Positions 1 through 64,000 of a stretch of DNA of 64,000 bases are shown in pieces. Origin of the DNA: Cyanidioschyzon merolae. Lineage: Eukaryota. The notes below the pieces were generated by a model. That model was not told the origin of the DNA, did no database searches, and was given only the letters and a program-made list of their open reading frames with translations. A program made the translations under genes and the position numbers. Location of the stretch: the NCBI GenBank assembly GCA_000091205.1, contig AP006497.2; one strand, 5' to 3'. Positions within the stretch are counted from its first letter, which is position 1. Each line of letters opens with the position of its first letter.

Positions 1-1416
1 GGATCGCGACCCTATGCGCAGCGCTACGGCGGACACCAGTTTGGCGTCTGGGCAGGTCAGCTTGGCGACGGTCGTGTCATTGTGTTGGGTGAGTACCAGA
101 ATCGATGCGGCGAGACCTGGACCTTGCAGCTGAAAGGCGCAGGCAAGACGCCGTTTGCTCGTTTCGCTGACGGGCGCGCTGTCTTGCGCAGCAGCGTGCG
201 AGAGTTTCTCGCCAGTGAAGCGCTACATGCGCTGGGCATCCCTACCAGTCGTGCGTTGTCCCTTGTGGTCACTGGTGACAAAGTCGTGCGGGACATGTTC
301 TACGACGGCAATCCACGCGAGGAGCCTGGCGCTGTCGTTTGCCGTCTAGCTCCTTCATGGGTGCGGTTCGGAACGTTTGAATTGGCAACGGACTGGAATG
401 AGCTGGAGCTTCTTCGACAGCTTGCGGACGATACGATTGTACACCACTACCCGGCATTGCTGGCACATGAGCGTTCTCACGGCAAGCGCACATCCGCAGA
501 CTCGAGCCGCAGCGCAAGAAATGAAGAGTCCCAGAACCCAATGCCGTATCGAGCGCTTTTACTCCAAGTCGCTGAACGAACAGCTGCGCTAGTTGCCGGC
601 TGGCAAAGCGTCGGTTTCGTACACGGAGTCTTGAACACCGACAATATGAGTATTCTGGGGATCACCATAGACTATGGTCCGTTCGGCTTCCTGGACGCTT
701 ACATGCCCGAGTACACGCCGAATACCACAGATCTTCCGGGTCGACGCTATTGTTATGCGTTACAGCCGACCATCTGTTTGTGGAATCTGCTTCAACTAGT
801 GCGTGCATTCGAGCCGCTCACTGGTACTAATCTCTCGGAGGAAGTGAGTCAGACCTACGAGACCAAGTTTCGCGAAGAGATGTCCGCACGCCTGCGAGCC
901 AAACTCGGTTTCCAAACCTGGAACTCGGATGCAGATAATGGACTTGTGCGGGACCTGTATGAGCTCATGCGTCAGGATCGAGCGGATTTTACACGCACCT
1001 GGCGAGCGCTGTCCTGGTTAGAGCCCGTTGCTTGTCTACAGAAAAGCGACGCCTCGCTCGAGCCGCTGCTTCGCGTACTCCCAGAGCCGGTTCGAAAGAA
1101 TCCGGACCGACTTGAAGCTTGGCGACTTTGGGTGCAACGTTACGCAGAGCGTACGCTGGCCGAAGACAACTTTGATGGGACTGCACGGCGCAAGCAAATG
1201 CAAGCCGCGTCTCCCAAGTACATTCTACGGAATTACATGGCTCAGGTGGCAATTGAAAAGGCGGAAAATGAACAGGATTTTTCGGAAATCGAGCGACTGC
1301 TCAAGTTACTCGAACATCCGTACGCAGAACAGCCCGAAATGGAGGCACTCTACGATCGGGAGCCACCGACATGGTCCCAGCGCCTTGGAGTGTGCATGAA
1401 CAGCTGCTCTTCCTAA
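1..1416 (+). CDS. selO: Protein adenylyltransferase SelO/YdiU (UPF0061) family, 5'-truncated by the window edge
   Basis: The reading frame is open from nt 1; the first Met in the ORF track is at 82. The N-terminal residues 'YAQRYGGHQFGVWAGQLGDGRVIVLGE' match the conserved SelO 'HQFG…QLGDGRA' block. Later 'HGVLNTDNMSILGITIDYGPFGFLD' matches the SelO catalytic kinase-like core. Single uninterrupted 444+ aa ORF. Confidence 0.85.
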   Translation, partial: GSRPYAQRYGGHQFGVWAGQLGDGRVIVLGEYQNRCGETWTLQLKGAGKTPFARFADGRAVLRSSVREFLASEALHALGIPTSRALSLVVTGDKVVRDMFYDGNPREEPGAVVCRLAPSWVRFGTFELATDWNELELLRQLADDTIVHHYPALLAHERSHGKRTSADSSRSARNEESQNPMPYRALLLQVAERTAALVAGWQSVGFVHGVLNTDNMSILGITIDYGPFGFLDAYMPEYTPNTTDLPGRRYCYALQPTICLWNLLQLVRAFEPLTGTNLSEEVSQTYETKFREEMSARLRAKLGFQTWNSDADNGLVRDLYELMRQDRADFTRTWRALSWLEPVACLQKSDASLEPLLRVLPEPVRKNPDRLEAWRLWVQRYAERTLAEDNFDGTARRKQMQAASPKYILRNYMAQVAIEKAENEQDFSEIERLLKLLEHPYAEQPEMEALYDREPPTWSQRLGVCMNSCSS

Positions 1417-2530
1417 CAAATTAGGCGAAAAGGTGAGGTGTCTGGTTCGTGTACCCGATCGCATGGATAGACATCCACGGATGCCTATTGAAGCACCTGT
1501 AGGAATACTCCTACGAATACCTGCGCGGATACGGCTATGGACACAGGCATGTTCATGGGTGGCAATGGTTGAAGTGCACGATTCGTGCTGGAAACTGCCT
1601 GCAACCTGTCACGTTCACAGTGTGTTGTTGCAACTTGTTTCGCATGCGTCGCCAATGCCGCGTCCCGAGTTTTCTTTTTGTAAAGAACCGCTTTCACCGA
1701 ATACGGTTGGATGCGAATCTTGATGCTCTGGTGGATCATACGCCAGAGACTAGTGGGACCGCTGCAACTGTATATATTCTCAGGACGGCGCTGTTCGTCG
1801 ATCGCGTTTCCAGACACCACACCCGAGCAGTCCATATGATCAGTTCGCATCTATGGGTTCGCCCCGGAGACGCAACGCGGGAGACGTCTTTGCACCCGAT
1901 CCCATGGGTGAATCTGCATCCACCGAGAAAACCGAGTTGAGCGCTTACCTCGTACCGTTTAGGCGATCGCTTTTGAGATCCGATGCTAGCGGGGGTCGGG
2001 GTATCCGCTGACCTTTCTACGACTGGATGCCAGCGCTATGCAGCCTGAACCTCGTCGGAGCTGCTGCTTCGATCGCCATATGAAAACGTGAGATTCGATT
2101 CGTGCAAAGCCAACAAAGAGTCCATATGCAGAATACAAACTTTTCCTTCAGCAAAAGCAGCCTCTTGCAAGTAAGGATCTACGCGAGGTTTGTGGTGTAG
2201 GACCCGTACCTCATTCGCGCTGGGGCGTCTAGAGTGCTGGGGGTCTCCGAGGTGCCCCCGCTGCACGCTCCTGCCCTGCCGCCTGCGCTAAACAACACCT
2301 TTCATATACTGGGCACTCGCGCTCTCTCTACAGGTCCTTCGCTTCATTCATCAGCAAATATCCGCCTGAACGTTTGCCGGCACTGCAACACCAGACTTGG
2401 ATAACTGCATTCAATGAAAGAGTGACGCTCTTTTTCCAACGTAGAGCGCCACCAACCTACAACCGCGTCCTAACCTGCAGCTGTTGCAAGACGCCCTAAC
2501 GAGAGCATCTTCTGTACCGAACAATTTCCA

Positions 2531-2951
2531 TACCAGTGCTGCTCCCTAAGCGCTATCCTAACCCAGCGCACAGTGTCTTGAACGGTTTTGTGGTACGCAC
2601 TCGGAAACAGTTGGCGTACCAGTGCTGCTCCCTAAGCGCTACCCTAACCCAGCGCACAGTGTCGTTAACGGTTTTGTGGTACGCACTCGGAAACAGTTGG
2701 CGTACCAGTACTGCTCCCTAAGCGCTACCCTAACCCAGCGCACAGTGTCGTTAACGGTTTTGTGGTACGCACTCGGAAACAGTTGGCGTACCAGTACTGC
2801 TCCCTAAGCGCTACCCTAACCCAGCGCACAGTGTCGTTAACGGTTTTGTGGTACGTACTCGGAAACAGTTGGCGTACCAGTACTGCTCCCTAAGCGCTAT
2901 CCTAACCCAGCGCACAGTGTTGTTAACGGTTTTGTGGTACGTACTCGGAAA
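2531..2951. repeat. 86-bp minisatellite, about 4.9 tandem copies, each containing an inverted repeat GGTACGC…(15 nt)…GCGTACC and a CCCTAACCC motif
   Basis: Direct reading shows the unit 'taccagtRctgctccctaagcgctaYcctaacccagcgcacagtgtYKtKaacggttttgtggtacgYactcggaaacagttggcg' repeating at 2531, 2617, 2703, 2789 and 2875. The two ORF-track entries 2536..2721 and 2622..2807 give identical peptides offset by exactly 86 bp. The period is not a multiple of 3, so the repeat is non-coding. Confidence 0.9.
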
Positions 2952-3042
2952 CGCTCCAGTGGCCGCGTCAGCGTTCGCTGTCCACCTGTGTGCCAGCCCG
3001 TTCAACGAGTGCAGTTCTCTTTTTGAAGATAGAGGCTTCTTT

Positions 3043-5046
3043 ATGCTTCTATTCCAGTCTACACTGGTTCGAGTTTATGTTGTCCGGAGCCCGCCTCGCA
3101 ACCGACAACTGTGTCTCCGCGCTGACTCGAGTCAAGGACGACACCTCCTGGGAGCACGACCTGCACAGCAGACGACGACGACGACAACAACCACTACAAC
3201 TACAACTGCTGCGGCGTCGAGACCGATAACCAAGCTAACAGTATTGCGAGTACAGCAGCGTTTCTGGGAGCGCCATGGAAGCGCTCCAGCGCTGGCTTGT
3301 TCGCAGAGCCCGTTGCAGCCGCACCTGGGCGTCGGTGCAGAGGCTTGCACCCGGCAACGAATCTCAGACCTCAAGCCGAGCGTCGGTGAGCGCCTCCATT
3401 CAGCCTATTATACACGATTGCGGCAAGCTGTGGCGGTAGTTAGAAACTGGGTTTGTGTTGCAAGCGCGCTTCTCTTTGTCTACCTGAGTACCAGCGACCA
3501 GGTGGCCCTGGCGGCTGCCTCACTCGCCAATGGCATGCCTCAAGACCGTCTGGCTCTGGCAACGAGTACGCCCGTTCCAGATCGCTACCGAATTCTTTGG
3601 GAGCAGGCACTGGACATCATCACGAACCTTCACTACCAACCCGGTCAACATATCCATGCAGCCTCGTTAACCATGCCTTCGCACTTGCCGCCTACGCGTG
3701 CGTCCACGATCCCATGGGGATGCTCTCTGGGAACACGTGCCTCGACCTACGATGCCATTCGGATCCGACTCAGTGAATTGAATGATCCCTACTCACGTTT
3801 CCTGGAGCCGGATGAATTTGAGGCGGAACTGAATCCTTACCGGCGAGCTCGGAAGCTCAGCGGGGTCGGCATCATACCGGAGCGCAGTCCAAAAGGCCAC
3901 GGCACGCTGCGCGTTATAGCCGTTATTCCCGAGTCACCGGCTGAGGAGGCCGGAATCAACCCCGGCGATGAACTCGTTATGATTGACGATATTGTCGTCG
4001 AGCCTTCACCTTTGAACCCGATTCCTGTGACCCCCGATGAAGCGTTGGCGTTGCTGCGCGGCCCAGCGGGTACGCGGGTTCGTCTCACTGTGCGACAAAC
4101 GACAAACTCGTTGTCGTACGCTGATGCATCGCTGCAAGTAGCGTCAGCGTCCACAGCGCCGACCTCTATGATGCGTACATATACATTAACGCGGAGACCG
4201 CTTCTGGTAGCTCCGGCTGTCTACGGCCTTGTCGCCGCGGAGCCCACTTTCGGTTACATTCGCCTCCATACCTTCAACGCCGAAGCGACACGTATCGTCT
4301 TCGAGGCTCTGAACGCATTCAAGAATTCTAGCGATCGTTCGGCAGCGGCTGGTGTTATCCTAGACCTGCGCAACTGCCGAGGTGGCGTCTTCCAGGAAGC
4401 ACTGGTGATTGCTTCGATGTTCATCGCAAACCCCGATGCCGTACTCGTCTACACCGTCGACAGTCGGGGTATCGAGCGCGCACACCGGGTGCGTGACCAG
4501 TGGAACGGTTGGCCTGAAGCTCCTGCTGCCGCTGCTCGTACTCCTCGTACTCCTCCTGAGACGCTCGGGAGCGCGGCGTCGGCCCGGCATCCGCTGTACA
4601 ATGGCCCACTGGTGGTGCTCGTCAATGGTGCCTCAGCTTCCAGTAGCGAAGTGCTTGCGATAGCCTTGCGCGATCACGGACGAGCAGTGCTGTTGGGCAT
4701 GCCAACTTTTGGGAAAGCCCGCATCCAACACTACTTCCCGCTTTTGGACGGCTCGGCGATCGCGCTCACTGTCGGGGAGTTTCTCGGCCCGCAGCACGAA
4801 CGCCTCGCGGACCACGTCGGCTTAGTGCCGCAGGTCTCCTGCAACGCTGCACCCCGGAACTTTGCGCTCCTAGAGAGACACACGCCACCAGATGCCTGCA
4901 TCGCAGAGGCAGCTCAGCTGCTAAGCGAAGAACCCACGGGGTCATCGGCTACAGAGCCGGTGCCGGTCGGTGGCTCCGTGCGGTCTGCGTTCACATCCCG
5001 AAGCAGGTCCACTGAAACGACACTGTTGCCTCGGATCCAAACCTGA
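3043..5046 (+). CDS. ctpA: C-terminal processing peptidase (S41A, CtpA-like) with PDZ domain and a plastid/thylakoid-lumen-type N-terminal presequence
   Basis: PDZ segment 'GVGIIPERSPKGHGTLRVIAVIPESPAEEAGINPGDELVMID'. S41 core 'AAGVILDLRNCRGGVFQEAL'. Catalytic Ser/Lys blocks 'LVVLVNGASASSSEVLAIAL' and 'GMPTFGKARIQ' (near nt 4624-4725). The ORF-track start at 2848 lies inside the 86-bp minisatellite, so I prefer the first Met outside the repeat, at 3043. The N-terminus is R/S/T-rich and includes Thr12, followed by the hydrophobic stretch 'WVCVASALLFVYL' and an AxA site 'ALAAAS'. Confidence 0.8.
   Translation: MLLFQSTLVRVYVVRSPPRNRQLCLRADSSQGRHLLGARPAQQTTTTTTTTTTTTAAASRPITKLTVLRVQQRFWERHGSAPALACSQSPLQPHLGVGAEACTRQRISDLKPSVGERLHSAYYTRLRQAVAVVRNWVCVASALLFVYLSTSDQVALAAASLANGMPQDRLALATSTPVPDRYRILWEQALDIITNLHYQPGQHIHAASLTMPSHLPPTRASTIPWGCSLGTRASTYDAIRIRLSELNDPYSRFLEPDEFEAELNPYRRARKLSGVGIIPERSPKGHGTLRVIAVIPESPAEEAGINPGDELVMIDDIVVEPSPLNPIPVTPDEALALLRGPAGTRVRLTVRQTTNSLSYADASLQVASASTAPTSMMRTYTLTRRPLLVAPAVYGLVAAEPTFGYIRLHTFNAEATRIVFEALNAFKNSSDRSAAAGVILDLRNCRGGVFQEALVIASMFIANPDAVLVYTVDSRGIERAHRVRDQWNGWPEAPAAAARTPRTPPETLGSAASARHPLYNGPLVVLVNGASASSSEVLAIALRDHGRAVLLGMPTFGKARIQHYFPLLDGSAIALTVGEFLGPQHERLADHVGLVPQVSCNAAPRNFALLERHTPPDACIAEAAQLLSEEPTGSSATEPVPVGGSVRSAFTSRSRSTETTLLPRIQT
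3172..3207 (+). repeat. (ACG)4(ACA/ACC/ACT)8 trinucleotide run encoding Thr12 inside the CtpA presequence
   Basis: Direct reading: acgacgacgacgacaacaaccactacaactacaact, in frame with the CDS, giving 'QQTTTTTTTTTTTTAAAS'. Confidence 0.9.
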
Positions 5047-6410
5047 CCGAGTTGCGCACCCGTTCGGCAGTCTAGAGCATCCGACAGCACCAGGTTCGCG
5101 TAGTGATCAAAACCGCTGAGTTTTCCGCGCACGCACCTGTTCGCGTTCAGGTACACTTGGACGGAATGAAACAGCAACGCTTCGAGTTCCGCAGTATCGA
5201 CCTCGTCTTTTGCCATAAACCAAGCTGATCAACAACCAACACGACGCTGGTCAAATGCTTGGACGCACGCGGGTTTCCCACAGCCTGCCAAGACGCCGTC
5301 GCAGGGTACCGGCAAACGCACTTGTGTGTATGTTGCTGAGTTGCGCGACGTTTCTGTGCATATCCGAAGCAGGAGCAGCAGTAGTTCCAGCCCAGGAAGC
5401 CTTTCGTTTCGACCTTTCAGGAACGTGTAGTGCGCACGTCGTTTTGACGAAAAGTCACCTTCCCTGCGATAACCGACGACTCAACCTGGACTGCAGGGTA
5501 AAGTCGTTGCAGCGCGTTCGGGTGTACGCGCGAGCTCCACGAGTCGCCAGTGAGTGCCTCGGCATACCTCGACCTCGACGGTGTTCGTTGAACCCAGAAC
5601 ACGAATTCGGGAGCTTGGTTGCCTCAAGGCGAAAGCGAGCGACAGGCACTTCTCGGAGTCTGTGGGTGTTTCTGGTGCCTATCCCAGTCTGTGGCCGGAG
5701 TGTGTCCGTTCGTCCAGTTCAAGCGGAGGTGTACCGAGTGTCTTGAGCAGCGTGCGGACGTCTGGGTGTCACGGTGGCTCTCTGTGGTGCGTCCTGCCTT
5801 CACGGGCGTGATTCAGACTGCACCCGCGAGCATGCGCTACTCACTCGTGCTGCAAACGCCCGCCACCTGCGCAGTGTTGCAGGCGAGAGACAGCGGAACC
5901 TACCGCTATGCGACTTGGCGTTAGGTGCGTAGGTATATGCGTTTATGCGACGGAAGCAACGTTGTTGTCGAGTACCTGCCCGCGGGTTATCTGGGACCGT
6001 GTTGAGATTCACGTTTACGCATTCTCTATATATGCTGCCTTTAGATGAAGCTGCCGCCTAGCCTAGCCAAGCGCATCTCTTCCTAGGCACCAGAACCCGC
6101 TCTGGTCCAAGATATGCACGCGTATCCATTCCCGGCTTTTTGGTGACGCTCAGGGAGTATTCCTTGTCCGGCTGGGTATGCCACTACTTGATCAGCGCTT
6201 TCAAAAGCAGATGCCAGCCCCGCGCACCAGCGCGTCCAGCGTTTACATTACAGGCTTGCACACCGCCGCTACCCGCTGGTATCATACGCCGGTTTGTCTT
6301 CATCGTGAAGCTCTTCGTTCCACGACTTGCTCTACCAGAGTCTCCGATGCCGCGGTAGCATGTCTGGGAATGCTCTACCTCCGGCAAACGCACACACACT
6401 CACTCCTTCA

Positions 6411-6431
6411 CAACAACAACAACAACAACCA
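6411..6431. repeat. (AAC)7 microsatellite in the convergent 3' intergenic region
   Basis: Direct reading 'cacaacaacaacaacaacaacc'. It lies between the stops of the convergent CtpA gene (+) and TPP-enzyme gene (−). Confidence 0.85.
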
Positions 6432-6462
6432 ATGGGAATCGAACAAGGCACAGATGCACGCC

Positions 6463-9400
6463 TCAGGTGCCGCTTTCAAGTGCATCCAATCCACGAACGA
6501 CGTGAACGGACATGTGGACTTTGGTGACGCACGAGTTCGCCAACAGGTGCACTGCTCGCCAAACAACATCCGGCTCGATGTCGCCCAGGTGTTGTACTGG
6601 TCGCCGCAACGCCAGCGCATGCGTATGAGAGAGCAGCAGCGACGGGTGCTGCTGCAGCTCCGAACGGATCCTCTGCAGCGCCATGAGTCGACAAGTGTGG
6701 CACGAATGATCGCCCTGGTCAGCAACGTGTCCATCTTGGGGCGTCTGCTGCTCAGGCGAGGCATCGACGGTATCGCGATCCGCATAGAGTTGGAAGTAGC
6801 CGCGGTAGAGGTGTGCATCCAGGGCCGTGCGAAATGCCTCATCCTCAATGGCTTCCGCGACGCTCAACAGACCCACTACGGCTGCGGGTTGAGAGCCGGT
6901 GATCAGATTCGGCTCTCGATAGTACTTGTGGCGATTGGCAATCACATTTTCGTTGAAAACGGGCGCCCGTGAAATAGCTGTCGCTGTGAAATGCGAAAAC
7001 TCAGCGATGCCGTAGAAGAACAGGGGGTTCGTCGTTCCCGTCTGCAGGTACAGATCATTGAGTACACGTGACCACGGCAGGCCTGCTGGTATTTTCTTGG
7101 AGCCAGCATTGGTACCCTGAACCCCGGTAGGCAATTGCACGCCGGGCGCCTCGTATGATACGTAAAAGTCGGGTACAGCACCCTGGGGCATGCCCAGGAA
7201 CGCGACACTCGAGAGGTACCGTCCACGCACCGTGCGGTAGTACTCGGCTGGTGGCGCCTCAGGCGCTTCCGCTGGGCTTTGCTGCTGATTGCTGGTCCCG
7301 TCGGACGTCGCTGGAGACGTTGCTGCTGGCAGTTCACCGGTCAGCGTACAATACGCAGTCCCGTGAACGATGATGGCTTCACCCATGGTCTCCGGCGGAC
7401 GACCGTCCACGGTGCCCAGCTCAAAACCCGCAATATAGTCTTGGGAATCGATTGGAATCCGCGACAGCGCCTCTACGGACGGTATCTTACCCTCGATGAG
7501 GTTCCGCACGGAGCCCAGCGCTCGTGCTCGGCTGCCTGGCGGTTGTGGTGCATGTGGATGCAGGTTGTAGACCTTGACCGGGCTCTGGTTGGAATCCGGA
7601 CTGGACTCCAGCGGCTCTACCAGGAGTTTCTGGGAGGCGATGCAACCGAAAAAGTCGCCACTGCGCAGTAGCTGCAAAAGATATTCGCGATCCTCAGTTG
7701 ACAACGCGGCGCTCGCGGCAACATCCTCCGTTTCGCCCGCGGATTCAGCGTCCATCCGCTGACGCTGTCGATGCACCATGATAAAGCTGTCGAAAACCTG
7801 GCGGGCAATCCGCATCTCTTCGGGTGAGATGAGTCCGTCGTTGTCCAGGTCAAAGATACTCAACAGCTCCATGTCGCTAGCAGTGAGCGCCTCGGTAGGC
7901 AGGTATTCGGCAATCAGACGCAATACTGGTACCCGGTTGCTTTCCACGGTGGCGTACTCGGCCTTGAGCTCAGGGCTCTCGACCAGATCGATGAGGAACG
8001 AGTGCCGGGCATCGCCTCGTTGCTGTGCAGCAAGAGCGGACTCCAACGCCGCCGGTGCTTCCGCTGGTCGCTGGACGCGGGCGAAGCCCATACGGTACGC
8101 CTGGGCGAGTCGCTGCAAGTCTGGAAGGATGATTTCGTCGCCAGCGACGCCAGTATTCCCAAAGCGTACCCGTCCCATAACGCCGTTGCGGAGGACAATC
8201 ACGACAAGGTTATCGAGGCCCTGCTGCAGGGCAGTTCCAAGTTCCTGTTCAGCCATTTCGAAACCGCCATCGCCAGTGATGAGGTAGACGACACCCTCGC
8301 TTTTGCGTCTCTTCAGCGAGACGCCCATCGAAACGGCAGCCGGAACCGCGTACCCCATACTGCCCATGTTGATGCTGGAAAGCAGACGCGTTCCCTGCCC
8401 ATCGAAACAGAGGCAGAGACCTGCCCAGATGGTAACATCTCCGATATCCACAACCACAACATCGTCTGGACCAAGTTTCGCGGACAAGGCGGTGAGCAGG
8501 TGGCGCGGATGACAGAAGCCGCGTACCTCATCATCGCCCTCGTCAGCGGTATCGTCTGTGTCCAGCATGGAGCGCCTGCCAGTGACCATAGCGTGTGGCG
8601 TTTTGCTCAAAACTGCAGCACGACGCGGCGATGAAGGCAATGAAGCTTGACGCTCACGCCATTCACCGTCTAAAAAGTACTTCCAGAGCCGGCTCGAGTA
8701 GTCCCGGGCCTGTTGAGGGCCCGGCGGCAGCATGCGCTTTGATTGCATCTCCCGCACGCTCGCTGTTAGTGCGCTCAGCAGGGCCTCCAATTCAGGATCG
8801 ATAAGCATACACTCCACATGGTAGTAGACCTGGAGGCGCGTAGCCAGTGTATCGTCTACACCGAATACTCGGACCTGCTGTTGACCAGTAGAATCGAGCA
8901 CGACTGGATCGCAACGATCGACGCCTATCGCCAGAATACACTCGGCAGTGCTGACGAGGGCCCGCGGCGCTGCCATGCCGGGGTTCCCAAAGATCCCGTC
9001 AACACCGAGTACCAGCGGGTGATGCTCATCGACGGCACCCTTGGCGTCCAGTGTGGTAATCACCGGCGCACAGAGCGTTTCTGCGAGTTTCAAAATCGTA
9101 CTCGAGCAACGAGCCTGTGCTGCACGCAACCCGCACAGAATGACGACGCGATGTCCCAGCAGAAGGCGTCCAGCGTGCTCCACGGAAACGGCAGCGCAGC
9201 GCGGTACCTCGGCAATATGAAAGGGAAGGCGAGCCAGGGCGCTCTCGTCTGAGGGCGACGTCTGCACATCTACTGGTATCGCCAGATGTGCTGCTGTGCT
9301 TCGCTCCAGGGCGAAGCGGATAGCCGAGTCCAGCAGAGAAAGGAAGCGATCGGCAGTCATGGGGGCCTTGGCAAACTGGACGCCTGCTCCGTGCATCAGT

Positions 9401-9795
9401 TGTGCTGTTCGGGTGTCCTGGAAGCCCTCGTGTCCGATGTTACTCCGCGACACGAGGCCGCTGAGTAGGAGCACCGGCACAGAGTCCGCAAGCGCATCCA
9501 CCATGCCGCACACGGTGTAGGCGGCACCCGGACCCGAGGTGGTAACGCACACACCCAGCTTCCGATAATACTTGGCGTATGCAGATGCGGCAAACGGTGC
9601 GGCAGTTTCGTTTCGAACGAGAACCCAGTGCAGACGTGGATGCTGCACAATCGCTGTGATAAGAGGACTCGCAGCTGCTCCGTGTCCACCGAACACGAGC
9701 TCCACGTTTGCCGCCGCAAGCCGGTCTGCAATCAGGTTCGCAATGGTGTACGTGCTACCACGACTCGCTGGCATCTTGGAGGTGGTACTATTCAA
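6463..9795 (-). CDS. Thiamine-diphosphate enzyme (acetolactate-synthase/ILVB-like, all three TPP-enzyme domains) fused to a canonical EF-hand and a about 400-aa uncharacterised C-terminal domain (1110 aa)
   Basis: Single 3333-nt ORF. N-terminal TPP_enzyme_N 'ELVFGGHGAAASPLITAI…GVCVTTSGPGAAYTVCGMVDALADSVPVLLLSG'. Central domain 'RVVILCGLRA…PVITTLDAKGAVDEHHPLVLG'. C-terminal TPP-binding fold with 'GSMGYAVPAAVSMG…VVYLITGDGGFEM…NLVVIVLRNGVMG'. EF-hand loop 'DLDNDGLISPEE' at aa about 648-660 (nt about 7816-7854) has D1, D3, D5, G6, I8 and E12 in place. Residues about 700-1110 match no family I recognise. Confidence 0.8.
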   Translation of the reverse strand: MNSTTSKMPASRGSTYTIANLIADRLAAANVELVFGGHGAAASPLITAIVQHPRLHWVLVRNETAAPFAASAYAKYYRKLGVCVTTSGPGAAYTVCGMVDALADSVPVLLLSGLVSRSNIGHEGFQDTRTAQLMHGAGVQFAKAPMTADRFLSLLDSAIRFALERSTAAHLAIPVDVQTSPSDESALARLPFHIAEVPRCAAVSVEHAGRLLLGHRVVILCGLRAAQARCSSTILKLAETLCAPVITTLDAKGAVDEHHPLVLGVDGIFGNPGMAAPRALVSTAECILAIGVDRCDPVVLDSTGQQQVRVFGVDDTLATRLQVYYHVECMLIDPELEALLSALTASVREMQSKRMLPPGPQQARDYSSRLWKYFLDGEWRERQASLPSSPRRAAVLSKTPHAMVTGRRSMLDTDDTADEGDDEVRGFCHPRHLLTALSAKLGPDDVVVVDIGDVTIWAGLCLCFDGQGTRLLSSINMGSMGYAVPAAVSMGVSLKRRKSEGVVYLITGDGGFEMAEQELGTALQQGLDNLVVIVLRNGVMGRVRFGNTGVAGDEIILPDLQRLAQAYRMGFARVQRPAEAPAALESALAAQQRGDARHSFLIDLVESPELKAEYATVESNRVPVLRLIAEYLPTEALTASDMELLSIFDLDNDGLISPEEMRIARQVFDSFIMVHRQRQRMDAESAGETEDVAASAALSTEDREYLLQLLRSGDFFGCIASQKLLVEPLESSPDSNQSPVKVYNLHPHAPQPPGSRARALGSVRNLIEGKIPSVEALSRIPIDSQDYIAGFELGTVDGRPPETMGEAIIVHGTAYCTLTGELPAATSPATSDGTSNQQQSPAEAPEAPPAEYYRTVRGRYLSSVAFLGMPQGAVPDFYVSYEAPGVQLPTGVQGTNAGSKKIPAGLPWSRVLNDLYLQTGTTNPLFFYGIAEFSHFTATAISRAPVFNENVIANRHKYYREPNLITGSQPAAVVGLLSVAEAIEDEAFRTALDAHLYRGYFQLYADRDTVDASPEQQTPQDGHVADQGDHSCHTCRLMALQRIRSELQQHPSLLLSHTHALALRRPVQHLGDIEPDVVWRAVHLLANSCVTKVHMSVHVVRGLDALESGT

Positions 9796-10966
9796 TGCTT
9801 CAGCACGCGCCCAGTCAAGTTCTTGGTGCTGGTCGAGCGTCTGTCTCTGGAGTTACCGCTTGTGTGAGGCGTTACGGGTAGCCTGCGGTGGCAACTTGAT
9901 CGAACCGTGCGCTCTCTGAGCAAAGCCTCCACTGGATACCTTCGGGCAACGCGAGCTGAGCGAAATGCAGCCACAAACTATCGTCTACGAACTTTGAAGC
10001 GACTCTGAGATAGGACCTAGCGACGCAGTTCACCCTGAAAAGTCGATGTTCGGTTGCGAGCAGGCAGAGCAGCTTGTTCAGTCTGATACGTCAGCAACTG
10101 CCTCTCTGGAATACACCTTTTATTGGCAGCGCTCCCTGATTATAAACACTGTTTGCAATCACCTCTCCAGATTTATGGGATGCACTCGTCACACTGGTTC
10201 TGTGGAGTCGCGTTCAGGCCGGTGCGCCAACAAGTGCCTCCCTGGACCAAACCGGTTATTGAGGGTGCTCGCCGATGAAACACACCGTTCGCAGTCGCTT
10301 TTCCAGATCTATAAGATGCACTTGTCAAACCTGTTCCCTCGAGTCGCGTTTCGCGCTGTGGCACTCCCTCGAGGAGGCAAGTGGTTGCGTAGGACACGAG
10401 GCCGCCTGCCGGTCGTTGCAACGTCTGGTACCCCGAGCGCGATACGATGCGTCTCGCGTGGCTCTGGAGCCGTGTGGAGCACCCGCCACCCAGCGACTGT
10501 GAGGCCGAAAGCCCAGCGATGCAGATCATCAGGAGTGCCGCTCAACCGGGATCATCGAACTTCATCTGATTCCGCTTCAGCTCAGTTAACTCCAATGAAT
10601 TCCAGTTTATCTCTTCTGACCTCATTCCATCTCAAATGATCCCACTCGTTGGGATAGCAAGGACGCTTGGTAATTTTGCAGGGTACGCATCAGGAATATA
10701 AGAGCTATCATGAATACTCATCACGAGAGGCACTTGGCGCTGGGAGAGTCCCACGAACGAATGAAAGGATCACCGGAGGCAAGTATAGGTCATGGCGAGT
10801 GGTCAGCAGAACGCTCGGGAGAGATCGTGAGGCGTCATCACGACTGCCTGCCCGGAAACCGATACGCGTCGTGCAGTTGGGAATCCCTGTTTGCTCTACG
10901 CGATGCAACGTCATGGTTATCCATCGAGGGTGGCGCTCGGGCTGGTCTACTGGAGCGCGTGCACGC

Positions 10967-10985
10967 ACGCACACACACACACACT
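10967..10985. repeat. (CA)n dinucleotide microsatellite, about 9 units
   Basis: Direct reading 'gcacgcacgcacacacacacacacac'. Confidence 0.8.
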
Positions 10986-11304
10986 TCGCAGTTTACCGCC
11001 TGATGATCATCGCCCAGGTACACCGTCAACCATCTACGTAGCGTGCACTTGCATCCGATTTCTTTCGTTTCCATACCCCATGACGCCTTTTCGAATGCAT
11101 TCTGCATCGACAACGACGAGCACACGAGTGACTGCAGCTGACGTTTCTCGCTTCCTATAACCCGAAACGCTCGGCAACGACGCATCTCTCGAGAGCATCG
11201 CCCGCAGCCTCGGAGCATCGCAGAGGACCTGATTGCATGCAACGATGCTAGTCCATAAACCGATGGAAAAGAATTGACCCTGTGTATGGGAGCATCTGCA
11301 GCTT

Positions 11305-11536
11305 GCAGCTCATATCCATCACAAGCATCTGTACGAACACCACCGGGTTGACTGCCACACGAAGCTCTCGGGGGTGCGCGGGCAGCTCATATCCATCACA
11401 AGCATCTGTACGAACACCACCGGGTTGACTGCCACACGAAGCTCTCGGGGGTGCGCGGGCAGCTCATATCCATCACAAGCATCTGTACGAACACCACCGG
11501 GTTGACTGCCACACGAAGCGCTCGGGGGTGCGCGGG
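11305..11536. repeat. 77-bp minisatellite, 3 tandem copies
   Basis: The unit 'gcagctcatatccatcacaagcatctgtacgaacaccaccgggttgactgccacacgaagctctcgggggtgcgcgg' starts at 11305, 11382 and 11459. Minus-strand ORFs 11319..11642 and 11396..11686 share identical C-terminal peptides, which is the expected artefact of such a repeat. Confidence 0.9.
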
Positions 11537-11740
11537 CGCTCGCGCTTTGCGTCCCGATCCGGCTGTGTGAAGCGAGGCGCTCGCGGGCGATACGCACGAC
11601 TGCCGAGTGTATCTCGACGGCTCGGGTGAGCGCGTGGAGCACTGTCGACCGCAGGTGACCATCGGGTGCAGCTTAGACCTGGTCAAAGTGTACGACGCAT
11701 ATACTCCATTACGCGTAGCGGTTGACGCTGACGGAATAAG

Positions 11741-13345
11741 ATGCTGACGTCAGCAGCTGACGACTTGTCGTCGGGATATCGGGAGGTAAGGGCGGAGCTG
11801 GGCGAAGCCTTTCGGAGTGGGGCAACACGCTCGCTTCGTTGGCGTGCAGCGCAGCTGGAAGCCCTGAAGCAGGCGCTAGTGGAACAGGAGCGCGCAATCA
11901 TCGCGGCATTAGCTGATGATCTCGGGAAGAGTGCTGAAGAGAGTCAGCTTACCGAGCTACAACCCGCACTCCAGGAACTAGCGTTGGCGCTGGGGAACCT
12001 GAAGCTCTGGGCTGGGCCCCGCACGGTAGAACCCTGCTTAGCACCCAAGTATCTGGCGCCGTGGTTCTGGTTGCAACGTGTTTGGCGCGCGGTGCTTCCT
12101 CGAGTACTGGGCGGTGGCAACCCGCCGGTGGCAAGTTACGGCGGCGTAGCACTGGCGACGATACTGGAGCGTCGCTGGGTCGTTCCTGAACCACTGGGCG
12201 TGGTGCTGATCATCACAGCCTGGAACTATCCTCTACTGCTTGCGATTTGGCATATGACAAGTGCTATCGCCGCTGGGAACTGTGTCGTCTTGAAACCAAG
12301 TGAACGTGCTCCTGCAACAGCAAAACTGCTGGCAGAGCTGGTGCGCACCTATCTCGATGCTCGCTGCATCCGAGTCGTGCTGGGCGATGCCAGCACTGTT
12401 CGGCGTCTGCTTCATCTGGATACCGAGTGTCCGGCGGATGTTGCGTTCCGCGTTTGGGCACAGCAGCGCCCTTTTGATGCGGTGCATTTCACGGGCGGCT
12501 GGAGGATTGGGCGTGAAATCGCACGCGCTTGTGCGGCCTACCTGATACCGTGCACGCTCGAACTGGGCGGTAAGAATCCGCTTGTGGTGGACTGTGCATC
12601 GCTGTCCGAGCGAGACTTGGCTCGGGTTGCCCGAACGACCGCATGGGCCAAGTTACTGAACGTGGGTCAGACGTGCATCGCCCCGGATTATGTGGTTCTA
12701 TGCGGTGCAGACCGGGCACAGGAGGCGTTCTTCATAGAAGAGATGTGGAAATCGATTGAAGCATTCTACGGGAGGCCAGTGGAAAACAGCACGACCTTCC
12801 CACGGATCGTGAGCAAGGCACATACCGCCCGTCTGGCGGACCTGCTCCAACAAAGCCGTGGTGAGGTTGTGTTCGGTGGAACCCACCGAGAGAATGACTG
12901 CTTTTTCACGCCGACCATTGTGCGCAATGTGACTCTGGATGATGCGCTGATGGCGGAGGAGATTTTCGGGCCGATACTGGTTGTTCTGCAGCCGTGTGCT
13001 GGTACCGAACAAGCGCTCGAGGTGATCGGGAGTCTACCATCTCCGCTGGTAGTCTATCTAATGTCTCGTGACGCTGCTGTGGTGCAGCGTTTTGAACGGG
13101 CATCCACCTCTGGATCGCTTGTCGTGAATGATCTGCTGGGTCAGGTAATCTCGCCGGGTCTTCCGTTTGGCGGGGTCGGCGCTTCTGGATACGGCAAGTC
13201 CAAAGGTCAAGCGGGGTTCGATGCGTTCTCGAACCTCAAGAGTGTCCTCTGCAAACCGATATGGATAGAGCGAATAGCGAGTGATCGCTACCATCCACTA
13301 ACCGCTACCAAGATCAGTCGTTTTCGTCGCTTAATCGCGCTCTGA
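11741..13345 (+). CDS. Aldehyde dehydrogenase, ALDH3/fatty-aldehyde-dehydrogenase type (534 aa)
   Basis: Catalytic Glu motif 'TLELGGKNPLVV' (nt about 12560-12580). Catalytic Cys motif 'NVGQTCIAPDYVV' (nt about 12665-12690). Rossmann region 'GGWRIGREIARA'. C-terminal 'EEIFGPIL' fits the ALDH superfamily. Confidence 0.9.
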   Translation: MLTSAADDLSSGYREVRAELGEAFRSGATRSLRWRAAQLEALKQALVEQERAIIAALADDLGKSAEESQLTELQPALQELALALGNLKLWAGPRTVEPCLAPKYLAPWFWLQRVWRAVLPRVLGGGNPPVASYGGVALATILERRWVVPEPLGVVLIITAWNYPLLLAIWHMTSAIAAGNCVVLKPSERAPATAKLLAELVRTYLDARCIRVVLGDASTVRRLLHLDTECPADVAFRVWAQQRPFDAVHFTGGWRIGREIARACAAYLIPCTLELGGKNPLVVDCASLSERDLARVARTTAWAKLLNVGQTCIAPDYVVLCGADRAQEAFFIEEMWKSIEAFYGRPVENSTTFPRIVSKAHTARLADLLQQSRGEVVFGGTHRENDCFFTPTIVRNVTLDDALMAEEIFGPILVVLQPCAGTEQALEVIGSLPSPLVVYLMSRDAAVVQRFERASTSGSLVVNDLLGQVISPGLPFGGVGASGYGKSKGQAGFDAFSNLKSVLCKPIWIERIASDRYHPLTATKISRFRRLIAL

Positions 13346-14625
13346 GACTCGAGCGCGGACTCGCGGTAAACACGCGATGTGCTCAGGATACGTCCGAGAG
13401 CGCCCGAATGTTTTCGTCGGTGGACAATATCGGGGACCTTGGTGGATGGAAACGGGTGCATTGACAAATCGAGCTACACGTATCGCCGCGGCATCGATTC
13501 TGAATCGTTTGGGCTGCACTGCGGCCATCGGGTCGTTACGTTGTGCGAAATACCGGTGTGTATGGCGTCGATGACGGACTACCGCGTCGCTTAGGGCGTA
13601 TTCGAAGACGGTCTGTTCTGATGCGCCACTGGCATCCGGTCTTGCGGTGTCGTTCCAGCGGGAGCACTTCGAGCGCCATCTAGCGTTTCACGCGAGCTGC
13701 ACCGCATGCTTCCTCATCCTATCGTCCATGCAGCGTTTACGCATTCTTCCGAAACTGTTGCTGCTGCGCTGCTGAATGCCATTTTCGTGAGACGACGCTG
13801 TGGGTATCGCGCACCGCTCCACCCGTGTCGGATGAAAATGGAAGCCTGAACTGCTGGCGCCTTGCCTGCTTATCGGTTTTTTCCCGATTGCACATAGATC
13901 TACAACCTTGACGTTCGATATGCAGCAATCAGGGTATACGATTGCATTTGTAGTTTGAGGATTCTCGGTCGTTTTTTTTCGGAGACGCTCCTTCGACGCT
14001 TTGCCGCTGCCGTTGGTGACGTCGTCGCCATCACGATGATTCTCGACGCGTTCGAACGAGACTTTTTAAATTCAATGACGTCTTTGTCGAATTCATATGT
14101 GCAAGCCTCGACTTGTCTCGTTTTCTCGCGCATGCGATAATCAAATCAAACATGCTATCAGTTTTCGATTCTTCTGTTCCTGTGCAACTCATGGGTGCAG
14201 CAATTCGCGCCGATGAACTGACGACGAAGAAAAAGTCGACGCTGTCCCATGGTCACTTGTTCACAAGCTCTTGCCAACGGTTCACTGAAGTGTTCATGTC
14301 AAAAAATCGATTCCGTTTGAAAGAAAAATCCTCTTCTCAATGTAACCATTGACGGAGCTGCGTTCAACATCCATAGGATATCTCTAACGGGATTCGCAGG
14401 TAAAGAATCCGGTCCTTCGGACTTGTATGTAAGCTGGTGCAGAACATGAGTCATCGCGGTGATCGCTTGCAGTCGAGTGTGCATCATCGCTTTTGAGCGA
14501 AGGGTGCGCCAACGGATCGAAAGTCCTCGACGTGTTCCCCAGCCGTGAATTGCAGTTCGGTACTAGATTCATCACGATTCACATCGTGCGCCATGCATGC
14601 TTTACCGAATGGCATAGCGTTCTGT

Positions 14626-15567
14626 TTACACATGCAACCTGAAGAGCATGCGCAGAGCGCGCTCGCCCAGGAGCAGCACGTCATTGCAGGAGACGGCTCT
14701 GGGCATGGAAACGGAGCAAGGCATGGTAGGGAGCCCTCTGGATCCGTCAAGGGCATGTAACGAGCGATGAAGCGAGCCTTGACGTGCTGCAGGACGGCGC
14801 TCGAAAGATGAAGAGGTGTGTTGGATACATAAGTGCACTTGACAGCATGCACATGTTACCGCTTTGAAGCGCGCACCGGGCTCTACACAAAAGGAAACGA
14901 AAACGACAAGCGAAGCGTAACGCAACTTTCGTCTGTGTATAAAATGCGCCGTTGACAGCAACCGGAATCGGGGAAAGCGGAGCTTGAACGCCTCCAGCAA
15001 CATGCTTCGACTGCTGACAACGGAGCTTGAGGAAAACCCGAAACCAATGTATTCAGACCTTGATCTATGAGAGCACGAAAAGGAAGCACTCACAGCACAG
15101 TCCCGCAACATCTGGTTTTGATGACAGCCGCAAGAGCCCTCGACTTGCGTGCATACGCCCGAGATCGCCGCGTGCACCTCTTCCAAGTTCACGCTGACAC
15201 AGGCGTCGTCTAGGTGCTCGAGGACGGCATTGCTCTGCCCGCAAGCCGCATGCCCATGCAGTGCATACAAGCTCTTCCAAATCGTCACCTGTACGTAAAA
15301 ACAATACCAGCATTTCTCTATGGAGATTACGGTCACTATCGTTTCCGAGGCAAGTGCGTTGTCTCCATCTGCAGGAACGCTGGGGGCGCTCCCTTCTGGC
15401 TGCTCGATCGCTCGCCTCGCCCGGTGCGGGAAACTTATACCGGCCGCTTTGGCAACCAGCGGCGCGAGCGCAGCCCAACGTCGCCGCTGGCGTTGCGCTT
15501 GCTGCTGGTCAGGCCTGGAACTACTTCCAGGCAGCGGCACGAACCTCCGGGCGCCTGCAGAAGACAC
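14626..15567 (-). CDS. Hypothetical ORF (313 aa), low-complexity, with no recognisable domain; may not be a real gene
   Basis: This is the longest ORF in the 13.4-15.8 kb gap. Its only support is length and a Cys/His-rich segment 'CGQSNAVLEHLDDACVSVNLEEVHAAISGVCTQVEGSCGCHQNQ'. I see no conserved motif. Confidence 0.15.
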   Translation of the reverse strand: MSSAGARRFVPLPGSSSRPDQQQAQRQRRRWAALAPLVAKAAGISFPHRARRAIEQPEGSAPSVPADGDNALASETIVTVISIEKCWYCFYVQVTIWKSLYALHGHAACGQSNAVLEHLDDACVSVNLEEVHAAISGVCTQVEGSCGCHQNQMLRDCAVSASFSCSHRSRSEYIGFGFSSSSVVSSRSMLLEAFKLRFPRFRLLSTAHFIHRRKLRYASLVVFVSFCVEPGARFKAVTCACCQVHLCIQHTSSSFERRPAARQGSLHRSLHALDGSRGLPTMPCSVSMPRAVSCNDVLLLGERALRMLFRLHV

Positions 15568-15895
15568 GCATCACTATCGTTCGTCTTCGTAAGTCTTTTA
15601 TTGGATATAAAGGCATCAGATCAGGCGTGCGCAGGTGATTACTGTACATAACGGCCATATGTGATGCTGGTGCGCGCACGCGTTTTTCCAGCAGCGCTCC
15701 TTCGCCGCCGTTTGACGATACCGGCCGCTGACGGGCGCGACACGTGTCCACAAGCGCTCAGGGAGCGCGTGTCCATACGACCTGGCGGTGCCGATTTACA
15801 GGGCGCGCGTTCATGCTGCGGCAGGTGAGAGCGCTTTAGAACAATCCTCGTGTGCTGCGTCCGAGGTCCTGCGTTCGAGTCGTGGACAGCGTGCG

Positions 15896-16897
15896 TCAAT
15901 GACAGAGTGCTACACACTAACACGGCGCGTAGTCCGTGCACACAACCATGAAAACGACGCCTGGGTGATCGTTCGTGGTGGTGTCTATGACGTGACGGGG
16001 TTCTTGCGGTACCACCCGGGCGGGCGGGACGTCCTCTTGAAGCGTTTGGGCGAGGACGTCACCAGTGTTATGAACGGCGAGCTCAAAGGTGGTCACGAGC
16101 ACTCCAGTGCGGCGTATAAAATTCTGCAGCAGTACTACGTAGGCCCGCTGGCTGACGCGGACGCTTCTCCCGCAGAGGCAGCCGCCCTAGACGGCACGCT
16201 GGACGAGCACGGTAGACCGCTGGTCGACTTTAGTAAGCCGCTTCTGGACCAGGTTGGTAAGCTTGGGGATAAGTATCACCGCTGGGTGCATTCTTTTCCG
16301 ACCAGCGACCATCATGTGGCCCTTTTCGCGAACCCGACGCTCGAGTCACTGACAAAGTGTCCCTGGTACGTGCCGCTAGTGTTCTGGATTCCGATCTTTG
16401 TCTGCGGGCTGTGGTTTGTGTTTGCGCGCCTCGGTTGCTCGTTTGTTCGAGATTTCCTACCGTTCACGACGTTTGGCTATATATTTTGGATGTTCTTCGA
16501 ATATCTGTTACATCGATATGTATTTCACGTGCGGACCGGGACGTACTGGTCGAATATCTTTCATTTTCTTATTCATGGACATCACCACCTGGCGCCGATG
16601 GATTATGATCGACTCGTGTTTCCACCGATTCCCGCAGCGCTCGTCTCGATGCCGGTATGGCTGACTGCACCTCGAGTGTTTGGTCTCGTGCGCGGACTGT
16701 GCTTCCTTTTTGGATTCGGTGTTGGGTACCTTCAGTACGACATGACACACTTTCTGGTGCATTATGGAACGCTACGTACGGGGTTCTTAGCCGCTCAGAA
16801 ACGGCGGCACATGATACACCATTTCAAAGCACCAGGGGCGAATTTTGGTATCAGTGTTCCCGTGCTGGACATTGTGTTCGGGACATTGCACCGGTAA
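15896..16897 (+). CDS. Fatty-acid 2-hydroxylase-like (FA2H/Scs7-type) with an N-terminal cytochrome b5 domain
   Basis: Cyt-b5 heme motif 'VYDVTGFLRYHPGGRDVL' (nt about 16005-16030). Membrane His-box motifs of the fatty-acid hydroxylase superfamily: 'HGHHHLAP' (nt about 16575), 'HFLVHYG', 'HMIHHF'. The ORF track starts at 15788, but the first Met before the b5 domain is at 15896 ('MTECYTL'). Confidence 0.8.
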   Translation, partial: SMTECYTLTRRVVRAHNHENDAWVIVRGGVYDVTGFLRYHPGGRDVLLKRLGEDVTSVMNGELKGGHEHSSAAYKILQQYYVGPLADADASPAEAAALDGTLDEHGRPLVDFSKPLLDQVGKLGDKYHRWVHSFPTSDHHVALFANPTLESLTKCPWYVPLVFWIPIFVCGLWFVFARLGCSFVRDFLPFTTFGYIFWMFFEYLLHRYVFHVRTGTYWSNIFHFLIHGHHHLAPMDYDRLVFPPIPAALVSMPVWLTAPRVFGLVRGLCFLFGFGVGYLQYDMTHFLVHYGTLRTGFLAAQKRRHMIHHFKAPGANFGISVPVLDIVFGTLHR

Positions 16898-19591
16898 CAA
16901 CCACTGGTTTTCGCACACGCCTGCATGGACGAGCATGCCAACGAGAAGTGCGGTATTTCTGGACGGCGCGTCGAGCGCAGCGTGATGGATACCCACGGGC
17001 GGCTTGCGATGCTCGTATGGAGTCAAGCGTGCCTTGAAAGAGAGGTGTTTTTCTGGTTTGCTTGGTAACATCCATACGAAAACAAATTCATGATACAAAC
17101 GCACCTGAGTGTTAGATAGCTGATGAGCTGCTAGCAGACTGCTTTTGTATTCTTGCGAGCTGCGTTCCGCGCGGGCCCGTGCACCTGCACAGTAATTAGC
17201 CTCTCCTATGGGCGTGTGGTCCCCGCTCCACGTGCGACATACAGCCTGCGCGCTTTGGGCATTGCGGTTGCGGGTATCAGTTTGCTTGGTGGTGCCTGTC
17301 CGGAGACTTGCTTCTCGGGTATGGTGAGGTAACGCAGGTTTTCACCTGCTTCTGCCGCCGCTGTCGCACACCAAGGATGGACGCTACAATCACATCTTTG
17401 TAAAAGATTTGCTGTGCCCGATCACCGCGGACCTCGTTGACATGGTGCTTTGGAGTAATGACAGAGGAATCCACGCTGTTGTGGACGCCGGGTTCTGCAG
17501 CCCCTCCGAGCGCCTGCTGTTGGCCGGTCGCTGGAACGAACGCGCAGAAGCCGCTAGCCTTGGCGGGCCCATAGTTGGACAGCTTCTTGTCAGTCGATTC
17601 GTCGCTAAAGATGCCAGCATTCTCGAGTACGCGAGAACCTCGCATCGATATCCATGGGCGTTTATTACCGGCGACGATTCTGCTGAACAGGGCTGGTGGG
17701 ACTTGTTCCATGTCCCAGTATCGTACCACCAAACAGTTGAATTTCTCCTCGTACTGCTGTTCATGTGCAGATACAGCTCATTGACTCGGATGATCCAAGC
17801 AGATGTGCACCCGCGCGAGCACCTCGTGGAGTGGAAGAATAGGGGAAACCCCCAGCACATGTGCTCGCGACCCTATGTAAACCCGAGGGATGGGTGCAGC
17901 GATCGACGCTCTTCACCAGCGCCGAACGCTCCCTTGAACCTAGGATAAATACACAGCGGTGTTCAGAAGAGACTGGATCTGGGTTCTAGTGATTGATAGC
18001 GTCTCCGCACGCGTTCCATGCCAGCTCGTTTCCTCGGTGCGGTACGTGGAGAGAAGATCGCCACGATCGCTTGCAGTGGTGGTATCGGCGGCGCGCCTGC
18101 GGATAGACTCGGGTGAGGTCGCTGCGAAAAGCTCGAAAAGTCGCGCGTTGCTACCCGGCCCGTTGCCGCAATCCCGTACCGTGGTGTGAGACGTCGTCTA
18201 GACTCGTGTCAGAATCAAATGGAAGAGGTCCTTTTTTCGCGAAAACTAAGGTGTGCACGCTAAAATTTTGGTCTCTTTCCATTGTCATGAACAGAAGTCT
18301 TGTTGGCTTTTTCTGCAACTGCTTGCTGTTCCCCTCTCTGCTCCGTGGCTCTGAATACACCGCGATCTGCTCTGCCTTCAGCTCCGTTGTACGTTGTCGA
18401 AGGATATTGCTCGAAACGATCATGTCCCGATATCGCCATGTTCAGCTGTTGTCGACGCTTTACACACATAGAGAAATGTTACGATCCTCGCATTGCTTTC
18501 CATTTTCAATTTTGGTTGTATAGGGCACCGGTATGCGCTTCGCGGCGGTCGCATTTGGCCGTGGCCAGGTGCTCCCGGATGTTCAAGGATCCTCCTACTC
18601 CGCCTCCGAGCGCAGCCCCGTAACGCGTGAACTCTTGCATCAGCGCTCGGTACTTGTCACGGAGAGGAAAAGAAGGCCTCCGGCGATTTGCCCCTCAAGT
18701 GCGGCGCCCGGTGCCATAAACCACGTTCATGAGCGTATCCTAGTCGAACTCTTCGACGGGTACTCTGTCCGGTGCACTTGCAAGCGCACGTTATTCGCTT
18801 CGATGGAGCATTTGCGCATCGCGATCTTGTCGCTGGCGAAACAAACACCCGCAGGAAAATCCAGACATGAGCAGGACCCGAGCTGTTTCGATCGTTCAAT
18901 GCTCGCTTGATGCAAAGCGGTGTCGCACGCGCAGCTGGAAGCAGCTTCCGTGATGACTGGAGTCCGAGTTCATAATGCATTCCCATGAAAGCAGAACAGA
19001 TAAAAGCTTCTGGAGGCATGTCCCGTCAGCGATATTCTGCTGCTTCTAAGTTCGGTTTCGTAGAAAGCCAAAAAGACAGGAAGAAATATCTTTCAAACGG
19101 AATCGATGATTGAGCATGAAAAGTTTCACGAACATGCGGCATGAGCTTGAGAACAGGTAGTCAAGACCGATGTAGAGGTTTTTTGCTTTGCAAGCCCAGC
19201 GACCCCAATTGCTGCGCCCACAAACTGCCTCGAAACAGACAGGTCGAATACTTGGAAGATTCATGATTCGAGCATGCTCCACACAACGAAAGGAGAAGAG
19301 CGGATTCTCGCACATTTGAACTGGATCATGATTTCTTTGATTTTACGAACCCTAGTTCTCGGATATCGCGACTCTTGTTGGTTCTGGTGACGTTCCGTTC
19401 TCCTGTACCAATGCATCGAAACAGGCACTCCGCGAACACGACAGAGAATACTAGGGAACTACGTATCAGTGCATAGGTCCTCATCATTACATGATGGAAG
19501 TCCAGGATGTCCTTCTATAAAGCTATGAAAACATTCTACTTGCAACAAAGAACACCCTGCTCCGTGTTCCATTTTAAACTGGCACAGTAGG

Positions 19592-19828
19592 AATACTAGC
19601 AAGCAATGGGATGCTTCTCGGCACCTTATAGCGCACCCGAGTACCTCACCTGCCATGATCCAGTCACCGCAATACTAGCAAGCAATAGGATGCTTCTCGG
19701 CACCTTATAGCGCACCCGAGTACCTCACCTGCCATGATCCAGTCACCGCAATACTAGCAAGCAATAGGATGCTTCTCGGCACCTTATAGCGCACCCGAGT
19801 ACCTCACCTGCCATGATCCAGTCACCGC
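19592..19828. repeat. 79-bp minisatellite, 3 tandem copies
   Basis: Unit 'aatactagcaagcaatRggatgcttctcggcaccttatagcgcacccgagtacctcacctgccatgatccagtcaccgc' at 19592, 19671 and 19750, with one G/A difference between copies. Confidence 0.9.
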
Positions 19829-19868
19829 AACAGCGTCGTCGCTGCCCTGCGCGATGCTGCACCAAAGA

Positions 19869-19888
19869 GCGCGCGCGCGCGCGCGCGC
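19869..19888. repeat. (GC)10 alternating purine-pyrimidine tract with Z-DNA potential, 58 bp upstream of the MYSM1-like start codon
   Basis: Direct reading 'gagcgcgcgcgcgcgcgcgcgcgg'. Confidence 0.85.
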
Positions 19889-19945
19889 GGATCGCCTTAC
19901 TACTGCGCGCTCGCTTTTACCTAGACCCAAGGCGAAACTAGTGAG

Positions 19946-21889
19946 GTGTTCGCTGGGAGGCGAGATCGCCTTATGGTGCAGGACCCGGTAGTCGGATCTG
20001 AGACTGAAAATGATGCGCTTCTAGCGCAGCTGCTTTCGGCGGAGGAAGAGACGGCAGATGCGTTATACTACGCGAACGGCAACGACTGGATAGATGCGTT
20101 CTCGTGGGCGAGTCCCGAAGGTCTGGAGGCAGAGCGCAGCCAGCGCAAGGGACGGCACAAACGGAACGGCAGGCGGCGGAGGTTCAGTAACATTGACGAA
20201 TACGATGAAGATGGTGAAGACGACGACGATGAGGACTGGATTGAAACGGTAAAGAACCGGAGACCGCGCTCGACAGCAGTAGGTCGGAGGCCGACGGCTA
20301 GCGCGCCAACTGCCGGCGCGCAGCCTGTCTCCAGTGAGCGAGAGCGAGGCGACAGCCGCGACAATAGTGTCGGCCGCGACAGGAACCCTTCAGAGGATAG
20401 CCCGGAACGGGGTCGGAAGCGCCCCACGGCCTGGAGTCCCGAGGAAGAGCAGCGTTTTCTCGAGGCCCTCGAGCTCTACGGACGCGACTGGCGACGAGCG
20501 GCGGCGCACGTCGGAACCCGGAGTGCGAGCAACTTCCGCTCACACGCGCAAAAGTATTTCATTAAGCTGTACAAGGAAGGGCGGCCTGTGCCGCCCAAAG
20601 TTGCTGAAACTGGTGCGGGTCACACGTTGAGTGGAAAACCTTTGGATCCAAATAGTGCAGCAGCGCGTGCATACTTACAGGGCAGTGTCTACCGCAAAGA
20701 GCTACGTAGCCGCCACAAGTCGAGCGGTGCCGCAGAGAGCCCGGCAGGGTCAGAGGAACCCGACTTGAGCACACCAAAAACGAAGCATGCGTCACCAGAG
20801 GCATCCGTCGCTGCACCAACCTCAGATATTCATGAAGATGAAATTTTCCAGCAGATGCAGCTCGACGCACAGCTGCAGGCTGAGGAAGCGAGCGCTCCCT
20901 ACGACGAGTACGCCAAAGAGAATGCCCATCAGGATCCAGAGTATACGGTAAGGGCACCCTCGATGCCGGGACCTGCGGCTGCTGCGGAGCCTCCGGAGTA
21001 CGCGAAGCGGAGACCGAAGCGATCGACCGCGGGGCGACGGAGCATTCGTTCACTCTACAACATCGCGTCCGCTGATGATGAGCTGCGGTTTGTGAGCTGC
21101 CTATCGTACGAGCCCGACGCCCAGCCATTTCGAATCGTTGTTCAGCCTCGCGCCTTGTTCATGATGGACCTGCATGCGCATCTCGATCTACGAGAAGTCA
21201 TCGGCTTTCTGGGCGGCCGCTACGACACCACACGCAAACAACTCGAGATCATTGACGCGTTCGCCTGTCGAGCTGCCCAAGGGCGGGCCGGTCACCTAGA
21301 CGTGGAGCTGGACCCGGAGTCAGCGGTAGAGGCGCGGAACACCATCGAGGTATCCGGTCTCGCCGTTGTTGCCTGGTATCACTCCCACCCGACATTTCCT
21401 CCTGAGCCATCCGTTCGTGACTTGGATAATCAACGAAATTACCAGAAACAATTTGAAAGCGAGGGAGCGCCTTATCCGTTCCTTGCCGCAATCATTAGCC
21501 CGTACGATCCGAACTTGCCGAGTGTGCGGTCTGCGATTCAGTGGTTCCACGTTGGCCTCAGTCCAGCCGAGGATAGCTTTGCTTTCCGTTTACAATGGGA
21601 ACCGGGGCCGGTTCCTCTGCTTGCTCCAGCGGTGTCGTCGCCTGCATCCCATGCGACGTCCGAGAAGCTGTCGGATGAGCTGCAGAAACGAGTTCAGCAG
21701 TTGCTGGACAACCGTTCAGTGAAGCTTGATACAAACTGGAGCCTTCGCAACGGCGAACGCGGTGAGAGATCGACGCTTCGTCGCGGGGAGAAGCTTTTAC
21801 GAAGTCTCCGATCACGGGTATCGGAAACGGACGCCGACGGCCTGGCTCTGTTGGAGGAGCTGAAACCCGCTCTCCTCGCTGCAACCTGA
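19946..21889 (+). CDS. SANT/Myb + MPN(JAMM) metalloprotease, MYSM1-like putative histone H2A deubiquitinase (647 aa)
   Basis: SANT domain 'WSPEEEQRFLEALELYGRDWRRAAAHVGTRSASNFRSHAQKYF' (nt about 20430-20570). JAMM motif 'AWYHSHPTFPPEPSVRDLDNQ' has the H-x-H-x7-S-x2-D spacing (nt about 21379-21425). An upstream 'EVIGFLGG' segment carries the conserved Glu. The acidic/basic N-terminus looks like a nuclear localisation signal. I see no obvious SWIRM domain. Confidence 0.8.
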   Translation: MFAGRRDRLMVQDPVVGSETENDALLAQLLSAEEETADALYYANGNDWIDAFSWASPEGLEAERSQRKGRHKRNGRRRRFSNIDEYDEDGEDDDDEDWIETVKNRRPRSTAVGRRPTASAPTAGAQPVSSERERGDSRDNSVGRDRNPSEDSPERGRKRPTAWSPEEEQRFLEALELYGRDWRRAAAHVGTRSASNFRSHAQKYFIKLYKEGRPVPPKVAETGAGHTLSGKPLDPNSAAARAYLQGSVYRKELRSRHKSSGAAESPAGSEEPDLSTPKTKHASPEASVAAPTSDIHEDEIFQQMQLDAQLQAEEASAPYDEYAKENAHQDPEYTVRAPSMPGPAAAAEPPEYAKRRPKRSTAGRRSIRSLYNIASADDELRFVSCLSYEPDAQPFRIVVQPRALFMMDLHAHLDLREVIGFLGGRYDTTRKQLEIIDAFACRAAQGRAGHLDVELDPESAVEARNTIEVSGLAVVAWYHSHPTFPPEPSVRDLDNQRNYQKQFESEGAPYPFLAAIISPYDPNLPSVRSAIQWFHVGLSPAEDSFAFRLQWEPGPVPLLAPAVSSPASHATSEKLSDELQKRVQQLLDNRSVKLDTNWSLRNGERGERSTLRRGEKLLRSLRSRVSETDADGLALLEELKPALLAAT

Positions 21890-23252
21890 ACGATATTTCC
21901 ATACCCTACCATGTCCCGTGGCAGAAGTGCGAGTGACGCGTGTGACTGCGATATCCACTGGAGCAGCCCCAGAGACAGGTGTGGGTTCTTTGTGGATGCA
22001 CCTCCACGGATACGTCGATGAACTCTAAAGTGATGCGCTGGCATTCAGGTGCAGTGCGTTCGTGAAAGCGTGGGTTTTCTTTTACGATAAAGCGGTTCCA
22101 TGCTTACAACCCGATACCTGGCTATACCTGCATGCGAATACGATGGGCAGCGATCGCTCTTGTCTTTCTCATGAGCATCAAGTTCGGTTCATGCGATATC
22201 ACTCACACCAGTGTCTATGCGGTATCGAGGCAGCCCATCTGGAACCGCATGAACGCCTGCCCAGCTGAACGCCCGTGATGAAGTATGCGGAAGGTCACGG
22301 GCTCCCCGAACACCTCCTGTGACGTTATGCGAGGTTGAAAGACGCCTTGGCTAGCCACGAGTACGAACCGACGACGTGCGCGCCGTTGAGAGTGCAACGC
22401 TTCGGCGACCGCTGACGCGCGCCCTGGGCACTCGGTCCGCAGCTTGTCTCGGCTACAGTGCCCAGCGAGCGGCACGGTTAGCAGCGTTCAAGTCTATCCA
22501 GACTAGTTGAAGCGTTACGGAGCAACGTTCGGAGGTGCTCGCTCGAGAAACTCCTCCGGAAGCCGTCGGTCGCTAGTGCAAGCGCTATGTCTGACAGAGG
22601 GCATGTGGTCCATGAATGAAGGATACGACGCACTCCCCTCGGCTTGCTTCGGTGCTCTGAGCGTCTAGATGGGCGCTGACGCCATCATTGCATTCGTTGG
22701 TTCGTCTGGGGGCGTCCATAACGAGCACTGGAAAAGTTGAGAACCTGTATCTGCTTTCCGTTGAGGTCTTTGGCTCCGATCTCTTGATTTACAGGTGTGG
22801 TGACAGCCATGATGTCCTTAAACCCAACGTCCATGCCAACGCTAACGTCATTCTCATCATCCATACGGAACAGACGAGCATGAGTTCTGTCGCTTGGCCC
22901 AGGTCTGGGTACCACACACTGCATGCAAATGAATATTTCGTCAGTCACTTCTGTCCGCGTAAAATGCATTCCATTTGCTCCTTGTAAACGAGAAAACTTG
23001 AATGAGCTCTGTCAACGCCCATGGCGAAGCTGCTCGGATGCTTCCTCCTCTCTAGCGGAGACCAGTGGTAGCTCACTGAGGACACCAGCCAGCGCACTGC
23101 ATAAGTTTCTACACTGATACCATGAGCCTTGCTCTGCAAGATGGTGGCCACGTATCGACGTTACGCTTCCAGATGGCGAAGGTATTCGGTTTCGGTGGAC
23201 GGAATCTGCTTTGCTCCCGATGACTCTTTTCGGGGACACCTTGTAGCATGAG

Positions 23253-23891
23253 GTGCTCCAAAGACAGGCATCACGTTCAAAAGATCGTTGGAGTATCACG
23301 TTCACTGGTCTAATACCCAGACCATCATACTACGCATGGCCAATCTGGAGCGATGCTTGCTCTCGTTGCGACATCTCTTCCGAACTCGTAACCTTCTCGA
23401 TCTTTTCCGACACCAGCTCGTCATTTGCCCTTATCGACACACTAGGAATCGGTTCTATCAGTATGGGACTCGGAAACCTCTTTATCTCTACTGATACCAG
23501 CTCGTCATTTGCCCTTATCGACACACTAGGAATCGGTTCTATCAGTATGGGACTCGGAAACTTCTTTATCTCTACTGATACCAGTTCGTCATTTGCCCCT
23601 ATCGACACACACAAGGAATCCTTTCGACATGTCGCTGATTTCTGCGCCAGCCAGATTCTGGTGCAATTCGTAGAAAGCATGCCTCATGAAGCGCTCTATT
23701 TTAACCCGCATTCGTTTCTGGTTCCCGTAGTTCGTTTGCTGCCTGTCGGTACCGGCACTGGCGCATGTTTCTTCGGTGGCCGACGTGGCAGCACCACGCG
23801 TCAAGTTATGCCAGCAAGCGTTTGTGCAAACCCCGCATCCTACACTGACGCAGCGATGCATGTACCGCGCAGCACTCCAGTTCCCGCATGA
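23253..23891 (+). CDS. Hypothetical repeat-containing ORF (212 aa); coding status uncertain
   Basis: The ORF spans the 84-bp tandem repeat and translates to 'DTSSSFALIDTLGIGSISMGLGN(L/F)FIST' ×2.5. The period is a multiple of 3, so translation is frame-preserving. No known domain. Confidence 0.2.
   Translation: MLQRQASRSKDRWSITFTGLIPRPSYYAWPIWSDACSRCDISSELVTFSIFSDTSSSFALIDTLGIGSISMGLGNLFISTDTSSSFALIDTLGIGSISMGLGNFFISTDTSSSFAPIDTHKESFRHVADFCASQILVQFVESMPHEALYFNPHSFLVPVVRLLPVGTGTGACFFGGRRGSTTRQVMPASVCANPASYTDAAMHVPRSTPVPA
23405..23612. repeat. 84-bp tandem repeat, about 2.5 copies
   Basis: The 'ataccagctcgtcatttgcccttatcgacacactaggaatcggttctatcagtatgggactcggaaacYtctttatctctactg' unit recurs at 23412, 23496 and 23580 with a few substitutions. 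Confidence 0.85.
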
Positions 23892-25589
23892 GGGTTTGAT
23901 CGAGAAATTTCAGAGGAAGATGGATAACTGGTAGCGCTGTGTCGGAAACTCCTCTGCACAGTTGCTCGGCGAGATGCATCATGAAAGAGAGACTGGACGT
24001 GGCTTGCCTGCGTAACGAGCTACATGATGTGGGGCGGTTTTCTATATTCCTTGTCATCGAAGTTGCTCCCGATTTGCGTGTTTTAGCATAGAAGCCTTGA
24101 GAATGTTTTGAGTTTGGTTTTTCGGCTCCGACGGTTTTTCCTTGCTGAGATTTCTCGTCATGTCTTCTGGAGGATCGTTCGCTTCTTTGTGTGGCTCGGT
24201 TCAACGCCTTTTCGTTTTCTCGGCAAAAGTCGTATGGACGTGGTCCCGGGAATCAAGCACCGTTTCTTTTATTCAGACGCAGACGCGTTCGGTGGCCGTG
24301 CACCTCAAACGCTTCTACGATCTGTACGTATCTTCTCCTTCGACCGCATATTTTCGTCATCCGTCTTCGTCGCGCGCACGCCGACGTCCCGCAGCACTGC
24401 TTTCCGCTCCGCACAGCGCACGAGAGCAGGCAAGCAACATACGAGTTCAGTGCTGCTGAATATAGAGAACGACCTGTCGAAGCACGGGGTCGTCTATTTG
24501 ATCGACTTTTCAATGGATCCATGATTGTGCATATGGTGTTTGCCGACAAAGAACACGCCCTCGACTGGACTGAATCAGGGAGGCTGAGCTAGCCCGTAGA
24601 GCAGCGCATCCCATGCTGCAGCTGCGTACACCTTGACCGCTTTTGAGTGATGGAAACCGACGCTTCTCAAAGCCGGACATAGCAATATGGGATCATGGAG
24701 CCACCGAGTGCTTCACTGAGGGATAATCTTTTGTGCGATCCTTCCGTTTGAGCAAATCACAGGCGACTACATGATTGCATTGCCGCCAGCGCTGATACAT
24801 CGTGAATTTCGCTTGCCGCTCCCGCGCGAAGAGCGGTTCGCTCTTCTTTGCGTACCAGTGAACAAGTCTACCATTGGTCGTGAGTGAGGTCTCATCGGCT
24901 GAGACGGACGTCTGTCCCTCTTGTGATAAGCGTTCGCGTTTCAGAGCGAACTCCGTGGTGTCTTGTTTATGGTGCGATAGTCTCCCGTAGAGGCCTGCAT
25001 ATTTTCTTTGACGTTTGCATCATTTCATCACTGTTCCGGTCAACGATAGGAAAACTTCATATCCTGTATCATCTTTGATCGTATTTCTTAGAGAATAGTA
25101 GGGGACGGATTGAATAGACAAAGCAACAGTCATGTATGCATTGTATAGCGAGATGTGTATGTAGACTGCTCGACGCTGAGCATGACAACGACGACAAGGG
25201 CGGCATATCCACCTGTTTCCCATGCAATGACTGACTTGTACAAGAAAGGTCCTCAGCTCGCAGGCTAGCTCCTGCACCATGCAACCTTTCCGTGACATCG
25301 CTCTTTAATCCACGGGTTCCATTCCGTTTGTTGCATGCCTGCGAGAAAACAATCAAAAAATGCATCCGGGTACAGGAATTCCAGTACTCATGGCTCCGCG
25401 TACAATCGTAGATAACGATGCTGCCGCCATCGCCTTTCGATCTCGATCACCCTGCATCGCGGTGGTGTCGCAGTCGATAAACTTCAGACTTGGAGCTCCC
25501 AGAGCGCTATCGAGTATCCTTGGTTCGTGTGGAAACGATCCGAACCCCCTAAACACGAACTAGGAGGGCGTATGTGGGTCATCTTGACC

Positions 25590-27131
25590 ATGGCAAGTGC
25601 AGTTCACTGGTTCCGAAAGGGTCTGCGCTTGCACGACAACCCTGCCCTGCTTGATGCGGTGCAAAATCCCACCACAACGTACGTGTTGCCAGTATTCTGC
25701 CTTGACCCGATATTCCTGCGACCCGAGACTGTGGGCGTGAACCGCATGAACTTTCTGCTAGAGTGCTTACAGGATCTGGACCAGCAACTTCGCAAGCTGC
25801 ACTCTAGACTGTTTGTGCTTCGGGGCAATCCGCTGGAGCAACTACCCGTCTTTTTCCGAAAGTATCATACGCGCTTGCTGACGTTCGAGTTCGACACAGA
25901 GCCGTATGCGAAGCAGCGAGACACACAGGTTCGGCGACTCTGTGCCGAGCTGGGCATCGAGGTGCGCACTCGTGCGACGCACACGCTCTACGATCCCGAG
26001 GATATTCGACGTGAACTCGGAGATCGTCCCACACCGCTTACCTACAAAAGCTTCTACGCGTTCGTAACGGAGCGTCTGGGCCAGCCGATGAGTGCGCTGG
26101 ACGCACCCGCGCCTGCGAGCGGTTTCCAAACACCCGATGTGGACCTGGACACCTACACCGTTCCGTCGCTTTCGGAGCTGGAGGCGTATCAGGGCCTCGA
26201 AGTGGAGACACCTTTCCGCGGTGGCGAGACTGAAGCACTCAGGCGCATGGAGAACTTTTTACGAGAACGGGCGGATGAAGTTCGCTCGTTCGCGAAACCC
26301 GCGACATCGCCAACGGCATGGCCAGTAGCATCCACGACGCAACTGTCGCCGTACTTCAAGTTCGGCTGCCTATCGCCGCGGCTCTTTGTCGAGCGCGTCC
26401 GCTCACTACGACCGCTCCAGCAACCACCGGTCTCTCTGATTGGACAGATCTGGTGGCGGGAATTCTTCACATACGTCGCCTATGTGACGCCGCACTTTCA
26501 TCAAATGCAGGGGAATCCTATCTGTCGACAGATACCGTGGCGAGAAGCTGCAGATGATGCACGCTATAGGGCGTGGGAGGAGGCTCGAACCGGATACCCC
26601 TGGATCGATGCTTGCATGGTGCAGCTGCGACAGGAGGGCTGGCTGCACCATCTCGCACGACACGCTGTCGCTTGTTTCCTGACACGGGGTGACCTCTGGG
26701 TCAGCTGGGAACGAGGTCGTGAGACCTTTGATCGTCTGTTGGTAGACGCCGACTACAGTCTGAACAATGCAAATTGGTTATGGTTGTCAAGCTCAGCATT
26801 TTTTCATCAGTACTATCGCGTCTATTCTCCGATCAGTTTCCCCCAAAAGTACGATCCAAATGGTGAATATGTGCGACATTTTCTGCCAGTGTTGAAGGAG
26901 ATGCCGTCAAAATACATTTACACCCCGTGGTTAGCACCAGTTGTGGTGCAGAAAAAGGCCAAATGCATCATTGGTGAGGACTATCCGCATCCGATCGTGG
27001 ATCATGCAGTCGTTATGCGAGAGAATATGAGGCGCATGCGCGAGGCACTTGACGCGGGCGCTCCGCAGCGTGTTCCGAAGCGGCCACGACGCGATGCCAA
27101 CGAAGCATCGTCATCGTCATCGTCGTCATAG
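25590..27131 (+). CDS. Cryptochrome/(6-4) photolyase family protein (animal-CRY/6-4 type), about 513 aa
   Basis: N-terminus 'MASAVHWFRKGLRLHDNPALL' is the hallmark start of the animal-CRY/6-4 photolyase clade. FAD-binding region 'WREFFTY…', 'GYPWIDACMVQLRQEGWLHHLARHAVACFLTRGDLWVSWERG', 'DADYSLNNANWLWLS'. C-terminal poly-Ser tail from (TCGTCA)n. The ORF track starts at 25527; I prefer the Met at 25590 from conservation. Confidence 0.9.
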   Translation: MASAVHWFRKGLRLHDNPALLDAVQNPTTTYVLPVFCLDPIFLRPETVGVNRMNFLLECLQDLDQQLRKLHSRLFVLRGNPLEQLPVFFRKYHTRLLTFEFDTEPYAKQRDTQVRRLCAELGIEVRTRATHTLYDPEDIRRELGDRPTPLTYKSFYAFVTERLGQPMSALDAPAPASGFQTPDVDLDTYTVPSLSELEAYQGLEVETPFRGGETEALRRMENFLRERADEVRSFAKPATSPTAWPVASTTQLSPYFKFGCLSPRLFVERVRSLRPLQQPPVSLIGQIWWREFFTYVAYVTPHFHQMQGNPICRQIPWREAADDARYRAWEEARTGYPWIDACMVQLRQEGWLHHLARHAVACFLTRGDLWVSWERGRETFDRLLVDADYSLNNANWLWLSSSAFFHQYYRVYSPISFPQKYDPNGEYVRHFLPVLKEMPSKYIYTPWLAPVVVQKKAKCIIGEDYPHPIVDHAVVMRENMRRMREALDAGAPQRVPKRPRRDANEASSSSSSS

Positions 27132-28212
27132 TCTACAGTAGCTGCTTCCTGAATGCAACCTTATCCATTATCCGAATGCCGCCAGCACCAAGCATGAGCG
27201 GCAAGGGCGATGCCAGAGCGCGCTACGTCGTTCAGCTGGCGAGTCGACGACACTGGCACCAGTGCGGGTTACGTGCATGGCGTGCGTCTTGTATGGGACA
27301 CGGGTGCGGCACATGACTCGCCGGAAACTCGTGCATACTCCATCTGCAGACGGCAGGGCAGCTGGTTCCTCGTCCAGCTGATGGGCACGAATCCGAGGCA
27401 GATCACGAGAATCAGAGATGCAGTATTCGTCGCGTCTGTGAACGGCCATGCGTATGCATTCACGAGTGCGTCATAAGCGCACCAATGATGAGACACACGC
27501 TCCTGGCGGCGAACAGTACCAACGGGCGCGCCAGTGAACGCATCAGGTTCAAGTCGTCGGTGCCTTTTGTCTTTGCTGGAACGCTGTCCAGAAACCTGTA
27601 CGGCATTGGTGTGCCCAGCGTAGGTGCCGCCCAGGCTATGCGCATTGGGCGCTCGGGACCAAGTTCCGACGAGCAAGACTGCGCTCTCCGTTCCGTACCT
27701 CGTTTCGTATGAAACGGCGGACCACGCACAAAGAGTATCACATGAACGGAATTTAGCGGGCTTTGCGGATGAAAAGCATGCCCTACAGCTTTCGATCAAA
27801 CACACACGCCCGACTCCAGCACCTATCGCGGGTCGCGCTCGTTCCACCGGCCGTGGTGCATCGTTGCGGGTCGCTCGACGTGCGCAACTGCATCGTCGCC
27901 CGAGCGAGACGTTGAACCTGAGGAAACGCTCGCCATGACACTGCCGATATACATCGCAGGTACTAGTTGTGTTCGTGTTTGAGCTAGCGACCGCACGCCC
28001 GTTCGTTGCATGTCAGGTACGCTCTGTGCATCGCGTAACTCGTTTTGGGTTCATGCCAGCGTGAATCCGAGCGCAAGTCTCGAAAAGCACACCAGAGCGC
28101 CTTGTCGATAACAGAGCCTCATTGGCGCATGATGCCGATAACAAAGACTCGTATGCCTGTATCAAGCACGCCCTCGATTCTCCCCGAGTCTGAGTCAAGT
28201 GCAGCCCATAAA

Positions 28213-28233
28213 CGCACACACACACACACACAC
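28213..28233. repeat. (CA)9 microsatellite
   Basis: Direct reading 'acgcacacacacacacacacacc'. It lies in the convergent region between the cryptochrome 3' end and the Josephin gene 3' end. Confidence 0.8.
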
Positions 28234-28277
28234 CTGTCTTGCGCGTCTCGAAATACCCAGCGGCGATAAACGACCAG

Positions 28278-28946
28278 CTACATCGTATGCCGCCCACAAA
28301 ATTGGTCAAGTGGGGTCTCCGGCAGGGCCTCCTTCGGGATACCGTAGACCACAGCTTTCGCCCTCAAGTAAAGCTCGATCTGAGCCATTGCTTGTTCCGT
28401 ACGCCGAATCTCTGGCCCAGCTCGATACGAGTCCAGCAACACCCAGTACAGTTTCAACCCGCAAACGACACGTCGCCAAGCCAGCCAGTGCGAGTCATAA
28501 TGGACGAGCACCGCTCCGTACTGGACTGCTTTCTGAGCCGCTCTCTGCAGCGATCGAGTTTCGGAAGCCTTCCAGCGCAGCGGCTCCGGGTGGATACCGA
28601 CCGATGCCAGCGCAGCAAGCAGCACTTGTGCACTGAAGAAGCCAGTGAGACTCGCGTTCAAAGAGGCGGGTGTGTACGCCTGCAAGAGCTCGTGCCCCTG
28701 CAGTAAAGCCCGCTCCGCTTCATCAAGCTCGTTACTGATGCTGATCAAGTCGTCCAGCGAAAAGTACGGCCCCTGCAACACGTTGTTCAAACAGTGCAGT
28801 ACGCAGAGGTACGAGTCTGGCTCCTGGTGTTCAAAGTAGACCGCTGAAAGCACCTGCTTCCGACTGGGTACCCGTGGTGGCCCTTCCTCGTCGATTGCTC
28901 CCGAGTGCCGGCCTCTGCTCAGGAACCGGGGTGCGAAGCAGACCAT
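28278..28946 (-). CDS. Josephin-domain cysteine protease (ataxin-3/JOSD-like deubiquitinase), 222 aa
   Basis: 'YFEHQEPDSYLCVLHCLNNVLQGPYFS' matches the Josephin catalytic block, which in human ATXN3 reads 'QEGSLCAQHCLNNLLQGEYF'. The catalytic Cys is near nt 28810. Downstream His/Asp-bearing region 'VLVHYDSHWLAWRRV'. Confidence 0.8.
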   Translation of the reverse strand: MVCFAPRFLSRGRHSGAIDEEGPPRVPSRKQVLSAVYFEHQEPDSYLCVLHCLNNVLQGPYFSLDDLISISNELDEAERALLQGHELLQAYTPASLNASLTGFFSAQVLLAALASVGIHPEPLRWKASETRSLQRAAQKAVQYGAVLVHYDSHWLAWRRVVCGLKLYWVLLDSYRAGPEIRRTEQAMAQIELYLRAKAVVYGIPKEALPETPLDQFCGRHTM

Positions 28947-29145
28947 ACAGCACGCCCAGTGTTACTCCGAGGTCTCGAAGCGCTGCTTGTTCGCTTTCAC
29001 GACGACGGACGTTGTCAACGAGTTCCTGGCAAGTGCGTGGCGTTTCGACAGGTATGCGTACGCATGCCAAGCGTCCTCCTGTATACTCGCGTCCCGTGCG
29101 TCCTGCTTGACACAATTCAGATGCAGTGCAACCCGTTGCTAGCTT

Positions 29146-29211
<66 letters not shown>
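29146..29211. repeat. Pure (CAG)22 trinucleotide repeat
   Basis: Direct reading shows 66 nt of uninterrupted cagcag…. It lies about 200 bp upstream of the Josephin start codon on the opposite strand. It causes the artefactual poly-Q (+) and poly-Cys (−) ORFs in the track. Confidence 0.95.
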
Positions 29212-29850
29212 AAAGTCAGGTATAAAGTGGCGTGTAGCGCACGTAGCGGCCGCCCGACTGCTCGACGGATCATGCCCGAGCGTTGCGCGGCTTCCGCAGA
29301 AGCGCTCGGGATACCCTGTGAACGCCTTTAACTGGATCATAGGTCTAACCAGCGGACTTGGACTTGTGTGTTACAGTATGGGGTGCTTGCCGGTGTGTTA
29401 GCAACACCAGCCTTTAAGGTTGTTTCTGTGACTGGTTCCTTTCTCTCTCTCTCTCGTTGCATAGGGGTTACAAACGCCAGTCTCTCCTGTTTCTCCAGCT
29501 CGGTTGTTCGTAGTCCGCGGATGTTGGCGGTAACGTTAAGGTCCGGATTTCCCTGCTTCCGGCTGTTGTTGATATAGTCGATGCACAGGTGGAAACGGCA
29601 AGCTACGGCTCACTCGTCGTGTTCATCTTCTATATGTGCGGCCTTGGTGTGCCGTTCGCAACGGTGATACTTGGCTGTGGCCGGGTGTTTCCGTAGGTCC
29701 AGTATACCGCCTGCTCCAGGGGTTGTCCCGGGGCGCGTGAACGCTGTCTTCATCGCTCGACACCAGCTCACGACGACTCCAGCAGGCTGCTTTGGATGCC
29801 CTGCTTGGTTTCTGCACTCGGCACGATGCGCGATATTCACGGGCTTGTAG

Positions 29851-29996
29851 AGGAATGCATTCGTGTTCTGAAGGTATCTTGAAGTGTGCAAAACGTTGCA
29901 TCTGGATTGCTCCTTGTTCTTCCGCGTTCTCTATCTTGTGTAAAGGAATCCATTCGTGTTCTGAAGGGATCTCGAAGTGTGCAAAACGTTCGTGGC
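29851..29996. repeat. About 52-bp core directly repeated twice with a 93-bp period
   Basis: 'aggaatgcattcgtgttctgaaggtatcttgaagtgtgcaaaacgtt' at 29851 and 'aggaatccattcgtgttctgaagggatctcgaagtgtgcaaaacgtt' at 29944. This causes the internal peptide repeat in minus ORF 29623..30156. Confidence 0.8.
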
Positions 29997-32171
29997 TGAT
30001 GACGACAGATACGTTCACGACTCCGCTCTCGATGGAGAGCACTACGTCTGCTTGCCGCACTGCCAACATCCCGCTCCTCTCTTTTCCTTCGCATTCACAC
30101 ATTTCTCTGCCTTGTTTTTCCCTTTCGTTCATATGGTACGCATGAGTGCCCTGCAAGCCACGGACGAAAGCTGCAACTTTCGCTTCGTGAACTCGTCGTT
30201 GTTGCTGAGTTCCCTATCGTTTTCGGTACGCTAACCTTTCATCGGACGCATCTGCGCCGCCCGGAAGCCGGTACCGCTCTCCACAACAAGCCGAAATAAT
30301 GCCCCTAAACGAATCGCCGTTACGAGCCCCGCAGGGATGCAATAGGAGAACGCGCAGTCTCTATCATTCAGGAGCCCTGCTGCATCGCTCCAGATCCGGT
30401 GGCATCATCGCTTCGGAAGGCGGGGTTCTCGCATTCAACGTATTCATCTTCTCCTCGACATCTTCGCTTATGAGGAAAATTCGACCCAGGCATAGCATGC
30501 CATCTCTGTTCACCGAACGAATGGGCTTGGACGAAAGGCATGCAACAATGCCGTCATTCGTGCCGTTCAGTCCGGTACTTGAGTGGAGCCCGCAGCACCC
30601 AAGTCCGCATGCTTCTGTACCGGCTCCGTGATCCCGGCAAAGAGCAAGCACATTCCGCGGTTTCCCTCTGCTATTGTGGTGTCGTAGAAATGCGGCGTCG
30701 TCAGGCACAGGCGTGCCAACGAATTGGGCAAGATTCTCGTAAGTTTATGAGTCTCTACGCCAAATCCTCGGTTCACCACTTAAGCACGGATACGAGCATC
30801 TTGACGAGAGCTCTTTTGCATAGCGCTATTGTTTATGGTGCCGGCTCGCCGTACGTCGCCTATAGAATGGATATGGAGCCAGCTAGTGTTCAGTCGTATT
30901 GTTTTCGTCGTTCGACGATCTCATAGGCGAAAGGCGCACCAAGTATCTGTCGTATCGAAGTGTCGAGAGGCGCTCGAAATCAGCGTCACATCTCCACCGC
31001 CGATCGAAACGTATGTGATACCTCGTGTGAAGCGAGCAAGGGCGTAGCGCATGTCGAGTTGCGCTGGTTTGGTACTCGTTGCCTGTATTCGAGTCTGCAG
31101 GGTGCTGCAGTGATTAGCGCTTCAGGTGGGAGTCTTCGGTCTCGCCATGAACGTGAGACCCGGCGCTGTATGAAGTGGAATACTGAAGCGCCTGCGCGCG
31201 CGTCGATGTCTACACCAACGCATGGAGCTGCTTTGACGTATTCGAAAGCGTGCGCTTCTATTCATGAGTAATGCCCCATTCAGTCCCCGTCAGGCACAGC
31301 TGCATACGGCGTACATAACGTATGGACTCGTTCGGAATCGTATCGACCAACGGGGGCATATCGTGGCGCCCTTGGGGGCAGTTATCGACAGCTGACGCTT
31401 GGGTACCCTCTACCTGCCAGGTCGACGACTCGGATTCTACGGACATGACCTTCAATGAGTGCCAGCAGTTACGGACCCTGCAGACTGCAGTTCGCCACAG
31501 TCTAGCCGTATGACAGAGGGTTCGGTGCCCATACAATGACGCACCAGCACCTGCCTGCCAGTCACCTGCTGTGCGCTTCATAGGATGCATAAGGCTTCAT
31601 GTTCGCTGCCCGCGCGTCCTGTACCCACCGGTGCATTCTAGGAAATCGCAAAAAAACGCAATGATGCACTTCTCGGCATGCGACATGTCCTTCTCATTGT
31701 CAATGGTTGCTCGCCTCGTTCCTGACGCAGATGCACCCTAAAAGTTGGCCGAATCCACCCAGTTCAGTAGCTACTGCTCATGCTCTTGTGCTCACTATGC
31801 TGGTCAGTCACACACAAACGGCTTTCCACGGTATTCTCTGGAGGCCGCGGTACCGTGCTCAGACGCCATCGTCCTCGCCACGGAGCATGCGTACGTTCTA
31901 TTGCGAGTGGATGCTCGATGCCTACCTTGACCTATATACACTGAGATCGTGATCCGAATGGGCTGTGCTCTGGTTCTGTCATCGATAAAGACCTAACCAC
32001 ATGCGGTTTCCGTGGCCCACTCCTGATCTTTTGATGCTCGCAATGCAGCAAGTCCTCATCACGGTCACACAGGTTATCCAAGAATGTCCTTACCTACGTC
32101 TACAGCATCCTTCCGGCTATGTTGACGTGTTTTCGCCAAATCAGTCTGATCTAGGTGCATCCTGATCGTCT

Positions 32172-33473
32172 CTAAAAAGTGACATCATGGCAAAGCCGCG
32201 ACTTCTCTGCGAGCCAGACACACCAGCTGGACACCGCTGTAGTTTCCAGTGAACGGACATGGGTGTCGGGGCCGAGCCATTGTCGCGCCTGGGCAGCGAC
32301 TTGCTCCGACTCCGTCGTGCGTCGTCGACCGTTCCATTCCATATGTGCGAGCAGCTGCGCGTACCGCACCAAAGCGCCAATGTAGAGAACCTGATGGCTC
32401 GCTGGACTCAGCGCTGGACACTGCTGCTGCTGCTGCTGCTGCTCTCCTGGCTTTGAAGTACCAGAGTGTCCCGACAGCGAGCGTTGCGGAGGTGCACGCT
32501 CGAGACAGGCGCGATACAGACCTTCCGCAATGACGGGATCTCTGCGGACCTGCCAGTAAAAATTTGCCAACGCAGTGAGCGGAATTAGGGCAAAACCCGG
32601 ATGCTCCGTTTCTTTGGCCCTGCTCAGAGCTTCAGTCAGCATGGATTCGCACTGCTCGTCGTCAAAGGACAGCGAAGCTGTTACTTGCGGCCGCTGTGTG
32701 CGCCAGAACGCCACGCTGGCGTTTTCTGAAAGTGCTACCACCTTGCCAAACAGCCGCATGTCGCTGTGGTTACCCGCTGGTGGCGACTCGTGCTCAATAT
32801 GTGTCAATGCAGCCTGGAGCATATCTTCCGAGTGCAGAGCTGCACCAAGCGATAACAGCGCCCGTCCGAGAAGTGCGCTTCCACTGGCGGACGCTCTCAG
32901 CTCGTCCAGGAACCGCTTGGCGTCGGACACAAGCCTCGCGTGGATCTCTCTAGAAGCGGCGTCTGCGGAAGGATTCCCGGCATACAGCTGTTGTGCTCGG
33001 CTCAGCAGCGAAAACAGATGGACCCCACTCTTGAGGAGGCCTCTGGGCGACTCCCTATCGCTGATCGTGCCGGTCATACGCGAGCACCTCGTGGAATGCC
33101 AATCGCCCAGCTGCACCGTTCGCAAACACTGCACCAGGAACTGCTGACTATTCCAGCATGCCATGCTATCCAGATAGAAATCCTCTCCACTTCGTTGAAG
33201 CGCGACCCATGCTTTGCGGTAAAAACGAAGAGCGCGGCTGATGCCTGCTCTCGTTGACCAAGAGTCAAGCGTCGCAACGTGTGCATACAGTGCTGCCGCA
33301 TCCAGACTGTGCTGAGGAAGCTTCTGTACGACAGCTACCACGCGCTGGAGCGCACGCTCACTTCCGTCCGATAACTCTGGGAGACGCTCTGCTTGAGCCA
33401 GAGCACGCGCAAAGGCAGCAGAGCGTGCTTTCGGTCGGAGCACCTGGAGCCAGCTTTGACTCTGGGCACTCAT
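32172..33473 (-). CDS. Hypothetical protein (433 aa), predicted α-helical/TPR-like, with a Q7 tract encoded by (CTG)8 at 32421-32444
   Basis: Long single ORF in a GC-rich, codon-like context. Helical-repeat-like composition (A/L/R-rich, e.g. 'ALRFYRKAWVALQRSGEDFY', 'LANFYWQVRRDPVIAEGLYRACLERA'). No family-specific motif recognised. Confidence 0.5.
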   Translation of the reverse strand: MSAQSQSWLQVLRPKARSAAFARALAQAERLPELSDGSERALQRVVAVVQKLPQHSLDAAALYAHVATLDSWSTRAGISRALRFYRKAWVALQRSGEDFYLDSMACWNSQQFLVQCLRTVQLGDWHSTRCSRMTGTISDRESPRGLLKSGVHLFSLLSRAQQLYAGNPSADAASREIHARLVSDAKRFLDELRASASGSALLGRALLSLGAALHSEDMLQAALTHIEHESPPAGNHSDMRLFGKVVALSENASVAFWRTQRPQVTASLSFDDEQCESMLTEALSRAKETEHPGFALIPLTALANFYWQVRRDPVIAEGLYRACLERAPPQRSLSGHSGTSKPGEQQQQQQQCPALSPASHQVLYIGALVRYAQLLAHMEWNGRRRTTESEQVAAQARQWLGPDTHVRSLETTAVSSWCVWLAEKSRLCHDVTF

Positions 33474-35162
33474 CAGGCGTCAGTGTCCGCGTCGCCGAGC
33501 ACGCTGTGTACGCTTCTCGAACCTGAAAGCGACAACACTGGACTCGTGGCGATGCGTGCCGCACGGTGACGCAGTATCCGTAGCTATCCAGAGAAGACGC
33601 GCTTTCTGTTGGCTAGCGTGCGGCCTAGAGCCAACGTCGCTTCACTATCGTTTCCGTACCTCGTTTACCGCCTGGTGCGCGTGGCTGCCTTTCCACTTAA
33701 GGCGCATGAGCAGCGCTTGCCTTTCGTCCCTAGAGTTGTACTTCGCCGGTTACGTCCGTCGAGATCAATGAAGATCACCCCTTTTTCTTCGCTTTGAAAC
33801 GCAACTGCCTGTCGGAAGCGCGCTTTCTCAGTTTAGAAAGCCCCGATCAGTGACGTCTAACTAGAATCCAACATCTCAGCATGCAACTACCAGCTCAGGC
33901 GCCTGAGGGAAACGTCGTAGCATCCGCGCGACAATTCAGGAAACGTTCTGCGATGATGAAAGGTCAACAAATACCCAATAGCAGACGCCTTCCGGTCTTT
34001 TTGACTGGCCGCCTGCGGTCCGTTTCAGTTCATCCTTGCACAGTACGAGTCGGGGTGGCTGTCCCATAAAGTCGGCCCACCTCAGCTTCTCGGGTCTCGA
34101 CCTGAGTACCGCACATCGCTTGATATGGATGGCGGCATTTGGAGCCTCGGTTCACGAACTCCTTGCTTTCTTTTTTTGACTCGTGTTGAACGCACCAGTG
34201 CAAAGAATGCTGGAGTTCGTGCCCTCTCTGCCACCGCAGACTCGTCATTGTTCCGTGGGGCAAACACAGTTCGTCTCTTGTCTTTCCTATTTTGCACGTT
34301 CTTCTTCATCCGATGAACACAGAGAAGAGGTTTTTTCGTCTTTTTCCGGTACCCGGCGATGACGGTCCCGCAGGATCCCCAACTCTCATGTCCATACCTT
34401 TTACTTGGATTTTGTATTTCTTCATGTGAGCGCACTTCGAACGCCTCTGCAATCAACCGAGAAGAAGCATTTGATGACACGCTCCTCGAGATGGAACACC
34501 ATCGAGGTGAAAGACTAGAAAAGCTCCCGGAATGCGAATGGCTAGTATCCATTCGGAGACATAGAACGTGCTTTTCTGAACGCATGTAACAGGTATTTTG
34601 CGTTTCTTGGTGCTACGGAGGGAATCACCATACATGCCAGGCGCCCAGTGAGTGCATGATCCTACACCTCGGATCGAGTCAGGCGAAGTGTATCCAAGGT
34701 TCGAAAGCTTCTACACGGCATCGCGTGCGCTGCTTTCGTGACGTGCTTGCTCCAATGCACGCTGTTCGGAAAATGGAGGTCACATTGCACAGCTGATGCT
34801 GCCTTGGTTAGAAAAGTGCTCTAGGGCGTCGAGTGCGCACCTGGTTTGCTGCTGGTGCTTGCGAAGTTCTCGTTTGTACCGCTATGCTCGCGCAGCGTTG
34901 CGCTTTTGAGGAAGGCAGCCCTAAACCAGACCTGGACGACGATTTAAAACATTTCAGAGAGAGTCTTGTCGAGCGACACCTATGACGCCTGTTAATGCTC
35001 AATGGTTTGCCTAGGCGCTTGCCCGACCGGGAACGAACGTCTCACTCGAAAGGGCGCCTTCAGTCTTGACCAGTTGCGCTGGCAGAATACATGTCGCTGA
35101 AGCATCACCCCGTGCACCGACTTGACGCCATCTCGAGGCGTTTATCGTGCACAATACATGTA

Positions 35163-37490
35163 TCAGATGCTTCCTAAGAAGAAATGCGGCAGAGTCCTCT
35201 GGTTAGCTTCAATGCAACCCAGGAGTATCGCTGGTGTTGGCATCCCGCATCCGAGTGCGAGTCCCGACACTGTACCGCGACCTCTGGGCAGTCCAAGCAT
35301 CTCGTCCAATATCCACGATGCGGAAAGGGGCACGCTTGCGTCGTCCAGCGCGGTACACTTTGTATCCCTGCCCGGAATCGATAGATCGAAGAGGCAGAGG
35401 TGCGCGCAATCATTCTGATCAGTAAGCGGGCAGGCAAGCAGCACCGTTCCATGATGCGTATCGGCTCGTATACTGGGCCGAATGTTGTTACCGAATCGCC
35501 ATGAGGTATATCGCAGCGATGCCGACTCTTCCCCAATTGATTGCAGGTACTGTGCGGCGGGATATCTGTACTCGTGAGAGAGGATCGAGTTCAGGGGTGC
35601 GCTCGTTGTATGTAGCGCTGAGGTAGCCTGCGGCAGTGCGCCAGGTATTGCAGGCTGCTCCAGTCTCGCTTGCAATGGGCTGCTTTCGAGCCCCGATGCG
35701 ACTGAGCTGCTGTTTCGAGCAAGCGTAATCAATAGATTTCTTCGGTATTCTTGTTCGCAAGCGTTGCTAGAATTAGGGAATCTGGCGAAAGGTGCGGCAG
35801 ACGACAGGATCCGCCCATCCTCCGCCGCCGCTCGATACGGTCGCGTAGCGCACGTTGCCTCCGTTTCTGGTTCAAAGCACCAGCGAAGGCGCAAAGGTCC
35901 ATTCCATGACGTGGACGCGCCTCGTTCAACGCTTTGCCCAAAGGCCTGACGGTCGATATCCAAAATTGCGCATCGCCGGAAAGTCGGCGTTGTCACCGCA
36001 AGCGAAAGACAGTCGGGATGTTGGGCGTCTTCCGGTAGCGGTTGGATAGAAGAAAATCGACAAGGTGTTGGGAAGCGCGCTATCATCGTCGTATTTGTGA
36101 CGGTTTCGTATGCGTCCCATAGATGCGCAGTCGAAGCGCTCGTACCTCCTCGGTATTGTTTGGCAAAGGATCCGCCAGATTCCTGGCGATTTTGTCCAGA
36201 GGTATTCCATGGGGATTTCGAGGAACCTGGACATACCTGTGGCCCGAGTCCGACGCCGATTTGCCCCAAGACGGAGGCTGCACTGCTCGTAAGAGAATTC
36301 GTGCTGAGCATGCGGGCGTCATGGAGCTGCAAAACGTCAGTGTAGACAACGCCAACTAGTGTGGGCGCAAGCCGATGGTGGCTGCTCCAGATGCCAACTG
36401 GCATCGACGCATGGCCATGTGTCCTGTCCCGAATGAGGAAGCGTGCAAATCGACGCCAGTCAGGACGCTCCCTTTGGTCCATGATCCCTGCGAAAGGCCC
36501 ATCGCGGTTACAGCCACATAGCAGCATGAGAGTTGGGTGCGGATCCGAGAACGCTGCAGCGTCTGTGTACCAGGCGGCCGCCTGGATCCTACTCGAGCTT
36601 GCGGCGGGCAACGAAAAATGCCAGAAAGGCGCTATAGGCGACGGCTGCTCAGGGGCAGTCCACGGGTGAATCCCGGAATCGGTGCGCTCCAGACTATAGA
36701 CGCCCAAAGCTCGATTCGTCCAGGCCAAGAGCTTTCCCTCGGAGCGCGTCGACTGCCACTGAATGCCGCCCCAGAGGTCAGGGGATGCACTGCCCTGAAT
36801 GCCTTGGTCGCCGAATCGGCGCTGTAATCCGGGCCTGACATTGCCCGATCCACTACTCCCATTACCACCACTACTACTGGTTGAGGGCGGCATCAAGTAC
36901 CCCATGACATGCCAATGTTCCATGCTGGCTGCTTGACGGATATTCCAGAGAAACGCGGACTCCGCCGTACAACAAGCGACGAGCGCAACGTCAGGGTGTG
37001 TATCTAGGGCACGCAACATCCCCTGGCCGTTGTGGAGCGGCCGACGCGCTGCCGTCAAGCGCTCGCGCGTATACCACGCTTCGCCACGTGTAGCGGAGAG
37101 CGCTCGCCACTGCCATGCTTCGCGTTTAGCGCAGGTTCGTTGGTACCAGACGCGTCGCGCGTCGGCGTGGAGTGCACTCCTGGCTGTACACTCACGCTGC
37201 TCCATCCGAGTAACGGTACTGCTCATGTCGGTTGACGGATGGACAACCGCAAGTTGGCAACCGCGGCGCCATGCGCTGCGTTGCTGCTGACAGTTAACGG
37301 CAGCAGCATTTGGAGTAACAACGGCGAGTCGGACGCCAGAAAGAACATGCGCAGGCGCTCTGATGCGTTTTTCGGGTCTCCGCTTCATGGGAGCTGTGTC
37401 TATATTTGTACAGTTTGCCGCTCGGTGCCGGAAAAACGACCGCACCGGCATGTTACCAACGTGAGCATCAGCAGCACCAGCGGCCTCCAT
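35163..37490 (-). CDS. Hypothetical protein (775 aa), possibly WD40/β-propeller-like
   Basis: Uninterrupted 2.3-kb ORF. Scattered W-D/W-N dipeptides in β-strand-like contexts ('HLWDAYETV', 'FLWNIRQ', 'LLAWTNRALGVYSL') and Gly/Ser-rich linkers. No confident family assignment. Confidence 0.45.
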   Translation of the reverse strand: MEAAGAADAHVGNMPVRSFFRHRAANCTNIDTAPMKRRPEKRIRAPAHVLSGVRLAVVTPNAAAVNCQQQRSAWRRGCQLAVVHPSTDMSSTVTRMEQRECTARSALHADARRVWYQRTCAKREAWQWRALSATRGEAWYTRERLTAARRPLHNGQGMLRALDTHPDVALVACCTAESAFLWNIRQAASMEHWHVMGYLMPPSTSSSGGNGSSGSGNVRPGLQRRFGDQGIQGSASPDLWGGIQWQSTRSEGKLLAWTNRALGVYSLERTDSGIHPWTAPEQPSPIAPFWHFSLPAASSSRIQAAAWYTDAAAFSDPHPTLMLLCGCNRDGPFAGIMDQRERPDWRRFARFLIRDRTHGHASMPVGIWSSHHRLAPTLVGVVYTDVLQLHDARMLSTNSLTSSAASVLGQIGVGLGPQVCPGSSKSPWNTSGQNRQESGGSFAKQYRGGTSASTAHLWDAYETVTNTTMIARFPTPCRFSSIQPLPEDAQHPDCLSLAVTTPTFRRCAILDIDRQAFGQSVERGASTSWNGPLRLRWCFEPETEATCATRPYRAAAEDGRILSSAAPFARFPNSSNACEQEYRRNLLITLARNSSSVASGLESSPLQARLEQPAIPGALPQATSALHTTSAPLNSILSHEYRYPAAQYLQSIGEESASLRYTSWRFGNNIRPSIRADTHHGTVLLACPLTDQNDCAHLCLFDLSIPGRDTKCTALDDASVPLSASWILDEMLGLPRGRGTVSGLALGCGMPTPAILLGCIEANQRTLPHFFLGSI

Positions 37491-38141
37491 ACAGAGGAAC
37501 GTATTGGAGTTAAGGCGCTGATCTGCAGGTCCTATTACCGTGTAGCTACTTCACCCAGCGTACCGCAACAAGTGCAACACAAACACACGAACGAACGAGA
37601 AAGCAGCGGTTTCGGCAGCTCTAACTTGTCCCTGGGACGTTCCCGTTCACGCCTGGTGCCCAGCAGCGTACGTGCACCAAACGTGCGTGCCTAGGCACCC
37701 GAAATAGAAACGAACACCCCGCGGGACGCGTTCGTGCACACAGCGTTTCCCGCGTGTTTGCTTACCAGGTTCAAACGCGGTCCACTGTACGCAATCAACG
37801 AAGCAAACAACCAGTTCCCGGACGCAGCGTCCAACAGCGCTTCACTACGGAGTCTTACGAAAGTGCCTGATGATTGTGTTTGACGCAAGCTGTACTCGTT
37901 CTGCATCCAAGCAGGTGCAGCTCGGGTGCGTTTGTGTACCTGCTGGATGCTGGTGTTGCCTGCAGAGGCCGCAGTGTGAGGCTGCGCCCCAGCGCCTGCG
38001 ATGACGATGAAGAAGATGGTGATTCGCGCCAGAACGCCCCCCGGATCGATCCGGTGCACGATCGTATCTAACGCTGAATGAAGCCTTTCTTCGATACTGT
38101 TGCTGTTGCTGCTGCTCTAGGACGCACCCTGGCAGACACCA
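37491..38141. promoter_or_regulatory. 650-bp divergent intergenic region, putatively a bidirectional promoter, between the hypothetical gene (−) and the helicase gene (+)
   Basis: Start codons of the two flanking ORFs face away from each other across this short spacer. No motif-level evidence. Confidence 0.3.
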
Positions 38142-41100
38142 ATGGCTTTCCTGCCTCTAGTGCCTAGACCAGTTGGGACGAGACGGTGGTCAGGAACGTG
38201 GAACAATGCTTCAGTAGAGTCCAGAAAAGCGGCAGCGTGGAGGCAAAGCGACAGGCTCAAACCGGCAAAGGAGGTGCCTGCGAAGCAGCGTACCTCTTCG
38301 TCAAGGACACCGCCTCGTTCCTCCTTAACCCAGCGTCTGCGGGCGCTCGCCAATGTACCGGAAAGGAAAGACAACGGCTCGCTACTGGACGCTGAACAAG
38401 AAGCGCTGGAGTCGATGTTTTCGTTCAGCTTGGATGAGTTCCAGTTGCGGGCGATTCGCTCCGTGCTACAGTCGCGCTCGGTGGTCGTTTCGGTTCCGAC
38501 CGGCTCCGGAAAAACTGTGATTGGCGAAGCAGCACTCGCAATTGCGCTGAAAAAAGGCATGCGTGCTTTCTACACGACGCCGTTAAAGGCGCTCTCGAAC
38601 CAGAAGTTTGGCGACTTTTGTGATCGTTTTGGGACAGAGCAGGTTGGCTTGCTCACTGGCGACATTTCCATTCGCCCGGACGCTCCCATCCTCGTGATGA
38701 CCACCGAAGTGTACCGCAATATGCTGTACCGCTGCCGTACTGGGGTGCTTGCGGAGCTGAGCGTCGCCGCATCCCCAGTAGACGAGGTGCTGGCACCGGC
38801 GACAGAGGACGCCCACTCGATTGCACCGCTTCTGCGTGCTGGCTATCTCGATGACCTTTTCGTGGTTGTATTCGATGAGTTTCACTACATGAATGATCGC
38901 GAACGTGGTACAGTTTGGGAGGAGGCTGTCATCGGCAGTCCGACGCATACGATCCTGGTGGCGCTCTCGGCAACGATGCGCAATGCAGCAGAGATCAGCG
39001 AATGGTTCGAGGCAGTCCACGGTGTAACAGACCTGATCGTAGCTAATGATCGCCCTGTACCTCTGGAGTATGTGTATCTGGACGCGGATGGCCTGCATCC
39101 GCTTTTGGTGCCGCTAAAGCGAAGCAGCGGTGATAAGGGGAAGGGGTTTGGGCGCTCTCGCCAGCGCGGTGCCCGAAACGAGAGCAAACTTCCAACCATA
39201 GAGGGTCGCTATCAAATGAATCCGGAGCTGGTATGGAATGTCGGCCAAGAGAGCAAGCAGATCGCTGAGCGACGTCAACGTTGGCGCGACGCGAATGACC
39301 CGAACCTGCGACGCTCTGCGGAGGTGCTGGAGCGTCGCGAAGCTCGCCGCCTGCGCGAGCTCTACCGCGTTAGCGTTCCCTCGTACCCTTTCCTGGTTCG
39401 TTGTCTTCGTAATCGTCAGCTGCTCCCGGCAATTGTTTTCGTGTTTTCCCGAAGTGGGTGCGATCGAGCGGTTTCGGAGGTACTTCGGGAGCGCAGCGCC
39501 CTCAAGCTGGTGAGCAAAGCTGAGCGCGCCATGCTCGAATCTGAAATGGAGGCGTTTTTCGAAGTGCATCCAGAGCTGCGTGAGAATCCAGACTCCCAGA
39601 AACGCTATGAATCAATCATGGAGGGCGTTGCCGCTCACCATGCTGGCATGTTACCGCTTTGGAAGGCGCTCGTCGAACAGCTGTTTCAAGCCAACTTGAT
39701 CAAAGTGGTATTCGCGACCGAAACCCTCGCCGCCGGAATCAACATGCCAGCTCGCTCGACGGTGGTAACCGCTCTGAGCAAACGCTCCCGTAGCGAAGGC
39801 ATTCAGCGCCTGACACCGAACGAGTTCCTGCAAATGGCGGGCAGGGCTGGACGCCGCGGTATGGACCCCATCGGCTACGTCGTCGTCATGCAAAGTGCCT
39901 GGGAGCCATCCGCAGAGGTCGCTTGTCAGCTGCTGCAACGAGGTGCGGACGCCCTGCGTTCCAACTTTGTGCCGTCCTACGGCATGGCTTTGAACCTGCT
40001 CCGTTATCCGGGTACACCACTGCAGAGTGCACGACGCTATCTGGAGCGGTCGTTTGGAAGTTTTCTGGCATCGCGTGGTCGTCTGAACCAATGGAAGCCG
40101 GAAATCCACGATGAGGTCGAGGCACTCGAACGTCAAGTGAAGGAAGCACATCGCATCTTTGCGCAGCACGGCGGCGAGAAGGTTGTCGCCGCTTACGATA
40201 AACTGCTGGAGCGATTGCGCTGTGAGGAGCGGATTCTCGGATACCTACATGAGCAACACGAAGAGAGTGCGGTTAGCATCATGGAGGACCTGTTGGTATT
40301 CTCGGACCCGGGAACGATTGTCTTGCTTCCTGATCGAGCGGAACGCGCCGTACTTGCTGGTGTCGTCGTCGAGCGCACACTGGACACCCCGTTGCGCTTT
40401 GCACTTGTCGCCGCGGATGGTCGTATTCGAGTGTGCGGACCGCGCTACATTGCAGCTGTGCTTTCCAAAGAGCCGCTGGCGAAGGTTTCGCTCCCAGACT
40501 CTTTGACTGGACTCAAAGCCGAAGCACTGAGCGTCCTACATTGGCGAGAGCTTTTTTCAGCTTCCAGCCGCTATGGTGAAGTTCGGGAAACGTTTGAGCC
40601 GGTCATGGACTGCGGCCTCGTGGATGTTGGCACAGCGCCTGCGCTCGAGTACTCGGAAATGACCACCTGGGATGATTTGGCAGCACCACCGCTCGCGGTG
40701 CCCGAGATACGTCGCCAGCAGAAACTCGTCGTCGACCTTCAGGAGCGTTTGGCGAGTTTCAGTCTGCACGATCATCCTGATTGCGAACTTGTACTGAAAG
40801 CCTATCGATCCCTGGGCGTCGCTGAAGCACACCTTGGTCGTCTCCGTCAGCGGCTGATGCGTCAAACCATGCAAGCTACTGCTACCGAGTCGTGGAATAT
40901 TTTTCGTGCTCTCGTCGATGTTCTCGAGCGCTATCGGTGTTTGGAGCGCGTCGAGGAAGTAGAAGACGATGCTCGTGCCGAGTCTGGGCAGGATGTGACG
41001 CGAGCTGCACCTGAGGCCTCCGACGATACCGGCTCGCGATACACGTTCTTCCGCTTGACCGAGTTCGGTTCTATTGTTGCTGGATTGCGCGTTGAAAACG

Positions 41101-41786
41101 AGTTATGGGCGGGACTGGCGCTCATCCACGCCGAGCAGCAACTCGCAGGGCTTGCACCGCACGAGCTCGCGGCTGTCGTAGCATCGATTGCGGCAGACAC
41201 GAGTCTCCCGCCCGGCGGCTACTGTCGTTTCCTGCCCAGCGTCCGAGTTTTGGACCTATGTCGGGAGGTGCTGGGCCCGTTGCGCAAGCAGCTTGCGGCA
41301 GCACAACAGGAAGCACTGGAGACGTACTGGTCGCCGTCCATGGCGACGCTGAACGGCGAGCTCATGATTCCCGATGTGCGGCTGTCGTACGACCTAGCCG
41401 GTGTTGTGGAAGCCTGGGCGTGCGAGACGCCGTGGTCAACGCTGCTGAATGGGGTCAGCCTTGATGAAGGCGATATCGTTCGTCTCCTGCGTCGCACGAT
41501 CGACCTGTTGCGGCAGATAGCGAACCTTGGCACCAGCTCGGGTCTCGGATGGTCTCGTCGTGTTGCCGCACTCGTTTCCTCACAGCTAGTGGTGAATGCG
41601 AAACGAGCACTTACACTGATCGATCGCTATCCAGTTAATGATGGCGGTCTAGAACGGGCGTCTGGTGGACAGGTTGCCGAGTCGCTGGAGCTCGACAACG
41701 ACTCCGACGAGGACAGTGCGGAGGTCGAAGAAGACGTAGCCTGGGACTCGGGTGAAGATGCGATATTGGCCACCTCCGATGAGTGA
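38142..41786 (+). CDS. DExH-box RNA helicase of the Ski2/ISE2 family with a C-terminal DSHCT domain (1214 aa), with a plastid-transit-like N-terminus
   Basis: Walker A 'VSVPTGSGKTVIGE' (nt about 38495). 'FYTTPLKALSNQKF' matches the Ski2-like motif Ia; I recall ISE2 as reading 'TTPLKALSNQKF' but did not check. DExH box 'VVFDEFHYMND' (nt about 38865). Motif VI 'LQMAGRAGRRGMDPIGYVVV'. DSHCT-like C-terminal block 'ETPWSTLLNGVSLDEGDIVRLLRRTIDLLRQI' (nt about 41425-41540). Acidic tail. The R/S/T/P-rich first about 100 aa could be a transit peptide. Confidence 0.85.
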   Translation: MAFLPLVPRPVGTRRWSGTWNNASVESRKAAAWRQSDRLKPAKEVPAKQRTSSSRTPPRSSLTQRLRALANVPERKDNGSLLDAEQEALESMFSFSLDEFQLRAIRSVLQSRSVVVSVPTGSGKTVIGEAALAIALKKGMRAFYTTPLKALSNQKFGDFCDRFGTEQVGLLTGDISIRPDAPILVMTTEVYRNMLYRCRTGVLAELSVAASPVDEVLAPATEDAHSIAPLLRAGYLDDLFVVVFDEFHYMNDRERGTVWEEAVIGSPTHTILVALSATMRNAAEISEWFEAVHGVTDLIVANDRPVPLEYVYLDADGLHPLLVPLKRSSGDKGKGFGRSRQRGARNESKLPTIEGRYQMNPELVWNVGQESKQIAERRQRWRDANDPNLRRSAEVLERREARRLRELYRVSVPSYPFLVRCLRNRQLLPAIVFVFSRSGCDRAVSEVLRERSALKLVSKAERAMLESEMEAFFEVHPELRENPDSQKRYESIMEGVAAHHAGMLPLWKALVEQLFQANLIKVVFATETLAAGINMPARSTVVTALSKRSRSEGIQRLTPNEFLQMAGRAGRRGMDPIGYVVVMQSAWEPSAEVACQLLQRGADALRSNFVPSYGMALNLLRYPGTPLQSARRYLERSFGSFLASRGRLNQWKPEIHDEVEALERQVKEAHRIFAQHGGEKVVAAYDKLLERLRCEERILGYLHEQHEESAVSIMEDLLVFSDPGTIVLLPDRAERAVLAGVVVERTLDTPLRFALVAADGRIRVCGPRYIAAVLSKEPLAKVSLPDSLTGLKAEALSVLHWRELFSASSRYGEVRETFEPVMDCGLVDVGTAPALEYSEMTTWDDLAAPPLAVPEIRRQQKLVVDLQERLASFSLHDHPDCELVLKAYRSLGVAEAHLGRLRQRLMRQTMQATATESWNIFRALVDVLERYRCLERVEEVEDDARAESGQDVTRAAPEASDDTGSRYTFFRLTEFGSIVAGLRVENELWAGLALIHAEQQLAGLAPHELAAVVASIAADTSLPPGGYCRFLPSVRVLDLCREVLGPLRKQLAAAQQEALETYWSPSMATLNGELMIPDVRLSYDLAGVVEAWACETPWSTLLNGVSLDEGDIVRLLRRTIDLLRQIANLGTSSGLGWSRRVAALVSSQLVVNAKRALTLIDRYPVNDGGLERASGGQVAESLELDNDSDEDSAEVEEDVAWDSGEDAILATSDE

Positions 41787-44700
41787 AATTTAGCTTGTAA
41801 AGGCACTGAAGCGGAGCTCGCTGACCATCGATGACCTGCAGCAGCATGGAAGAGAAACGGTCTTTGCAAGGTGCACATGAAGAAGCCGATTACCCGCAGA
41901 GTCGACGACGGGACTTGCAGGCGAGACTCGCGAAGCGCCAGCCCTGGTAGCACTCGTCTTATTTCGAGTCTGGGATACTGGGAACAATGGAAAAAGGATT
42001 CGGGTGTCGTTTCGTGAAACGTTGCAGTAACTCGTTGTATGTCGGAGTTGTATGCAGAGCGGTACATTCGGGAACTACTGTAAGAGGACGTTGTTTTGTT
42101 TGTTCTTTTTTCTCGCGGATATTCTACACAAGGATTGCATGCTGTATATTGGAGAAAGATTGCATGAAGACACGATACGATGCTTGATGGATTGCGGAAA
42201 TCGGCCTCGCTTGTACATGTCAGTTATTCTACGGGATGCAGGTGGTTGAATTGCCGGTCACGCCGTCCTTGTTCTCAACGTCGTGCACCGAAAACGGGAC
42301 TTGTAAAAATCGGTGTACACGACACTCTCCCTATCAATCCAGTAAAAGGCGTGCATTCTCGGAGAAAAGTCTACAATAGAAGCAACAGGATGTGAGGTTT
42401 CTGTACCGCTGACACGAACGTGGATCAAGAGACGCGAAAGCACAGAGAATGATGTGCACATTTATGGGCATGCGTCGCGCCTTGAACAAAAAGCATATAA
42501 TGTATGTTACACGAGCAAGCGATTGATTGCTGCAGGAAGGACTGGTGCGGGTCTCAGTGTATGCGGCTTGATTCTAGACAAGTGGTATTCCTGTATGCAC
42601 GTACTCGGAGTCGCGCAATCTGCAATGCGGAAAAAAATGAAACACGCGAGCGCAGTGACAGCACCAGAAGTCACAGTGATTCTACTATAAGGGCACCAAC
42701 GGAACACCGAACGCTCAGGAATGTTCGACGCCTCATGTTTCACTGAAGCTCTCCACGTGGTTACCCATTCTCGCTTTCTTTGGTCCTGTTCATGGAGAAC
42801 GATGCTTTCCCGAACATAAAAGCGGTCATGGAATACACAGCTGAGTTTTGCGCTGAGCTGCCCTTCTTTCAGACGTTTTCTTCTCGGTTCAATCGAGTCG
42901 AATCCATAGCGTTTCTGCCTTGATGGAGCGTCTGCACCGGCGCGTTTGGTGCTATTGTAGACGCTCACGGCAGGCTGAGCGCACAGTAGTACGGATGCAA
43001 CGACCGGTCTCTTCAGGGGGAAGGGTTGCGGTGGCTGTTGCACCTCGCATGACTCGCGTGGAATCATGACTGCCCGCCCCTATACTGATAACAACCGCGG
43101 CTTTGGGTATTCCAGCAAGTGGAAATGCGGGGAAATCAAGTAAATTCCATCCAAAGGCGTCGTCTTTGTCGTCTAGCGCTATTTCTATGCTCATGGATCA
43201 ATTTACAACTCATTCGGACCGAAGGAAACGTTCTTCGACGAGTCTTTCTCTACTTTTTCCTGTCCTGAACCACAGCGCAGCTTCGAATCCTGTGCACGGG
43301 AGGGAGCGAAACGGCGTGCATCTATTCTTGGGCGTACGCACAACCGAGACAACGATGAAACCCGACGTGAGGAATCCTTGGTACATGCACAGGAGAGGCG
43401 AGGTGCCGCACCAACGGCCATCAAAGGTGTCTGATTCGCGCTAAAACATGAATATGGAGTGCAGTGAACGCATTGGTGCCACTCTGTTGAATTATAGTGT
43501 AAGAGAAAATTCTACGCGACAAATCAGAGCAAGATAATCCTAGAGTGCAGACGGGTGAACACATCGAGGAAAAAATGTTTGCACATGAAAGAAAGTTCTG
43601 AAACTATTAGAAAAGGAACTCCCTGTGAAAGCTCACCAACGGGAAGATCGCTTCAACTGGTGAGATGCAGAACGCCTTTCGAGCATCTTTCTCATAGATA
43701 GCTCACATCGCCTCTCTCGCGTTGGCGCATACCGTCAAGCTACTGGTCGTGCGAGTTCGGGGCAGAGGGCTTTCAGCTGTGCAGTTTATTCTGGAATTTT
43801 TCAATCAAATCGTCGTACAAGTACCGGTGCTCAGGCAGAGGATGCAATACAACCCGATCGCCGGGTCAGGGATTTGCAAAGACGCTCCTCTGAATCCCTT
43901 GACAGGTCGCCGTGCTAGCCCGGCGATCGGAGTATCTACTGCGCCGGTGCCGAAAAGTTTCATACCGATCTCAAAAAAACTGCATGAAATCAGGGTTCAT
44001 GTCGAGCGCTTCGAGAGTCGCGCTCTGTTGCCGTTGGAAACTCACTGTACTGGCACCGGGAAGCAGGGACCGTTGCAAGAGATTCTAGGTTTCAGACAGT
44101 ACATCAATGTCCAAATGGCCTATGCGGACGAATTGTGGCAAGCGTACCCGCGATCAAGCAGAAACTGCCGACTGTTCCAGTTCTACAACGGTAAGAGGCG
44201 TGAACTCGTCAGCTTGTTCAATGAGCTGGAAGAAAAAATCATCGATAACTCGCAACGTTTGGTGTTCGTCAAGAGAGCTGGACGTACTGCAGTGCACAAA
44301 GGCTGCGCTCCTGCGTCATCGACTTGAACGCATGATGCGTACATGAACCAATGCTGCACGTTTCCCATCGATGGGTTTACGACGGTATAGACGCTCGACG
44401 AGCACATGAAGACGCTGAAACAGATAGGAAAGAAAAACGTGAAACGGAGACGGATGCAAGAGATGGTGTTTGGTTGTCGGAGCAAACGTCAGATGGCTAG
44501 AGAATCGATGGTGAGCTGGTTCTGATGATATGATTCCATGAGCAAGGATGTGCTCGAGGACATTCTAAACATTGATCTCAATGCCTCTATCAACCATTCG
44601 AAATGTCTCGTACTTTTGAAGTGTCTTGAGGCTTCGCCTCGAGAGAACATTCAAGGAAATCATTCGGTGTTCAATGTGGATGTGATGCTGAAATGCTGCA

Positions 44701-47700
44701 GACTTTCAATGAAAAAATCAGTGGACAACACAGAGGTCACTAGATTCTCGCCTGTAGCGGTGCATTAGCGACGTGCGCTGGGCAGTCAAGCAAGCACGGC
44801 TGGAGCAACGTATTCACAACGGGAACGATTTTCCCGGGCACTTGCTGAAAGATGATTTTGTTCTGTTGTGCGATGTTCGTGCGTCACCTGATACGTAATG
44901 GGCGCTTCGTGTCAGTCGCTTCCAATCAAACTTTGTGGCGTGCATGACATCTCCCGATGATTTCGAGCGAAAATCCCGTGTTGGATTCGTTATTGGACGT
45001 AGGCTGCAGTTCGAGGTTTTCGTCTGCCTGCACGCCTCCGTCCACGAAAATGTGTTTTCGAGGATTGGCTTCACTGCACCATGACTGGATTCCATGCGAA
45101 TAGCAGGCTGTCAACTTGCGCCCTGACTGCGAATTGTCGCTACATGCTGAGCGGTTTGGAATGCTTCTGCATGTCCTAGCGAGTCGACAAGAGCTCTCTT
45201 GCTGCAGAGGCACGAAGGATACCCCTGATGCCTCGGATCTATCGACCGTGGAAAGCGTTCGCACGGGAGATACGTCCAGATGCTCACGTAAGTACGCACA
45301 ACGAGAATATGAAAGAAGGTGCTGCTCCGAATCGTCTCTTCTTCGAGGTATGCGCCTGAAGAAGAGCTTTTGGGGATAAGGTGCGGTTTATCCACGGTGG
45401 GTGCATGCGAGCAGTGGTGTAGACGGAATCGTCTGAACCTCGGAGTGCCCAGGGCTCGCGACTGGCGCCCAAGTCATCAAGTTGCTGCCGAGACTTCGAC
45501 AGGAGTTCGCGTACGAGGAGTGCTGTCGGGCGGCCAACAACTCGTGTCTCGCAGTCGGTCGAGTCGCATCACATCCTGCGTGGAGACGGAAGCTATCCGC
45601 TCGATGTCTCGGTGGACCAACGCCTTCCTCGAGGTGCGCATTGATGCCGATGTCCGTCTATATCCGGCAATAAGATCGCAACCGCAACGGCTACCTGCTC
45701 GTTGGTCGGCAAACAGCGGACAACCAGTCGGCGCGCTTGAACCCTCTACCAAAACTCATCATCTTGTGCTCGCTCGTTATCAGCGTATCCGGAAGCTGGA
45801 TTGGTTGCAGGTTTCAGATAAAGCGCACTGAGGCTTGCACCTGTTGGCAAGGCCGAGCCAAAAAGTGCCACTCGTTCAGGGCGCCCCGTGCGGGCGTGGC
45901 GCTCGCGGGATACGTATTGGACTGGCACTGCTACGAACTTTACCACAGCGTCTAAGCTAAACTCCCGCCTGCTGTAGTGTATGAGCAGCACAGCGCTGCG
46001 TAGCGTGAATCTGGCCCGAGTCCCGACACTTTGAGGCTCGTCTTGGATATGATGCGTTCTTGGCGGTGCAGCAGCTCCGCTCACAGCACTGCGCACCAAG
46101 GTCTGTGAAGCGGCGCCTTACTCGCCAGTCTTGGTTATGTTGCAGCGCGCTGAGGCATTCTGAGATTGCAACCTGCACTCGAGCTCGACACATTCTGAGG
46201 AACTTCCGGCGTTCAGGGTTCGATAAACACAGGTGGTAGGTGGCCACCACACGCCAGTACTGTTGGAGGGCTCGTTTCGCTTGCGCCGAAAGCCACTGTA
46301 CGTACATAGACGGTACCGATATGCGCTCTTCTGCTTTCAGCAAGTGTGCTACGCTACTGGTGCAAACTGGACAGAGGTGGTATATGCGTGCCTCCTCTAT
46401 TGCCTTCTCAAGGTGAGCGTACGCGTCCACAAACTGAGACCAGGCCCAGATGCGATACATTCCTATGCCATTGGCGCGATAGGGAGAACATTTCAGGCGA
46501 GGCATGGAACTTCAACTACTGAGCCAAGTCTTCCAACAAGTTTCAGGAACCGAATGTTATTTATGAATTAGCTAGTGTCGTGTCTTGAGCAGACCAAGGC
46601 TTGGGTTGCGCTGTTCATCGACAGGTGGACAAGCATCCATTTGACCAGAGAGTGATTGTTGGACATCTACGGTTCCTCTTCTGGATGGTTTAGATCCTTG
46701 AAATCAGGAAGCAGGTCGCCGTGATCTTGAACGAATTCCTTCGTAGGCAAAATGCCAGTCGCAGGTCTCAATGGGGCGGCCCTCACTTTCTCCCGCGTTG
46801 TATGATACGGTCTCTCGCTGAAGCGCGAACTGCGGATGGAGAGCCATGCCAAATCCATGCAACCCTTGCTGCTTTTTATGGAATGTGTGCTGTCTTGCAT
46901 GCTGTTCCTAATCACACTGCCGTGTACTTCAAGGCGATGAGCGGCATGCTTGGCGCTGTCGGATGCGAGCGACCGAGCATCATCTAAACCGTCGTTCCGG
47001 TCGAGGATGAAAGTACGACATAGCCGCTGCGGCGGTGTCGCGGAGCGGTGCCTGTATTTGACCTCTTAAAATTGGATCTTTTTTTCGAAGCTGTATGCGC
47101 ATCAAGGCAGTCTGGTGAAGCACGAAGGACGCTCGAATGCATTAAAATCCTCCAAAGAGAGACTAGCGGAGTGGGACGTTTGGAATGACCGAGCGAGCTG
47201 TGACCTGTATTGTCGGATTTTTTGGTCTATAGTATAGCAAACAGGAGCTTTTCATTCGTCACTGAGAAAGCGGCCTGCAATGGCATCAGGTTAAAAAATA
47301 CACAACGCGTCAATGACAAAATGGAATCATGCTCGTCTGGGACCGACTTGATTTGCCCACTTATAGGCCGGGCGCTGACTGATATGGTTGCCTACTGCTA
47401 GAGCACGTTTTCGAAGGATTCGCAATAGCGCAGGGCACCATACCTGGGTCCCGGTCTCAGGGCGGAGTCACCATTGGCATGTTGTTCTGGTAGAGCACCT
47501 GACCCGCCACAGGGCCAACATGTACACAGATGCAAGCACTCTGGATAACCCTGCTCAAGTACGCACTTTGCTCGTCCTAAACCAAGTGTAGAGATGTTGC
47601 GGGACTAGGGCATACACCTGTTGCGTATGGGCGTGCGTGCGGGCTTCTCGCCACATCTTTGCATACTTCCGACAAACGCCTTACAGATTCATCAACAACC

Positions 47701-49512
47701 TATTCAAGGATCGTTGATCGACAGACAAAAGACCGCCGTGCTGGTTATTCTCAAGACGTTCAGGTACAACAATAGAGACGTCAGAAAGAAACCGAAAGTG
47801 TCTTCTTCCTGGGCCCCACTCGATAAAGTTTGAGTCTCTTTCTACTGCTTTCGACAAACCAGCCTTTTTGCAAGCGTTCTCTGTGACCGCTTTCACTTCC
47901 AGTGTCTCTCATCTCGGGACTGGCATCCGTCGGTGTCTCTGTTCCTTCAAGCACTGTTGTCAGCACTCGGACGATAAGGGTAGCTACGTCCGAAAGCCGA
48001 ATTGGCCGCTTCCTGCTGTTGCCAACGCTTTTCATCTACAGACGATCATTCTATGTACGCTTTGCTCACCAGGTCCATCTCCTTCGTTTCAGCTTTATTG
48101 GGGCCTTTGCATGTGCGGCAGTAGACTCTGAACAGGTGCTTCCGCACGGCCATCACCCTTTCTCCCACGATCGCCGCGCTGAGGGCCATGAGGACGTTCT
48201 TCACCTCTGAGCACATGCCGATGACGGGCACAGAAGCTCCCCTTCGGTACTCTACGCTGTTTCGGCGCCCGATGCCGAGTCTTGCAAACAGAGGCTTCCT
48301 CTGGCCCTGCACCTCGGCTGGAGCTCTGCGCGCTGTACAAGCAAGCATATTCTGTCCCATTCGATAGACTATTCGTGGACTGCGATGTTCTCCGTGATGA
48401 AAGAACTACCAGAAAGAATATAGAATTAGAGAACCGGCAGAAAAATTCCGGTTTAGCTCTTCTCTCGTCGGGCAGAACCGTGACCGGCGCGGGAGTGGGA
48501 GCGATCACGGCGGTGACAAAGTTTCTAATCCATGACCCTCATCGGTGCTAACTGAAGGTACGGAGCTCCGGGGAGCATACCCACTGAGCGGTTTCAGGCT
48601 GCTATCGAATCTTTTTTCGTCGTTGACAACAATGAGAGGAATCTGGTGTCGTTCGAGCGAGATCGATTCTTTAAGGTAACAAGTACATGGACCGTTCCGC
48701 ATGAACTTGTGAGCAAGTCATCTGGCGACGACGTCGAGAATCTCACCTTGTCAATACATCGGCACGAGTTGCTGCGTCTACAATTCTTGTTGACACAACG
48801 ATACCGGAAAACCGGAATGATGTATGATTTCGCGATTGCTTCATGCGATGGAAGGAGACGAACGGAGATTTCCACATACAAAATGGATAATGGCTTCAGT
48901 CAAGTTACCGACCATGGTTCTAGGAGGTCGCGAAACATCCTAACTCTGGTGAAGTAACGAATTCTAGCAGCAAAGCGTCCCCGCTATCCGTCCGATGAAA
49001 CGATCGAGAATCCGAAAACGATCGAAATAAAAACGAAAGCCCTTACTGATGCGCTTTGAGTACCCCAAGGCTGAATACCTACAAAAACATGCAAGAATGA
49101 AATCTACGAAAAACGCGAGTACTTTTGCTTTCGCTTTGAATCCTTCATAGGTGGAAAGTTGATGGCTTCGTAGTACGCAGCATCGCTTTCGTGCAAAAGC
49201 GCTTTACAGAGAGGGTATGTGGAGCACGGCTAGGCGGCCGTCTCCCAGCGCTCAACCTCGACATGTCCATATTGTCCAGCCACGATTTTGGCCAGCAACG
49301 CTTTCGCGGTTGTGTGGAGTAGCAGCAGCTCACGATTTCTGTTAGAGCAGTCGGGGCCGATCTTTGTTGACCACGAGGTCTCCACTGTTTCATAGTCAGT
49401 AGTGCTAAACAAATTATCAGAGGTTGCTGAATACAGGAAGAACGTAGGGAACGATCGTACCGGTTCTGGTGAAAGCACTACGTGCGAGCCTTTCCCCGCG
49501 AACACGCTCTGA

Positions 49513-52500
49513 ATGGCGGGTTCGACGCTTCCGGGTAGCTCACCTGGGGACGAATCAGTTCGGGAAACGTCCACTCCAGAGCCACCCGCGACTGATGGAA
49601 ACAGTAACATGGACGGAGAGGGATCTGTATCCGAAATAACGGCGATGAGGAGCAGAACTTCTGTCTCGAACGACGCACTTGTGCTGGAACGGAACAGTGA
49701 GCAGCGTGTAGACCAAGACACTTGGGTGCGTAGCCGGGAGCCTGCAGCCAGCGCTCGCGAGCTATCTCCTGATCTTGGGCCCATGCAACCGGGTGCATCG
49801 CCTGAAACAGCTGCGGAAAGCGATAGTGAAGAGGCGTCGGGGTGTGCGTCGCCTGCGCTTGCCTCTGGATCAAGTGCCGACTCGCCGCACTCGCCGCAGT
49901 TTCCTGTTCAAAGCGCTGAAAACGATAACCCGACTTTAAAAGAGATGCAAAAGGCGAGCCCCGCCTCGATCGCGGAGTCAGGTACCCAGGAAAGCTTTCC
50001 AGGAGAGAGAGACTCACCTGTTCCAGTACACTCGCTGGCCTCGACCCTGGAGGAAATAGGCAAGCCGGTGGCAGCGGAGCGCAAAAACTCTGCAAATGAG
50101 AACGCAATCGTGCCAACTGAGCCGGAGATGCACGCCCAGGTGCTTTCCAGGCGTGCTGATGGACACGAATACGTCGACGAAGACGAGACAGCGTCAACTG
50201 GGCCCTCGCCTACGGTGACGACAACACCGACGGCTCACAAACACGCTGGCTTGCTGACTAGTCGCCCTGGGCAGAAGAGTGCGGAAGCAGCTCGTCTTCT
50301 CGCGCTCCGCGGCCTACGCCGCATTGTGGAAACCTGCACTTCTCGAAAGTACGCGGAAACGGTCGCCAGTTGTCGACGAGCGATCGAGAAACTGGAAGTG
50401 GGCACGGAGCCTGACGTTCCTGAGGTGCTTGAAGCCATCAAGAAAGCAATTTATTGCGGCAAAATTGTCGCTGCAGATATTGCCCTTGATACACTGCATC
50501 GATTGCTCACCTATGGCTACGTTGATCCGTTGCGAGGTGCTGATCTTGACGCCGAGCAATTTGAGAATCTGATTGAATGCGCCTGCTCCTGTATTGACAC
50601 GAAGGATGAAGGGGTGTATATCCGTCTGACGCAGGTTTTACTTGCTTCAGCTACGAGTACCGTTTACGGCTTACATCAGACAGTATTACTTGCGGCAGTG
50701 CGCACCCTCTACAACATCTACTTGTCGAGCAAATCGAGTGCGACGCAGACGACGGCCCGCGCTGCAATCATCCAGATTGTGAGCCTTGTATTCGGTGCAC
50801 TCCAGGGCGTTCCGGTATCCACTGAATCGATGCTTTCGACGGGTTCACTGGAGCCAACGGCTATGCTAGCCGGAACCTTGTTGGTGCACCGCAAATATCG
50901 GCAGCGAGAGGCAGCTTCCGGTGCGGGCGACGACCCGGAAGCGGTTTCGCAATCGTCGATTGTCGTGCCGGGGCAGGCAACCGCCGCATCCAAAGGCGTC
51001 CTCGATCTCGAACCTGTTGAGCAGTGTCGAAAGGATGCATATTTGCTCTTCCGAGCTCTGTGTAAGCTGGCTTCGAAGCAAAGCACAGAAAACAGCAGCC
51101 TACCGACCGAGTCGATACCCATCCGATCCCGTCTATTGGCGTTGCAGCTCATACGCGATATCACTGAGACTTGCGGGGCGGCACTGCTTCAGCACGAACG
51201 CTTCGTGTTTGCGCTGCGTGAGTACCTCGTACCGACCGTTCTTCAGAACTGTATGATCCCGAATCCGCAAGTCCTTGACGTTGCCTTGCAGCTTTTCGAG
51301 CGAATGCTGCAGCTCTACAGAGCCGCCCTCAAACTCGAGATTGCCGCTCTCTTCCATGCGGTCGTGTTTCGCTTTCTGGAGAGTTTGACGGTCGCTCCGT
51401 GGCAGCGACTCCGCATCTACCAGACCGTCGAATGCGTTGTCCGTGATCAGCAGCTGCTCATGGATCTCTTTGTGAACTACGATTGTGACGTGAGCTCGCC
51501 CAAGATCTTCGAACGTCTTGTCGATGATCTCAGTCGCCTTGCGATCGCCGCCTTGCAGAGCGGAGGTCCGCGCAAGCTCTCTGCTGCGGACCGGAAGCGC
51601 TGCCTGGAGCTCCTGGCTACCATGCTGCACTCGCTGAAAGAGTGGAGTCAGCCACTGGTCGATGCACGTCGGCAACTTGGAATCGACGACGAAGACGTGT
51701 TTCAGGTGCTCGCAACTCCGTCCGCGCCTGTCGACGAGCGGAACGCTGCCGATGGCGTTCCTTCGTCGTCGTCGTCGTCGTCGTCGTCGTCTTTGGGGCA
51801 GCACTCCAGCGCCACAGAGGTGGGCTCTGGTCTTTCGGCTGTTAAGCCGGTCGGCACCTCGAACGGTTCGGCTGCACCGCTCGCTGAGCGCTCTCTTATC
51901 GAGTCGCTACGGCGAAAACGCGAACTGCAAGAAGTGGCCGAAACCTTTAACAGGGACGCTGTAGAGGGCGTGCGGCTCGCCGCCAGCAAGGGCCTCGTGG
52001 ATGCCGCAGACTCCTCCAGCGTAGCTGGGTTTCTGCGGAACTACGCCGGGCTCGATCGTCGGCAAGTTGGCGAGTACCTGGGCGGTGCAGATCCTTTCCA
52101 AGTGAAAGTTATGCATGCTTTTACGGATATGGTAGATTTTAGTAACATGCGTATCGACGTGGCGCTACGGAAGCACCTTTCCGCGTTTGTACTGCCGGGG
52201 GAGGCCCAGAAAATCGATCGCATTGCAGAAAAGTTCGCCCAGCGGTATTGCGCCTGCAATCCTACGCTTTTTGCCAGTGCGGATACGGCGTACATCCTTG
52301 CGTATTCCATCATTATGTTGAACACGGATTTGCACAATCCACATATTCGTCGCAAAATGTCGCTAGAGGATTTTATCAGGAACAATCGGGGTATTAACGA
52401 TGGCGCGGATCTGCCTCGAGAGCTTCTCACCGATATCTATCGAAGCATTCAGGCGGAAGAGTTGCGTCTTCTGGACTCGATGACGGGATCCTGGGGTGTG

Positions 52501-55500
52501 AACGATTTTCGGTACCCGGCAGCTATCCAGTCTGGTGAACAGCAGCGTGCAACGCTCTTTAAAGAGGAGAGCGAGCGACTGCTAACGCAGACGCGTGAGC
52601 TTTTTGCGCAGCGACGCCACATACAGTCGTTGCCGCCGTCTGGTAGAGCGGCTTCGCCAGAGCGCTCGAGTCGTGCGGAACAGTCTCAACCAGGAGCCAG
52701 AGCAGATGCGGGATTGAGGGCGACTGGCAATCCTTTGGACGCCCAAGTACCTGTCACCGAAGTCTACTACACAGCAAACAACGTGGGTCATGTGCGTTTG
52801 ATGCTCGAGGTCAGTTGGCAACCCATCCTTGCCGGGCTCTCGCAGATCCTGGAGAACACCCCAGACACCGACCGAGAGCTCCTGGCGCTATGCATCGATG
52901 GATTCTCGGTTGCGGTCCAAATCGCTTCACTTTTTGAGATGGGCACTGAACGGCAAGCCTTGGCATCGGCGCTTGCCAAGTTTACCAAATTGCACGCTCT
53001 ACCAGATATCCGTCTCAAGAACGTTGACTGTATCCGAATCCTCCTGAAAATCGCACTTGAGGATGGCGATACGCTCGGTGAGACCTGGGTGGATGTGCTG
53101 CGCGCCGTCTCCCTGCTGCAGCAGTATCGAGCGGTACTCTGGCCGGGCACTCGAGACGGCACGTCACTGCCGGTATCGCCCGGGGGGCGCACACCTACTG
53201 CCAATGAAAGCGATGTTCAGGGTCGCAACAGCGAAGCTGCAGTGGACGCGCTGGATGCTCTTGCCGCGCTCCAGCACGTCGAGGCGGATTACGACGAGGC
53301 TTCTGGTCTCAGGTCGCGCCCCGGTGAGTCGCTTCCTCGCCGTACTACGGCCGAGGCGCCGAACTCCCCGGTACCGCTCATTCCGGCCGCTGTTCGGGAG
53401 CAACTAGTGCACGTGCTCCAGAGTCCCGACTTGGATCGTCTGTTCATGCAGACGACCTCGTTGAGCGCCGCAGCTATGTTGGATTTTATGGAAGCGCTTT
53501 GCCTAGTTGCCGCTGAGGAGCTCGATGTCTCGCCCGCACCGCGTTTCTTCTGTCTAAGGCAGATGGTACGCGTTGCTCATCTCAATATGGATCGCATCAG
53601 ACTGGAATGGTCGCGAATTTGGAAGCATATCGCCAACTTTTTGGAATACTGCTTGCAGCGAAAACAGCGACCTGTAGTCGGCATCAGAGCGCTCGATGCC
53701 CTGCGCGATATGGCTCGCAAATTTCTCGAGAAAGAGGAGCTGAGCAATTTCAACTTTCAGCGAGAAGTGCTACAGCCGCTGGAGCGCTGCTTTGAGCTCG
53801 ACGTGAGCGAAATGCTAAAGCTCCGCACCCTCTCCGTCGGTGAAGTGCTGGTGCGGGAGCACGCCACCCGCATGCGCTCTGGATGGAAGTGCATCTTTAC
53901 TGTGCTGCAGCGGGCGGCAGAGGAGCGTTCTGAAAAGGTTGTGGAGCGTGCCTTTTCTCTTTTGGATTTTATTGTGCGCACCTATTTCGGGGAGATTCCC
54001 GAAGTCTTTGTCGACGGGATTCATACGCTTGCCGTCTTTGCTGTGAATCGAGTATCCACGACTTGTGCGACGCAGGCCGTAGAGCACATAGGTGTGCGAG
54101 CGCCCGTCATGGTTGCCGAGCAACGAACTGGCGTCACTGGTGGACCCGCTGGCGACGACGGTAGCTTGTGGTTTCCGATCCTCACCGCTTTGGCGAACGT
54201 GTGCACAGATGGCCGTGAAGTGCTTCGTGCTTACGCCGTAGAACTGCTTTTTCGTTCGCTGTTAGAGTATGGCGGTGGTTTTTCGGGCGAGTTTTGGGTG
54301 CTCGTGTTCCGCGGCGTTCTTGCCCCGATTTTCGATGATCTGCATCATATGCCGGGTGGGGATCGCTTCGAGGAGCCACCAGCAGCTGAGACGGCCTCGG
54401 GTCAGAGCTGGGCTCAAACGACGGGTGCAGGCGCACTTCACGGCCTTTTGATGGTGTTCGAAGCGCACCATGTGCATATGAAGTCGCTCTTCACAGACAT
54501 GCTAGAGATCTTGCGTATTTGGATCTGTCAGGAGAACGAGGCAATCTGTCGCGAGGGCATGCGCTGTTTGCAGCGATTCGTTGACCAAGCTGCTGCCTGG
54601 ATGGAAGCAGCTGATTGGGATCTGGTGGTGAACTTTATCGACGATCTTGTCAGAATGATGCTGCCTGTTGATATCAGTCGCGAGGGGAGTCTCGTCCAAG
54701 ATGTTGTGGCGGGTGCGGAGCCGAAGCCCACGGGGTCGCCACGCCAAGCTGCCGTGCCTTCTACCCTGGAGCGCATCGCAGTTGCCGCAGACTCGGTGCC
54801 AGCACCCGTGCTTGAGCCAGCGCTAGAGCAGGACGCACCGCCCGGATATGCAAACGAGACCAGTGGTGCCCCGGGCGCTGCTGTGCGGCTGAGCAGAGAG
54901 TCCGTTCAATCGCCAACGGCATCTTTGCCGGGGATAGAATCAGCAACAACAGCATCAGCACCTGCGCCTGTTACCGCTAGTTCAACTCGCGTTGATATCC
55001 ATGCGGATGGTGATAGCGGGCTCCTGACTAGCATGTCGCCGGGCCAAGCCGCAGACCTCAAGGATACCGTCTCGACTGAACGACGGACATCTGGGCAGCG
55101 CTCAGCGACTCGAGGCGTTAGCGAACGGCGTCAGGCGGCTTTCGTTGCGATCCGTTGCAAATGTGTTGTGCAGCTGCTCTTGATTGAACTTGTTCGGGAT
55201 CTGGTATCGGAGCATTATCCGCGACTCGAGGCGGTACAAGTTCTGGCGCTGGGCAAGGCCGTCCACTGCTCTTTTCGATTCGCACATCGTTTCAATGCGG
55301 ATCTTGCGCTACGCTTTGACCTATGGCGGGCGGGTTTTATGTCGCAGGTTCCGAATCTGTTCAGACAGGACACAATTGGGCGAATGGTGTATTTGCAAAT
55401 CCTCTTCAGGCTGGTAGTTGACCAGCGGGCGGCATATGCAACGCAGGCGCTGGAGCCGTTGCTTGAGCTATCTGCCGAGACCTTTGCGCACTACAATCGC

Positions 55501-55824
55501 AAAGCGTCCGCAAGATATGCAGGGCTAAGCGGAGACGCGCGCAACACAGCTGTTGGTGTGACCTCTACAACGGAGACGACGGCAACCCCGTCGGTGGAGG
55601 AACAGCGCGAGTTGCAAGCGTTCGCTCCGGTTGTCGCATTTGTTTTGGAGAATATCGCTGCTGCTCCGGATGCCGTATTTGATTACCTCGTGCGCGGTCT
55701 TTTCAAGGAGCTCGCTGATCTGATTCGTACTGCCGGGGAGCCTGCTGATGTTCGCGTTGCGCTGGCGAGCATCTTCCATCGCCTGGGAAGCGTCTGGCTG
55801 GACAAGTCTTGCGCGCTTTCCTGA
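49513..55824 (+). CDS. Large Sec7-domain ARF guanine-nucleotide exchange factor of the BIG/GBF class (2103 aa, single exon)
   Basis: Sec7 domain from about 51940 to 52480: '[18 protein letters not shown]…[19 protein letters not shown]…[51 protein letters not shown]…[50 protein letters not shown]'. This includes the catalytic-Glu '[11 protein letters not shown]' block. Upstream DCB/HUS-like and downstream HDS-like helical regions. Poly-Ser from (TCG)9 at 51763-51790. Confidence 0.9.
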   Translation: [2103 protein letters not shown]

Positions 55825-57780
55825 GATTCGGCCATATTTACGACGAGACATCCTATGGTGAGCGTTGTAGACATTACGCTCGACTTGATAGCGAATGCCC
55901 GACATGAACTGCGATATCGCGCACCGCTCATATACGGAGTTGGAGAGGGCGCAGTGCCCTGCTCCGGAAAGCGCTGTAAACTTCAATGGAGCCGGGGTGT
56001 GTGTGTATGTGTGTAATGTCACGCTACGATGAATGGATGGAATCGTCTGCGTCTGGTGCCGTGCAACTGCTGCAGTCGATGGAGCATGGCGCTTTTCCAC
56101 GTTGCGCATTGTTTGACATCCGAGCCAGCTCGTCGCTGGGCTTGAACGACCCCAGGCCGGGGCAGTGCCGGGGGAGCGCTTCGTCGCGGAGGCTATCGCT
56201 CTGGGTCTTCTAGTTTCTGTGGCATGCCTCGTGATGGCGCGGCTTGGTGCACTGTGGTGCTCTCTTTGTGAGCTGTTCTTCTTTTTCTGAGCCTACTCTG
56301 GGCAGAGCGGTTGTGTGGTTGAAGTGAAAGGTATCGCAGATTGTAAAGTGAGGTATTGTATCGGGTGCAGGATGCACTGATGCTGTCCCAGGTAAAGACT
56401 GCATCACTGCTTCACAAGAAGGAGCATATGCAGATGGAAATCTCGCGGCTTGTATTCCAGCCTAGGCATTTTCTTCCTGTAATTTTCACATCATGAGCAA
56501 CATTGCGTGCCACAACATCCTCTAGCGAATGGAACGGTATGCATTGGATTGTGCAGCCGACAAAGTCCTTGCTGGGGCATCATCCAGAAGAAGCTGGTGA
56601 TCATAGGGTCATGCACCAGGGCGCCGGAACCGAGGGCGGCACGGAATGCAGCCCCTCGTATACGCTAAGTGCATATACCGAGCGATGAAACATGTTTCGA
56701 TGCTCCACAGCACGACTCTCGGGGGATAAGATGATTTAGTGCACGTATAGGCACAACTGACAACTGCCATTTGTCCTGCTGCGAGGCGTTCATCGAGGCA
56801 GTATACCAAGAACATTGAATTGACAATCGAAGCGTGGGTCGAAACTATCTTGTGTGCAGCATTTACGTCAACGACAGCTGGAAGCGGCTGCACGGAAAGC
56901 TCAGCGCTGCCATCCACACGCTTCGACTGCTGACAACAGGGCAAGAGGTAACGAAGAGACCAGGATATTCCAGTCCGGAGAGAAGCGTGTGGAATTGAAA
57001 GCACTTGCAGCGAATCCCGCAAAAGCCGCTGTTGATGGTGATGGCAAGAGATTCGAACCTAAGACCGTACATTGGATAAGGTTATATGGACTCAATCCGT
57101 TTCGTTTCGACACAGGTGCATTAGTTGCCCGAAAAATTGGTCTGGTCTCTGGAGCGGTGTTATTCAGAGATTGTGCAAGCCTTGTAACGTGGGGGGTCCG
57201 CCACTGGGCTTGGCAGGTCGGCAGCGCGCTTTTGATCCTCCTTATACACACGGGAGGATGAACACGCCACGGAGCGTCGTAAGCTCATTTTACGTGCCCC
57301 ATGGAGAGCGTTCCTTTGAGCCAGTCAGCGGTGCGGACGGTCGGGAAGCAAGGGCGTCAAAGCGCAGCAGTCGCCTTTACGGTACCTACAAAGAGCTGCT
57401 ACAAGTGATTGAAGAGCTTCGTGAGGAAAGTGCTCGCTGGCTACACGCTGATCAGACGAATGCCGAGCGACCAGTGGGCGAGGACGTCGACTGTGCTGCT
57501 AAAGCTTCTAGCGGAGAGAGAGACGACGTGCAGCCGGCACCAGTGTCGACCGCGCTTGCGGGAAACGGCACAAGCTCCGTTTCAGGGATAGAGCTTTCTG
57601 GTTCGTCTTAGAGTCATAGGAAAGAAGCCTGTCCAGCAGGGGCGAGTGCTTGGCACGTGGGAGAGGTACGAGTGTATATACGGGGCGAGCTGCTACTCGC
57701 CACATCCATGTCAGACCAGGTGCAACGCTGCGGGTTTCACCTTGTTGACTCGGGTGCACGATGTGAAATTTTGGTAGTTC

Positions 57781-57839
57781 CCACCACCACCAGCACCAGC
57801 ACCACCACCAGCACCACCACCACCAGCACCACCACCAGC

Positions 57840-57873
<34 letters not shown>

Positions 57874-57877
57874 TCAT
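57781..57877. repeat. Compound microsatellite (CCA/GCA)n followed by (CAT)8
   Basis: Direct reading 'ccaccaccaccagcaccagcaccaccaccagcaccaccaccaccagcaccaccaccagcaccaccaccaccatcatcatcatcatcatcatcatg'. The His-coding frame has no upstream ATG before a stop at 57764. Confidence 0.9.
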
Positions 57878-59819
57878 GACAAGCCTTTGCGGGGTTTTTG
57901 TGTGACGGCTTCATCCTCTCCTGTCTTATCTTCGAATTTGGATAAGCTGGTCTTTCCTTTCCTTCCGGCCCCATAGTCAGCAGTCGAAGGATGTTGATAG
58001 CAGCTTTCTTCCCGATTTCGCTGCTTTCGACCACTGACAACGCGATATATTCTGAGGCAAAAGTTGTGATCCACATGTCGCATGTCATTTTCATCTTCTT
58101 TATATGCAGGCTCGGTGCGGCTTTGGCAGTGCTGACACCTGTCTCTGGTCAGGTTTTCTCGTATTTAAGCTGGAGTTTCTCGGTCTCCGAGGCTGGCTCT
58201 TTGACACCCAAACGCTTGCATCATCTCCCGATAGATGTCCGTCATAGGTACGGAAGGCTCCCAACAATGCCTTTCTTCGTTTCGGAGCCCGGTGCCATAC
58301 CTAGCAATCACGACCAACTCCTGGGCGCTCCTCTCAGTGAGAACGCTGTGCGCTGCACGCGCAACAGCACGCTGTTCTTTTCGATAAAAGGTTTGTGATA
58401 TGCGATGTCGTTCGTGATGAAACTACTATCGGAAAGAATGTTCGACAAGAAACCTTGCCGAGAAATTCAATCCAACTGCGGGGTTCCTTCATGCTCCGCC
58501 GCATCGCGCTCTCCTCTGGAAGTAATCGCTGTGATGACACGAGTCCGAATCCAAGATCCCTTTCCATGCAGAAAGAAGAGACACGAAATTCTGGAAGCAC
58601 AGAATGCTTCCACTATCATGATGATGTCCAATACAGTATCGTCAATGGCTACAAAGAGACGAGAATTCGTCTCTCGAATGGGCTCGATTACTTGACGCGG
58701 GATGCTCATTGAACATTCTGCATGAGCGTGTGAAGATGCCGCAGCGGACGGCTTGGAATATGTTCATTCGTGAGACCATCCGCGTGTGTGGTTTTACACT
58801 GGAGTGTTGCGAGACAAATAGATCGAACAATTGAAAAATATGTGATATGAACAATGTACACACAAACAAAGGAAGGCAGTGGCAGCATGTACGTATGAAT
58901 GAAATGATAATTTCGTTTATATTAGGATGCCTTGTTCGATCGGACAGCAAATGATCCTTGTGACGTTGCAGTTACGAATTTCAGCTGCTAAGCGCCTAAG
59001 GAGTCATTCCAAAAGGACGGTTAAGAATTCTGAAACAAAGTCTGAATCCATTAGCGTTACCATTGTGCCTCGGGTGTCGACGCCGGGCAACCAAGAAAGC
59101 GCGGAAAACAAACCAAAAGTCAGAGGCACATCGAGGCGACCTATGATCTTTTCTAATCCGATACGGGTATGGCGCATATTCTCTGTGCTGTTTATGTTGC
59201 ACACATAAATCGAGGAAACACTTGGAAAGCTCGAGCGAACGGCATACAGAATACCCGCAAGTTTCGCATGGTAGATTGGGGCGCGAACCGCAGGCTGCAT
59301 GTGCAGCATGTGGTCATATCATACACCATGGTCGCAGATATATGGCGAAAATGTGTATACCTGCTTTGAGAACCCAATCGAACACCATAAAGATAATGAT
59401 CATGGTCACGTACGGCCCGCGCTGCGAACGACGCAAACATGCGCTCTGATTACTTCTGAAGCATCTTTTCTGCTGTTATCACTTAGGTACGGAACCGCAA
59501 ATCGAACGAAACGTTTCACGCATTTGTAGAGACATTGTCAGCATCAGGCTGCTACTGCCATGCATTGTGGTCAGACCTTGATTTTCATGTTGCTCACACA
59601 ACATTCTCCATTCGAAGCACCTCATCTAGTCCCTCAGGAAACTGATTTCACAGTCGGCAGCTATGCTCGGCTTGTGAGCAGTAGATAGAGAAGCGACCCG
59701 TAACAAGGCTGGCGGGCACATGATCAACGTCGCGTGTTCATGCTTACAGATTTGAGCGTAGCAATCTTCTCCGATCCCAGACCGACGTATCCGATTTGGT
59801 TCAAAGGTCTAGTTGATAT

Positions 59820-60671
59820 CTAGAGGAAAATCCAGGGCGATATGTCAAAATCGACGCCGCCTAAACATGGTACCGTAAACTGCAGCACCAATGCGACAAC
59901 AAGCGGTATAAGCAGATTGTCGTCCAAGGCGAAGGGAAACCATCGAAGTGGCAAGGTCCTCTGCGGCGACGGCGTAAGCCATTCCGCGAGCATCGCCGCA
60001 GCGCTCGGTACCAAGCAATTCAGCCAGAGACAGAGCGTGTTCCCGGGACGGAGACTGCTCGCACGGAACACGACGAACATAGTGAGCGTCGCGGCTGCGA
60101 AACCCGCCACGCTCCCTACCAGCGACTTGTTGTGCCGAGCACGGGTAGAATGATCTAGTTCTGGTATATAGCGTCGCACCATATTTCCCACTAGTGCAGC
60201 AACCGGATCTGAAACGGACAGAACGACAATGGCTATGATTGCGACACCCTTGGGGTAGAGAGCGATAGTTATTAGCGCTCCAAGTATAAAGGGCACCATA
60301 CCGCTGAACCGGTGCTGCTCTTGGCTGCGCATAAAAGGTCCCATCAAAACCATAACGAGGGCGTTGAGCCGAGGGTTGAGGAGTCTCATTATTTCCAAGA
60401 AGAGCTGAGCAGTCCAAAGCACAGCCAAAGTTGTCAAGAAGACTCGTTTTGAAGAGAACGAGCGGAACGCCAGCACGAGCAAGTAGCCGTTCAAGAAGTG
60501 GAACAAGCGACGGTTCCAGTGCAGTGCCTGGGTCTCCGCCAACCTTTTCCGAACGGTTGCGCTCCCTCCAACGGCCGACACTGCTGGACTTGTTCGGCGC
60601 TGACGCCTCTGGGCGGGCGCCGCGTCACCACCCATGGTGTCTTCTCTGTTGCTGACCAGGAGCATCGTCAC
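59820..60671 (-). CDS. Small polytopic membrane protein of the CTP-dependent polyprenol-kinase family (phytol-kinase VTE5 / dolichol-kinase / DGK1-like), 283 aa
   Basis: About 6 hydrophobic segments (e.g. 'LFHFLNGYLLVLAF', 'VFLTTLAVLWTAQLFL', 'MVPFILGALITIALY', 'VAIIAIVVLSV'). The C-terminal conserved-looking block 'VSDPVAALVGNMVRR…HNKSLVGSVAGF' resembles the 'GDxxAxxxG…K(S/T)xEG(S/T)xA' signature of this family. Assignment rests on motif resemblance only. Confidence 0.5.
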   Translation of the reverse strand: MTMLLVSNREDTMGGDAAPAQRRQRRTSPAVSAVGGSATVRKRLAETQALHWNRRLFHFLNGYLLVLAFRSFSSKRVFLTTLAVLWTAQLFLEIMRLLNPRLNALVMVLMGPFMRSQEQHRFSGMVPFILGALITIALYPKGVAIIAIVVLSVSDPVAALVGNMVRRYIPELDHSTRARHNKSLVGSVAGFAAATLTMFVVFRASSLRPGNTLCLWLNCLVPSAAAMLAEWLTPSPQRTLPLRWFPFALDDNLLIPLVVALVLQFTVPCLGGVDFDISPWIFL

Positions 60672-61024
60672 CGCCGTACACAGTCGAACGCTGCCGACCG
60701 TGTACAGTGGTGGCTAGCGACCCGCCCTAGACGAAACGTCCCCAACTGACGTGCAGCCGCCTCCGAGCCGCTGTCGACCGGCCACCTGCTACTGCGTCCA
60801 TTTGTGTCTCATTTCTTTCCGACGTTTAGAGGTTGTCCAACAAAATGCTCTCGTGGCCACTCTGGAGGTGTGTTCTCCAGCACCGCACATTTCTTTATAT
60901 TGATAACAGCGATAAAGTCTCGGTTAACAAACTCCATACAATTCTCCCTGTTGGTTGTTGTACTTACTAGTGCACCAAGTCCTCGAATTTTCGCCCTCCT
61001 TTCCATTTGCTCTTCCGTCAGCGC

Positions 61025-61468
61025 TCAGTACTTTTGTATATCATCAGGGCTCCTCCGACGCTTTTCCATCTCGACCCCCTGAAGTGTACACCCCAGTTCA
61101 TGGTGTGTATACGATGTTCGGAACTCATCTTCGGATGTTGTAACGAAACGCCGTGGACACTCCTTGTACACCCTCGTCGTTGGAGATGACGTAGTCTCTT
61201 TCTTAGGCGCACAGCGCCCGGCCCCATACGCTACTACGAGCCTCTGACGTTCATCCTCCTCCAAGGTGCCCAACTGATTGAAAAAGTTGGCAAACGCCCG
61301 CTGTTTCCCAGCATATAGATTCATTCGCAAACGAACCACCGGGGCTTTGTATACTCTTCGCACACTTGCTCCGAATGAGCGACGCGAACCTCCGATGAAC
61401 ACCCGAAAAGCTTCAGAGCCCGCTCTGCGGGTAGTCAACTCTTTCATAGCTTCCAGGTGCTCTCTCAT
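61025..61468 (-). pseudogene. Short ORF (147 aa) with a degenerate TnpB/Fanzor(OrfB)-like C-terminal signature; possible relic of an IS605/IS607-OrfB-type element
   Basis: 'LVVAYGAGRCAPKKETTSSPTTRVYKECPRRFVTTSEDEFRTSYTHHELGC' resembles the RuvC-II-to-zinc-finger junction of TnpB/Fanzor proteins ('…GdW…kg.pPsPtk.L…VdE(F/Y)xTSK.C..C'). The Zn-finger cysteines and RuvC-III are absent, so the ORF would be truncated or decayed. It sits in the low-GC subtelomeric block. The call is pattern-level only. Confidence 0.2.
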
Positions 61469-61918
61469 TTCTGCAATCCACGTCTCAGTTATCTTCCTCG
61501 AACTCGTGATACCCGCTACTCGATAATTCCTCGCTCAAGAGAACCTCAAAAGACGCATACATTACTGATGTAAGTCGCCGTCGATGCAGTCTGCCGCACG
61601 CTTGGGAACAGCAATGGTTATGATATTCGTGTTCCAGGGGTTAAGGCTGACGACAAAGTCGTTCCCGTAGGGATATACATCCAGTGGCCCGCCTTCCTTT
61701 TTTCGTGTTTCGGCAAGTTCGATAACGCAGACGGGATAGCGCGAAGTGCCTGCATCCGCTGAGAGTGTCAATATTTGGATACCGCATCGTAAAAGATTGT
61801 CCCCGTGAATGCCTTTTTTTGGCCGGTTTGGGGCGCATGAAATCGAAGATATTCTTCCAGTAGGTGTCCTGTCCTCGCCGGTGACCTCTTTGTTTCTTAC
61901 ATCGAGCTGAGGGTAGAT

Positions 61919-62719
61919 CTATTTCATGAAGGCGTAAAGGACTCTCGAGTCGATACTCAAAGGATATGACTTGAACTCGCGTAAACGAACAGCAATTAAG
62001 CGAATCTGGAGAAGCTTCTCAATGGCGTTTCTCCCATCGGTCATTTTTTCCACATTCAGCTCCATGTCGGCCTTGCGTTCGAGTTCTCGGTCCAAAACCA
62101 TGAAGTAGGGCAGGATGAGGGGGTAATACCACTCTTCGTCTGTTTGGTCATATCTGACAGTTTTGTCGTGGGCTGACAAGCCCCAAGACCGAACGATGCT
62201 TTTAAATAGTCGAGCGGATAACAGAAGCCTCATTCATTCTCCTCCGTGACGTCCTCTTGTCGACGAATTTGATATACAGTTCACGCTGGCGATCGTTCTT
62301 GATACCATCGATGATTGCCCGCATAACTTCGCGAAACTGGCCCGGGTACAGCGCAAAGACGGCGCATATCATGAAAAAAAGACGTTTAAGATCGTATGGT
62401 TTCTTACAATCGTGAGGCACATCATTGCACTATATACGTAAATATCTGCGTCACACCTGTGTCGAGCACCGTTGAAGCGGAATTTTGCGTAATTTTTTGG
62501 TGAGGCATGCACTTGCTCGTTTCTCCTCGATGTTTGCCCATTAAAAAGAGTCAGATGGTTGATGAAATTCTTATTGAAAAATTCTTCCGAAAACATCACT
62601 TCTGCGATGTGCGTTAAGTCGCGATGCAGCTCGCTCTCCAAATGCCTCAGTCCTAAAGAAAAAGTACAAACATTCCTGGAGTGAGAAACTACGCAGTTTC
62701 TGATACCGTCTCGCAACAT
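61919..62719 (-). pseudogene. Three overlapping minus-strand ORFs in three frames (62369..62719, 62202..62420, 61919..62233) that look like one frameshift-disrupted gene of unknown function
   Basis: Consecutive ORFs overlap by 51 and 31 nt on the same strand. All three are lower-GC with similar amino-acid composition (K/R/E/F/Y-rich globular-looking). No domain recognised. Confidence 0.3.
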
Positions 62720-63984
62720 TCAGCCGTACGGATCATTGATATGTGGGAGACGAGAGGATTCCACACCCATCTCGTCGTACAGACGTCCCAAATGCAGCCA
62801 TCGACGTAAGGCACCCCATTTTCCTTCTTCTTCTCTTCCTGACCTTTTTCACTAGGCACTGTGACTCGTTTCCTTCTGACATCCGGCAACAACGACCAAC
62901 AAAAACCCACTATCTCCAGTTGCATAGCTCTAACTTTTTTTCGAGAAAAACACATTGTACGCTGCTGTTTCGACCGCGAGAATTAGTTGAACACATTTAC
63001 AGGAAGATTGAAACGCCATTGAAGCCAACACTAAAATTTGCTACGTTCGGATAGCATATAGAACTGGCCCCGATACAGCAGTCGCTCAAGAAGAGGTCAT
63101 TAACACGTTCCCCTTGATTGGCGAGACGCACGTGGTGGAATATGACGGCTGGAGTCCGGGAAGCGTTACCAGGGAGCACTATACAAAAAAACAAAAAAGA
63201 GACAATGTCCAAAAACGCGATGCCAAATACGAAGGCCACCTACTGTAAACATTGAAAGGAAGAAGTATTTGGGTATGGTCAAACAGTTACATTTAGGCGA
63301 GAGGTATCCGAGCGCGAAAATCTAATCGCGTGTACTCCGTGTGACCTTTAGTGGAGAGTGATGTGACGCACCTTGGTATCTCAGCCGAAACAAAATTGAT
63401 TATGGGACTAGGAGCGGGCATTCTGCGTCTGAGCGTTAACTTCGTCCCGGTGGACTAATAGCACACAGCACCACGCTACCGCGGGCAATAGATCCTTTAG
63501 AACAGTTTGGAGGCTGCCAAGAAAGCATATGACCCCCGTATCTCATGTTGCATGAACCAAGCAACTCCAACGCGCTCCATGGAATCCAAGAGCTGCTCTG
63601 TTTCCAGAATGCATCCCCAAGAGAGAGAGAGATGCTACGGCGGATGCCAGACAGGCTTAGGGCGTACAATCGAAGCGTAAAACGACCAATGCCGATGCAC
63701 GTGACTAAAAAGTGTGGGAAGGTACAGAAATAGTCAGGCTTAACAAAATACATCCCCAAAACAATGTCGATCCGACAATATCGGTCACCTGGTCAGAGGA
63801 CAGGATCTGTCGATCAAAAAAAAGCCAGGCGTGGAATGGAAAAGCCTAAGGGCTCCGGAATGATAAATGTCTATATACCACTCACGTACGCGCCAAAAAC
63901 GTAACGCCGGAGAAAAAACCCTAACGAATCTGGAAGGCTACCCTTCATAATCACAGATGCTATCGCGCTGAGAACATGGTATGT

Positions 63985-64000
63985 ATGGGGGAATGGGGGG
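63985..64000 (+). repeat. Telomere-like terminal repeat (T)ATGGGGG-AATGGGGGG at the window end
   Basis: The last 16 nt 'atgggggaatgggggg' equal about 1.8 copies of AATGGGGGG, the telomeric unit I recall for Cyanidioschyzon merolae. The window is truncated here, so the extent is unknown. Confidence 0.45.

Follow-up and report, generated by a model that had tools for sequence, protein, structure and literature searches.

The closest described system is the AlsS/AlsD (BudB/BudA) pair, through which pyruvate is converted by way of acetolactate to acetoin. For acetoin and 2,3-butanediol production, metabolic engineers currently fuse both enzymes artificially. In the acetolactate decarboxylase (ALDC) of Brevibacillus, Glu65 is the catalytic Glu on the 'DGE' strand and Arg145 is the substrate-binding Arg. 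Human PTD012 / C11orf54 (PDB 1XCR) contains Zn and has a fold related to that of ALDC; it is not known to be linked to ThDP enzymes. EF-hands, the third element that is relevant here, usually function in pairs.

We found no paper describing a natural fusion of acetolactate synthase (ALS) and ALDC, nor any report that Cyanidiales produce acetoin. Literature searches on ALS in C. merolae and on ALDC in Legionella returned nothing relevant. Here, we analyzed an ORF in a 64,000-nucleotide stretch of Cyanidioschyzon merolae DNA (contig AP006497.2), referred to as the window, in which an ALS-like enzyme had been noticed in one frame with an EF-hand and a further domain.

Gene Model and Conservation of the Fusion

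The minus-strand ORF at 6463..9795 is single and has 1110 codons counted from TTG in the ORF listing, which used the bacterial code. The first ATG, at 9774, gives a 1103-aa product identical to the C. merolae 10D protein BAM81666.1 / XP_005537702.1, which is listed in the database as "similar to acetohydroxy acid synthase large subunit".

6463..9774, minus strand: coding sequence, ATG to stop, 1103 aa (exact match to BAM81666.1; orthologues share the start point)

The product of 6463-9795 is a three-module enzyme encoded by a C. merolae nuclear gene. The initial annotation had suggested looking for the same architecture in other Cyanidiales, and it was found in three other Cyanidiales-type genomes as well as in distant environmental eukaryotes. 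The three orthologues are full length or near full length, with 58-72% identity and conserved synteny. The distant fusions are P0034 (987 aa, full length), P0029, P0031, P0032, P0067, P0095, and P0084.

A long ORF of this kind could be an annotation or assembly artefact, in which two adjacent genes are read through or an intron is hidden. The use of the bacterial code in calling the ORF would allow this, as would the Cyanidiococcus gene model P0017, which is truncated at both ends, and the homologous gene in L013, which was called as two pieces. However, three other lineages have ORFs of 1064-1108 aa that run without interruption and are conserved through the junctions, which rules out the read-through of two genes and speaks strongly against the cryptic intron or frameshift that had been raised as a concern. 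P0034 is a complete fusion that forms the sole ORF on a 3.45-kb contig, and introns are absent from almost all C. merolae genes. An artefact is thus highly improbable, and the view that a single ORF encodes the fusion is borne out by one conserved gene.

The ThDP Enzyme Module

The first module contains the three domains of a ThDP enzyme and an insert specific to the family.

9412..9747, minus strand: ThDP enzyme N-terminal (pyrimidine-binding) domain (PF02776, 99.6 bits vs 26.8; alignment with ALS/PoxB)
8917..9156, minus strand: ThDP enzyme central domain (PF00205, 53.9 bits vs 30.4)
8455..8784, minus strand: family-specific insert separating the central from the C-terminal ThDP domain, ~110 aa (unaligned in PDB matches)
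8026..8448, minus strand: ThDP enzyme C-terminal (diphosphate/Mg-binding) domain (PF02775, 74.2 bits vs 21.9)

The Pfam matches (TPP_enzyme_N at aa 17-128, TPP_enzyme_M at 214-293, TPP_enzyme_C at 450-590) stand in N-M-C order, and all exceed the gathering cut-offs. This agrees with the initial annotation, which had recognized three TPP folds and a 'GDGGF…N' signature in the first ~600 aa. The catalytic Glu lies in an RNE motif of the PYR domain (9607-9609) and aligns with RHEQ/RHEE of solved ALS and PoxB structures. The Mg-ThDP motif has GDGG from 8272 and N at 8185-8187, and its GDGGF...LRNG aligns with GDGGF...WNDG/FNNS of the same structures. The ~110-aa insert is 49-61% identical among orthologues and contains W-x-Y/F-F-L-x-G-x-W-R, a motif also present in P0029 and P0034; the solved ALS and POX structures lack it. 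Judged by its sequence, the segment aa 10-600 belongs to the ThDP enzymes of ALS/pyruvate-oxidase type, and both its catalytic Glu and its Mg-ThDP motif are intact.

The module could not be placed in any one subfamily. Its NCBIfam scores for ALS, AlsS, pyruvate oxidase, and PoxB showed that it is equally distant from all of them (168-188 bits vs cut-offs of 510-790). It falls short of the two AlsS models (NF006378 / TIGR02418; 168 and 137 bits vs 510 and 551), and its identity to Legionella AlsS is only 23%. Pyruvate is the donor substrate in all of its top NCBIfam families. Because of this equal distance, carboligation rather than oxidation is suggested by the partner domain only.

The database name would make the protein the alga's biosynthetic acetohydroxy-acid synthase (AHAS) with a species-specific tail, and the best NCBIfam match is indeed biosynthetic ALS. 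Yet the module fails all AHAS equivalog cut-offs, including that for the AHAS large subunit (TIGR00118, 188 bits vs 538); the N-terminus has no transit-peptide extension; and the tail forms a conserved domain with an enzyme fold. In addition, the biosynthetic ALS large subunit (ilvB) of red algae is plastid-encoded (PMC3518814). The failed cut-offs and this plastid location rule out a housekeeping AHAS, and we give such a role almost no credence. The database name is therefore misleading, since this is not the AHAS with which the alga makes branched-chain amino acids.

A Divergent ALDC Fold Predicted for the C-Terminal Domain

The C-terminal part had been described as ~400 aa of no recognizable family. 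This holds for profile libraries, since Pfam and NCBIfam gave no match on the C-terminal ~440 residues (PF03306 included), but it does not hold for fold or family: the region is, by its model, a divergent member of the ALDC fold and has ~60 detectable relatives.

6481..7566, minus strand: alpha-acetolactate-decarboxylase-fold domain (invariant residues, AF2 model, Foldseek)
7378-7380, 6961-6963, and 6805-6807, minus strand: invariant family residues Glu, Pro, and Tyr of this domain
6625-6627, 6619-6621, and 6547-6549, minus strand: invariant His/His/His of this domain

The relatives were revealed only by an exhaustive HMMER scan with the C-domain. A word-index search with the C-terminal half as query gave no matches and missed even its own cluster, and the same search with the C-domain alignment returned one protein. 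The C-domain aligns end to end with stand-alone proteins of ~265 aa, sharing invariant G-E, P, Y, and H-x-H...H, and we found no paper describing this decarboxylase-like family. Among orthologues the ~440 residues are 55-75% identical, akin to the TPP domains, and the algal domain carries three lineage-specific low-complexity loop insertions. Since the invariant Glu and His are common to the bacterial homologues, a non-functional C-terminal extension is ruled out.

The initial annotation had proposed a structure prediction and fold search for this region. The AF2 model of the C-domain (pLDDT 82.9, pTM 0.83) was compared with the PDB using Foldseek, and the 13 best matches were all ALDC with probability 1.00. 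By sequence the relationship is faint. PF03306 was the only Pfam family matched by more than one C-domain relative, and weakly (2/33, E 0.02). The family profile gave only chance matches, to RhoD, against PDB sequences, so that the family is not tied to ALDC by sequence alone. An hhalign comparison with a three-sequence ALDC profile found the right register at a probability of only 23%; in this alignment the invariant GE falls on the Glu of the ALDC 'DGE'. We count this comparison as support for the relationship rather than proof of it. In the AF2 model, two successive beta-strands carry the three invariant His (H-x-H-x23-H). Their spacing is 23 vs 10 in ALDC, and in a low-confidence extension of the alignment they do not occupy the columns of the ALDC triad. 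The column aligned with ALDC Arg145 holds Thr/Ala in a T-A-I motif, and no Arg is invariant across the C-domain family.

Based on the model, the C-terminal module (aa ~737-1098) is a divergent ALDC-fold domain with an invariant Glu and with three His that may form a metal site. Because of this fold, the architecture can be read as two consecutive pathway enzymes fused, not as an enzyme with an unexplained appendage.

Stand-Alone Relatives in Bacteria

We examined the gene neighbourhoods of the stand-alone relatives. The family alignment contains no conserved stretch of 7-10 columns, and a locus scan with a single protein found only Legionella londiniensis. In five of the six informative bacterial contexts, the stand-alone C-domain gene adjoins a catabolic acetolactate synthase (AlsS) gene (L005, which is L. 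londiniensis, L006, L007, L008, and L010/L011), and in L. londiniensis the two genes overlap, stop to start. The full-length AlsS partners score 761-781 bits vs the AlsS cut-off of 510. The exception is an exported family member that adjoins a histone-deacetylase-type gene, with no TPP gene on its 3.1-kb contig. Because five of the six partners are AlsS equivalogs well above the cut-off, acetolactate is the likely substrate of the stand-alone family. Because the stand-alone gene adjoins AlsS, the algal protein is best understood as a Rosetta-stone fusion in which an alsS/alsD-like pair has been joined.

A coupled fusion with other chemistry is nevertheless conceivable. The ThDP module might form a different product, derived from a 2-hydroxy or 2-oxo acid, or act as a pyruvate oxidase or decarboxylase, and the ALDC-fold domain might catalyze another metal-dependent step, such as decarboxylation of another beta-keto acid, isomerisation, or ester hydrolysis, which is reportedly an activity of PTD012, a fold relative of ALDC. 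This would be consistent with a ThDP module that cannot be assigned to ALS over POX/PoxB, with the different His spacing and the non-conserved Arg145 equivalent, with the failure of the Pfam and NCBIfam ALDC models, and with the relative linked to the deacetylase-type gene. However, the recurrent AlsS partner argues against it, and we consider other chemistry unlikely.

The EF-Hand-Like Lobe and the Connector

Between the two enzyme modules lie the following features.

7738..7974, minus strand: EF-hand-like lobe (AF2 model, pLDDT ~80; fold-search neighbours)
7816..7851, minus strand: canonical 12-residue EF-hand loop DLDNDGLISPEE, aa 642-653 of 1103 (PS00018 match; conserved)
7699..7737, minus strand: variable acidic linker (5-30% identity; low pLDDT)
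7618..7698, minus strand: conserved two-helix connector (DREYLLQLLRSGDFF...KLLVEPL) (invariant L, R, G, P; AF2 helices 99-111 and 113-125)

The EF-hand loop reported earlier is real and conserved, although its span is 7816-7851 rather than 7816-7854. Its ligand positions 1, 3, 5, 9, and 12 and Gly6 are canonical (D1, D3, D5, G6, I8, S9, E12). PROSITE PS00018 matches at aa 642-654, with a chance expectation of 0.003 per protein; after shuffling, matches occurred in 45/20,000 shuffles. The pattern is retained in 4/4 orthologues and 8/10 fusion proteins. The helices that had been suspected on either side of the loop appear in the AF2 model, in which a degenerate helix-loop-helix (PELKAEYAT..VPVLRLIAEY) is joined to the canonical one via a short beta-bridge (helices 7-15, 23-30, 38-47, and 57-85 of the segment; bridges 21-22 and 54-55). 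The acidic linker is poorly conserved and predicted to be disordered, and the two-helix connector is found in all fusion proteins.

The lobe could instead serve only to link the modules structurally, as a relic helix-loop-helix incapable of binding Ca2+, so that the enzyme is constitutive and calcium only an artefact of the motif match. When EF-hand models were run on the C. merolae protein, as had been proposed, every Pfam model stayed below its gathering cut-off (17-22 bits vs 25-30; best 21.9 vs 25.9). There is only one canonical loop where pairs are usual. EF-hand proteins make up almost all of the lobe's 50 top structural neighbours, but even the best E, 0.26, is not significant. The loop is missing in P0084, and it has Gln at position 12 in P0029 and His at position 3 in P0034. 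On the other side, the pattern is hardly expected by chance, yet fusion proteins sharing only ~35% identity over this segment keep it in the same place; the ligands are canonical; and the predicted helix-loop-helix is connected to a partner loop by the beta-bridge typical of EF-hand loops. We regard a purely structural role as a serious alternative, somewhat short of an even chance.

Because it sits precisely at the C-terminus of the ThDP domain, the lobe could couple activity or domain docking to Ca2+. Judging from the motif, Ca2+ control of the fusion enzyme is plausible; the 'calcium-gated C-C bond chemistry' suggested initially is speculation. We found no report of an EF-hand as an inter-domain linker of ALS/POX-type enzymes or ALDC, in line with the earlier statement that no Ca2+-binding module is known on ALS/POX-type enzymes.

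Proposed Function and Significance

Considering the architecture, fold, cross-lineage conservation, and bacterial gene linkage observed here, we propose that the C. merolae protein is probably an alsS/alsD-type Rosetta-stone fusion converting pyruvate through acetolactate to acetoin, with the EF-hand-like lobe between the modules. Module 1 (aa 10-600) would condense two pyruvate to alpha-acetolactate. Module 2 (aa ~600-720) comprises the EF-hand-like lobe, which has a single canonical loop of the Ca2+ type, and after it the conserved helical connector. Module 3 (aa ~737-1098) would decarboxylate alpha-acetolactate to acetoin. The fusion would thereby keep the labile, diacetyl-forming acetolactate on one polypeptide, possibly with channelling. 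The protein is probably cytosolic. We infer these substrates and products, this location, the binding of metal and Ca2+, and any channelling from the features described above.

More tentatively, and less likely than not, the fusion may represent a Ca2+-switched bifunctional 'acetoin synthase' present in several eukaryotic lineages (Cyanidiales and environmental eukaryotes), and its C-domain a second acetolactate decarboxylase family that replaces AlsD in Legionella and other bacteria. If this is true, an extreme acidophile would have a calcium-controlled neutral overflow route for pyruvate.

If the proposed function is correct, "hypothetical proteins" that neither a Pfam nor an NCBIfam model covers would gain a concrete, testable function, and the C-domain family would be a second, highly divergent acetolactate decarboxylase lineage beside alsS in Legionella and other bacteria. 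The fusion would also be a natural single-chain two-enzyme acetoin module from a thermo-acidophile. It would further be a rare central-carbon ThDP enzyme with a Ca2+-sensor-type motif, hinting that pyruvate overflow is wired to calcium signalling in these algae.

Comparison with Known Systems

Like known EF-hands (PS00018; PF00036, PF13202, PF13499), the lobe has a canonical 12-residue loop, for which the AF2 model predicts flanking helices and a loop beta-bridge. Unlike them, it has one canonical loop with a degenerate partner, scores below the Pfam cut-offs, and sits as an inter-domain linker inside a metabolic enzyme.

In the ALDC structures (4BT2, 1XV2, 6INB, 5XNE, 5YHO, 6J92), the N-terminal G-F-x-x-G/A-S/T...G-E-x-x-x-x-x-G-x-x-Y aligns with the C-domain (hhalign, 23%), which has a three-His signature on adjacent beta-strands of its model. 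The sequences are 8-14% identical, and no sequence-profile match is significant; the C-domain differs in His spacing, lacks the Arg145 equivalent, and bears the three low-complexity loop insertions in the algal copy. The match to PTD012 / C11orf54 (1XCR) is clearly weaker than to ALDC, and no sequence similarity was detected.

The AlsS/AlsD pair differs from the C. merolae protein, a eukaryotic one in which a single polypeptide holds both modules and an EF-hand-like lobe in between. At 168 bits vs 510, the ThDP module does not qualify as an AlsS equivalog, and the decarboxylase-like module is too divergent from AlsD for PF03306, with its own invariant H-x-H-x23-H and without the ALDC Arg. As in that pair, however, an ALS/POX-superfamily ThDP enzyme is combined with an ALDC-fold protein, and the bacterial stand-alone relatives of the C-domain adjoin true AlsS genes, just as alsD adjoins alsS.

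Gene Structure, Orthologues and Synteny

The ORF listing contained a single open frame of 1110 codons at 6463..9795 on the minus strand of the window. Translation from the first ATG (9774) gave a 1103-aa product identical to BAM81666.1/XP_005537702.1 of C. merolae 10D, which is recorded on a 902,900-bp chromosome as "similar to acetohydroxy acid synthase, large subunit". The single frame described in the initial annotation, with its TPP-enzyme folds, EF-hand loop and C-terminal extension, was recovered in full. The neighbours of this fusion gene in the window are as follows.

82-1416: SelO gene
2848-5046: PDZ/S41 peptidase gene
11741-13345: aldehyde dehydrogenase gene
15788-16897: cytochrome-b5/fatty-acid hydroxylase fusion gene

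The same architecture was found in other Cyanidiales-type genomes, as full-length or near full-length orthologues with 58–72% identity to the window protein: P0016 (1108 aa, 72%; also found in assembly GCA_041825655.1), P0018 (1064 aa, 58%) and P0017 of Cyanidiococcus yangmingshanensis (72%; a truncated model of 934 aa). P0016 and P0018, the two full-length orthologues that were looked up, are each encoded by an uninterrupted ORF, and genes for LSM, peptidase S41 and SelO lie around them in conserved synteny, neighbours that recur in the window. Identity among the orthologues was 63–92% in the TPP domains and reached a similar level in the linker and EF segment (69–85%) and in the C-terminal blocks (55–75%); only two short low-complexity stretches were variable. 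Judged from sequence, the window ORF is one real gene. Because no transit peptide is apparent at the N-terminus of the full-length orthologues, every one of which begins directly at the ThDP fold, the window protein is predicted to be cytosolic.

P0016 is flanked by the same SelO, S41, aldehyde dehydrogenase and cytochrome-b5/hydroxylase neighbours, and the S41 peptidase and SelO genes also accompany P0018; synteny of the locus therefore extends across Cyanidiales-type genomes. The P0017 model (F1559_000360; UniRef name "EF-hand domain-containing protein") lacks the first ~90 and last ~90 residues found in the other orthologues in our alignment, and is probably a mis-modelled gene. At ~10930-10990 of the window, ORF translations read THTHTH and CVCVCV, one per strand, which points to a short, intergenic (AC/GT)n microsatellite upstream of the fusion gene.

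The ThDP Module

Three Pfam domains scored above their gathering cut-offs in the N-terminal ~600 aa.

aa 17-128: TPP_enzyme_N
aa 214-293: TPP_enzyme_M
aa 450-590: TPP_enzyme_C

When the module was aligned with solved structures of ALS and PoxB, both the catalytic Glu (RNE) and the Mg-ThDP motif GDGG...N occupied the expected columns, in agreement with the folds and Mg/TPP signature that were read at first. The module is equidistant from ALS, AlsS (catabolic acetolactate synthase), pyruvate oxidase and PoxB, and has only 23% identity to the Legionella AlsS. Because the large subunit of biosynthetic ALS in red algae is plastid-encoded (PMC3518814), we ruled out that the window gene is the biosynthetic acetohydroxy acid synthase of its database name; the gene is misnamed.

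Outside the fusion proteins, the nearest relatives of the algal ThDP module (P0019-P0024) had 27–28% identity to it. In most of them (P0019, P0020, P0021, P0024) a pyruvate-oxidase-like ThDP enzyme is joined to a Rieske [2Fe-2S] domain (PF00355), which is an unusual architecture; the best NCBIfam match of P0019 was pyruvate oxidase, at 386 bits, under that model's cut-off. Another ThDP-enzyme fusion, P0027 (946 aa), combines TPP N/M/C with Glu/Leu/Phe/Val dehydrogenase domains (PF02812, PF00208).

The C-Terminal Domain

No Pfam or NCBIfam model matched the ~440 C-terminal residues of the ORF, and a word-index search with the C-terminal half recovered no relatives. When 1.84 billion representatives were scanned exhaustively with HMMER, 65 relatives of the C-domain (aa ~737-1098) were found, which fall into two groups. 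The first is made up of fusion proteins: P0034 is a complete fusion of 987 aa, in which TPP N/M/C and the C-domain are accompanied by a 'DPELKAEYA' junction and an EF-like loop; P0029, P0031, P0032, P0067 and P0095 are fragments of this design; and in P0084, which lacks the EF loop, TPP_C is joined to the C-domain. The second comprises ~55 stand-alone proteins of 255–310 aa, themselves free of Pfam or NCBIfam matches, including the hypothetical protein WP_058529649.1 of Legionella londiniensis. The algal C-domain aligned end to end with the stand-alone relatives, and the invariant residues of the family alignment were G-E, a Pro, a Tyr and H-x-H...H; the Glu and the three His are E799, H1050, H1052 and H1076 of the 1103-aa protein.

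In the fused group, residues ~33-60 of P0032 form an odd stretch, VQSKRLGPRHGSGWPPQEAISSPAPADPAAVT, within the GDG motif region, which looks like a translated intron, and in L013 the fusion gene of a distant eukaryotic homologue was called as two overlapping pieces (1587-3323 and 3274-4881).

AlphaFold2 gave a confident model from the family alignment (pLDDT 82.9, pTM 0.83), in which three low-confidence stretches correspond to lineage-specific loop insertions. The top 13 Foldseek matches of this model in the PDB were all alpha-acetolactate decarboxylases (ALDC), with E-values from 7e-7 to 8e-5, probability 1.00 and target-normalised TM scores of 0.64–0.77. PF03306, the ALDC family, was the sole Pfam family matched by more than one member, and faintly (2 of 33, E 0.02). 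hhalign of the family against a small ALDC profile reached 23% probability, with a sensible register (FELGT on FGIGT, GEAIIVHGTAY on GELIGFDGEFY). The initial annotation had described the C-terminal region as matching no recognised family, which is true for Pfam and NCBIfam; however, the region has relatives and an ALDC fold.

Gene Context of the Stand-Alone Relatives

We inspected the genomic context of stand-alone members; six cases were informative, and one further contig was too short. The arrangements with ThDP or AlsS-like genes were as follows.

Legionella londiniensis (L005): 612-aa ThDP enzyme gene 5163-7001 and ALDC-like gene 7001-7822; the first ends where the second starts
L006: an AlsS-like protein is represented by its N-terminus, in a truncated ORF that overlaps the stop
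L007: ThDP gene 66 nt downstream of the ALDC-like gene
L008: the start codon of the ALDC-like gene lies where a split ThDP gene ends
L010/L011: only a small DoxX gene between the ThDP gene and the ALDC-like gene

The partners scored 761 (L005), 780 (L007) and 781 bits (L010) with the AlsS model, against the NCBIfam curated cut-off of 510, and the two L008 halves, each covering one of two complementary halves of it, scored 299 and 419 bits. An AlsS gene thus lies beside the stand-alone gene in five of the six contexts, and in these the stand-alone protein holds the place of alsD/budA in classical acetoin operons. The exception is L015, where a signal-peptide member is preceded by a histone-deacetylase-family gene.

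In L008 the AlsS gene occupies two ORFs, 3302-3994 (TPP_N) and 4029-5000 (TPP_M/C), and a frameshift, a pseudogene or an assembly error could account for the split. The DoxX-family membrane protein gene (L010 2301-2651, L011 2246-2596) overlaps the start of the ALDC-like gene. In L015 (1-2100 and 2097-3026) and also L016, the signal-peptide/lipoprotein-type P0047 is translationally coupled to the histone-deacetylase-family gene (PF00850), not to AlsS. Hydrophobic signal-like N-termini were also seen in P0046, P0053, P0064, P0066, P0076, P0077, P0086, P0089 and P0092; one of these signal-like members comes from a eukaryote, Heterolobosea sp. BB2.

The EF-Hand-Like Lobe

Between the ThDP module and the C-domain lies the following loop.

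7816-7851, minus strand: EF-hand loop DLDNDGLISPEE

It matched PROSITE PS00018, which is expected 0.003 times per protein of the same composition and occurred in 45 of 20,000 shuffles. The pattern is kept at this site by all four orthologues and by eight of ten fusion proteins, which are only ~35% identical across the EF segment. The loop is absent from P0084, and those of P0029 and P0034 are degenerate, position 12 being Gln in the former and position 3 His in the latter. It had been called a textbook EF-hand: the loop itself fits the pattern and is conserved, but all Pfam EF-hand models stayed under their cut-offs on the window protein (17–22 bits vs 25–30).

An AlphaFold2 model of aa 595-730, built from the ten fusion proteins (pLDDT ~80 for residues 21-80), has a helix (38-47), a loop with a short beta-bridge (54-55) and a second helix (57-85); this bridge is formed with residues 21-22, which belong to a non-canonical helix-loop-helix that comes before it. 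As modelled, the geometry is that of two paired EF-hands, one of which has a degenerate site. Foldseek gave no significant match to this lobe (best E 0.26), though nearly all of its top 50 neighbours were EF-hand proteins, including calcineurin B, calmodulin, calpain domain VI, MCFD2, troponin C and sorcin. The window protein probably has a single functional EF-hand loop with putative Ca2+ binding.

Proposed Mechanism

Beside the domain identities and folds, the conservation and the gene linkage found here, a two-step reaction may be proposed. The ThDP module would convert pyruvate to hydroxyethyl-ThDP and ligate it to a second pyruvate, giving alpha-acetolactate, which a His3-bound metal and the invariant Glu of the C-domain would decarboxylate to acetoin. 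By channelling, the fusion would reduce the loss of acetolactate, a compound that decays to diacetyl when it escapes. The EF-hand-like lobe could confer Ca2+ dependence on coupling or activity, because it directly follows the ThDP domain's C-terminal helix. Speculatively, the protein might provide a neutral overflow of pyruvate in an acidophile.

Comparison with Known Systems

The window gene itself is already annotated, under a wrong name. Literature searches on ALS–ALDC fusions returned engineered ones only, and those on EF-hands in ALS or ALDC found none. Four points appear to be new: the recognition of an ALDC fold in the C-terminal domain, a divergent decarboxylase-like family beside alsS in bacteria, the natural fusion of this family to an ALS-like enzyme in eukaryotes, and the EF-hand-like lobe that separates the ThDP module from the ALDC-like one.

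The known kind of system with which the window protein is compared is the acetoin module. The C-domain differs from ALDC in that it lacks the ALDC Arg and spaces its His residues differently; in a low-confidence alignment, the metal ligands of ALDC seem not to share columns with the His residues of the C-domain. For these reasons, it is safest to say that the C-domain has an ALDC fold and putatively works like ALDC, and that its family is a separate, undescribed one outside PF03306. The eukaryotic fusion proteins are best read as the Rosetta-stone form of the bacterial AlsS/ALDC-like pair.

What the first reader, a model, noticed from the sequence alone, without database searches (positions are those of the whole stretch)
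6463..7700. Uncharacterised C-terminal domain (aa about 700-1110) of the TPP-enzyme fusion
This segment is a long, compositionally ordinary stretch in a compact genome and is not low-complexity. It includes 'GTTNPLFFYGIAEFSHFTATAISRAPVFNENVIANRHKYYREPNLITG' and an H/C cluster 'DQGDHSCHTCRLMALQ', and I cannot assign it to any family. It is a candidate novel domain attached to a metabolic enzyme.
Basis: seen in the sequence. Interest (0 to 1): 0.5.

Follow-up and report, generated by a model that had tools for sequence, protein, structure and literature searches.

The report
Hidden acetolactate-decarboxylase-like domain on TPP enzyme
The unassigned tail of this red-alga thiamine enzyme folds like acetolactate decarboxylase, the enzyme that follows acetolactate synthase in bacterial acetoin production, so the protein may carry out both steps in one chain.

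The parts
6463..9774 (-). Complete CDS (1103 aa plus stop) of the C. merolae protein BAM81666.1. Architecture: TPP enzyme, EF-hand, linker, ALDC-like domain.
   Evidence: ORF list. Exact-sequence look-up. Coordinates checked by translation. The same full-length architecture is found in Cyanidium caldarium (1064 aa) and in P0074 (987 aa; 33% identity over 1019 aa, E=4e-128).
8026..9747 (-). TPP-dependent enzyme module (aa 10-583) with TPP_enzyme_N, _M and _C domains. It is a divergent member of the acetolactate synthase / pyruvate oxidase superfamily. It is not an AlsS or IlvB equivalog.
   Evidence: Pfam E=1e-28, 2e-14 and 1e-20. The best NCBIfam score is 188 bits against cut-offs of 500 or more. 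It is 23% identical to Legionella AlsS. The closest PDB sequences are catabolic ALS, PoxB and pyruvate oxidase.
7783..7878 (-). Single EF-hand (aa 633-664). The loop DLDNDGLISPEE (aa 642-653, window 7816-7851) fits the canonical DxDxDGxIxxxE pattern.
   Evidence: Sub-threshold Pfam EF-hand hits (17.5 bits against 25.9). The sequence was read directly. The equivalent loop is present in the Cyanidium, P0017, P0043, P0074 and P0079 fusions. Weak calmodulin and CDPK hits in the PDB.
7579..7698 (-). Conserved linker (aa 693-732) with the helix REYLLQLLRSGDF and the motif LLVEPL. It may be a degenerate partner of the EF-hand.
   Evidence: A helix is modelled at aa 694-705. The motif recurs in the P0016, P0017, P0018 and P0074 fusions. 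The pairing with the EF-hand is inference only.
6466..7578 (-). ALDC-fold domain (aa 733-1103).
7378..7413 (-). The GFELGT...GE motif. T788 (7411-7413) and E799 (7378-7380) align with ALDC Thr58 and Glu65.
   Evidence: Profile alignment. E799 is E in 52 of 56 relatives and D in 3. G798 is conserved in 55 of 56. Position 788 is S or T in 49 of 56. Roles of Thr58 and Glu65 are described in PMC9090609.
6619..6627 (-). HxH motif (H1050, H1052) on a beta-strand. These are the predicted first two metal ligands.
   Evidence: H1050 is conserved in 56 of 56 relatives and H1052 in 55 of 56. They align with ALDC H194 and H196. The strand is modelled at aa 1046-1056.
6547..6549 (-). H1076, the predicted third metal ligand, on the following strand.
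   Evidence: Conserved in 56 of 56 relatives. It aligns with the H207 of ALDC's GGH motif once a 13-residue family-specific insertion is allowed.
6640..6792 (-). Insert specific to the eukaryotic fusions (aa 995-1045).
   Evidence: The insert is a gap in 50 of 56 relatives. C1025 and C1028 are not conserved in Cyanidium. Only H1026 is shared. pLDDT is 50-53 for aa 993-1022, followed by a helix of moderate confidence.
7249..7329 (-). Low-complexity P/A/S/Q-rich insert (aa 816-842) inside the ALDC-like domain.
   Evidence: Alignment occupancy is about 0. pLDDT is 57-62.
7087..7143 (-). Second short insert (aa 878-896).
   Evidence: Alignment occupancy is about 0. pLDDT is below 50 at model residues 188-197.

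Best explanation
The C-terminal ~370 residues (aa 733-1103) form a highly divergent alpha-acetolactate-decarboxylase-fold domain. It belongs to a previously unnamed family with a conserved His-x-His...His triad and a Glu.

Shown:
- The fold.
- The conservation pattern and its alignment to ALDC's zinc ligands and Glu65.
- A family of stand-alone bacterial proteins.
- Their position next to the catabolic acetolactate synthase gene alsS.
- The conservation of the whole TPP, EF-hand, ALDC-like fusion across distant sequences.

Inferred:
- The domain binds a divalent metal through H1050, H1052 and H1076.
- It decarboxylates the 2-aceto-2-hydroxy acid made by the N-terminal TPP module. Two pyruvate would give alpha-acetolactate plus CO2, and then acetoin plus CO2.
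- The polypeptide would therefore be a one-chain version of the bacterial alsS-alsD pathway.
- Fusion would hand the unstable intermediate directly to the second active site, limiting its spontaneous oxidation to diacetyl.
- The canonical EF-hand in the linker could make this flux respond to Ca2+.
- The protein starts directly with the TPP_N domain, with no presequence, so it is probably cytosolic.
- The branched-chain-amino-acid ALS of red algae is plastid-encoded, so this nuclear gene is probably catabolic or fermentative rather than biosynthetic.
For: Fold:
- Model of the C. merolae tail: pLDDT 83.9, pTM 0.85.
- The 14 best Foldseek hits are all ALDC, probability 1.00, TM-score normalised to the target 0.64-0.72.

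Active site:
- hhalign aligns T788, E799, H1050, H1052 and H1076 with ALDC Thr58, Glu65, His194, His196 and His207.
- These are the most conserved columns of the family: 56/56, 55/56 and 56/56 for the histidines, and 52/56 for Glu.
- Their roles in ALDC are described in PMC9090609.

Gene context:
- In five bacterial loci from different 50%-identity clusters (L001, L004, L006, L007, L010), the stand-alone gene overlaps, abuts or lies one gene from a gene scoring 708-790 bits for AlsS. The curated cut-off is 510 bits.
- No PF03306 gene is visible in those loci.
- In L010 the cluster is alsS, NAD-malic enzyme, then this gene.

Fusion as a functional link:
- The same TPP and ALDC-like architecture occurs in Cyanidium and in P0074, P0079, P0043, P0017 and P0069; all but P0069 also carry the EF-hand.

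Biosynthetic ALS is elsewhere:
- The red-algal ALS large subunit is plastid-encoded (PMC3518814).
Against: - No sequence model of ALDC (PF03306) matches any of the 70 family members.
- BLASTP against 4BT2 finds nothing.
- The profile-profile probability is only 18%. Homology therefore rests mainly on structure prediction.
- ALDC's Arg145 aligns with a Thr. A K/R lies four residues later, in 45 of 56 relatives.
- The C-terminal tail that carries ALDC's Glu253 has no counterpart. The chemistry may differ.
- I could not inspect model coordinates, so the clustering of the three histidines in space is not verified.
- The algal TPP module is not an AlsS orthologue (23% identity; below every NCBIfam cut-off). 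Its product is unknown.
- One bacterial locus (L009) shows no alsS in the 5.8 kb available.
- I found no report of acetoin production by C. merolae.
Confidence: 0.6

Rival explanations
1. The domain has the ALDC/PTD012-type fold and binds a metal, but it catalyses a different reaction. It could be an ester hydrolase like human PTD012/C11orf54, a racemase or isomerase, or a decarboxylase acting on another beta-keto or alpha-hydroxy acid made by the divergent TPP module. It would not form acetoin.
Against: ALDC scores clearly higher than PTD012 in both models and with both programs. Bacterial members sit beside a bona fide AlsS, whose only known product is acetolactate. The Glu65 and Thr58 equivalents are conserved.
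Confidence: 0.22
2. The domain is a non-catalytic sensor or regulatory module. It would be a pseudo-enzyme that binds a metabolite or metal and, together with the EF-hand, controls the activity or oligomerisation of the TPP module.
For: Fusion to a Ca2+-binding motif suggests regulation. Two ALDC catalytic residues are missing. C. merolae and Cyanidium carry large inserts inside the domain.
Against: The His triad and the Glu are conserved almost perfectly across 56 very divergent sequences (20-30% identity). These include stand-alone bacterial proteins with no partner domain to regulate. That pattern is typical of an active site.
Confidence: 0.1
3. One reading: a novel domain, or a lineage-specific tail, whose H/C cluster DQGDHSCHTCRLMALQ forms a metal site.
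For: No Pfam or NCBIfam hit. The cluster contains 2 His and 2 Cys within 6 residues.
Against: The cluster lies in an insert absent from 50 of 56 relatives. Both Cys are substituted in the closest orthologue. The surrounding segment has pLDDT of about 50. The domain as a whole has a known fold.
Confidence: 0.03

Closest known systems
Alpha-acetolactate decarboxylase AlsD/BudA (EC 4.1.1.5; Pfam PF03306; PDB 4BT2-7, 1XV2, 5XNE, 5YHO, 6INB)
   Same: - Same size for the stand-alone members (255-300 aa).
- HxH...H triad, Glu and Thr/Ser at the aligned positions.
- Bacterial genes sit next to alsS.
   Different: - 10-17% identity, and no PF03306 hit for any member.
- A 13-residue insertion lies between the second and third His.
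- Arg145 is not at the aligned position, and there is no C-terminal tail with Glu253.
- The family has its own conserved motifs: IGxVxDVI, GFExxSP, PIxGENIF, YY and LYxNP.
- In C. merolae the domain carries three inserts and is fused to other modules.
Bacterial alsSD / budAB acetoin operon (catabolic acetolactate synthase plus ALDC)
   Same: A TPP carboligase is paired with an ALDC-fold protein. In the Legionella loci the order alsS then ALDC-like gene, with overlapping stop and start codons, mirrors alsS-alsD.
   Different: In C. merolae the two activities are on one polypeptide, joined by an EF-hand linker. The TPP module is not an AlsS orthologue. I found no report of a natural ALS-ALDC fusion.
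Human PTD012 / C11orf54 (PDB 1XCR), a zinc-containing ester hydrolase of the same structural superfamily
   Different: Lower structural similarity than ALDC. PTD012 is longer (313 aa). It has no known link to TPP enzymes.
PPC / DUF296 (AF0104-like) single-lobe proteins (PDB 3HWU, 2DT4, 2P6Y)
   Different: They are half the size and lack the HxH...H site in the same arrangement. They are only distant relatives.

Membership tests
Alpha-acetolactate decarboxylase (PF03306, AlsD/BudA) | Sequence match to the Pfam AAL_decarboxy model | tested here: not met
   No hit for the C. merolae tail at E<=10. No hit for any of 70 family members at E<=0.01. All 120 canonical ALDCs retrieved carry PF03306.
Alpha-acetolactate decarboxylase (PF03306, AlsD/BudA) | ALDC three-dimensional fold | tested here: met
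   [not shown]
Alpha-acetolactate decarboxylase (PF03306, AlsD/BudA) | Three-histidine Zn site (B. brevis His194, His196, His207) | tested here: met
   H1050, H1052 and H1076 align with them. They are conserved in 56/56, 55/56 and 56/56 relatives. The spatial geometry in the model could not be inspected.
Alpha-acetolactate decarboxylase (PF03306, AlsD/BudA) | Conserved Glu65 and Thr58 near the metal | tested here: met
   E799 is E in 52/56 relatives and D in 3. Position 788 is S or T in 49/56. Both sit at the aligned columns. Their roles are described in PMC9090609.
Alpha-acetolactate decarboxylase (PF03306, AlsD/BudA) | Conserved Arg145 that contacts the substrate | tested here: inconclusive
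   The profile alignment puts Thr932 at this column. A K/R (R936) is present four residues later in 45 of 56 relatives. A structural superposition is needed to decide.
Alpha-acetolactate decarboxylase (PF03306, AlsD/BudA) | C-terminal tail Glu253 that completes the active site | tested here: not met
   The family ends shortly after the last strand. No aligned counterpart exists.
Alpha-acetolactate decarboxylase (PF03306, AlsD/BudA) | Genomic pairing with the catabolic acetolactate synthase gene alsS | tested here: met
   Five of six informative bacterial loci show the pairing. The AlsS calls are above the curated cut-off. L009 shows none.
Alpha-acetolactate decarboxylase (PF03306, AlsD/BudA) | Catalysis of acetolactate to acetoin plus CO2 | not testable with these tools
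   This requires an enzyme assay.
Catabolic acetolactate synthase AlsS (NCBIfam NF006378 / TIGR02418), for the N-terminal module | Score above the curated equivalog cut-off | tested here: not met
   168 and 137 bits against cut-offs of 510 and 551. It is 23% identical to Legionella AlsS.
TPP-dependent enzyme superfamily (ALS / POX / PDC type) | TPP_enzyme_N, _M and _C domains in order, the GDG...N Mg-TPP motif and a cofactor-activating Glu | tested here: met
   All three Pfam domains score above their gathering thresholds. GDGGF...LRNG and RNE are visible in the sequence. Assigning roles to these residues relies on general knowledge of the family.
EF-hand | 12-residue Ca2+ loop DxDxDGxIxxxE flanked by helices | tested here: inconclusive
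   The loop DLDNDGLISPEE fits the consensus. Pfam scores are below threshold for a single hand (17.5 against 25.9 bits). No clear second hand was found.

The most novel reading that the evidence does not exclude
The unnamed ALDC-fold family is a second, independent lineage of acetolactate-processing enzymes. It replaces AlsD in Legionella-like bacteria. In red algae and other protists it has been welded to a novel TPP carboligase and a Ca2+ sensor. The result would be a calcium-gated, substrate-channelling synthase for acetoin or a related C4/C5 ketol. This would be a eukaryotic neutral-fermentation or volatile-signal pathway that has not been recognised. Alternatively, its altered active site (no Arg145 and no Glu253 equivalents) may perform new chemistry on the TPP product.
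Probability: 0.2. Interest if true: 0.7.

Novelty: new variant of a known kind. Interest (0 to 1): 0.55.

Why it matters
- It gives a testable function to a protein annotated only as "similar to acetohydroxy acid synthase".
- It gives a testable function to a set of bacterial "hypothetical proteins", for example Legionella londiniensis WP_058529649.1, that no sequence library names.
- If the activity is confirmed, genomes that carry alsS but appear to lack alsD would have the missing step filled.
- Cyanidiales and some other protists would gain a cytosolic pyruvate-to-acetoin route. This could matter for redox and pH balance in an acidophile.
- A natural fused, possibly Ca2+-controlled ALS-ALDC enzyme from a thermophile would interest acetoin and 2,3-butanediol engineering, where such fusions are built artificially.
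- It also shows that the ALDC superfamily is wider than PF03306.

Tried and rejected
- The word-indexed homologue search on the tail and on the family profile returned nothing useful. These results are not evidence of absence.
- A PDB sequence search with the tail gave only weak EF-hand noise.
- A PDB profile search with alignment A1 was contaminated by TPP columns from the fusion proteins. It returned only TPP enzymes.
- Pairwise BLASTP of the tail against 4BT2 found no signal.
- hhalign in global mode misaligned the termini and was discarded. Local mode was used instead.
- The search for related loci rejected both family alignments as too divergent. With a single Legionella protein it found only the same species.
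- The afdb50 fold library was unavailable.
- Literature searches found nothing on this gene or family. The queries were Cyanidioschyzon + acetoin, Legionella + ALDC, Legionella + ALS + acetoin, and ALS-ALDC fusion + algae.
- The H/C cluster as a metal site was considered and rejected.
- A gene-model artefact joining two genes was considered and rejected. The ORF is uninterrupted, and the same fusion occurs in Cyanidium and in a 3.45-kb single-gene contig.

Full report
**1. What is at the coordinates**

The window is nuclear DNA of the red alga Cyanidioschyzon merolae 10D. The minus-strand ORF 6463..9795, read from the ATG at 9774, is identical to BAM81666.1/XP_005537702.1. That 1103-aa protein is annotated "similar to acetohydroxy acid synthase, large subunit" and lies on a 902,900-bp record.

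- GTTNPLFFYG...NLITG is aa 913-960.
- DQGDHSCHTCRLMALQ is aa 1019-1034.

Pfam finds TPP_enzyme_N, _M and _C in the first ~585 residues, and a sub-threshold single EF-hand at about aa 636-655. The loop DLDNDGLISPEE fits the canonical Ca2+-loop pattern. Nothing in Pfam or NCBIfam matches aa 693-1103, even at E<=10. The observation of a long, unassigned, ordinary-composition C-terminal region is therefore correct.

**2. Relatives**

Two word-indexed searches failed for technical reasons. The exhaustive phmmer scan of 1.84 billion representatives with aa 693-1103 found 69 proteins at E<1e-3.
- The best hit is a 1064-aa Cyanidium caldarium hypothetical protein with the same architecture (56% identity over the tail, E=3.6e-93).
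- Several other hits, named by no source, are also TPP-enzyme fusions, most with an EF-hand: P0017, P0043, P0069, P0074 and P0079.
- P0074 (987 aa) aligns with the C. merolae protein end to end: 33% identity over 1019 residues, E=4e-128. The fusion is therefore old and is not an assembly artefact.
- Most hits are stand-alone proteins of 255-300 aa. One cluster includes Legionella londiniensis WP_058529649.1, "hypothetical protein".
- None of the 70 sequences hits any Pfam domain in this region.

**3. Conservation pattern**

In a 56-sequence domain alignment (A2) the invariant or near-invariant residues, in protein numbering, are:

| Residue | Conservation |
|---|---|
| H1050 | 56/56 |
| H1052 | 55/56 |
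| H1076 | 56/56 |
| G798 | 55/56 |
| E799 | 52/56, plus 3 Asp |
| P938 | 55/56 |
| Y951 | 51/56, plus 4 Phe |
| Y990 | 54/56, plus 2 Phe |
| S/T788 | 49/56 |
| K/R936 | 45/56 |

In Cyanidium both cysteines and one of the two histidines are replaced. The two other poorly conserved stretches, aa 816-842 and 878-896, are also inserts.

**4. Fold**

AlphaFold2 with the 70-sequence alignment gave a confident model of aa 693-1103. Mean pLDDT is 83.9 and pTM 0.85, and the low-confidence parts coincide with the three inserts.
- Foldseek agrees. Its 14 best hits are all ALDC structures, E=3.8e-7 to 1.8e-4.

**5. Sequence-level link to ALDC**

I recovered the 4BT2 sequence and 120 canonical PF03306 proteins and aligned 45 of them (A3).
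- Profile-profile comparison of A2 with A3 gives a weak but colinear match: probability 18%, E=1.3e-3, 176 columns.
- With greedy extension the alignment covers 230 columns. It pairs GFELGT/GE with ALDC's GLGT...DGE, so T788 matches Thr58 and E799 matches Glu65.
- It pairs H1050 and H1052 with His194 and His196.
- After a 13-residue family-specific insertion, it pairs H1076 with His207.
- According to PMC9090609, these are the zinc ligands and two of the conserved active-site residues of ALDC.
- Two other ALDC residues are not reproduced. Arg145 aligns with Thr932, although K/R936 is nearby. The C-terminal tail bearing Glu253 is missing.
- I could not inspect model coordinates, so the three-dimensional clustering of the triad is inferred, not shown.

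**6. Genomic context of the stand-alone relatives**

Seven look-ups gave six informative bacterial loci.
- In L004 (Legionella londiniensis) and L006, the gene directly follows a 551-aa TPP-enzyme gene, with overlapping stop and start codons.
- In L001 and L007, it directly precedes such a gene.
- In L010, the same-strand cluster is TPP enzyme, NAD-malic enzyme, then this gene.
- All five TPP enzymes score 708-790 bits against the NCBIfam AlsS equivalog, whose cut-off is 510. They are catabolic acetolactate synthases.
- No PF03306 gene appears in these loci. The new family occupies the place normally held by alsD.
- L001 also has pyruvate dehydrogenase E1/E2 genes upstream.
- L009 shows no alsS in the 5.8 kb available, and L011 is too short to judge.

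**7. Interpretation**

Shown:
- The tail is an ALDC-fold domain of an unnamed, widely scattered family.
- The family keeps a His-x-His...His triad and a Glu at ALDC's active-site columns.
- Its bacterial members are operon partners of AlsS.
- Its eukaryotic members are fused to a TPP carboligase-type module.

Inferred:
- The domain is a metal-dependent decarboxylase for the 2-aceto-2-hydroxy acid produced by the TPP partner.
- The C. merolae protein would then convert pyruvate to acetoin within one polypeptide.
- The EF-hand might offer Ca2+ control.

Supporting the catabolic reading:
- The TPP module keeps the cofactor motifs (RNE, GDGGF...RNG), but it is not an AlsS or IlvB orthologue. Its exact product is uncertain.
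- The red-algal biosynthetic ALS large subunit is plastid-encoded (PMC3518814).
- This protein has no N-terminal extension.

**8. Novelty**

The fold and the alsS-alsD logic are well known. The following are not named in Pfam or NCBIfam and were not mentioned in any paper my searches returned:
- A sequence family that PF03306 does not detect.
- Its apparent substitution for AlsD beside alsS in Legionella-like bacteria.
- Its natural fusion to a divergent TPP enzyme through an EF-hand in Cyanidiales and in other, probably eukaryotic, sequences.

I rate it a new variant of a known kind, of moderate interest. It becomes more interesting if biochemistry shows Ca2+-gated channelling or altered chemistry.

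Noticed in passing
window 7816-7851 (-), aa 642-653: A canonical EF-hand loop, DLDNDGLISPEE, sits in the linker between the TPP module and the ALDC-like domain. It is conserved in most of the other fusion proteins (DLSGDGMLTPEE, DVDGDGMLSADE and others) but missing in P0069. Only one clear hand is present. The following helix, REYLLQLLRSGDF, might be a degenerate partner.
   Followed up: partly
window 2848-5046 (+) and 4914-5216 (-): An S41 / PDZ C-terminal-processing peptidase ORF and an LSM-domain ORF converge, and their reading frames overlap by about 130 nt. The long N-terminal part of the peptidase ORF, including a poly-Thr run, may lie upstream of the true start.
   Followed up: no
window 11741-13345 (+): An aldehyde dehydrogenase family ORF (Pfam E=2e-73) is the divergent neighbour of the fusion gene, about 1.9 kb from its start codon. 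Whether the two are co-regulated is unknown.
   Followed up: no
window 14626-15567 (-), 32172-33473 (-), 35163-37490 (-), 59820-60671 (-): Four ORFs of 283-775 aa have no Pfam match at E<=1e-5. These are further unassigned proteins in the same window.
   Followed up: no
L010:686-4897 (GCA_050250135.1): A same-strand cluster of alsS, then NAD-dependent malic enzyme, then the ALDC-like gene. The overlapping gene ends suggest a malate to pyruvate to acetolactate to acetoin module.
   Followed up: partly
window 9775-9795 (-): The mechanical ORF begins at a TTG, 7 codons upstream of the annotated ATG at 9774. The annotated start is the one present in the public protein.
   Followed up: yes
tool behaviour: The word-indexed protein search could not recover the query's own 90% cluster for this region, because only the 8000 candidates sharing most words are scored. 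The exhaustive HMMER scan was needed. 'No homologues' from the indexed search would have been a false negative.
   Followed up: yes

Follow-up and report, generated by a model that had tools for sequence, protein, structure and literature searches.

The closest known relative of the sequence discussed here is CMe-1, the sole Fanzor1 family reported from the red alga Cyanidioschyzon merolae. It was described by Bao and Jurka (2013, Mobile DNA 4:12; PMC3627910) and is carried on an element called CMe-1A. According to these authors, the genome has about 150 copies of CMe-1A, which individually share about 80% identity with a consensus of 3169 bp; this consensus has one open reading frame (ORF) of 734 amino acids. 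The element is without terminal inverted repeats, its target site duplications are undetermined, and the first 635 bp at its 5' end are 95% identical to a separate repeat, TE-N2_CMe (PMC3627910).

A repeat of very similar dimensions is known from the same alga under another name. Nozaki et al. (2007, BMC Biol 5:28; PMC1955436) counted 253 copies of an interspersed repeat, 3.2 kb long on average, that makes up about 5% of the genome. The repeat is transcribed and carries a truncated ORF with weak similarity to WSV486 of white spot syndrome virus (WSSV), with BLASTX E values of 1e-5 to 4e-2 (PMC1955436). Mikulski et al. (2017; PMC5405695) refer to it as the "WSV repeat" and report H3K27me3 on about half of the C. 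merolae repeats, the mark being enriched at subtelomeres. Since the WSSV genome itself holds a Fanzor1 (PMC3627910), the matching size, host, and WSSV link suggest that the 253-copy WSV repeat is CMe-1A together with related subfamilies.

A decayed CMe-1A copy at the end of chromosome 15

The window analyzed here is a 64,000-nucleotide stretch of C. merolae strain 10D. Two of its large ORFs match CMO350C and CMO351C exactly, and it ends in copies of AATGGGGGG, which is the telomere repeat unit of C. merolae (PMC1955436); the window is therefore the right end of chromosome 15. About 175 bp before the telomere repeats lies the 5' end of a nearly full-length CMe-1A copy on the minus strand, whose parts are listed in Table 1. 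The reading that we put at about 95% probability is that this stretch is an old, inactivated CMe-1A insertion, that the 147-aa ORF within it is an open stretch of its Fanzor1 pseudogene, and that the copy as a whole is an inert relic.

Table 1. Positions in the window of the CMe-1A copy, its parts and motifs, and the chromosome end
Feature	Position	Strand	Basis
Nearly full-length decayed CMe-1A copy, consensus positions 5-3153 of 3169	60687..63811	-	alignment to published consensus
5' non-coding part of the element, consensus positions 5-635	63192..63811	-	alignment
Pseudogene of the 734-codon CMe-1 (Fanzor1) frame, start to stop codon	60727..62925	-	codon mapping
RuvC-I remnant SLNPWNTNI (consensus GADPGNTNI)	61622..61648	-	codon mapping
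147-aa ORF, corresponding to CMe-1 residues 489-635	61025..61468	-	ORF listing and BLASTP
Compensated frameshift within the ORF, +1 at 61394 and -1 at 61337	61337..61394	-	indel list, other-frame translation
VVAYGAG strand, Gly at the putative position of the canonical TnpB RuvC-II glutamate	61217..61237	-	codon mapping; putative assignment
EDEFRTS (consensus VDEFRTS), candidate alternative RuvC-II glutamate followed by [TS][TS]	61112..61132	-	codon mapping
TGA ending the ORF, a point mutation of consensus GGA (Gly636)	61025..61027	-	codon-mapped comparison
RuvC-III motif NRDFIAVINI (consensus NRDFNAAINI), same frame, beyond the ORF stop	60896..60925	-	codon mapping
3' tail of the element past the stop codon	60687..60726	-	alignment
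Telomere repeat ATGGGGG AATGGGGGG	63985..64000	+	window end

How far has this copy decayed? The sequences needed for the comparison, the CMe-1 protein and the CMe-1A consensus, are additional files of PMC3627910 (the consensus is Additional file 2). A local alignment of the copy with the consensus gives 74.6% identity over the aligned columns, with 53 indels, and blastn gives 72.8% over 3056 columns. At about 73-75%, the window copy has drifted further than family members in general, for which roughly 80% is stated, and further than metagenome copies, at 82-90%. In the coding part, 432 of 735 codon positions (59%) still match the consensus, the alignment of the ORF contains 17 indels, and seven premature stops interrupt it, at codons 69, 242, 336, 387, 457, 466, and 636. 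The final 30 codons of the CMe-1 remnant have slipped into another frame, with tblastn aligning residues 7-704 and 705-734 separately.

Some of this damage can be ordered in time by means of L003, a metagenome copy that is 98.2% identical to the one in the window. Five of the seven premature stops are common to both copies; the other two are newer, as the window has TAG (61921) and TGA (61027) where L003 keeps GAG and GGA.

An earlier note on this DNA, made from the letters alone, had proposed a degenerate TnpB/Fanzor relic in a red-algal subtelomere, and that proposal is supported: the relic is a pseudogene-bearing CMe-1A (Fanzor1) at the right end of chromosome 15. The note had also called it a degenerate fragment. 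Degenerate it is, with its 7 stops and 17 indels; a fragment it is not, given that nearly the whole element is there (60687..63811). The note had advised inspecting the flanks for terminal inverted repeats and hunting for intact paralogues. A scan of 60500-64000 gave short internal pairs only, none of them joining both ends of the element, and among 85 loci not one complete, intact full-length copy was found, the longest ORFs reaching 722 and 747 aa. Bao and Jurka do mention intact copies (PMC3627910).

An accidental open reading frame inside the pseudogene

As mentioned, the pseudogene contains a stretch that is open for 147 codons (61025-61468). The minus-strand ORF and the peptide strings quoted from it in the earlier note are exact. 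BLASTP aligns the whole ORF with the published Fanzor1 protein CMe-1 at 66% identity (E=5e-62), so the TnpB/Fanzor-type motif resemblance from which the note had started proves to be homology.

The relatives of the ORF help to explain what it is. A search of 5.8 billion proteins yielded 135 of them, all 90-258 aa in length, all from JGI or ENA metagenomes, and none with a precomputed Pfam domain. The same collection holds no protein identical to the ORF, and no NCBI-derived relative was among those found; the ORF is therefore apparently not an annotated C. merolae gene. The longer relatives prolong it both ways, upstream with VGADPGNTNI and downstream with VNRDFNAAINIRRC. Both extensions are also present in the window, in the ORF's own frame, with only in-frame stops intervening, and when the relatives are aligned to the window by tblastn, the matches run unbroken from about 62125 to 60680.

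What sets the limits of the ORF? Its start is simply the first in-frame ATG after the earlier stops, and its end is the mutation of GGA to TGA. In L003, where the GGA is retained, a 219-aa ORF (P0001) reads on into the RuvC-III motif; the TGA that defines the ORF in the window is therefore a recent, strain-specific mutation. Even between these limits the ancestral protein is not preserved throughout. The pair of compensating frameshifts scrambles about 19 codons, so that GGSRRSFGASVRRVYKAPVV now stands where the ancestral frame gave EVRVAHWEALWEEYTKPRW, and in tblastn the family fragments match the other frame of the scrambled stretch. The ORF is a part of the pseudogene's middle that happens by accident to be open, covering CMe-1 codons 489-635.

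Catalytic motifs and the zinc ribbon

The first of the RuvC motifs has suffered most visibly in the window copy. Where the consensus reads GADPG, the window reads SLNPW, a change that turns the candidate catalytic Asp of RuvC-I into Asn. Among 47 relatives, the Asp-Pro-Gly columns show a conservation of 90% or more, and the family consensus also keeps D-P-G.

What about RuvC-II? In Fanzors, the canonical RuvC-II glutamate has been replaced by Gly or Pro, and an alternative glutamate is found about 45 residues downstream (PMC10530073). The VVAYGAG strand of the CMe-1 family has a Gly at what would be the canonical position, and the Glu of VDEFRTS stands 33-37 residues after this strand. Within the clade, the E and R columns of VDEFRTS reach a conservation of 90% or more, and the EDEFRTS block of the window lines up with IDEFRTS in PpFz and LDEYKTS in SpuFz. 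On this motif-based assignment, VVAYGAG with its Gly and VDEFRTS with its conserved Glu would fit the relocated RuvC-II glutamate of Fanzors.

The third motif, which the earlier note had taken to be missing, is in place: NRDFIAVINI can be read at 60925..60896, in frame past the TGA of the ORF. A weak Pfam match to PF07282 (E=0.084) sits exactly on the RuvC-III segment of the family consensus.

The zinc ribbon is another matter. A CxxC...CxxC pattern between DEFRTS and RDxNAAxNI is absent from the window copy, from the CMe-1 consensus, and from 47 clade members that are 24-57% identical; the most distant clade member, P0235, alone keeps one CPTC. In the CMe-1 clade, a conserved VRGLLWCxST stands where the second half of the ribbon would be. 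The absent ribbon is therefore a property of the whole clade and not a result of decay in the window copy. The note was right, then, that a CxxC zinc finger is missing, and it erred in counting this as degeneration.

How does this agree with the definition of the family? Bao and Jurka give the motif as D-X(125,275)-[TS][TS]...[C4 zinc finger]...RD (PMC3627910). The window copy retains the [TS][TS] and the RD of RuvC-III, and the RuvC-I Asp is absent. As the C4 finger is absent clade-wide, the clade formally lacks one family-defining feature, though fold and profile say Fanzor1 (see below). Bao and Jurka still class CMe-1 as Fanzor1 (PMC3627910).

Is the family Fanzor1?

Standard domain searches give little help in answering this question. 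The earlier note had suggested a profile search with the ORF, and that search found nothing of the kind expected: hmmscan against Pfam and NCBIfam at E<=10 returned no TnpB/OrfB-related family, and it is a profile of 47 relatives that matches Fanzor1 chains instead. Likewise, in a phmmer search of the PDB the ORF matched nothing of relevance. Judged by these results only, the proposal of the note would have seemed refuted. No significant TnpB/Fanzor match came from Pfam or NCBIfam with the ORF, the family consensus, or the full-length CMe-1-type proteins as queries. For PF07282, with a gathering threshold of 26.3 bits, the 314-aa C-terminal majority consensus scores 13.5 bits, CMe-1 scores 11 bits, and the near-full-length CMe-1-type protein P0151 scores 12.1 bits; these sub-threshold matches fall on the RDxNAAxNI segment. 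Annotation pipelines would therefore leave the family unlabelled. The motif-level guess (DEFRTS) made from raw sequence was correct, though these standard scans miss the family.

A profile built from CMe-1 fragments alone found no match among PDB sequences either. With both the narrow profile and Pfam empty, the family was widened, with CMe-1 as the first query and an alignment of 11 sequences as the next, to about 50 full-length relatives with 24-57% identity. An exhaustive HMM search at E<=0.001 collected 3,729 cluster representatives. Membership in Fanzor1 consequently rests on three lines of evidence. (i) The broader profile, made from 47 relatives, matches the PDB sequences of PpFz (E=6.9e-19), SpuFz (8.3e-13), and GtFz (6.3e-5), and the alignments pass through the DPG, DEFRTS, RGLLxC, and NRDxNA motifs. 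(ii) A transitive link runs through P0215, a clade member with E=9e-154 to the family profile that exceeds the PF07282 threshold (27.1 bits, E=4.8e-6). Five further relatives match PF07282 at the same position as P0215 with E=7e-5 to 0.02, and P0217 reaches 23.4 bits, below the 26.3 cutoff. (iii) The fold was modeled by AlphaFold for P0190, an intact relative about 40% identical to P0151 (pLDDT 86.4, pTM 0.84). When this model was compared with the PDB by Foldseek, the seven best matches were solved Fanzor1 structures (E=2e-17 to 4e-14, TM up to 0.70); the next were Cas12o, Cas12f, Cas12b, and Fanzor2, all with E of at least 2e-5. Predicted fold and profile together place the CMe-1 clade firmly in Fanzor1. 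Many of the relatives also carry a precomputed Pfam accession, PF26935.

The conservation of the three codon positions speaks to the history of the family. In the RuvC half of about 80 copies it is higher at positions 1 and 2 (0.92-0.96) than at position 3 (0.81-0.86), which shows past selection on the CMe-1 family at the protein level.

Elsewhere in the window, the family HMM detects further relics. One, at 22688-24204 on the minus strand, comprises the N-terminal half through RuvC-I, with VGMDVGFKDI; another, at 43662-44657 on the plus strand, consists of two separated protein parts. With the relatives of the ORF as queries, tblastn likewise picks up weaker matches to paralogous sequence near 22.7, 34, and 44 kb. 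The relics at 22-24 kb and 44 kb are left unclassified and not assigned to CMe-1A, as they have no DNA-level match and show only 33-36% protein identity to any family member. A third relic, at about 33996-34517 on the minus strand, matches consensus nucleotides 788-969 and 2892-2959 and may be a copy with an internal deletion.

The 3' end of the element

In Fanzor and TnpB systems, the scaffold of the guide RNA ends in the 3' region of the element. Is there a trace of such an RNA in CMe-1A? Homology among 61 copies falls away about 10 nt beyond the published end of the consensus. The 3' 225 nt of the consensus fold modestly better than shuffled sequences (z=-2.5), and those of the window copy give no positive sign of a structured RNA (z=-0.7). 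Third-codon-position conservation rises slightly over the last 180 nt or so of the CMe-1 ORF. RNAalifold, applied to the 3' ends of the copies, returned no consensus structure. On the minimum free energy structure of the consensus, canonical pairing was 0.792 observed versus 0.787 expected, in a covariation test that is weak because the copies decay neutrally; the pair counts, which suffer from the same low power and neutral decay, gave no excess of double changes beyond independence or beyond shifted controls. A search of the whole window with Rfam at gathering thresholds gave no match.

The 3' ends have a further feature, which concerns their neighbors. At roughly half of 43-47 sites with distinct 3' flanks, a co-oriented ORF begins shortly after the end of the element, the ORFs having been called mechanically. 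In the window, the neighbor is an ORF of 283 aa (59820-60671), for which Pfam returned no family.

What the element was and what it is now

By analogy with published work on other Fanzors, the intact ancestral CMe-1 would have cut DNA as an RNA-guided RuvC endonuclease. The Asp of GADPG, the relocated Glu of VDEFRTS, and the Asp of NRDFNAAINI may have formed the active site of this protein. The guide RNA would have been transcribed from the 3' end of the element and loaded onto CMe-1, and the nuclease might have aided the persistence or spread of the element. The window copy is incapable of any such activity, because its frame is broken many times and the RuvC-I aspartate is lost. It is now most likely inert subtelomeric repeat DNA, and it is probably silenced.

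Could the 147-aa ORF nonetheless be a live gene, a short piece of a Fanzor that was domesticated for some host function? It does begin with ATG, its orthologous counterpart P0001 in a related strain is open and longer (219 aa), and the repeats are transcribed according to Nozaki et al. (PMC1955436). Against this, the ORF is absent as an identical protein from the 5.8-billion-protein collection and without NCBI relatives among those found, about 19 of its codons are scrambled by the compensated frameshift relative to the family, it stops where it does through a nonsense mutation specific to this strain, and it would hold just one of the three catalytic motifs. The element around it, moreover, has decayed uniformly, with 7 stops and 53 indels, and we regard a domesticated gene as exceedingly improbable. 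The name "WSV repeat" in Mikulski et al. (PMC5405695) invites a different reading, in which the sequence is an integrated fragment of viral DNA and not a cellular transposon. The weak BLASTX similarity to WSV486 (E=1e-5 to 4e-2; PMC1955436) and the occurrence of Fanzors in large DNA viruses (PMC3627910, PMC10530073) agree with such an origin. However, a Fanzor1 gene shared with WSSV (PMC3627910) would explain the similarity, hundreds of dispersed copies can be fitted to one 3.17-kb consensus whose ends are defined (PMC3627910), the element was not seen to hold further viral genes, and structural comparison finds its best matches in cellular Fanzor1 proteins from fungi and a cryptophyte. A viral fragment is thus a very improbable source.

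Might the dead gene have been kept for its DNA, as a promoter or 5' leader for the downstream ORF at 59820-60671 or as a nucleator of H3K27me3 at the chromosome end? About 6 bp separate the projected 3' end of the element from the first ATG in this co-oriented ORF, and at 24 of 47 loci an ORF in the same orientation and no shorter than 150 aa starts no more than 110 bp away, versus 4.2% of random non-ORF points in the window. For the chromatin variant, there is the presence of H3K27me3 on about half of the C. merolae repeats and its enrichment at subtelomeres (PMC5405695). The evidence on the 3' end is purely positional, however; the ORFs were called mechanically, the control is a single 58-kb stretch, and some of the loci are orthologous, which leaves 43 independent groups. 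An insertion preference for the 5' regions of genes would give the same pattern without any function. Retention for such a role is accordingly unlikely, and an inert CMe-1A relic is the reading to which we hold.

What does this locus add to knowledge of the family? The earlier note considered Fanzor-type elements in a red-algal nuclear genome worth documenting; they have already been published, both as CMe-1A (PMC3627910) and, if the two are correctly equated, as the 253-copy repeat (PMC1955436). Some 150-250 decayed copies of this known repeat exist, the window copy is just one among them, and there is no new biology in it. A broader proposal has two parts, namely, that CMe-1A targets the 5' ends of genes or is kept there as a leader or promoter, and that the large Fanzor1 clade of 3,729 cluster representatives, which lacks the complete zinc ribbon and shows purifying selection at the codon level, consists of functional nucleases. 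Taken jointly, these are possible but doubtful. If true genome-wide, the zinc-ribbon-less clade and the position of the 3' ends may interest those who work on Fanzors, and functional Fanzor nucleases would exist without the supposedly strict C4 zinc ribbon.

Comparison with known systems

The window copy resembles CMe-1A in being collinear with it, in having one ORF with the same motifs (xDPG, VVAYGAG, DEFRTS, and NRDFNAAINI), in its lack of terminal inverted repeats, and in its host. It is unlike the CMe-1A consensus in that it is non-coding, has lost the RuvC-I aspartate, and is about 74% identical, compared with the typical 80% or so. With the WSV repeat it shares its size, a truncated ORF, the dispersal of its copies, and, as published, transcription; the kinship of that repeat with TnpB and Fanzor went unrecognized in the papers of Nozaki et al. 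and Mikulski et al.

Prokaryotic TnpB (of IS200/IS605 and IS607) and Cas12f are more remote. Like them, the CMe-1 clade has a RuvC core with an xDxG RuvC-I, a TS before the TNB insertion, and an RDxNAAxNI RuvC-III, and P0215 passes PF07282 (Cas12f1-like TNB). Unlike TnpB, it has a RuvC-II glutamate that appears replaced and relocated, a long N-terminal extension, and a eukaryotic nuclear host, and its fold matches to TnpB and Cas12f are far weaker than those to Fanzor1 (E about 1e-4, TM 0.2-0.35). The Fanzor2 proteins, such as ApmFz2 of mimivirus (9B0L), belong to the same superfamily and have the same catalytic rearrangement as the CMe-1 clade. They are shorter and are found on IS607-type elements with a serine recombinase (PMC3627910), no such recombinase was noticed with the element in the window, and their fold match to the P0190 model is weak (E=2e-3, TM 0.20-0.28).

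The solved Fanzor1 proteins stand nearer. PpFz keeps a CPKC after the TS motif where CMe-1 has THHELG, which leaves the zinc-binding set incomplete in the CMe-1 clade. Sequence identity between the solved Fanzor1 proteins and the clade is only 12-15%, and the model of P0190 is nevertheless like SpuFz1 (8GKH), PpFz (9CF0/9CF1), and GtFz (9CER), with TM values of 0.53-0.70 over about 680-800 columns.

Further Fanzor1-like remnants in the window

The window holds three additional Fanzor1-like or CMe-1A-derived traces (see the table). The relic at 22 to 24 kb spans the N-terminal half of the protein through the nuclease motif RuvC-I, and the motif VGMDVGFKDIMAVT lies within ORF 22685-22969. A DNA match of this relic to the published 3,169-bp repeat consensus, CMe-1A, was not found, and its identity to any family protein is only ~33 to 36%. 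Either a far older copy or a second lineage could account for it. An ORF at 23253-23891 (+), containing near-perfect tandem copies of a ~31-aa unit, DTSSSFALIDTLGIGSISMGLGN(L/F)FIS, adjoins or overlaps this relic.

The 44-kb relic sits within a stretch of lower G+C (0.49). Its RuvC-II/III half is ~33% identical to CMe-1, the Fanzor1 protein of the published element, and its middle has apparently been deleted. The short fragment at 34 kb matches consensus nt 788-969 and 2892-2959 with a spacing of 160 bp, which suggests an internally deleted CMe-1A derivative.

Additional Fanzor1-related features of the window; HMM, profile of CMe-1-type Fanzor1 proteins
Feature	Coordinates	Strand	HMM positions	Location
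Divergent Fanzor1-like relic	22688-24204	-	6-413	
Short CMe-1A-derived fragment	33996-34517	-		Between CMO350C and CMO351C
Divergent Fanzor1-like relic	43662-44657	+	52-158 and 438-605	

Decay and boundaries of CMe-1A

How recent is the decay of the window's CMe-1A copy? Of its seven premature stops, the two at 61921 and 61027 do not occur in L003, a metagenome copy 98.2% identical to it, which carries GAG and GGA there. This shows that decay has been ongoing since the two strains diverged.

At the 3' junctions of the loci (~60671-60700 in the window), the last bases of one CMe-1A subfamily form a 7-bp hairpin without mismatches, CGTTCGA-CTT-TCGAACG, and GGCG comes next. Because a semi-conserved TTKRTKGTG follows in many copies, ~10 nt past the published consensus end, the element may really extend a little beyond position 3169. 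On the 5' side, copies in metagenome loci L005-L084 recurrently start at consensus ~640-700 or 2093 rather than at position 1. The former break point fits the description of the 5' 635 bp of CMe-1A as a separate repeat, TE-N2_CMe (PMC3627910).

CMe-1A 3' ends and neighboring genes

What lies beyond the 3' end? Among the window copy and loci L001-L084, 47 loci (43 independent flank groups) were compared. In 24 of them, the first ATG of an ORF that is co-oriented and 150 aa or longer lies no more than 110 bp downstream; the control, random non-ORF points of window positions 1-58000, gave 4.2%. The nearest ORF has the same orientation as CMe-1A in 31 loci and the opposite one in 15. In the window, within 60671-60687, ~6 bp separate the 3' end from ORF 59820-60671 (-), and in locus L001, 18 bp separate it from a 675-aa hydrolase gene. 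Such placement upstream of ORFs might arise if the element preferentially targets the 5' ends of genes, or if copies at these sites are retained.

Relatives of CMe-1

Many of the relatives P0151-P0234 bear the precomputed Pfam accession PF26935.1, which was absent from the output of a Pfam-A scan. The longest CMe-1-type protein, P0151, contains at residues ~400-510, just upstream of RuvC-I, an acidic unit of ~27 aa (…QEVQDNDLIVDAAKHEENK…) present as four tandem copies; the consensus has this unit once.

Follow-up and report, generated by a model that had tools for sequence, protein, structure and literature searches.

The window, by which we mean the whole 64,000-nucleotide (nt) stretch of DNA that was analysed, holds approximately 13 protein genes, or about one per 4.9 kb, a lower density than the one per 3.4 kb averaged over the chromosome. 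Its GC content is 55.0%, and the published value for the genome is 55% (Nozaki et al. 2007, PMC1955436). Its right-hand part consists, in outward order, of a gene for a Sec7-type guanine nucleotide exchange factor (GEF), 4 kb in which no credible gene was seen, the last chromosomal gene, a degenerate copy of the element CMe-1A, a short stretch of unique DNA and a G-rich stub that reaches the very last base (Table 1). The general features claimed in the original prediction, namely a GC content of about 55%, one gene per 4–5 kb, open reading frames (ORFs) without introns and a CtpA gene, agree with what we found. Six ORFs are contiguous and equal to annotated proteins, and these six are therefore free of introns. 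The CtpA candidate encodes a protein with Peptidase_S41 and PDZ domains that scores best against the CtpA model. The gene proposed to encode ISE2 does specify a helicase, and its DEAD, Helicase_C and DSHCT domains fit an enzyme of the Ski2/ISE2 type without proving that it is ISE2.

Upstream of the Sec7 GEF gene, 7.7 kb contain no annotated protein gene and no ORF of more than 201 amino acids (aa). Neither Rfam, applied to the 64-kb window with gathering thresholds, nor a tRNA search over the same DNA gave a match, in this interval or elsewhere. The last gene, BAM81676, is named in the sources both as 'similar to ER membrane protein Hsd1p' and as dolichol kinase, and had no match in searches of Pfam and NCBIfam; the VTE5-like label given to it in the original prediction was thus not confirmed.

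Table 1 Features of the 64-kb window
Feature	Position	Strand	Description and evidence
CtpA-type protein	2848–5046		Peptidase_S41 and PDZ domains
Ski2/ISE2-type helicase	38142–41786		DEAD, Helicase_C and DSHCT domains
BAM81667			aldehyde dehydrogenase; full-length exact match to 10D
BAM81672			CMO350C; full-length exact match to 10D
BAM81673			CMO351C; full-length exact match to 10D
BAM81674			RNA helicase, 1214 aa; full-length exact match to 10D
BAM81675	49513–55824	+	Sec7-type GEF, 2103 aa; exact match to 10D; second-last gene
BAM81676 / XP_005537712.1	59823–60665	-	Hsd1p-like, 281 aa; exact match to 10D; last chromosomal gene
Faint Fanzor-like matches	22633–22858 and 58210–58407		profile search
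CMe-1A fragment	34105–34517	-	internally deleted (consensus 788–969 and 2892–2959); between CMO350C and CMO351C
Gene-free interval	41787–49512		flanked by BAM81674 and BAM81675; GC 0.512
Fanzor1 relic	44088–44669	+	strongly diverged, several stops; profile E = 1.7e-29
Interval with no credible gene	55825–59819		4 kb, GC 0.511; microsatellite and faint Fanzor-like fragment
Trinucleotide microsatellite	57781–57877		(CCA)25 then (CAT)8; noncoding, between BAM81675 and BAM81676
CMe-1A copy	60687–63815	-	degenerate, near full-length (3.1 kb); consensus alignment
Fanzor1 reading frame	60812–62233	-	474 codons, within the CMe-1A copy
Primer 907-1 site (end 15R)	63323–63345	+	exact match, 655 bp from the window end, pointing outward
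(GA)n run	about 63620–63632		short
Unique DNA	63817–63984		168 bp, between the CMe-1A 5′ end and the first telomeric unit
Telomere stub	63985–64000	+	degenerate first unit, then one full unit; sequence, uniqueness, relatives, published unit

Placement on chromosome 15

An exact-sequence look-up found six of the six ORFs tested to be identical over their full length to proteins of Cyanidioschyzon merolae 10D. The record that carries all six is 902,900 bp long, and BAM81676 is the last protein matched on it. In the published description of the genome, chromosome 15 is 902,900 bp long and carries 265 genes (Table 1 of Nozaki et al. 2007, PMC1955436), and the chromosome-specific primer for the right end, 15R, is 907-1, TAATCGCGTGTACTCCGTGTGAC (Additional file 2 of the same paper). 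This primer has a single exact match in the window, where 0 are expected. Together, the six identical proteins, the 902,900-bp length and the exact 15R primer site identify the window as the last 64 kb at the right end of chromosome 15, and its identity with the deposited 10D record rests on these proteins, the primer site and the record length. We consider it nearly certain that the window is this terminal segment and that the stub represents the innermost 1.8 units of a telomere of the form (AATGGGGGG)n. The source had been predicted from the sequence to be a Cyanidioschyzon-like red alga; the six protein identities and the 10D primer match confirm this. In its telomeric unit, chromosome length, proteins and primer site, the object is the same as the 15R end of C. 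merolae 10D described by Nozaki et al. (2007).

The telomeric junction and its continuation

The last 16 nt of the window read ATGGGGGAATGGGGGG, that is, a degenerate unit with five G residues, ATGGGGG, placed directly 5′ of one exact, full AATGGGGGG unit (63992–64000), precisely as had been predicted. The stub comprises about 1.8 units, with its G-rich strand running 5′ to 3′ outward; this orientation at the right end of the window is as expected for a right chromosome end. The unique DNA directly 5′ of the stub ends ...GAGAACATGGTATGT, and the sequence leading into the stub is also given as ...GCGCTGAGAACATGGTATGT. Taken alone, one exact AATGGGGGG 9-mer is unremarkable, with 0.64 copies expected per window on both strands from the base composition, and when one mismatch is allowed there are 6 matches in the window against 7.3 expected. 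The complete 16-mer has an expectation of about 5e-5 exact copies for the window as a whole, or 4e-10 for a single given position, and the terminal site is the sole match in the 64 kb even when up to three mismatches are tolerated. Runs of at least six G residues occur only three times in the window.

We scanned public metagenome contigs with the 27-nt junction ACATGGTATGTATGGGGGAATGGGGGG and matched two, L002 and L003. A third relative, L001 (6.2 kb), was found by exact look-up of the last-gene protein and stops 550 bp before the telomere. The three are JGI metagenome contigs (L001, 3300050362|Ga0504780_009409; L002, JGI24721J44947_10022069; L003, Ga0078972_1001791). At the DNA level, L002 and L003 are 97.0% and 98.0% identical to the window and collinear with it up to base 64000; L001 is 97.9% identical and collinear up to its own end at window position 63451. 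For L003, collinearity with the end of chromosome 15 extends over all of the retrieved terminal 11.4 kb, and the last 110 aligned columns of the 168-bp unique stretch are identical in L002 and L003. The check set beforehand was to read past position 64000 for further G-rich repeats, and such repeats were found. L002 is a complete contig of 6,879 bp that stops 2 nt beyond the window end, with AA. L003, from a contig of 77,148 bp, ends ...GTATGT ATGGGGG, then AATGGGGGG three times, then AAATGG; beyond the window end it thus adds AATGGGGGG AATGGGGGG AAATGG, and three full units stand head to tail in tandem at the orthologous junction. We take L003 to stop at the contig end, as the locus holds only 24 nt downstream of the match. 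The AAATGG that follows the three perfect units (L003 11354–11377) is either a variant telomeric unit or a contig-end error.

Because L002 and L003 are shotgun-derived, and so independent of any telomere primer, they establish that the junction and its unit with five G residues are genuine and lead into tandem AATGGGGGG, where the assemblies stop. The telomere unit, end 15R and the adjoining transposon family were all published already, in 2004–2007 and 2013, and nothing reported here is new in kind. The sole addition is that the 15R junction with its degenerate unit is common to environmental relatives, in which the tandem array is seen.

The shortness of the stub goes back to the making of the reference. 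All 40 C. merolae chromosome ends carry AATGGGGGG as their telomere repeat, with tracts of 400–700 bp determined from telomere restriction fragments; at most 2.5 repeats were sequenced at any end, and the ends were obtained by asymmetric PCR with a chromosome-specific primer and a telomere primer ...ATTCCCCCCATT-3′ (Nozaki et al. 2007, BMC Biol 5:28, PMC1955436). The telomere primer primes on the first repeats, and long G6 tracts resisted cloning and sequencing, which is why the reference stops after 16 nt. That the reference holds only about 1.8 repeats is therefore a consequence of PCR cloning of the ends and not a property of the chromosome. Stubs this short, below 2.5 repeats, are the norm in the 10D reference, so that the stub constitutes no difference from the published 15R. 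With fewer than two repeats in the window itself, the tandem array of 10D is documented by the literature rather than visible here; in the cell, telomerase would presumably extend the (AATGGGGGG)n tract. The literature places the telomerase genes on other chromosomes (TERT, CMD110C; candidate RNA templates, CMM123T and CMP131T). For users of the reference, telomere length is not readable from 10D chromosome records, which end after at most 2.5 repeats, and the final few bases of these records may be primer-defined. Here, the last 9–12 nt may derive from the primer rather than from native sequence.

This history raises the question of whether the terminal repeat could be purely an artefact, produced when the telomere primer mis-primed on an internal G-rich site that is not a true end. 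The ends were indeed amplified with the primer ...ATTCCCCCCATT-3′, and its complement, AATGGGGGGAAT, spans the last 9 nt of the window. However, the degenerate unit is located 5′ of the stretch covered by the primer and is common to 10D, L002 and L003, and the two primer-independent shotgun assemblies carry the whole ATGGGGGAATGGGGGG junction together with additional repeats; we attach practically no weight to mis-priming. The same assemblies bear on a simpler doubt: by coincidence, the window might have been cut at an internal site, with the chromosome continuing past it, and the 16-mer might be a telomere-like interstitial sequence or a chance G-rich one. A stub of only 1.8 units, and a 9-mer of which 0.64 exact copies are expected per window and whose one-mismatch matches are at chance level, would suit such a reading. 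Yet the full 16-mer is far too rare for chance, two independently assembled contigs end at the same place beyond further AATGGGGGG sequence, the outward-pointing 15R end-cloning primer lies 655 bp upstream, and BAM81676 is the last protein matched on the 902,900-bp record, so that an internal position is scarcely conceivable. The motif thus stands as telomeric and the window end as a chromosome end, as originally predicted, on the strength of the primer site, the published unit and the ends of the relatives' contigs.

The repeat unit was also claimed to be diagnostic for C. merolae, and this part of the prediction fails. A 2026 telomere-to-telomere comparison (PMC13353863) assigns the same unit, AATGGGGGG, to C. 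merolae 10D and Cyanidiococcus yangmingshanensis; for Cyanidium caldarium it lists AATGGGGGGG, with one extra G (a G7 variant), and for Galdieria CCCTAA(A)TAAA, an AT-rich unit that is unrelated to that of C. merolae. The TTTATT(T)AGGG predicted for Galdieria sulphuraria in an earlier survey is the complementary strand of this last repeat. AATGGGGGG is accordingly characteristic of a lineage, Cyanidioschyzon/Cyanidiococcus, rather than of one species, and Cyanidium has a near variant of it; the assignment to species and strain therefore rests on the protein identities. The presence of AATGGGGGG in Cyanidiococcus lends some support to a source other than 10D, whether another member of the Cyanidiophyceae such as C. 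yangmingshanensis or a wild Cyanidioschyzon strain, as does the existence in metagenomes of close relatives with 97–98% DNA identity to the window. Those relatives, however, are about 2–3% off in DNA and have Sec7 GEF proteins of 2056–2071 aa, as against 2103 aa in 10D, whereas all six proteins of the window, those of 2103 and 1214 aa included, match 10D at every residue, and the 10D primer matches exactly. An origin outside 10D is thus highly improbable, and the gene content of the window matches that of C. merolae 10D exactly and not that of Cyanidiococcus, Cyanidium or Galdieria.

A decayed Fanzor1 element beside the telomere

The element between the last gene and the telomere was mapped with the 3169-bp CMe-1A consensus (Additional file 2 of Bao & Jurka 2013, PMC3627910). 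Consensus positions 127–3153 align with window positions 63688–60687 at 72.8% identity over 3056 columns, and a local alignment places consensus position 2 at window position 63815 (score 38, compared with 19.6 +/- 3.3 for shuffled sequences), so that the copy spans positions 2–3153 of the consensus. A gap of 168 bp separates it from the first telomeric unit, and on its other side the last gene has its start codon 16–22 bp away. All three metagenome relatives carry it at the corresponding position. The reading frame of the copy matches the Fanzor1 consensus of CMe-1.

Alignment of intact homologs of this frame revealed three invariant motifs, ADPGNTNIIT, VDEFRTS and NRDFNAAIN. We take these to represent the RuvC Asp-Glu-Asp triad of TnpB/Fanzor proteins, with the Asp of DPGNTNI presumably the RuvC-I catalytic residue. 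In the window copy, the first motif reads SLNPWNTNIIT, with Asn in place of the invariant Asp; DEFRTS and NRDF are retained. The frame is interrupted by four in-frame stops in 10D and by two in L001. Having lost the first Asp and acquired four stops, the window copy is not an intact Fanzor1 ORF, and these changes, alongside the limited overall identity, set it apart from the CMe-1A consensus. Judged from its sequence, the copy is decayed and carries no working gene.

A database search identified 112 homologs of the relic, all of them metagenomic. Many intact members of the family among these homologs (P0089–P0200) bear the precomputed Pfam tag PF26935.1. A few of the homologs, P0162, P0195, P0199 and P0200, are fusions with unrelated enzyme domains and probably result from gene-calling across a neighbouring element. 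Searches of Pfam, NCBIfam and PDB with the relic ORF, intact members and a 14-sequence profile gave no match to TnpB or Fanzor, and an AlphaFold model from the 14-sequence alignment had a mean pLDDT of 30.6 and was unusable. The CMe-1 Fanzor1 consensus protein (Additional file 3, PMC3627910), by comparison, matches the relic's family almost residue for residue, and it is because of the published CMe-1 and CMe-1A consensus sequences (PMC3627910) that we assign the family to Fanzor1.

CMe-1A is present in C. merolae in approximately 150 copies of about 3 kb each, and Fanzor1 is also listed in WSSV (Bao & Jurka 2013, PMC3627910). An earlier study described an interspersed element of 3.2 kb that is present in 253 copies, distributed at random over all chromosomes, and contains a truncated ORF related to WSV486 of WSSV (Nozaki et al. 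2007, PMC1955436). From the copy number, the size and the listing of Fanzor1 in WSSV, CMe-1A and this 253-copy element are probably the same.

Character of the DNA next to the telomere

Comparison with the metagenome relatives separates the genes of the terminal region from the DNA around them. The coding regions of the Sec7 GEF and the last gene differ from the relatives by 0.24–0.59% in DNA (0.25% for the Sec7 GEF gene relative to L003), and the last protein has 0–1 amino-acid changes. The DNA flanking the last gene has diverged by 1.6–3.9%: by 1.6–2.2%, with 48–49 indel columns, in the noncoding interval between the two genes (55825–59819), and by 2.7–3.9% in the CMe-1A reading frame. The distal part (62234–63984) differs by 1.9% in both L002 and L003, and by 0.41% in L001, which ends at 63451. 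Divergence from the relatives thus distinguishes working genes from decaying DNA, and on these alignments the last gene is under purifying selection.

The last 8 kb or so had been interpreted as a subtelomere, on the basis of a lower GC content and a transposase-like relic, among other features. By position the description applies. In other respects it does not: 15R is among nine termini without homology to other ends (Nozaki et al. 2007, PMC1955436), the GC content is that of ordinary noncoding DNA, and a conserved gene lies only 3.3 kb from the tip. Within the 64-kb window, no duplicate of the tail was found. Low GC as a subtelomere signature was considered and rejected. The GC content is 0.506 in the tail and 0.556 in the remainder of the window, and the value for the tail comes close to that of the internal gene-free interval, 0.512 (all noncoding DNA, 0.527; coding DNA, 0.578); the lower value therefore reflects a low coding fraction and not a composition specific to the telomere. 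The relic is real and is the CMe-1A copy described above. Because CMe-1A is dispersed throughout the genome, with further relics in the window itself at about 34 and 44 kb, it provides no evidence for a subtelomere.

A positional role for the element is conceivable, given that it lies 168 bp from the telomere and has been retained in the relatives: it might reflect a preference for insertion next to chromosome ends, or serve as a buffer or boundary between telomere and last gene at ends that, like 15R, are devoid of the shared subtelomeric elements. We regard either as improbable. In its telomere-adjacent position, the 15R tail resembles both the subtelomeric elements that other C. merolae ends share (eight homologous types of up to 20 kb, for example PH) and the core X and Y′ elements of yeast. 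Unlike shared subtelomeric elements, however, the element that adjoins the telomere at 15R is the relic of a dispersed transposon and not an end-specific repeat.
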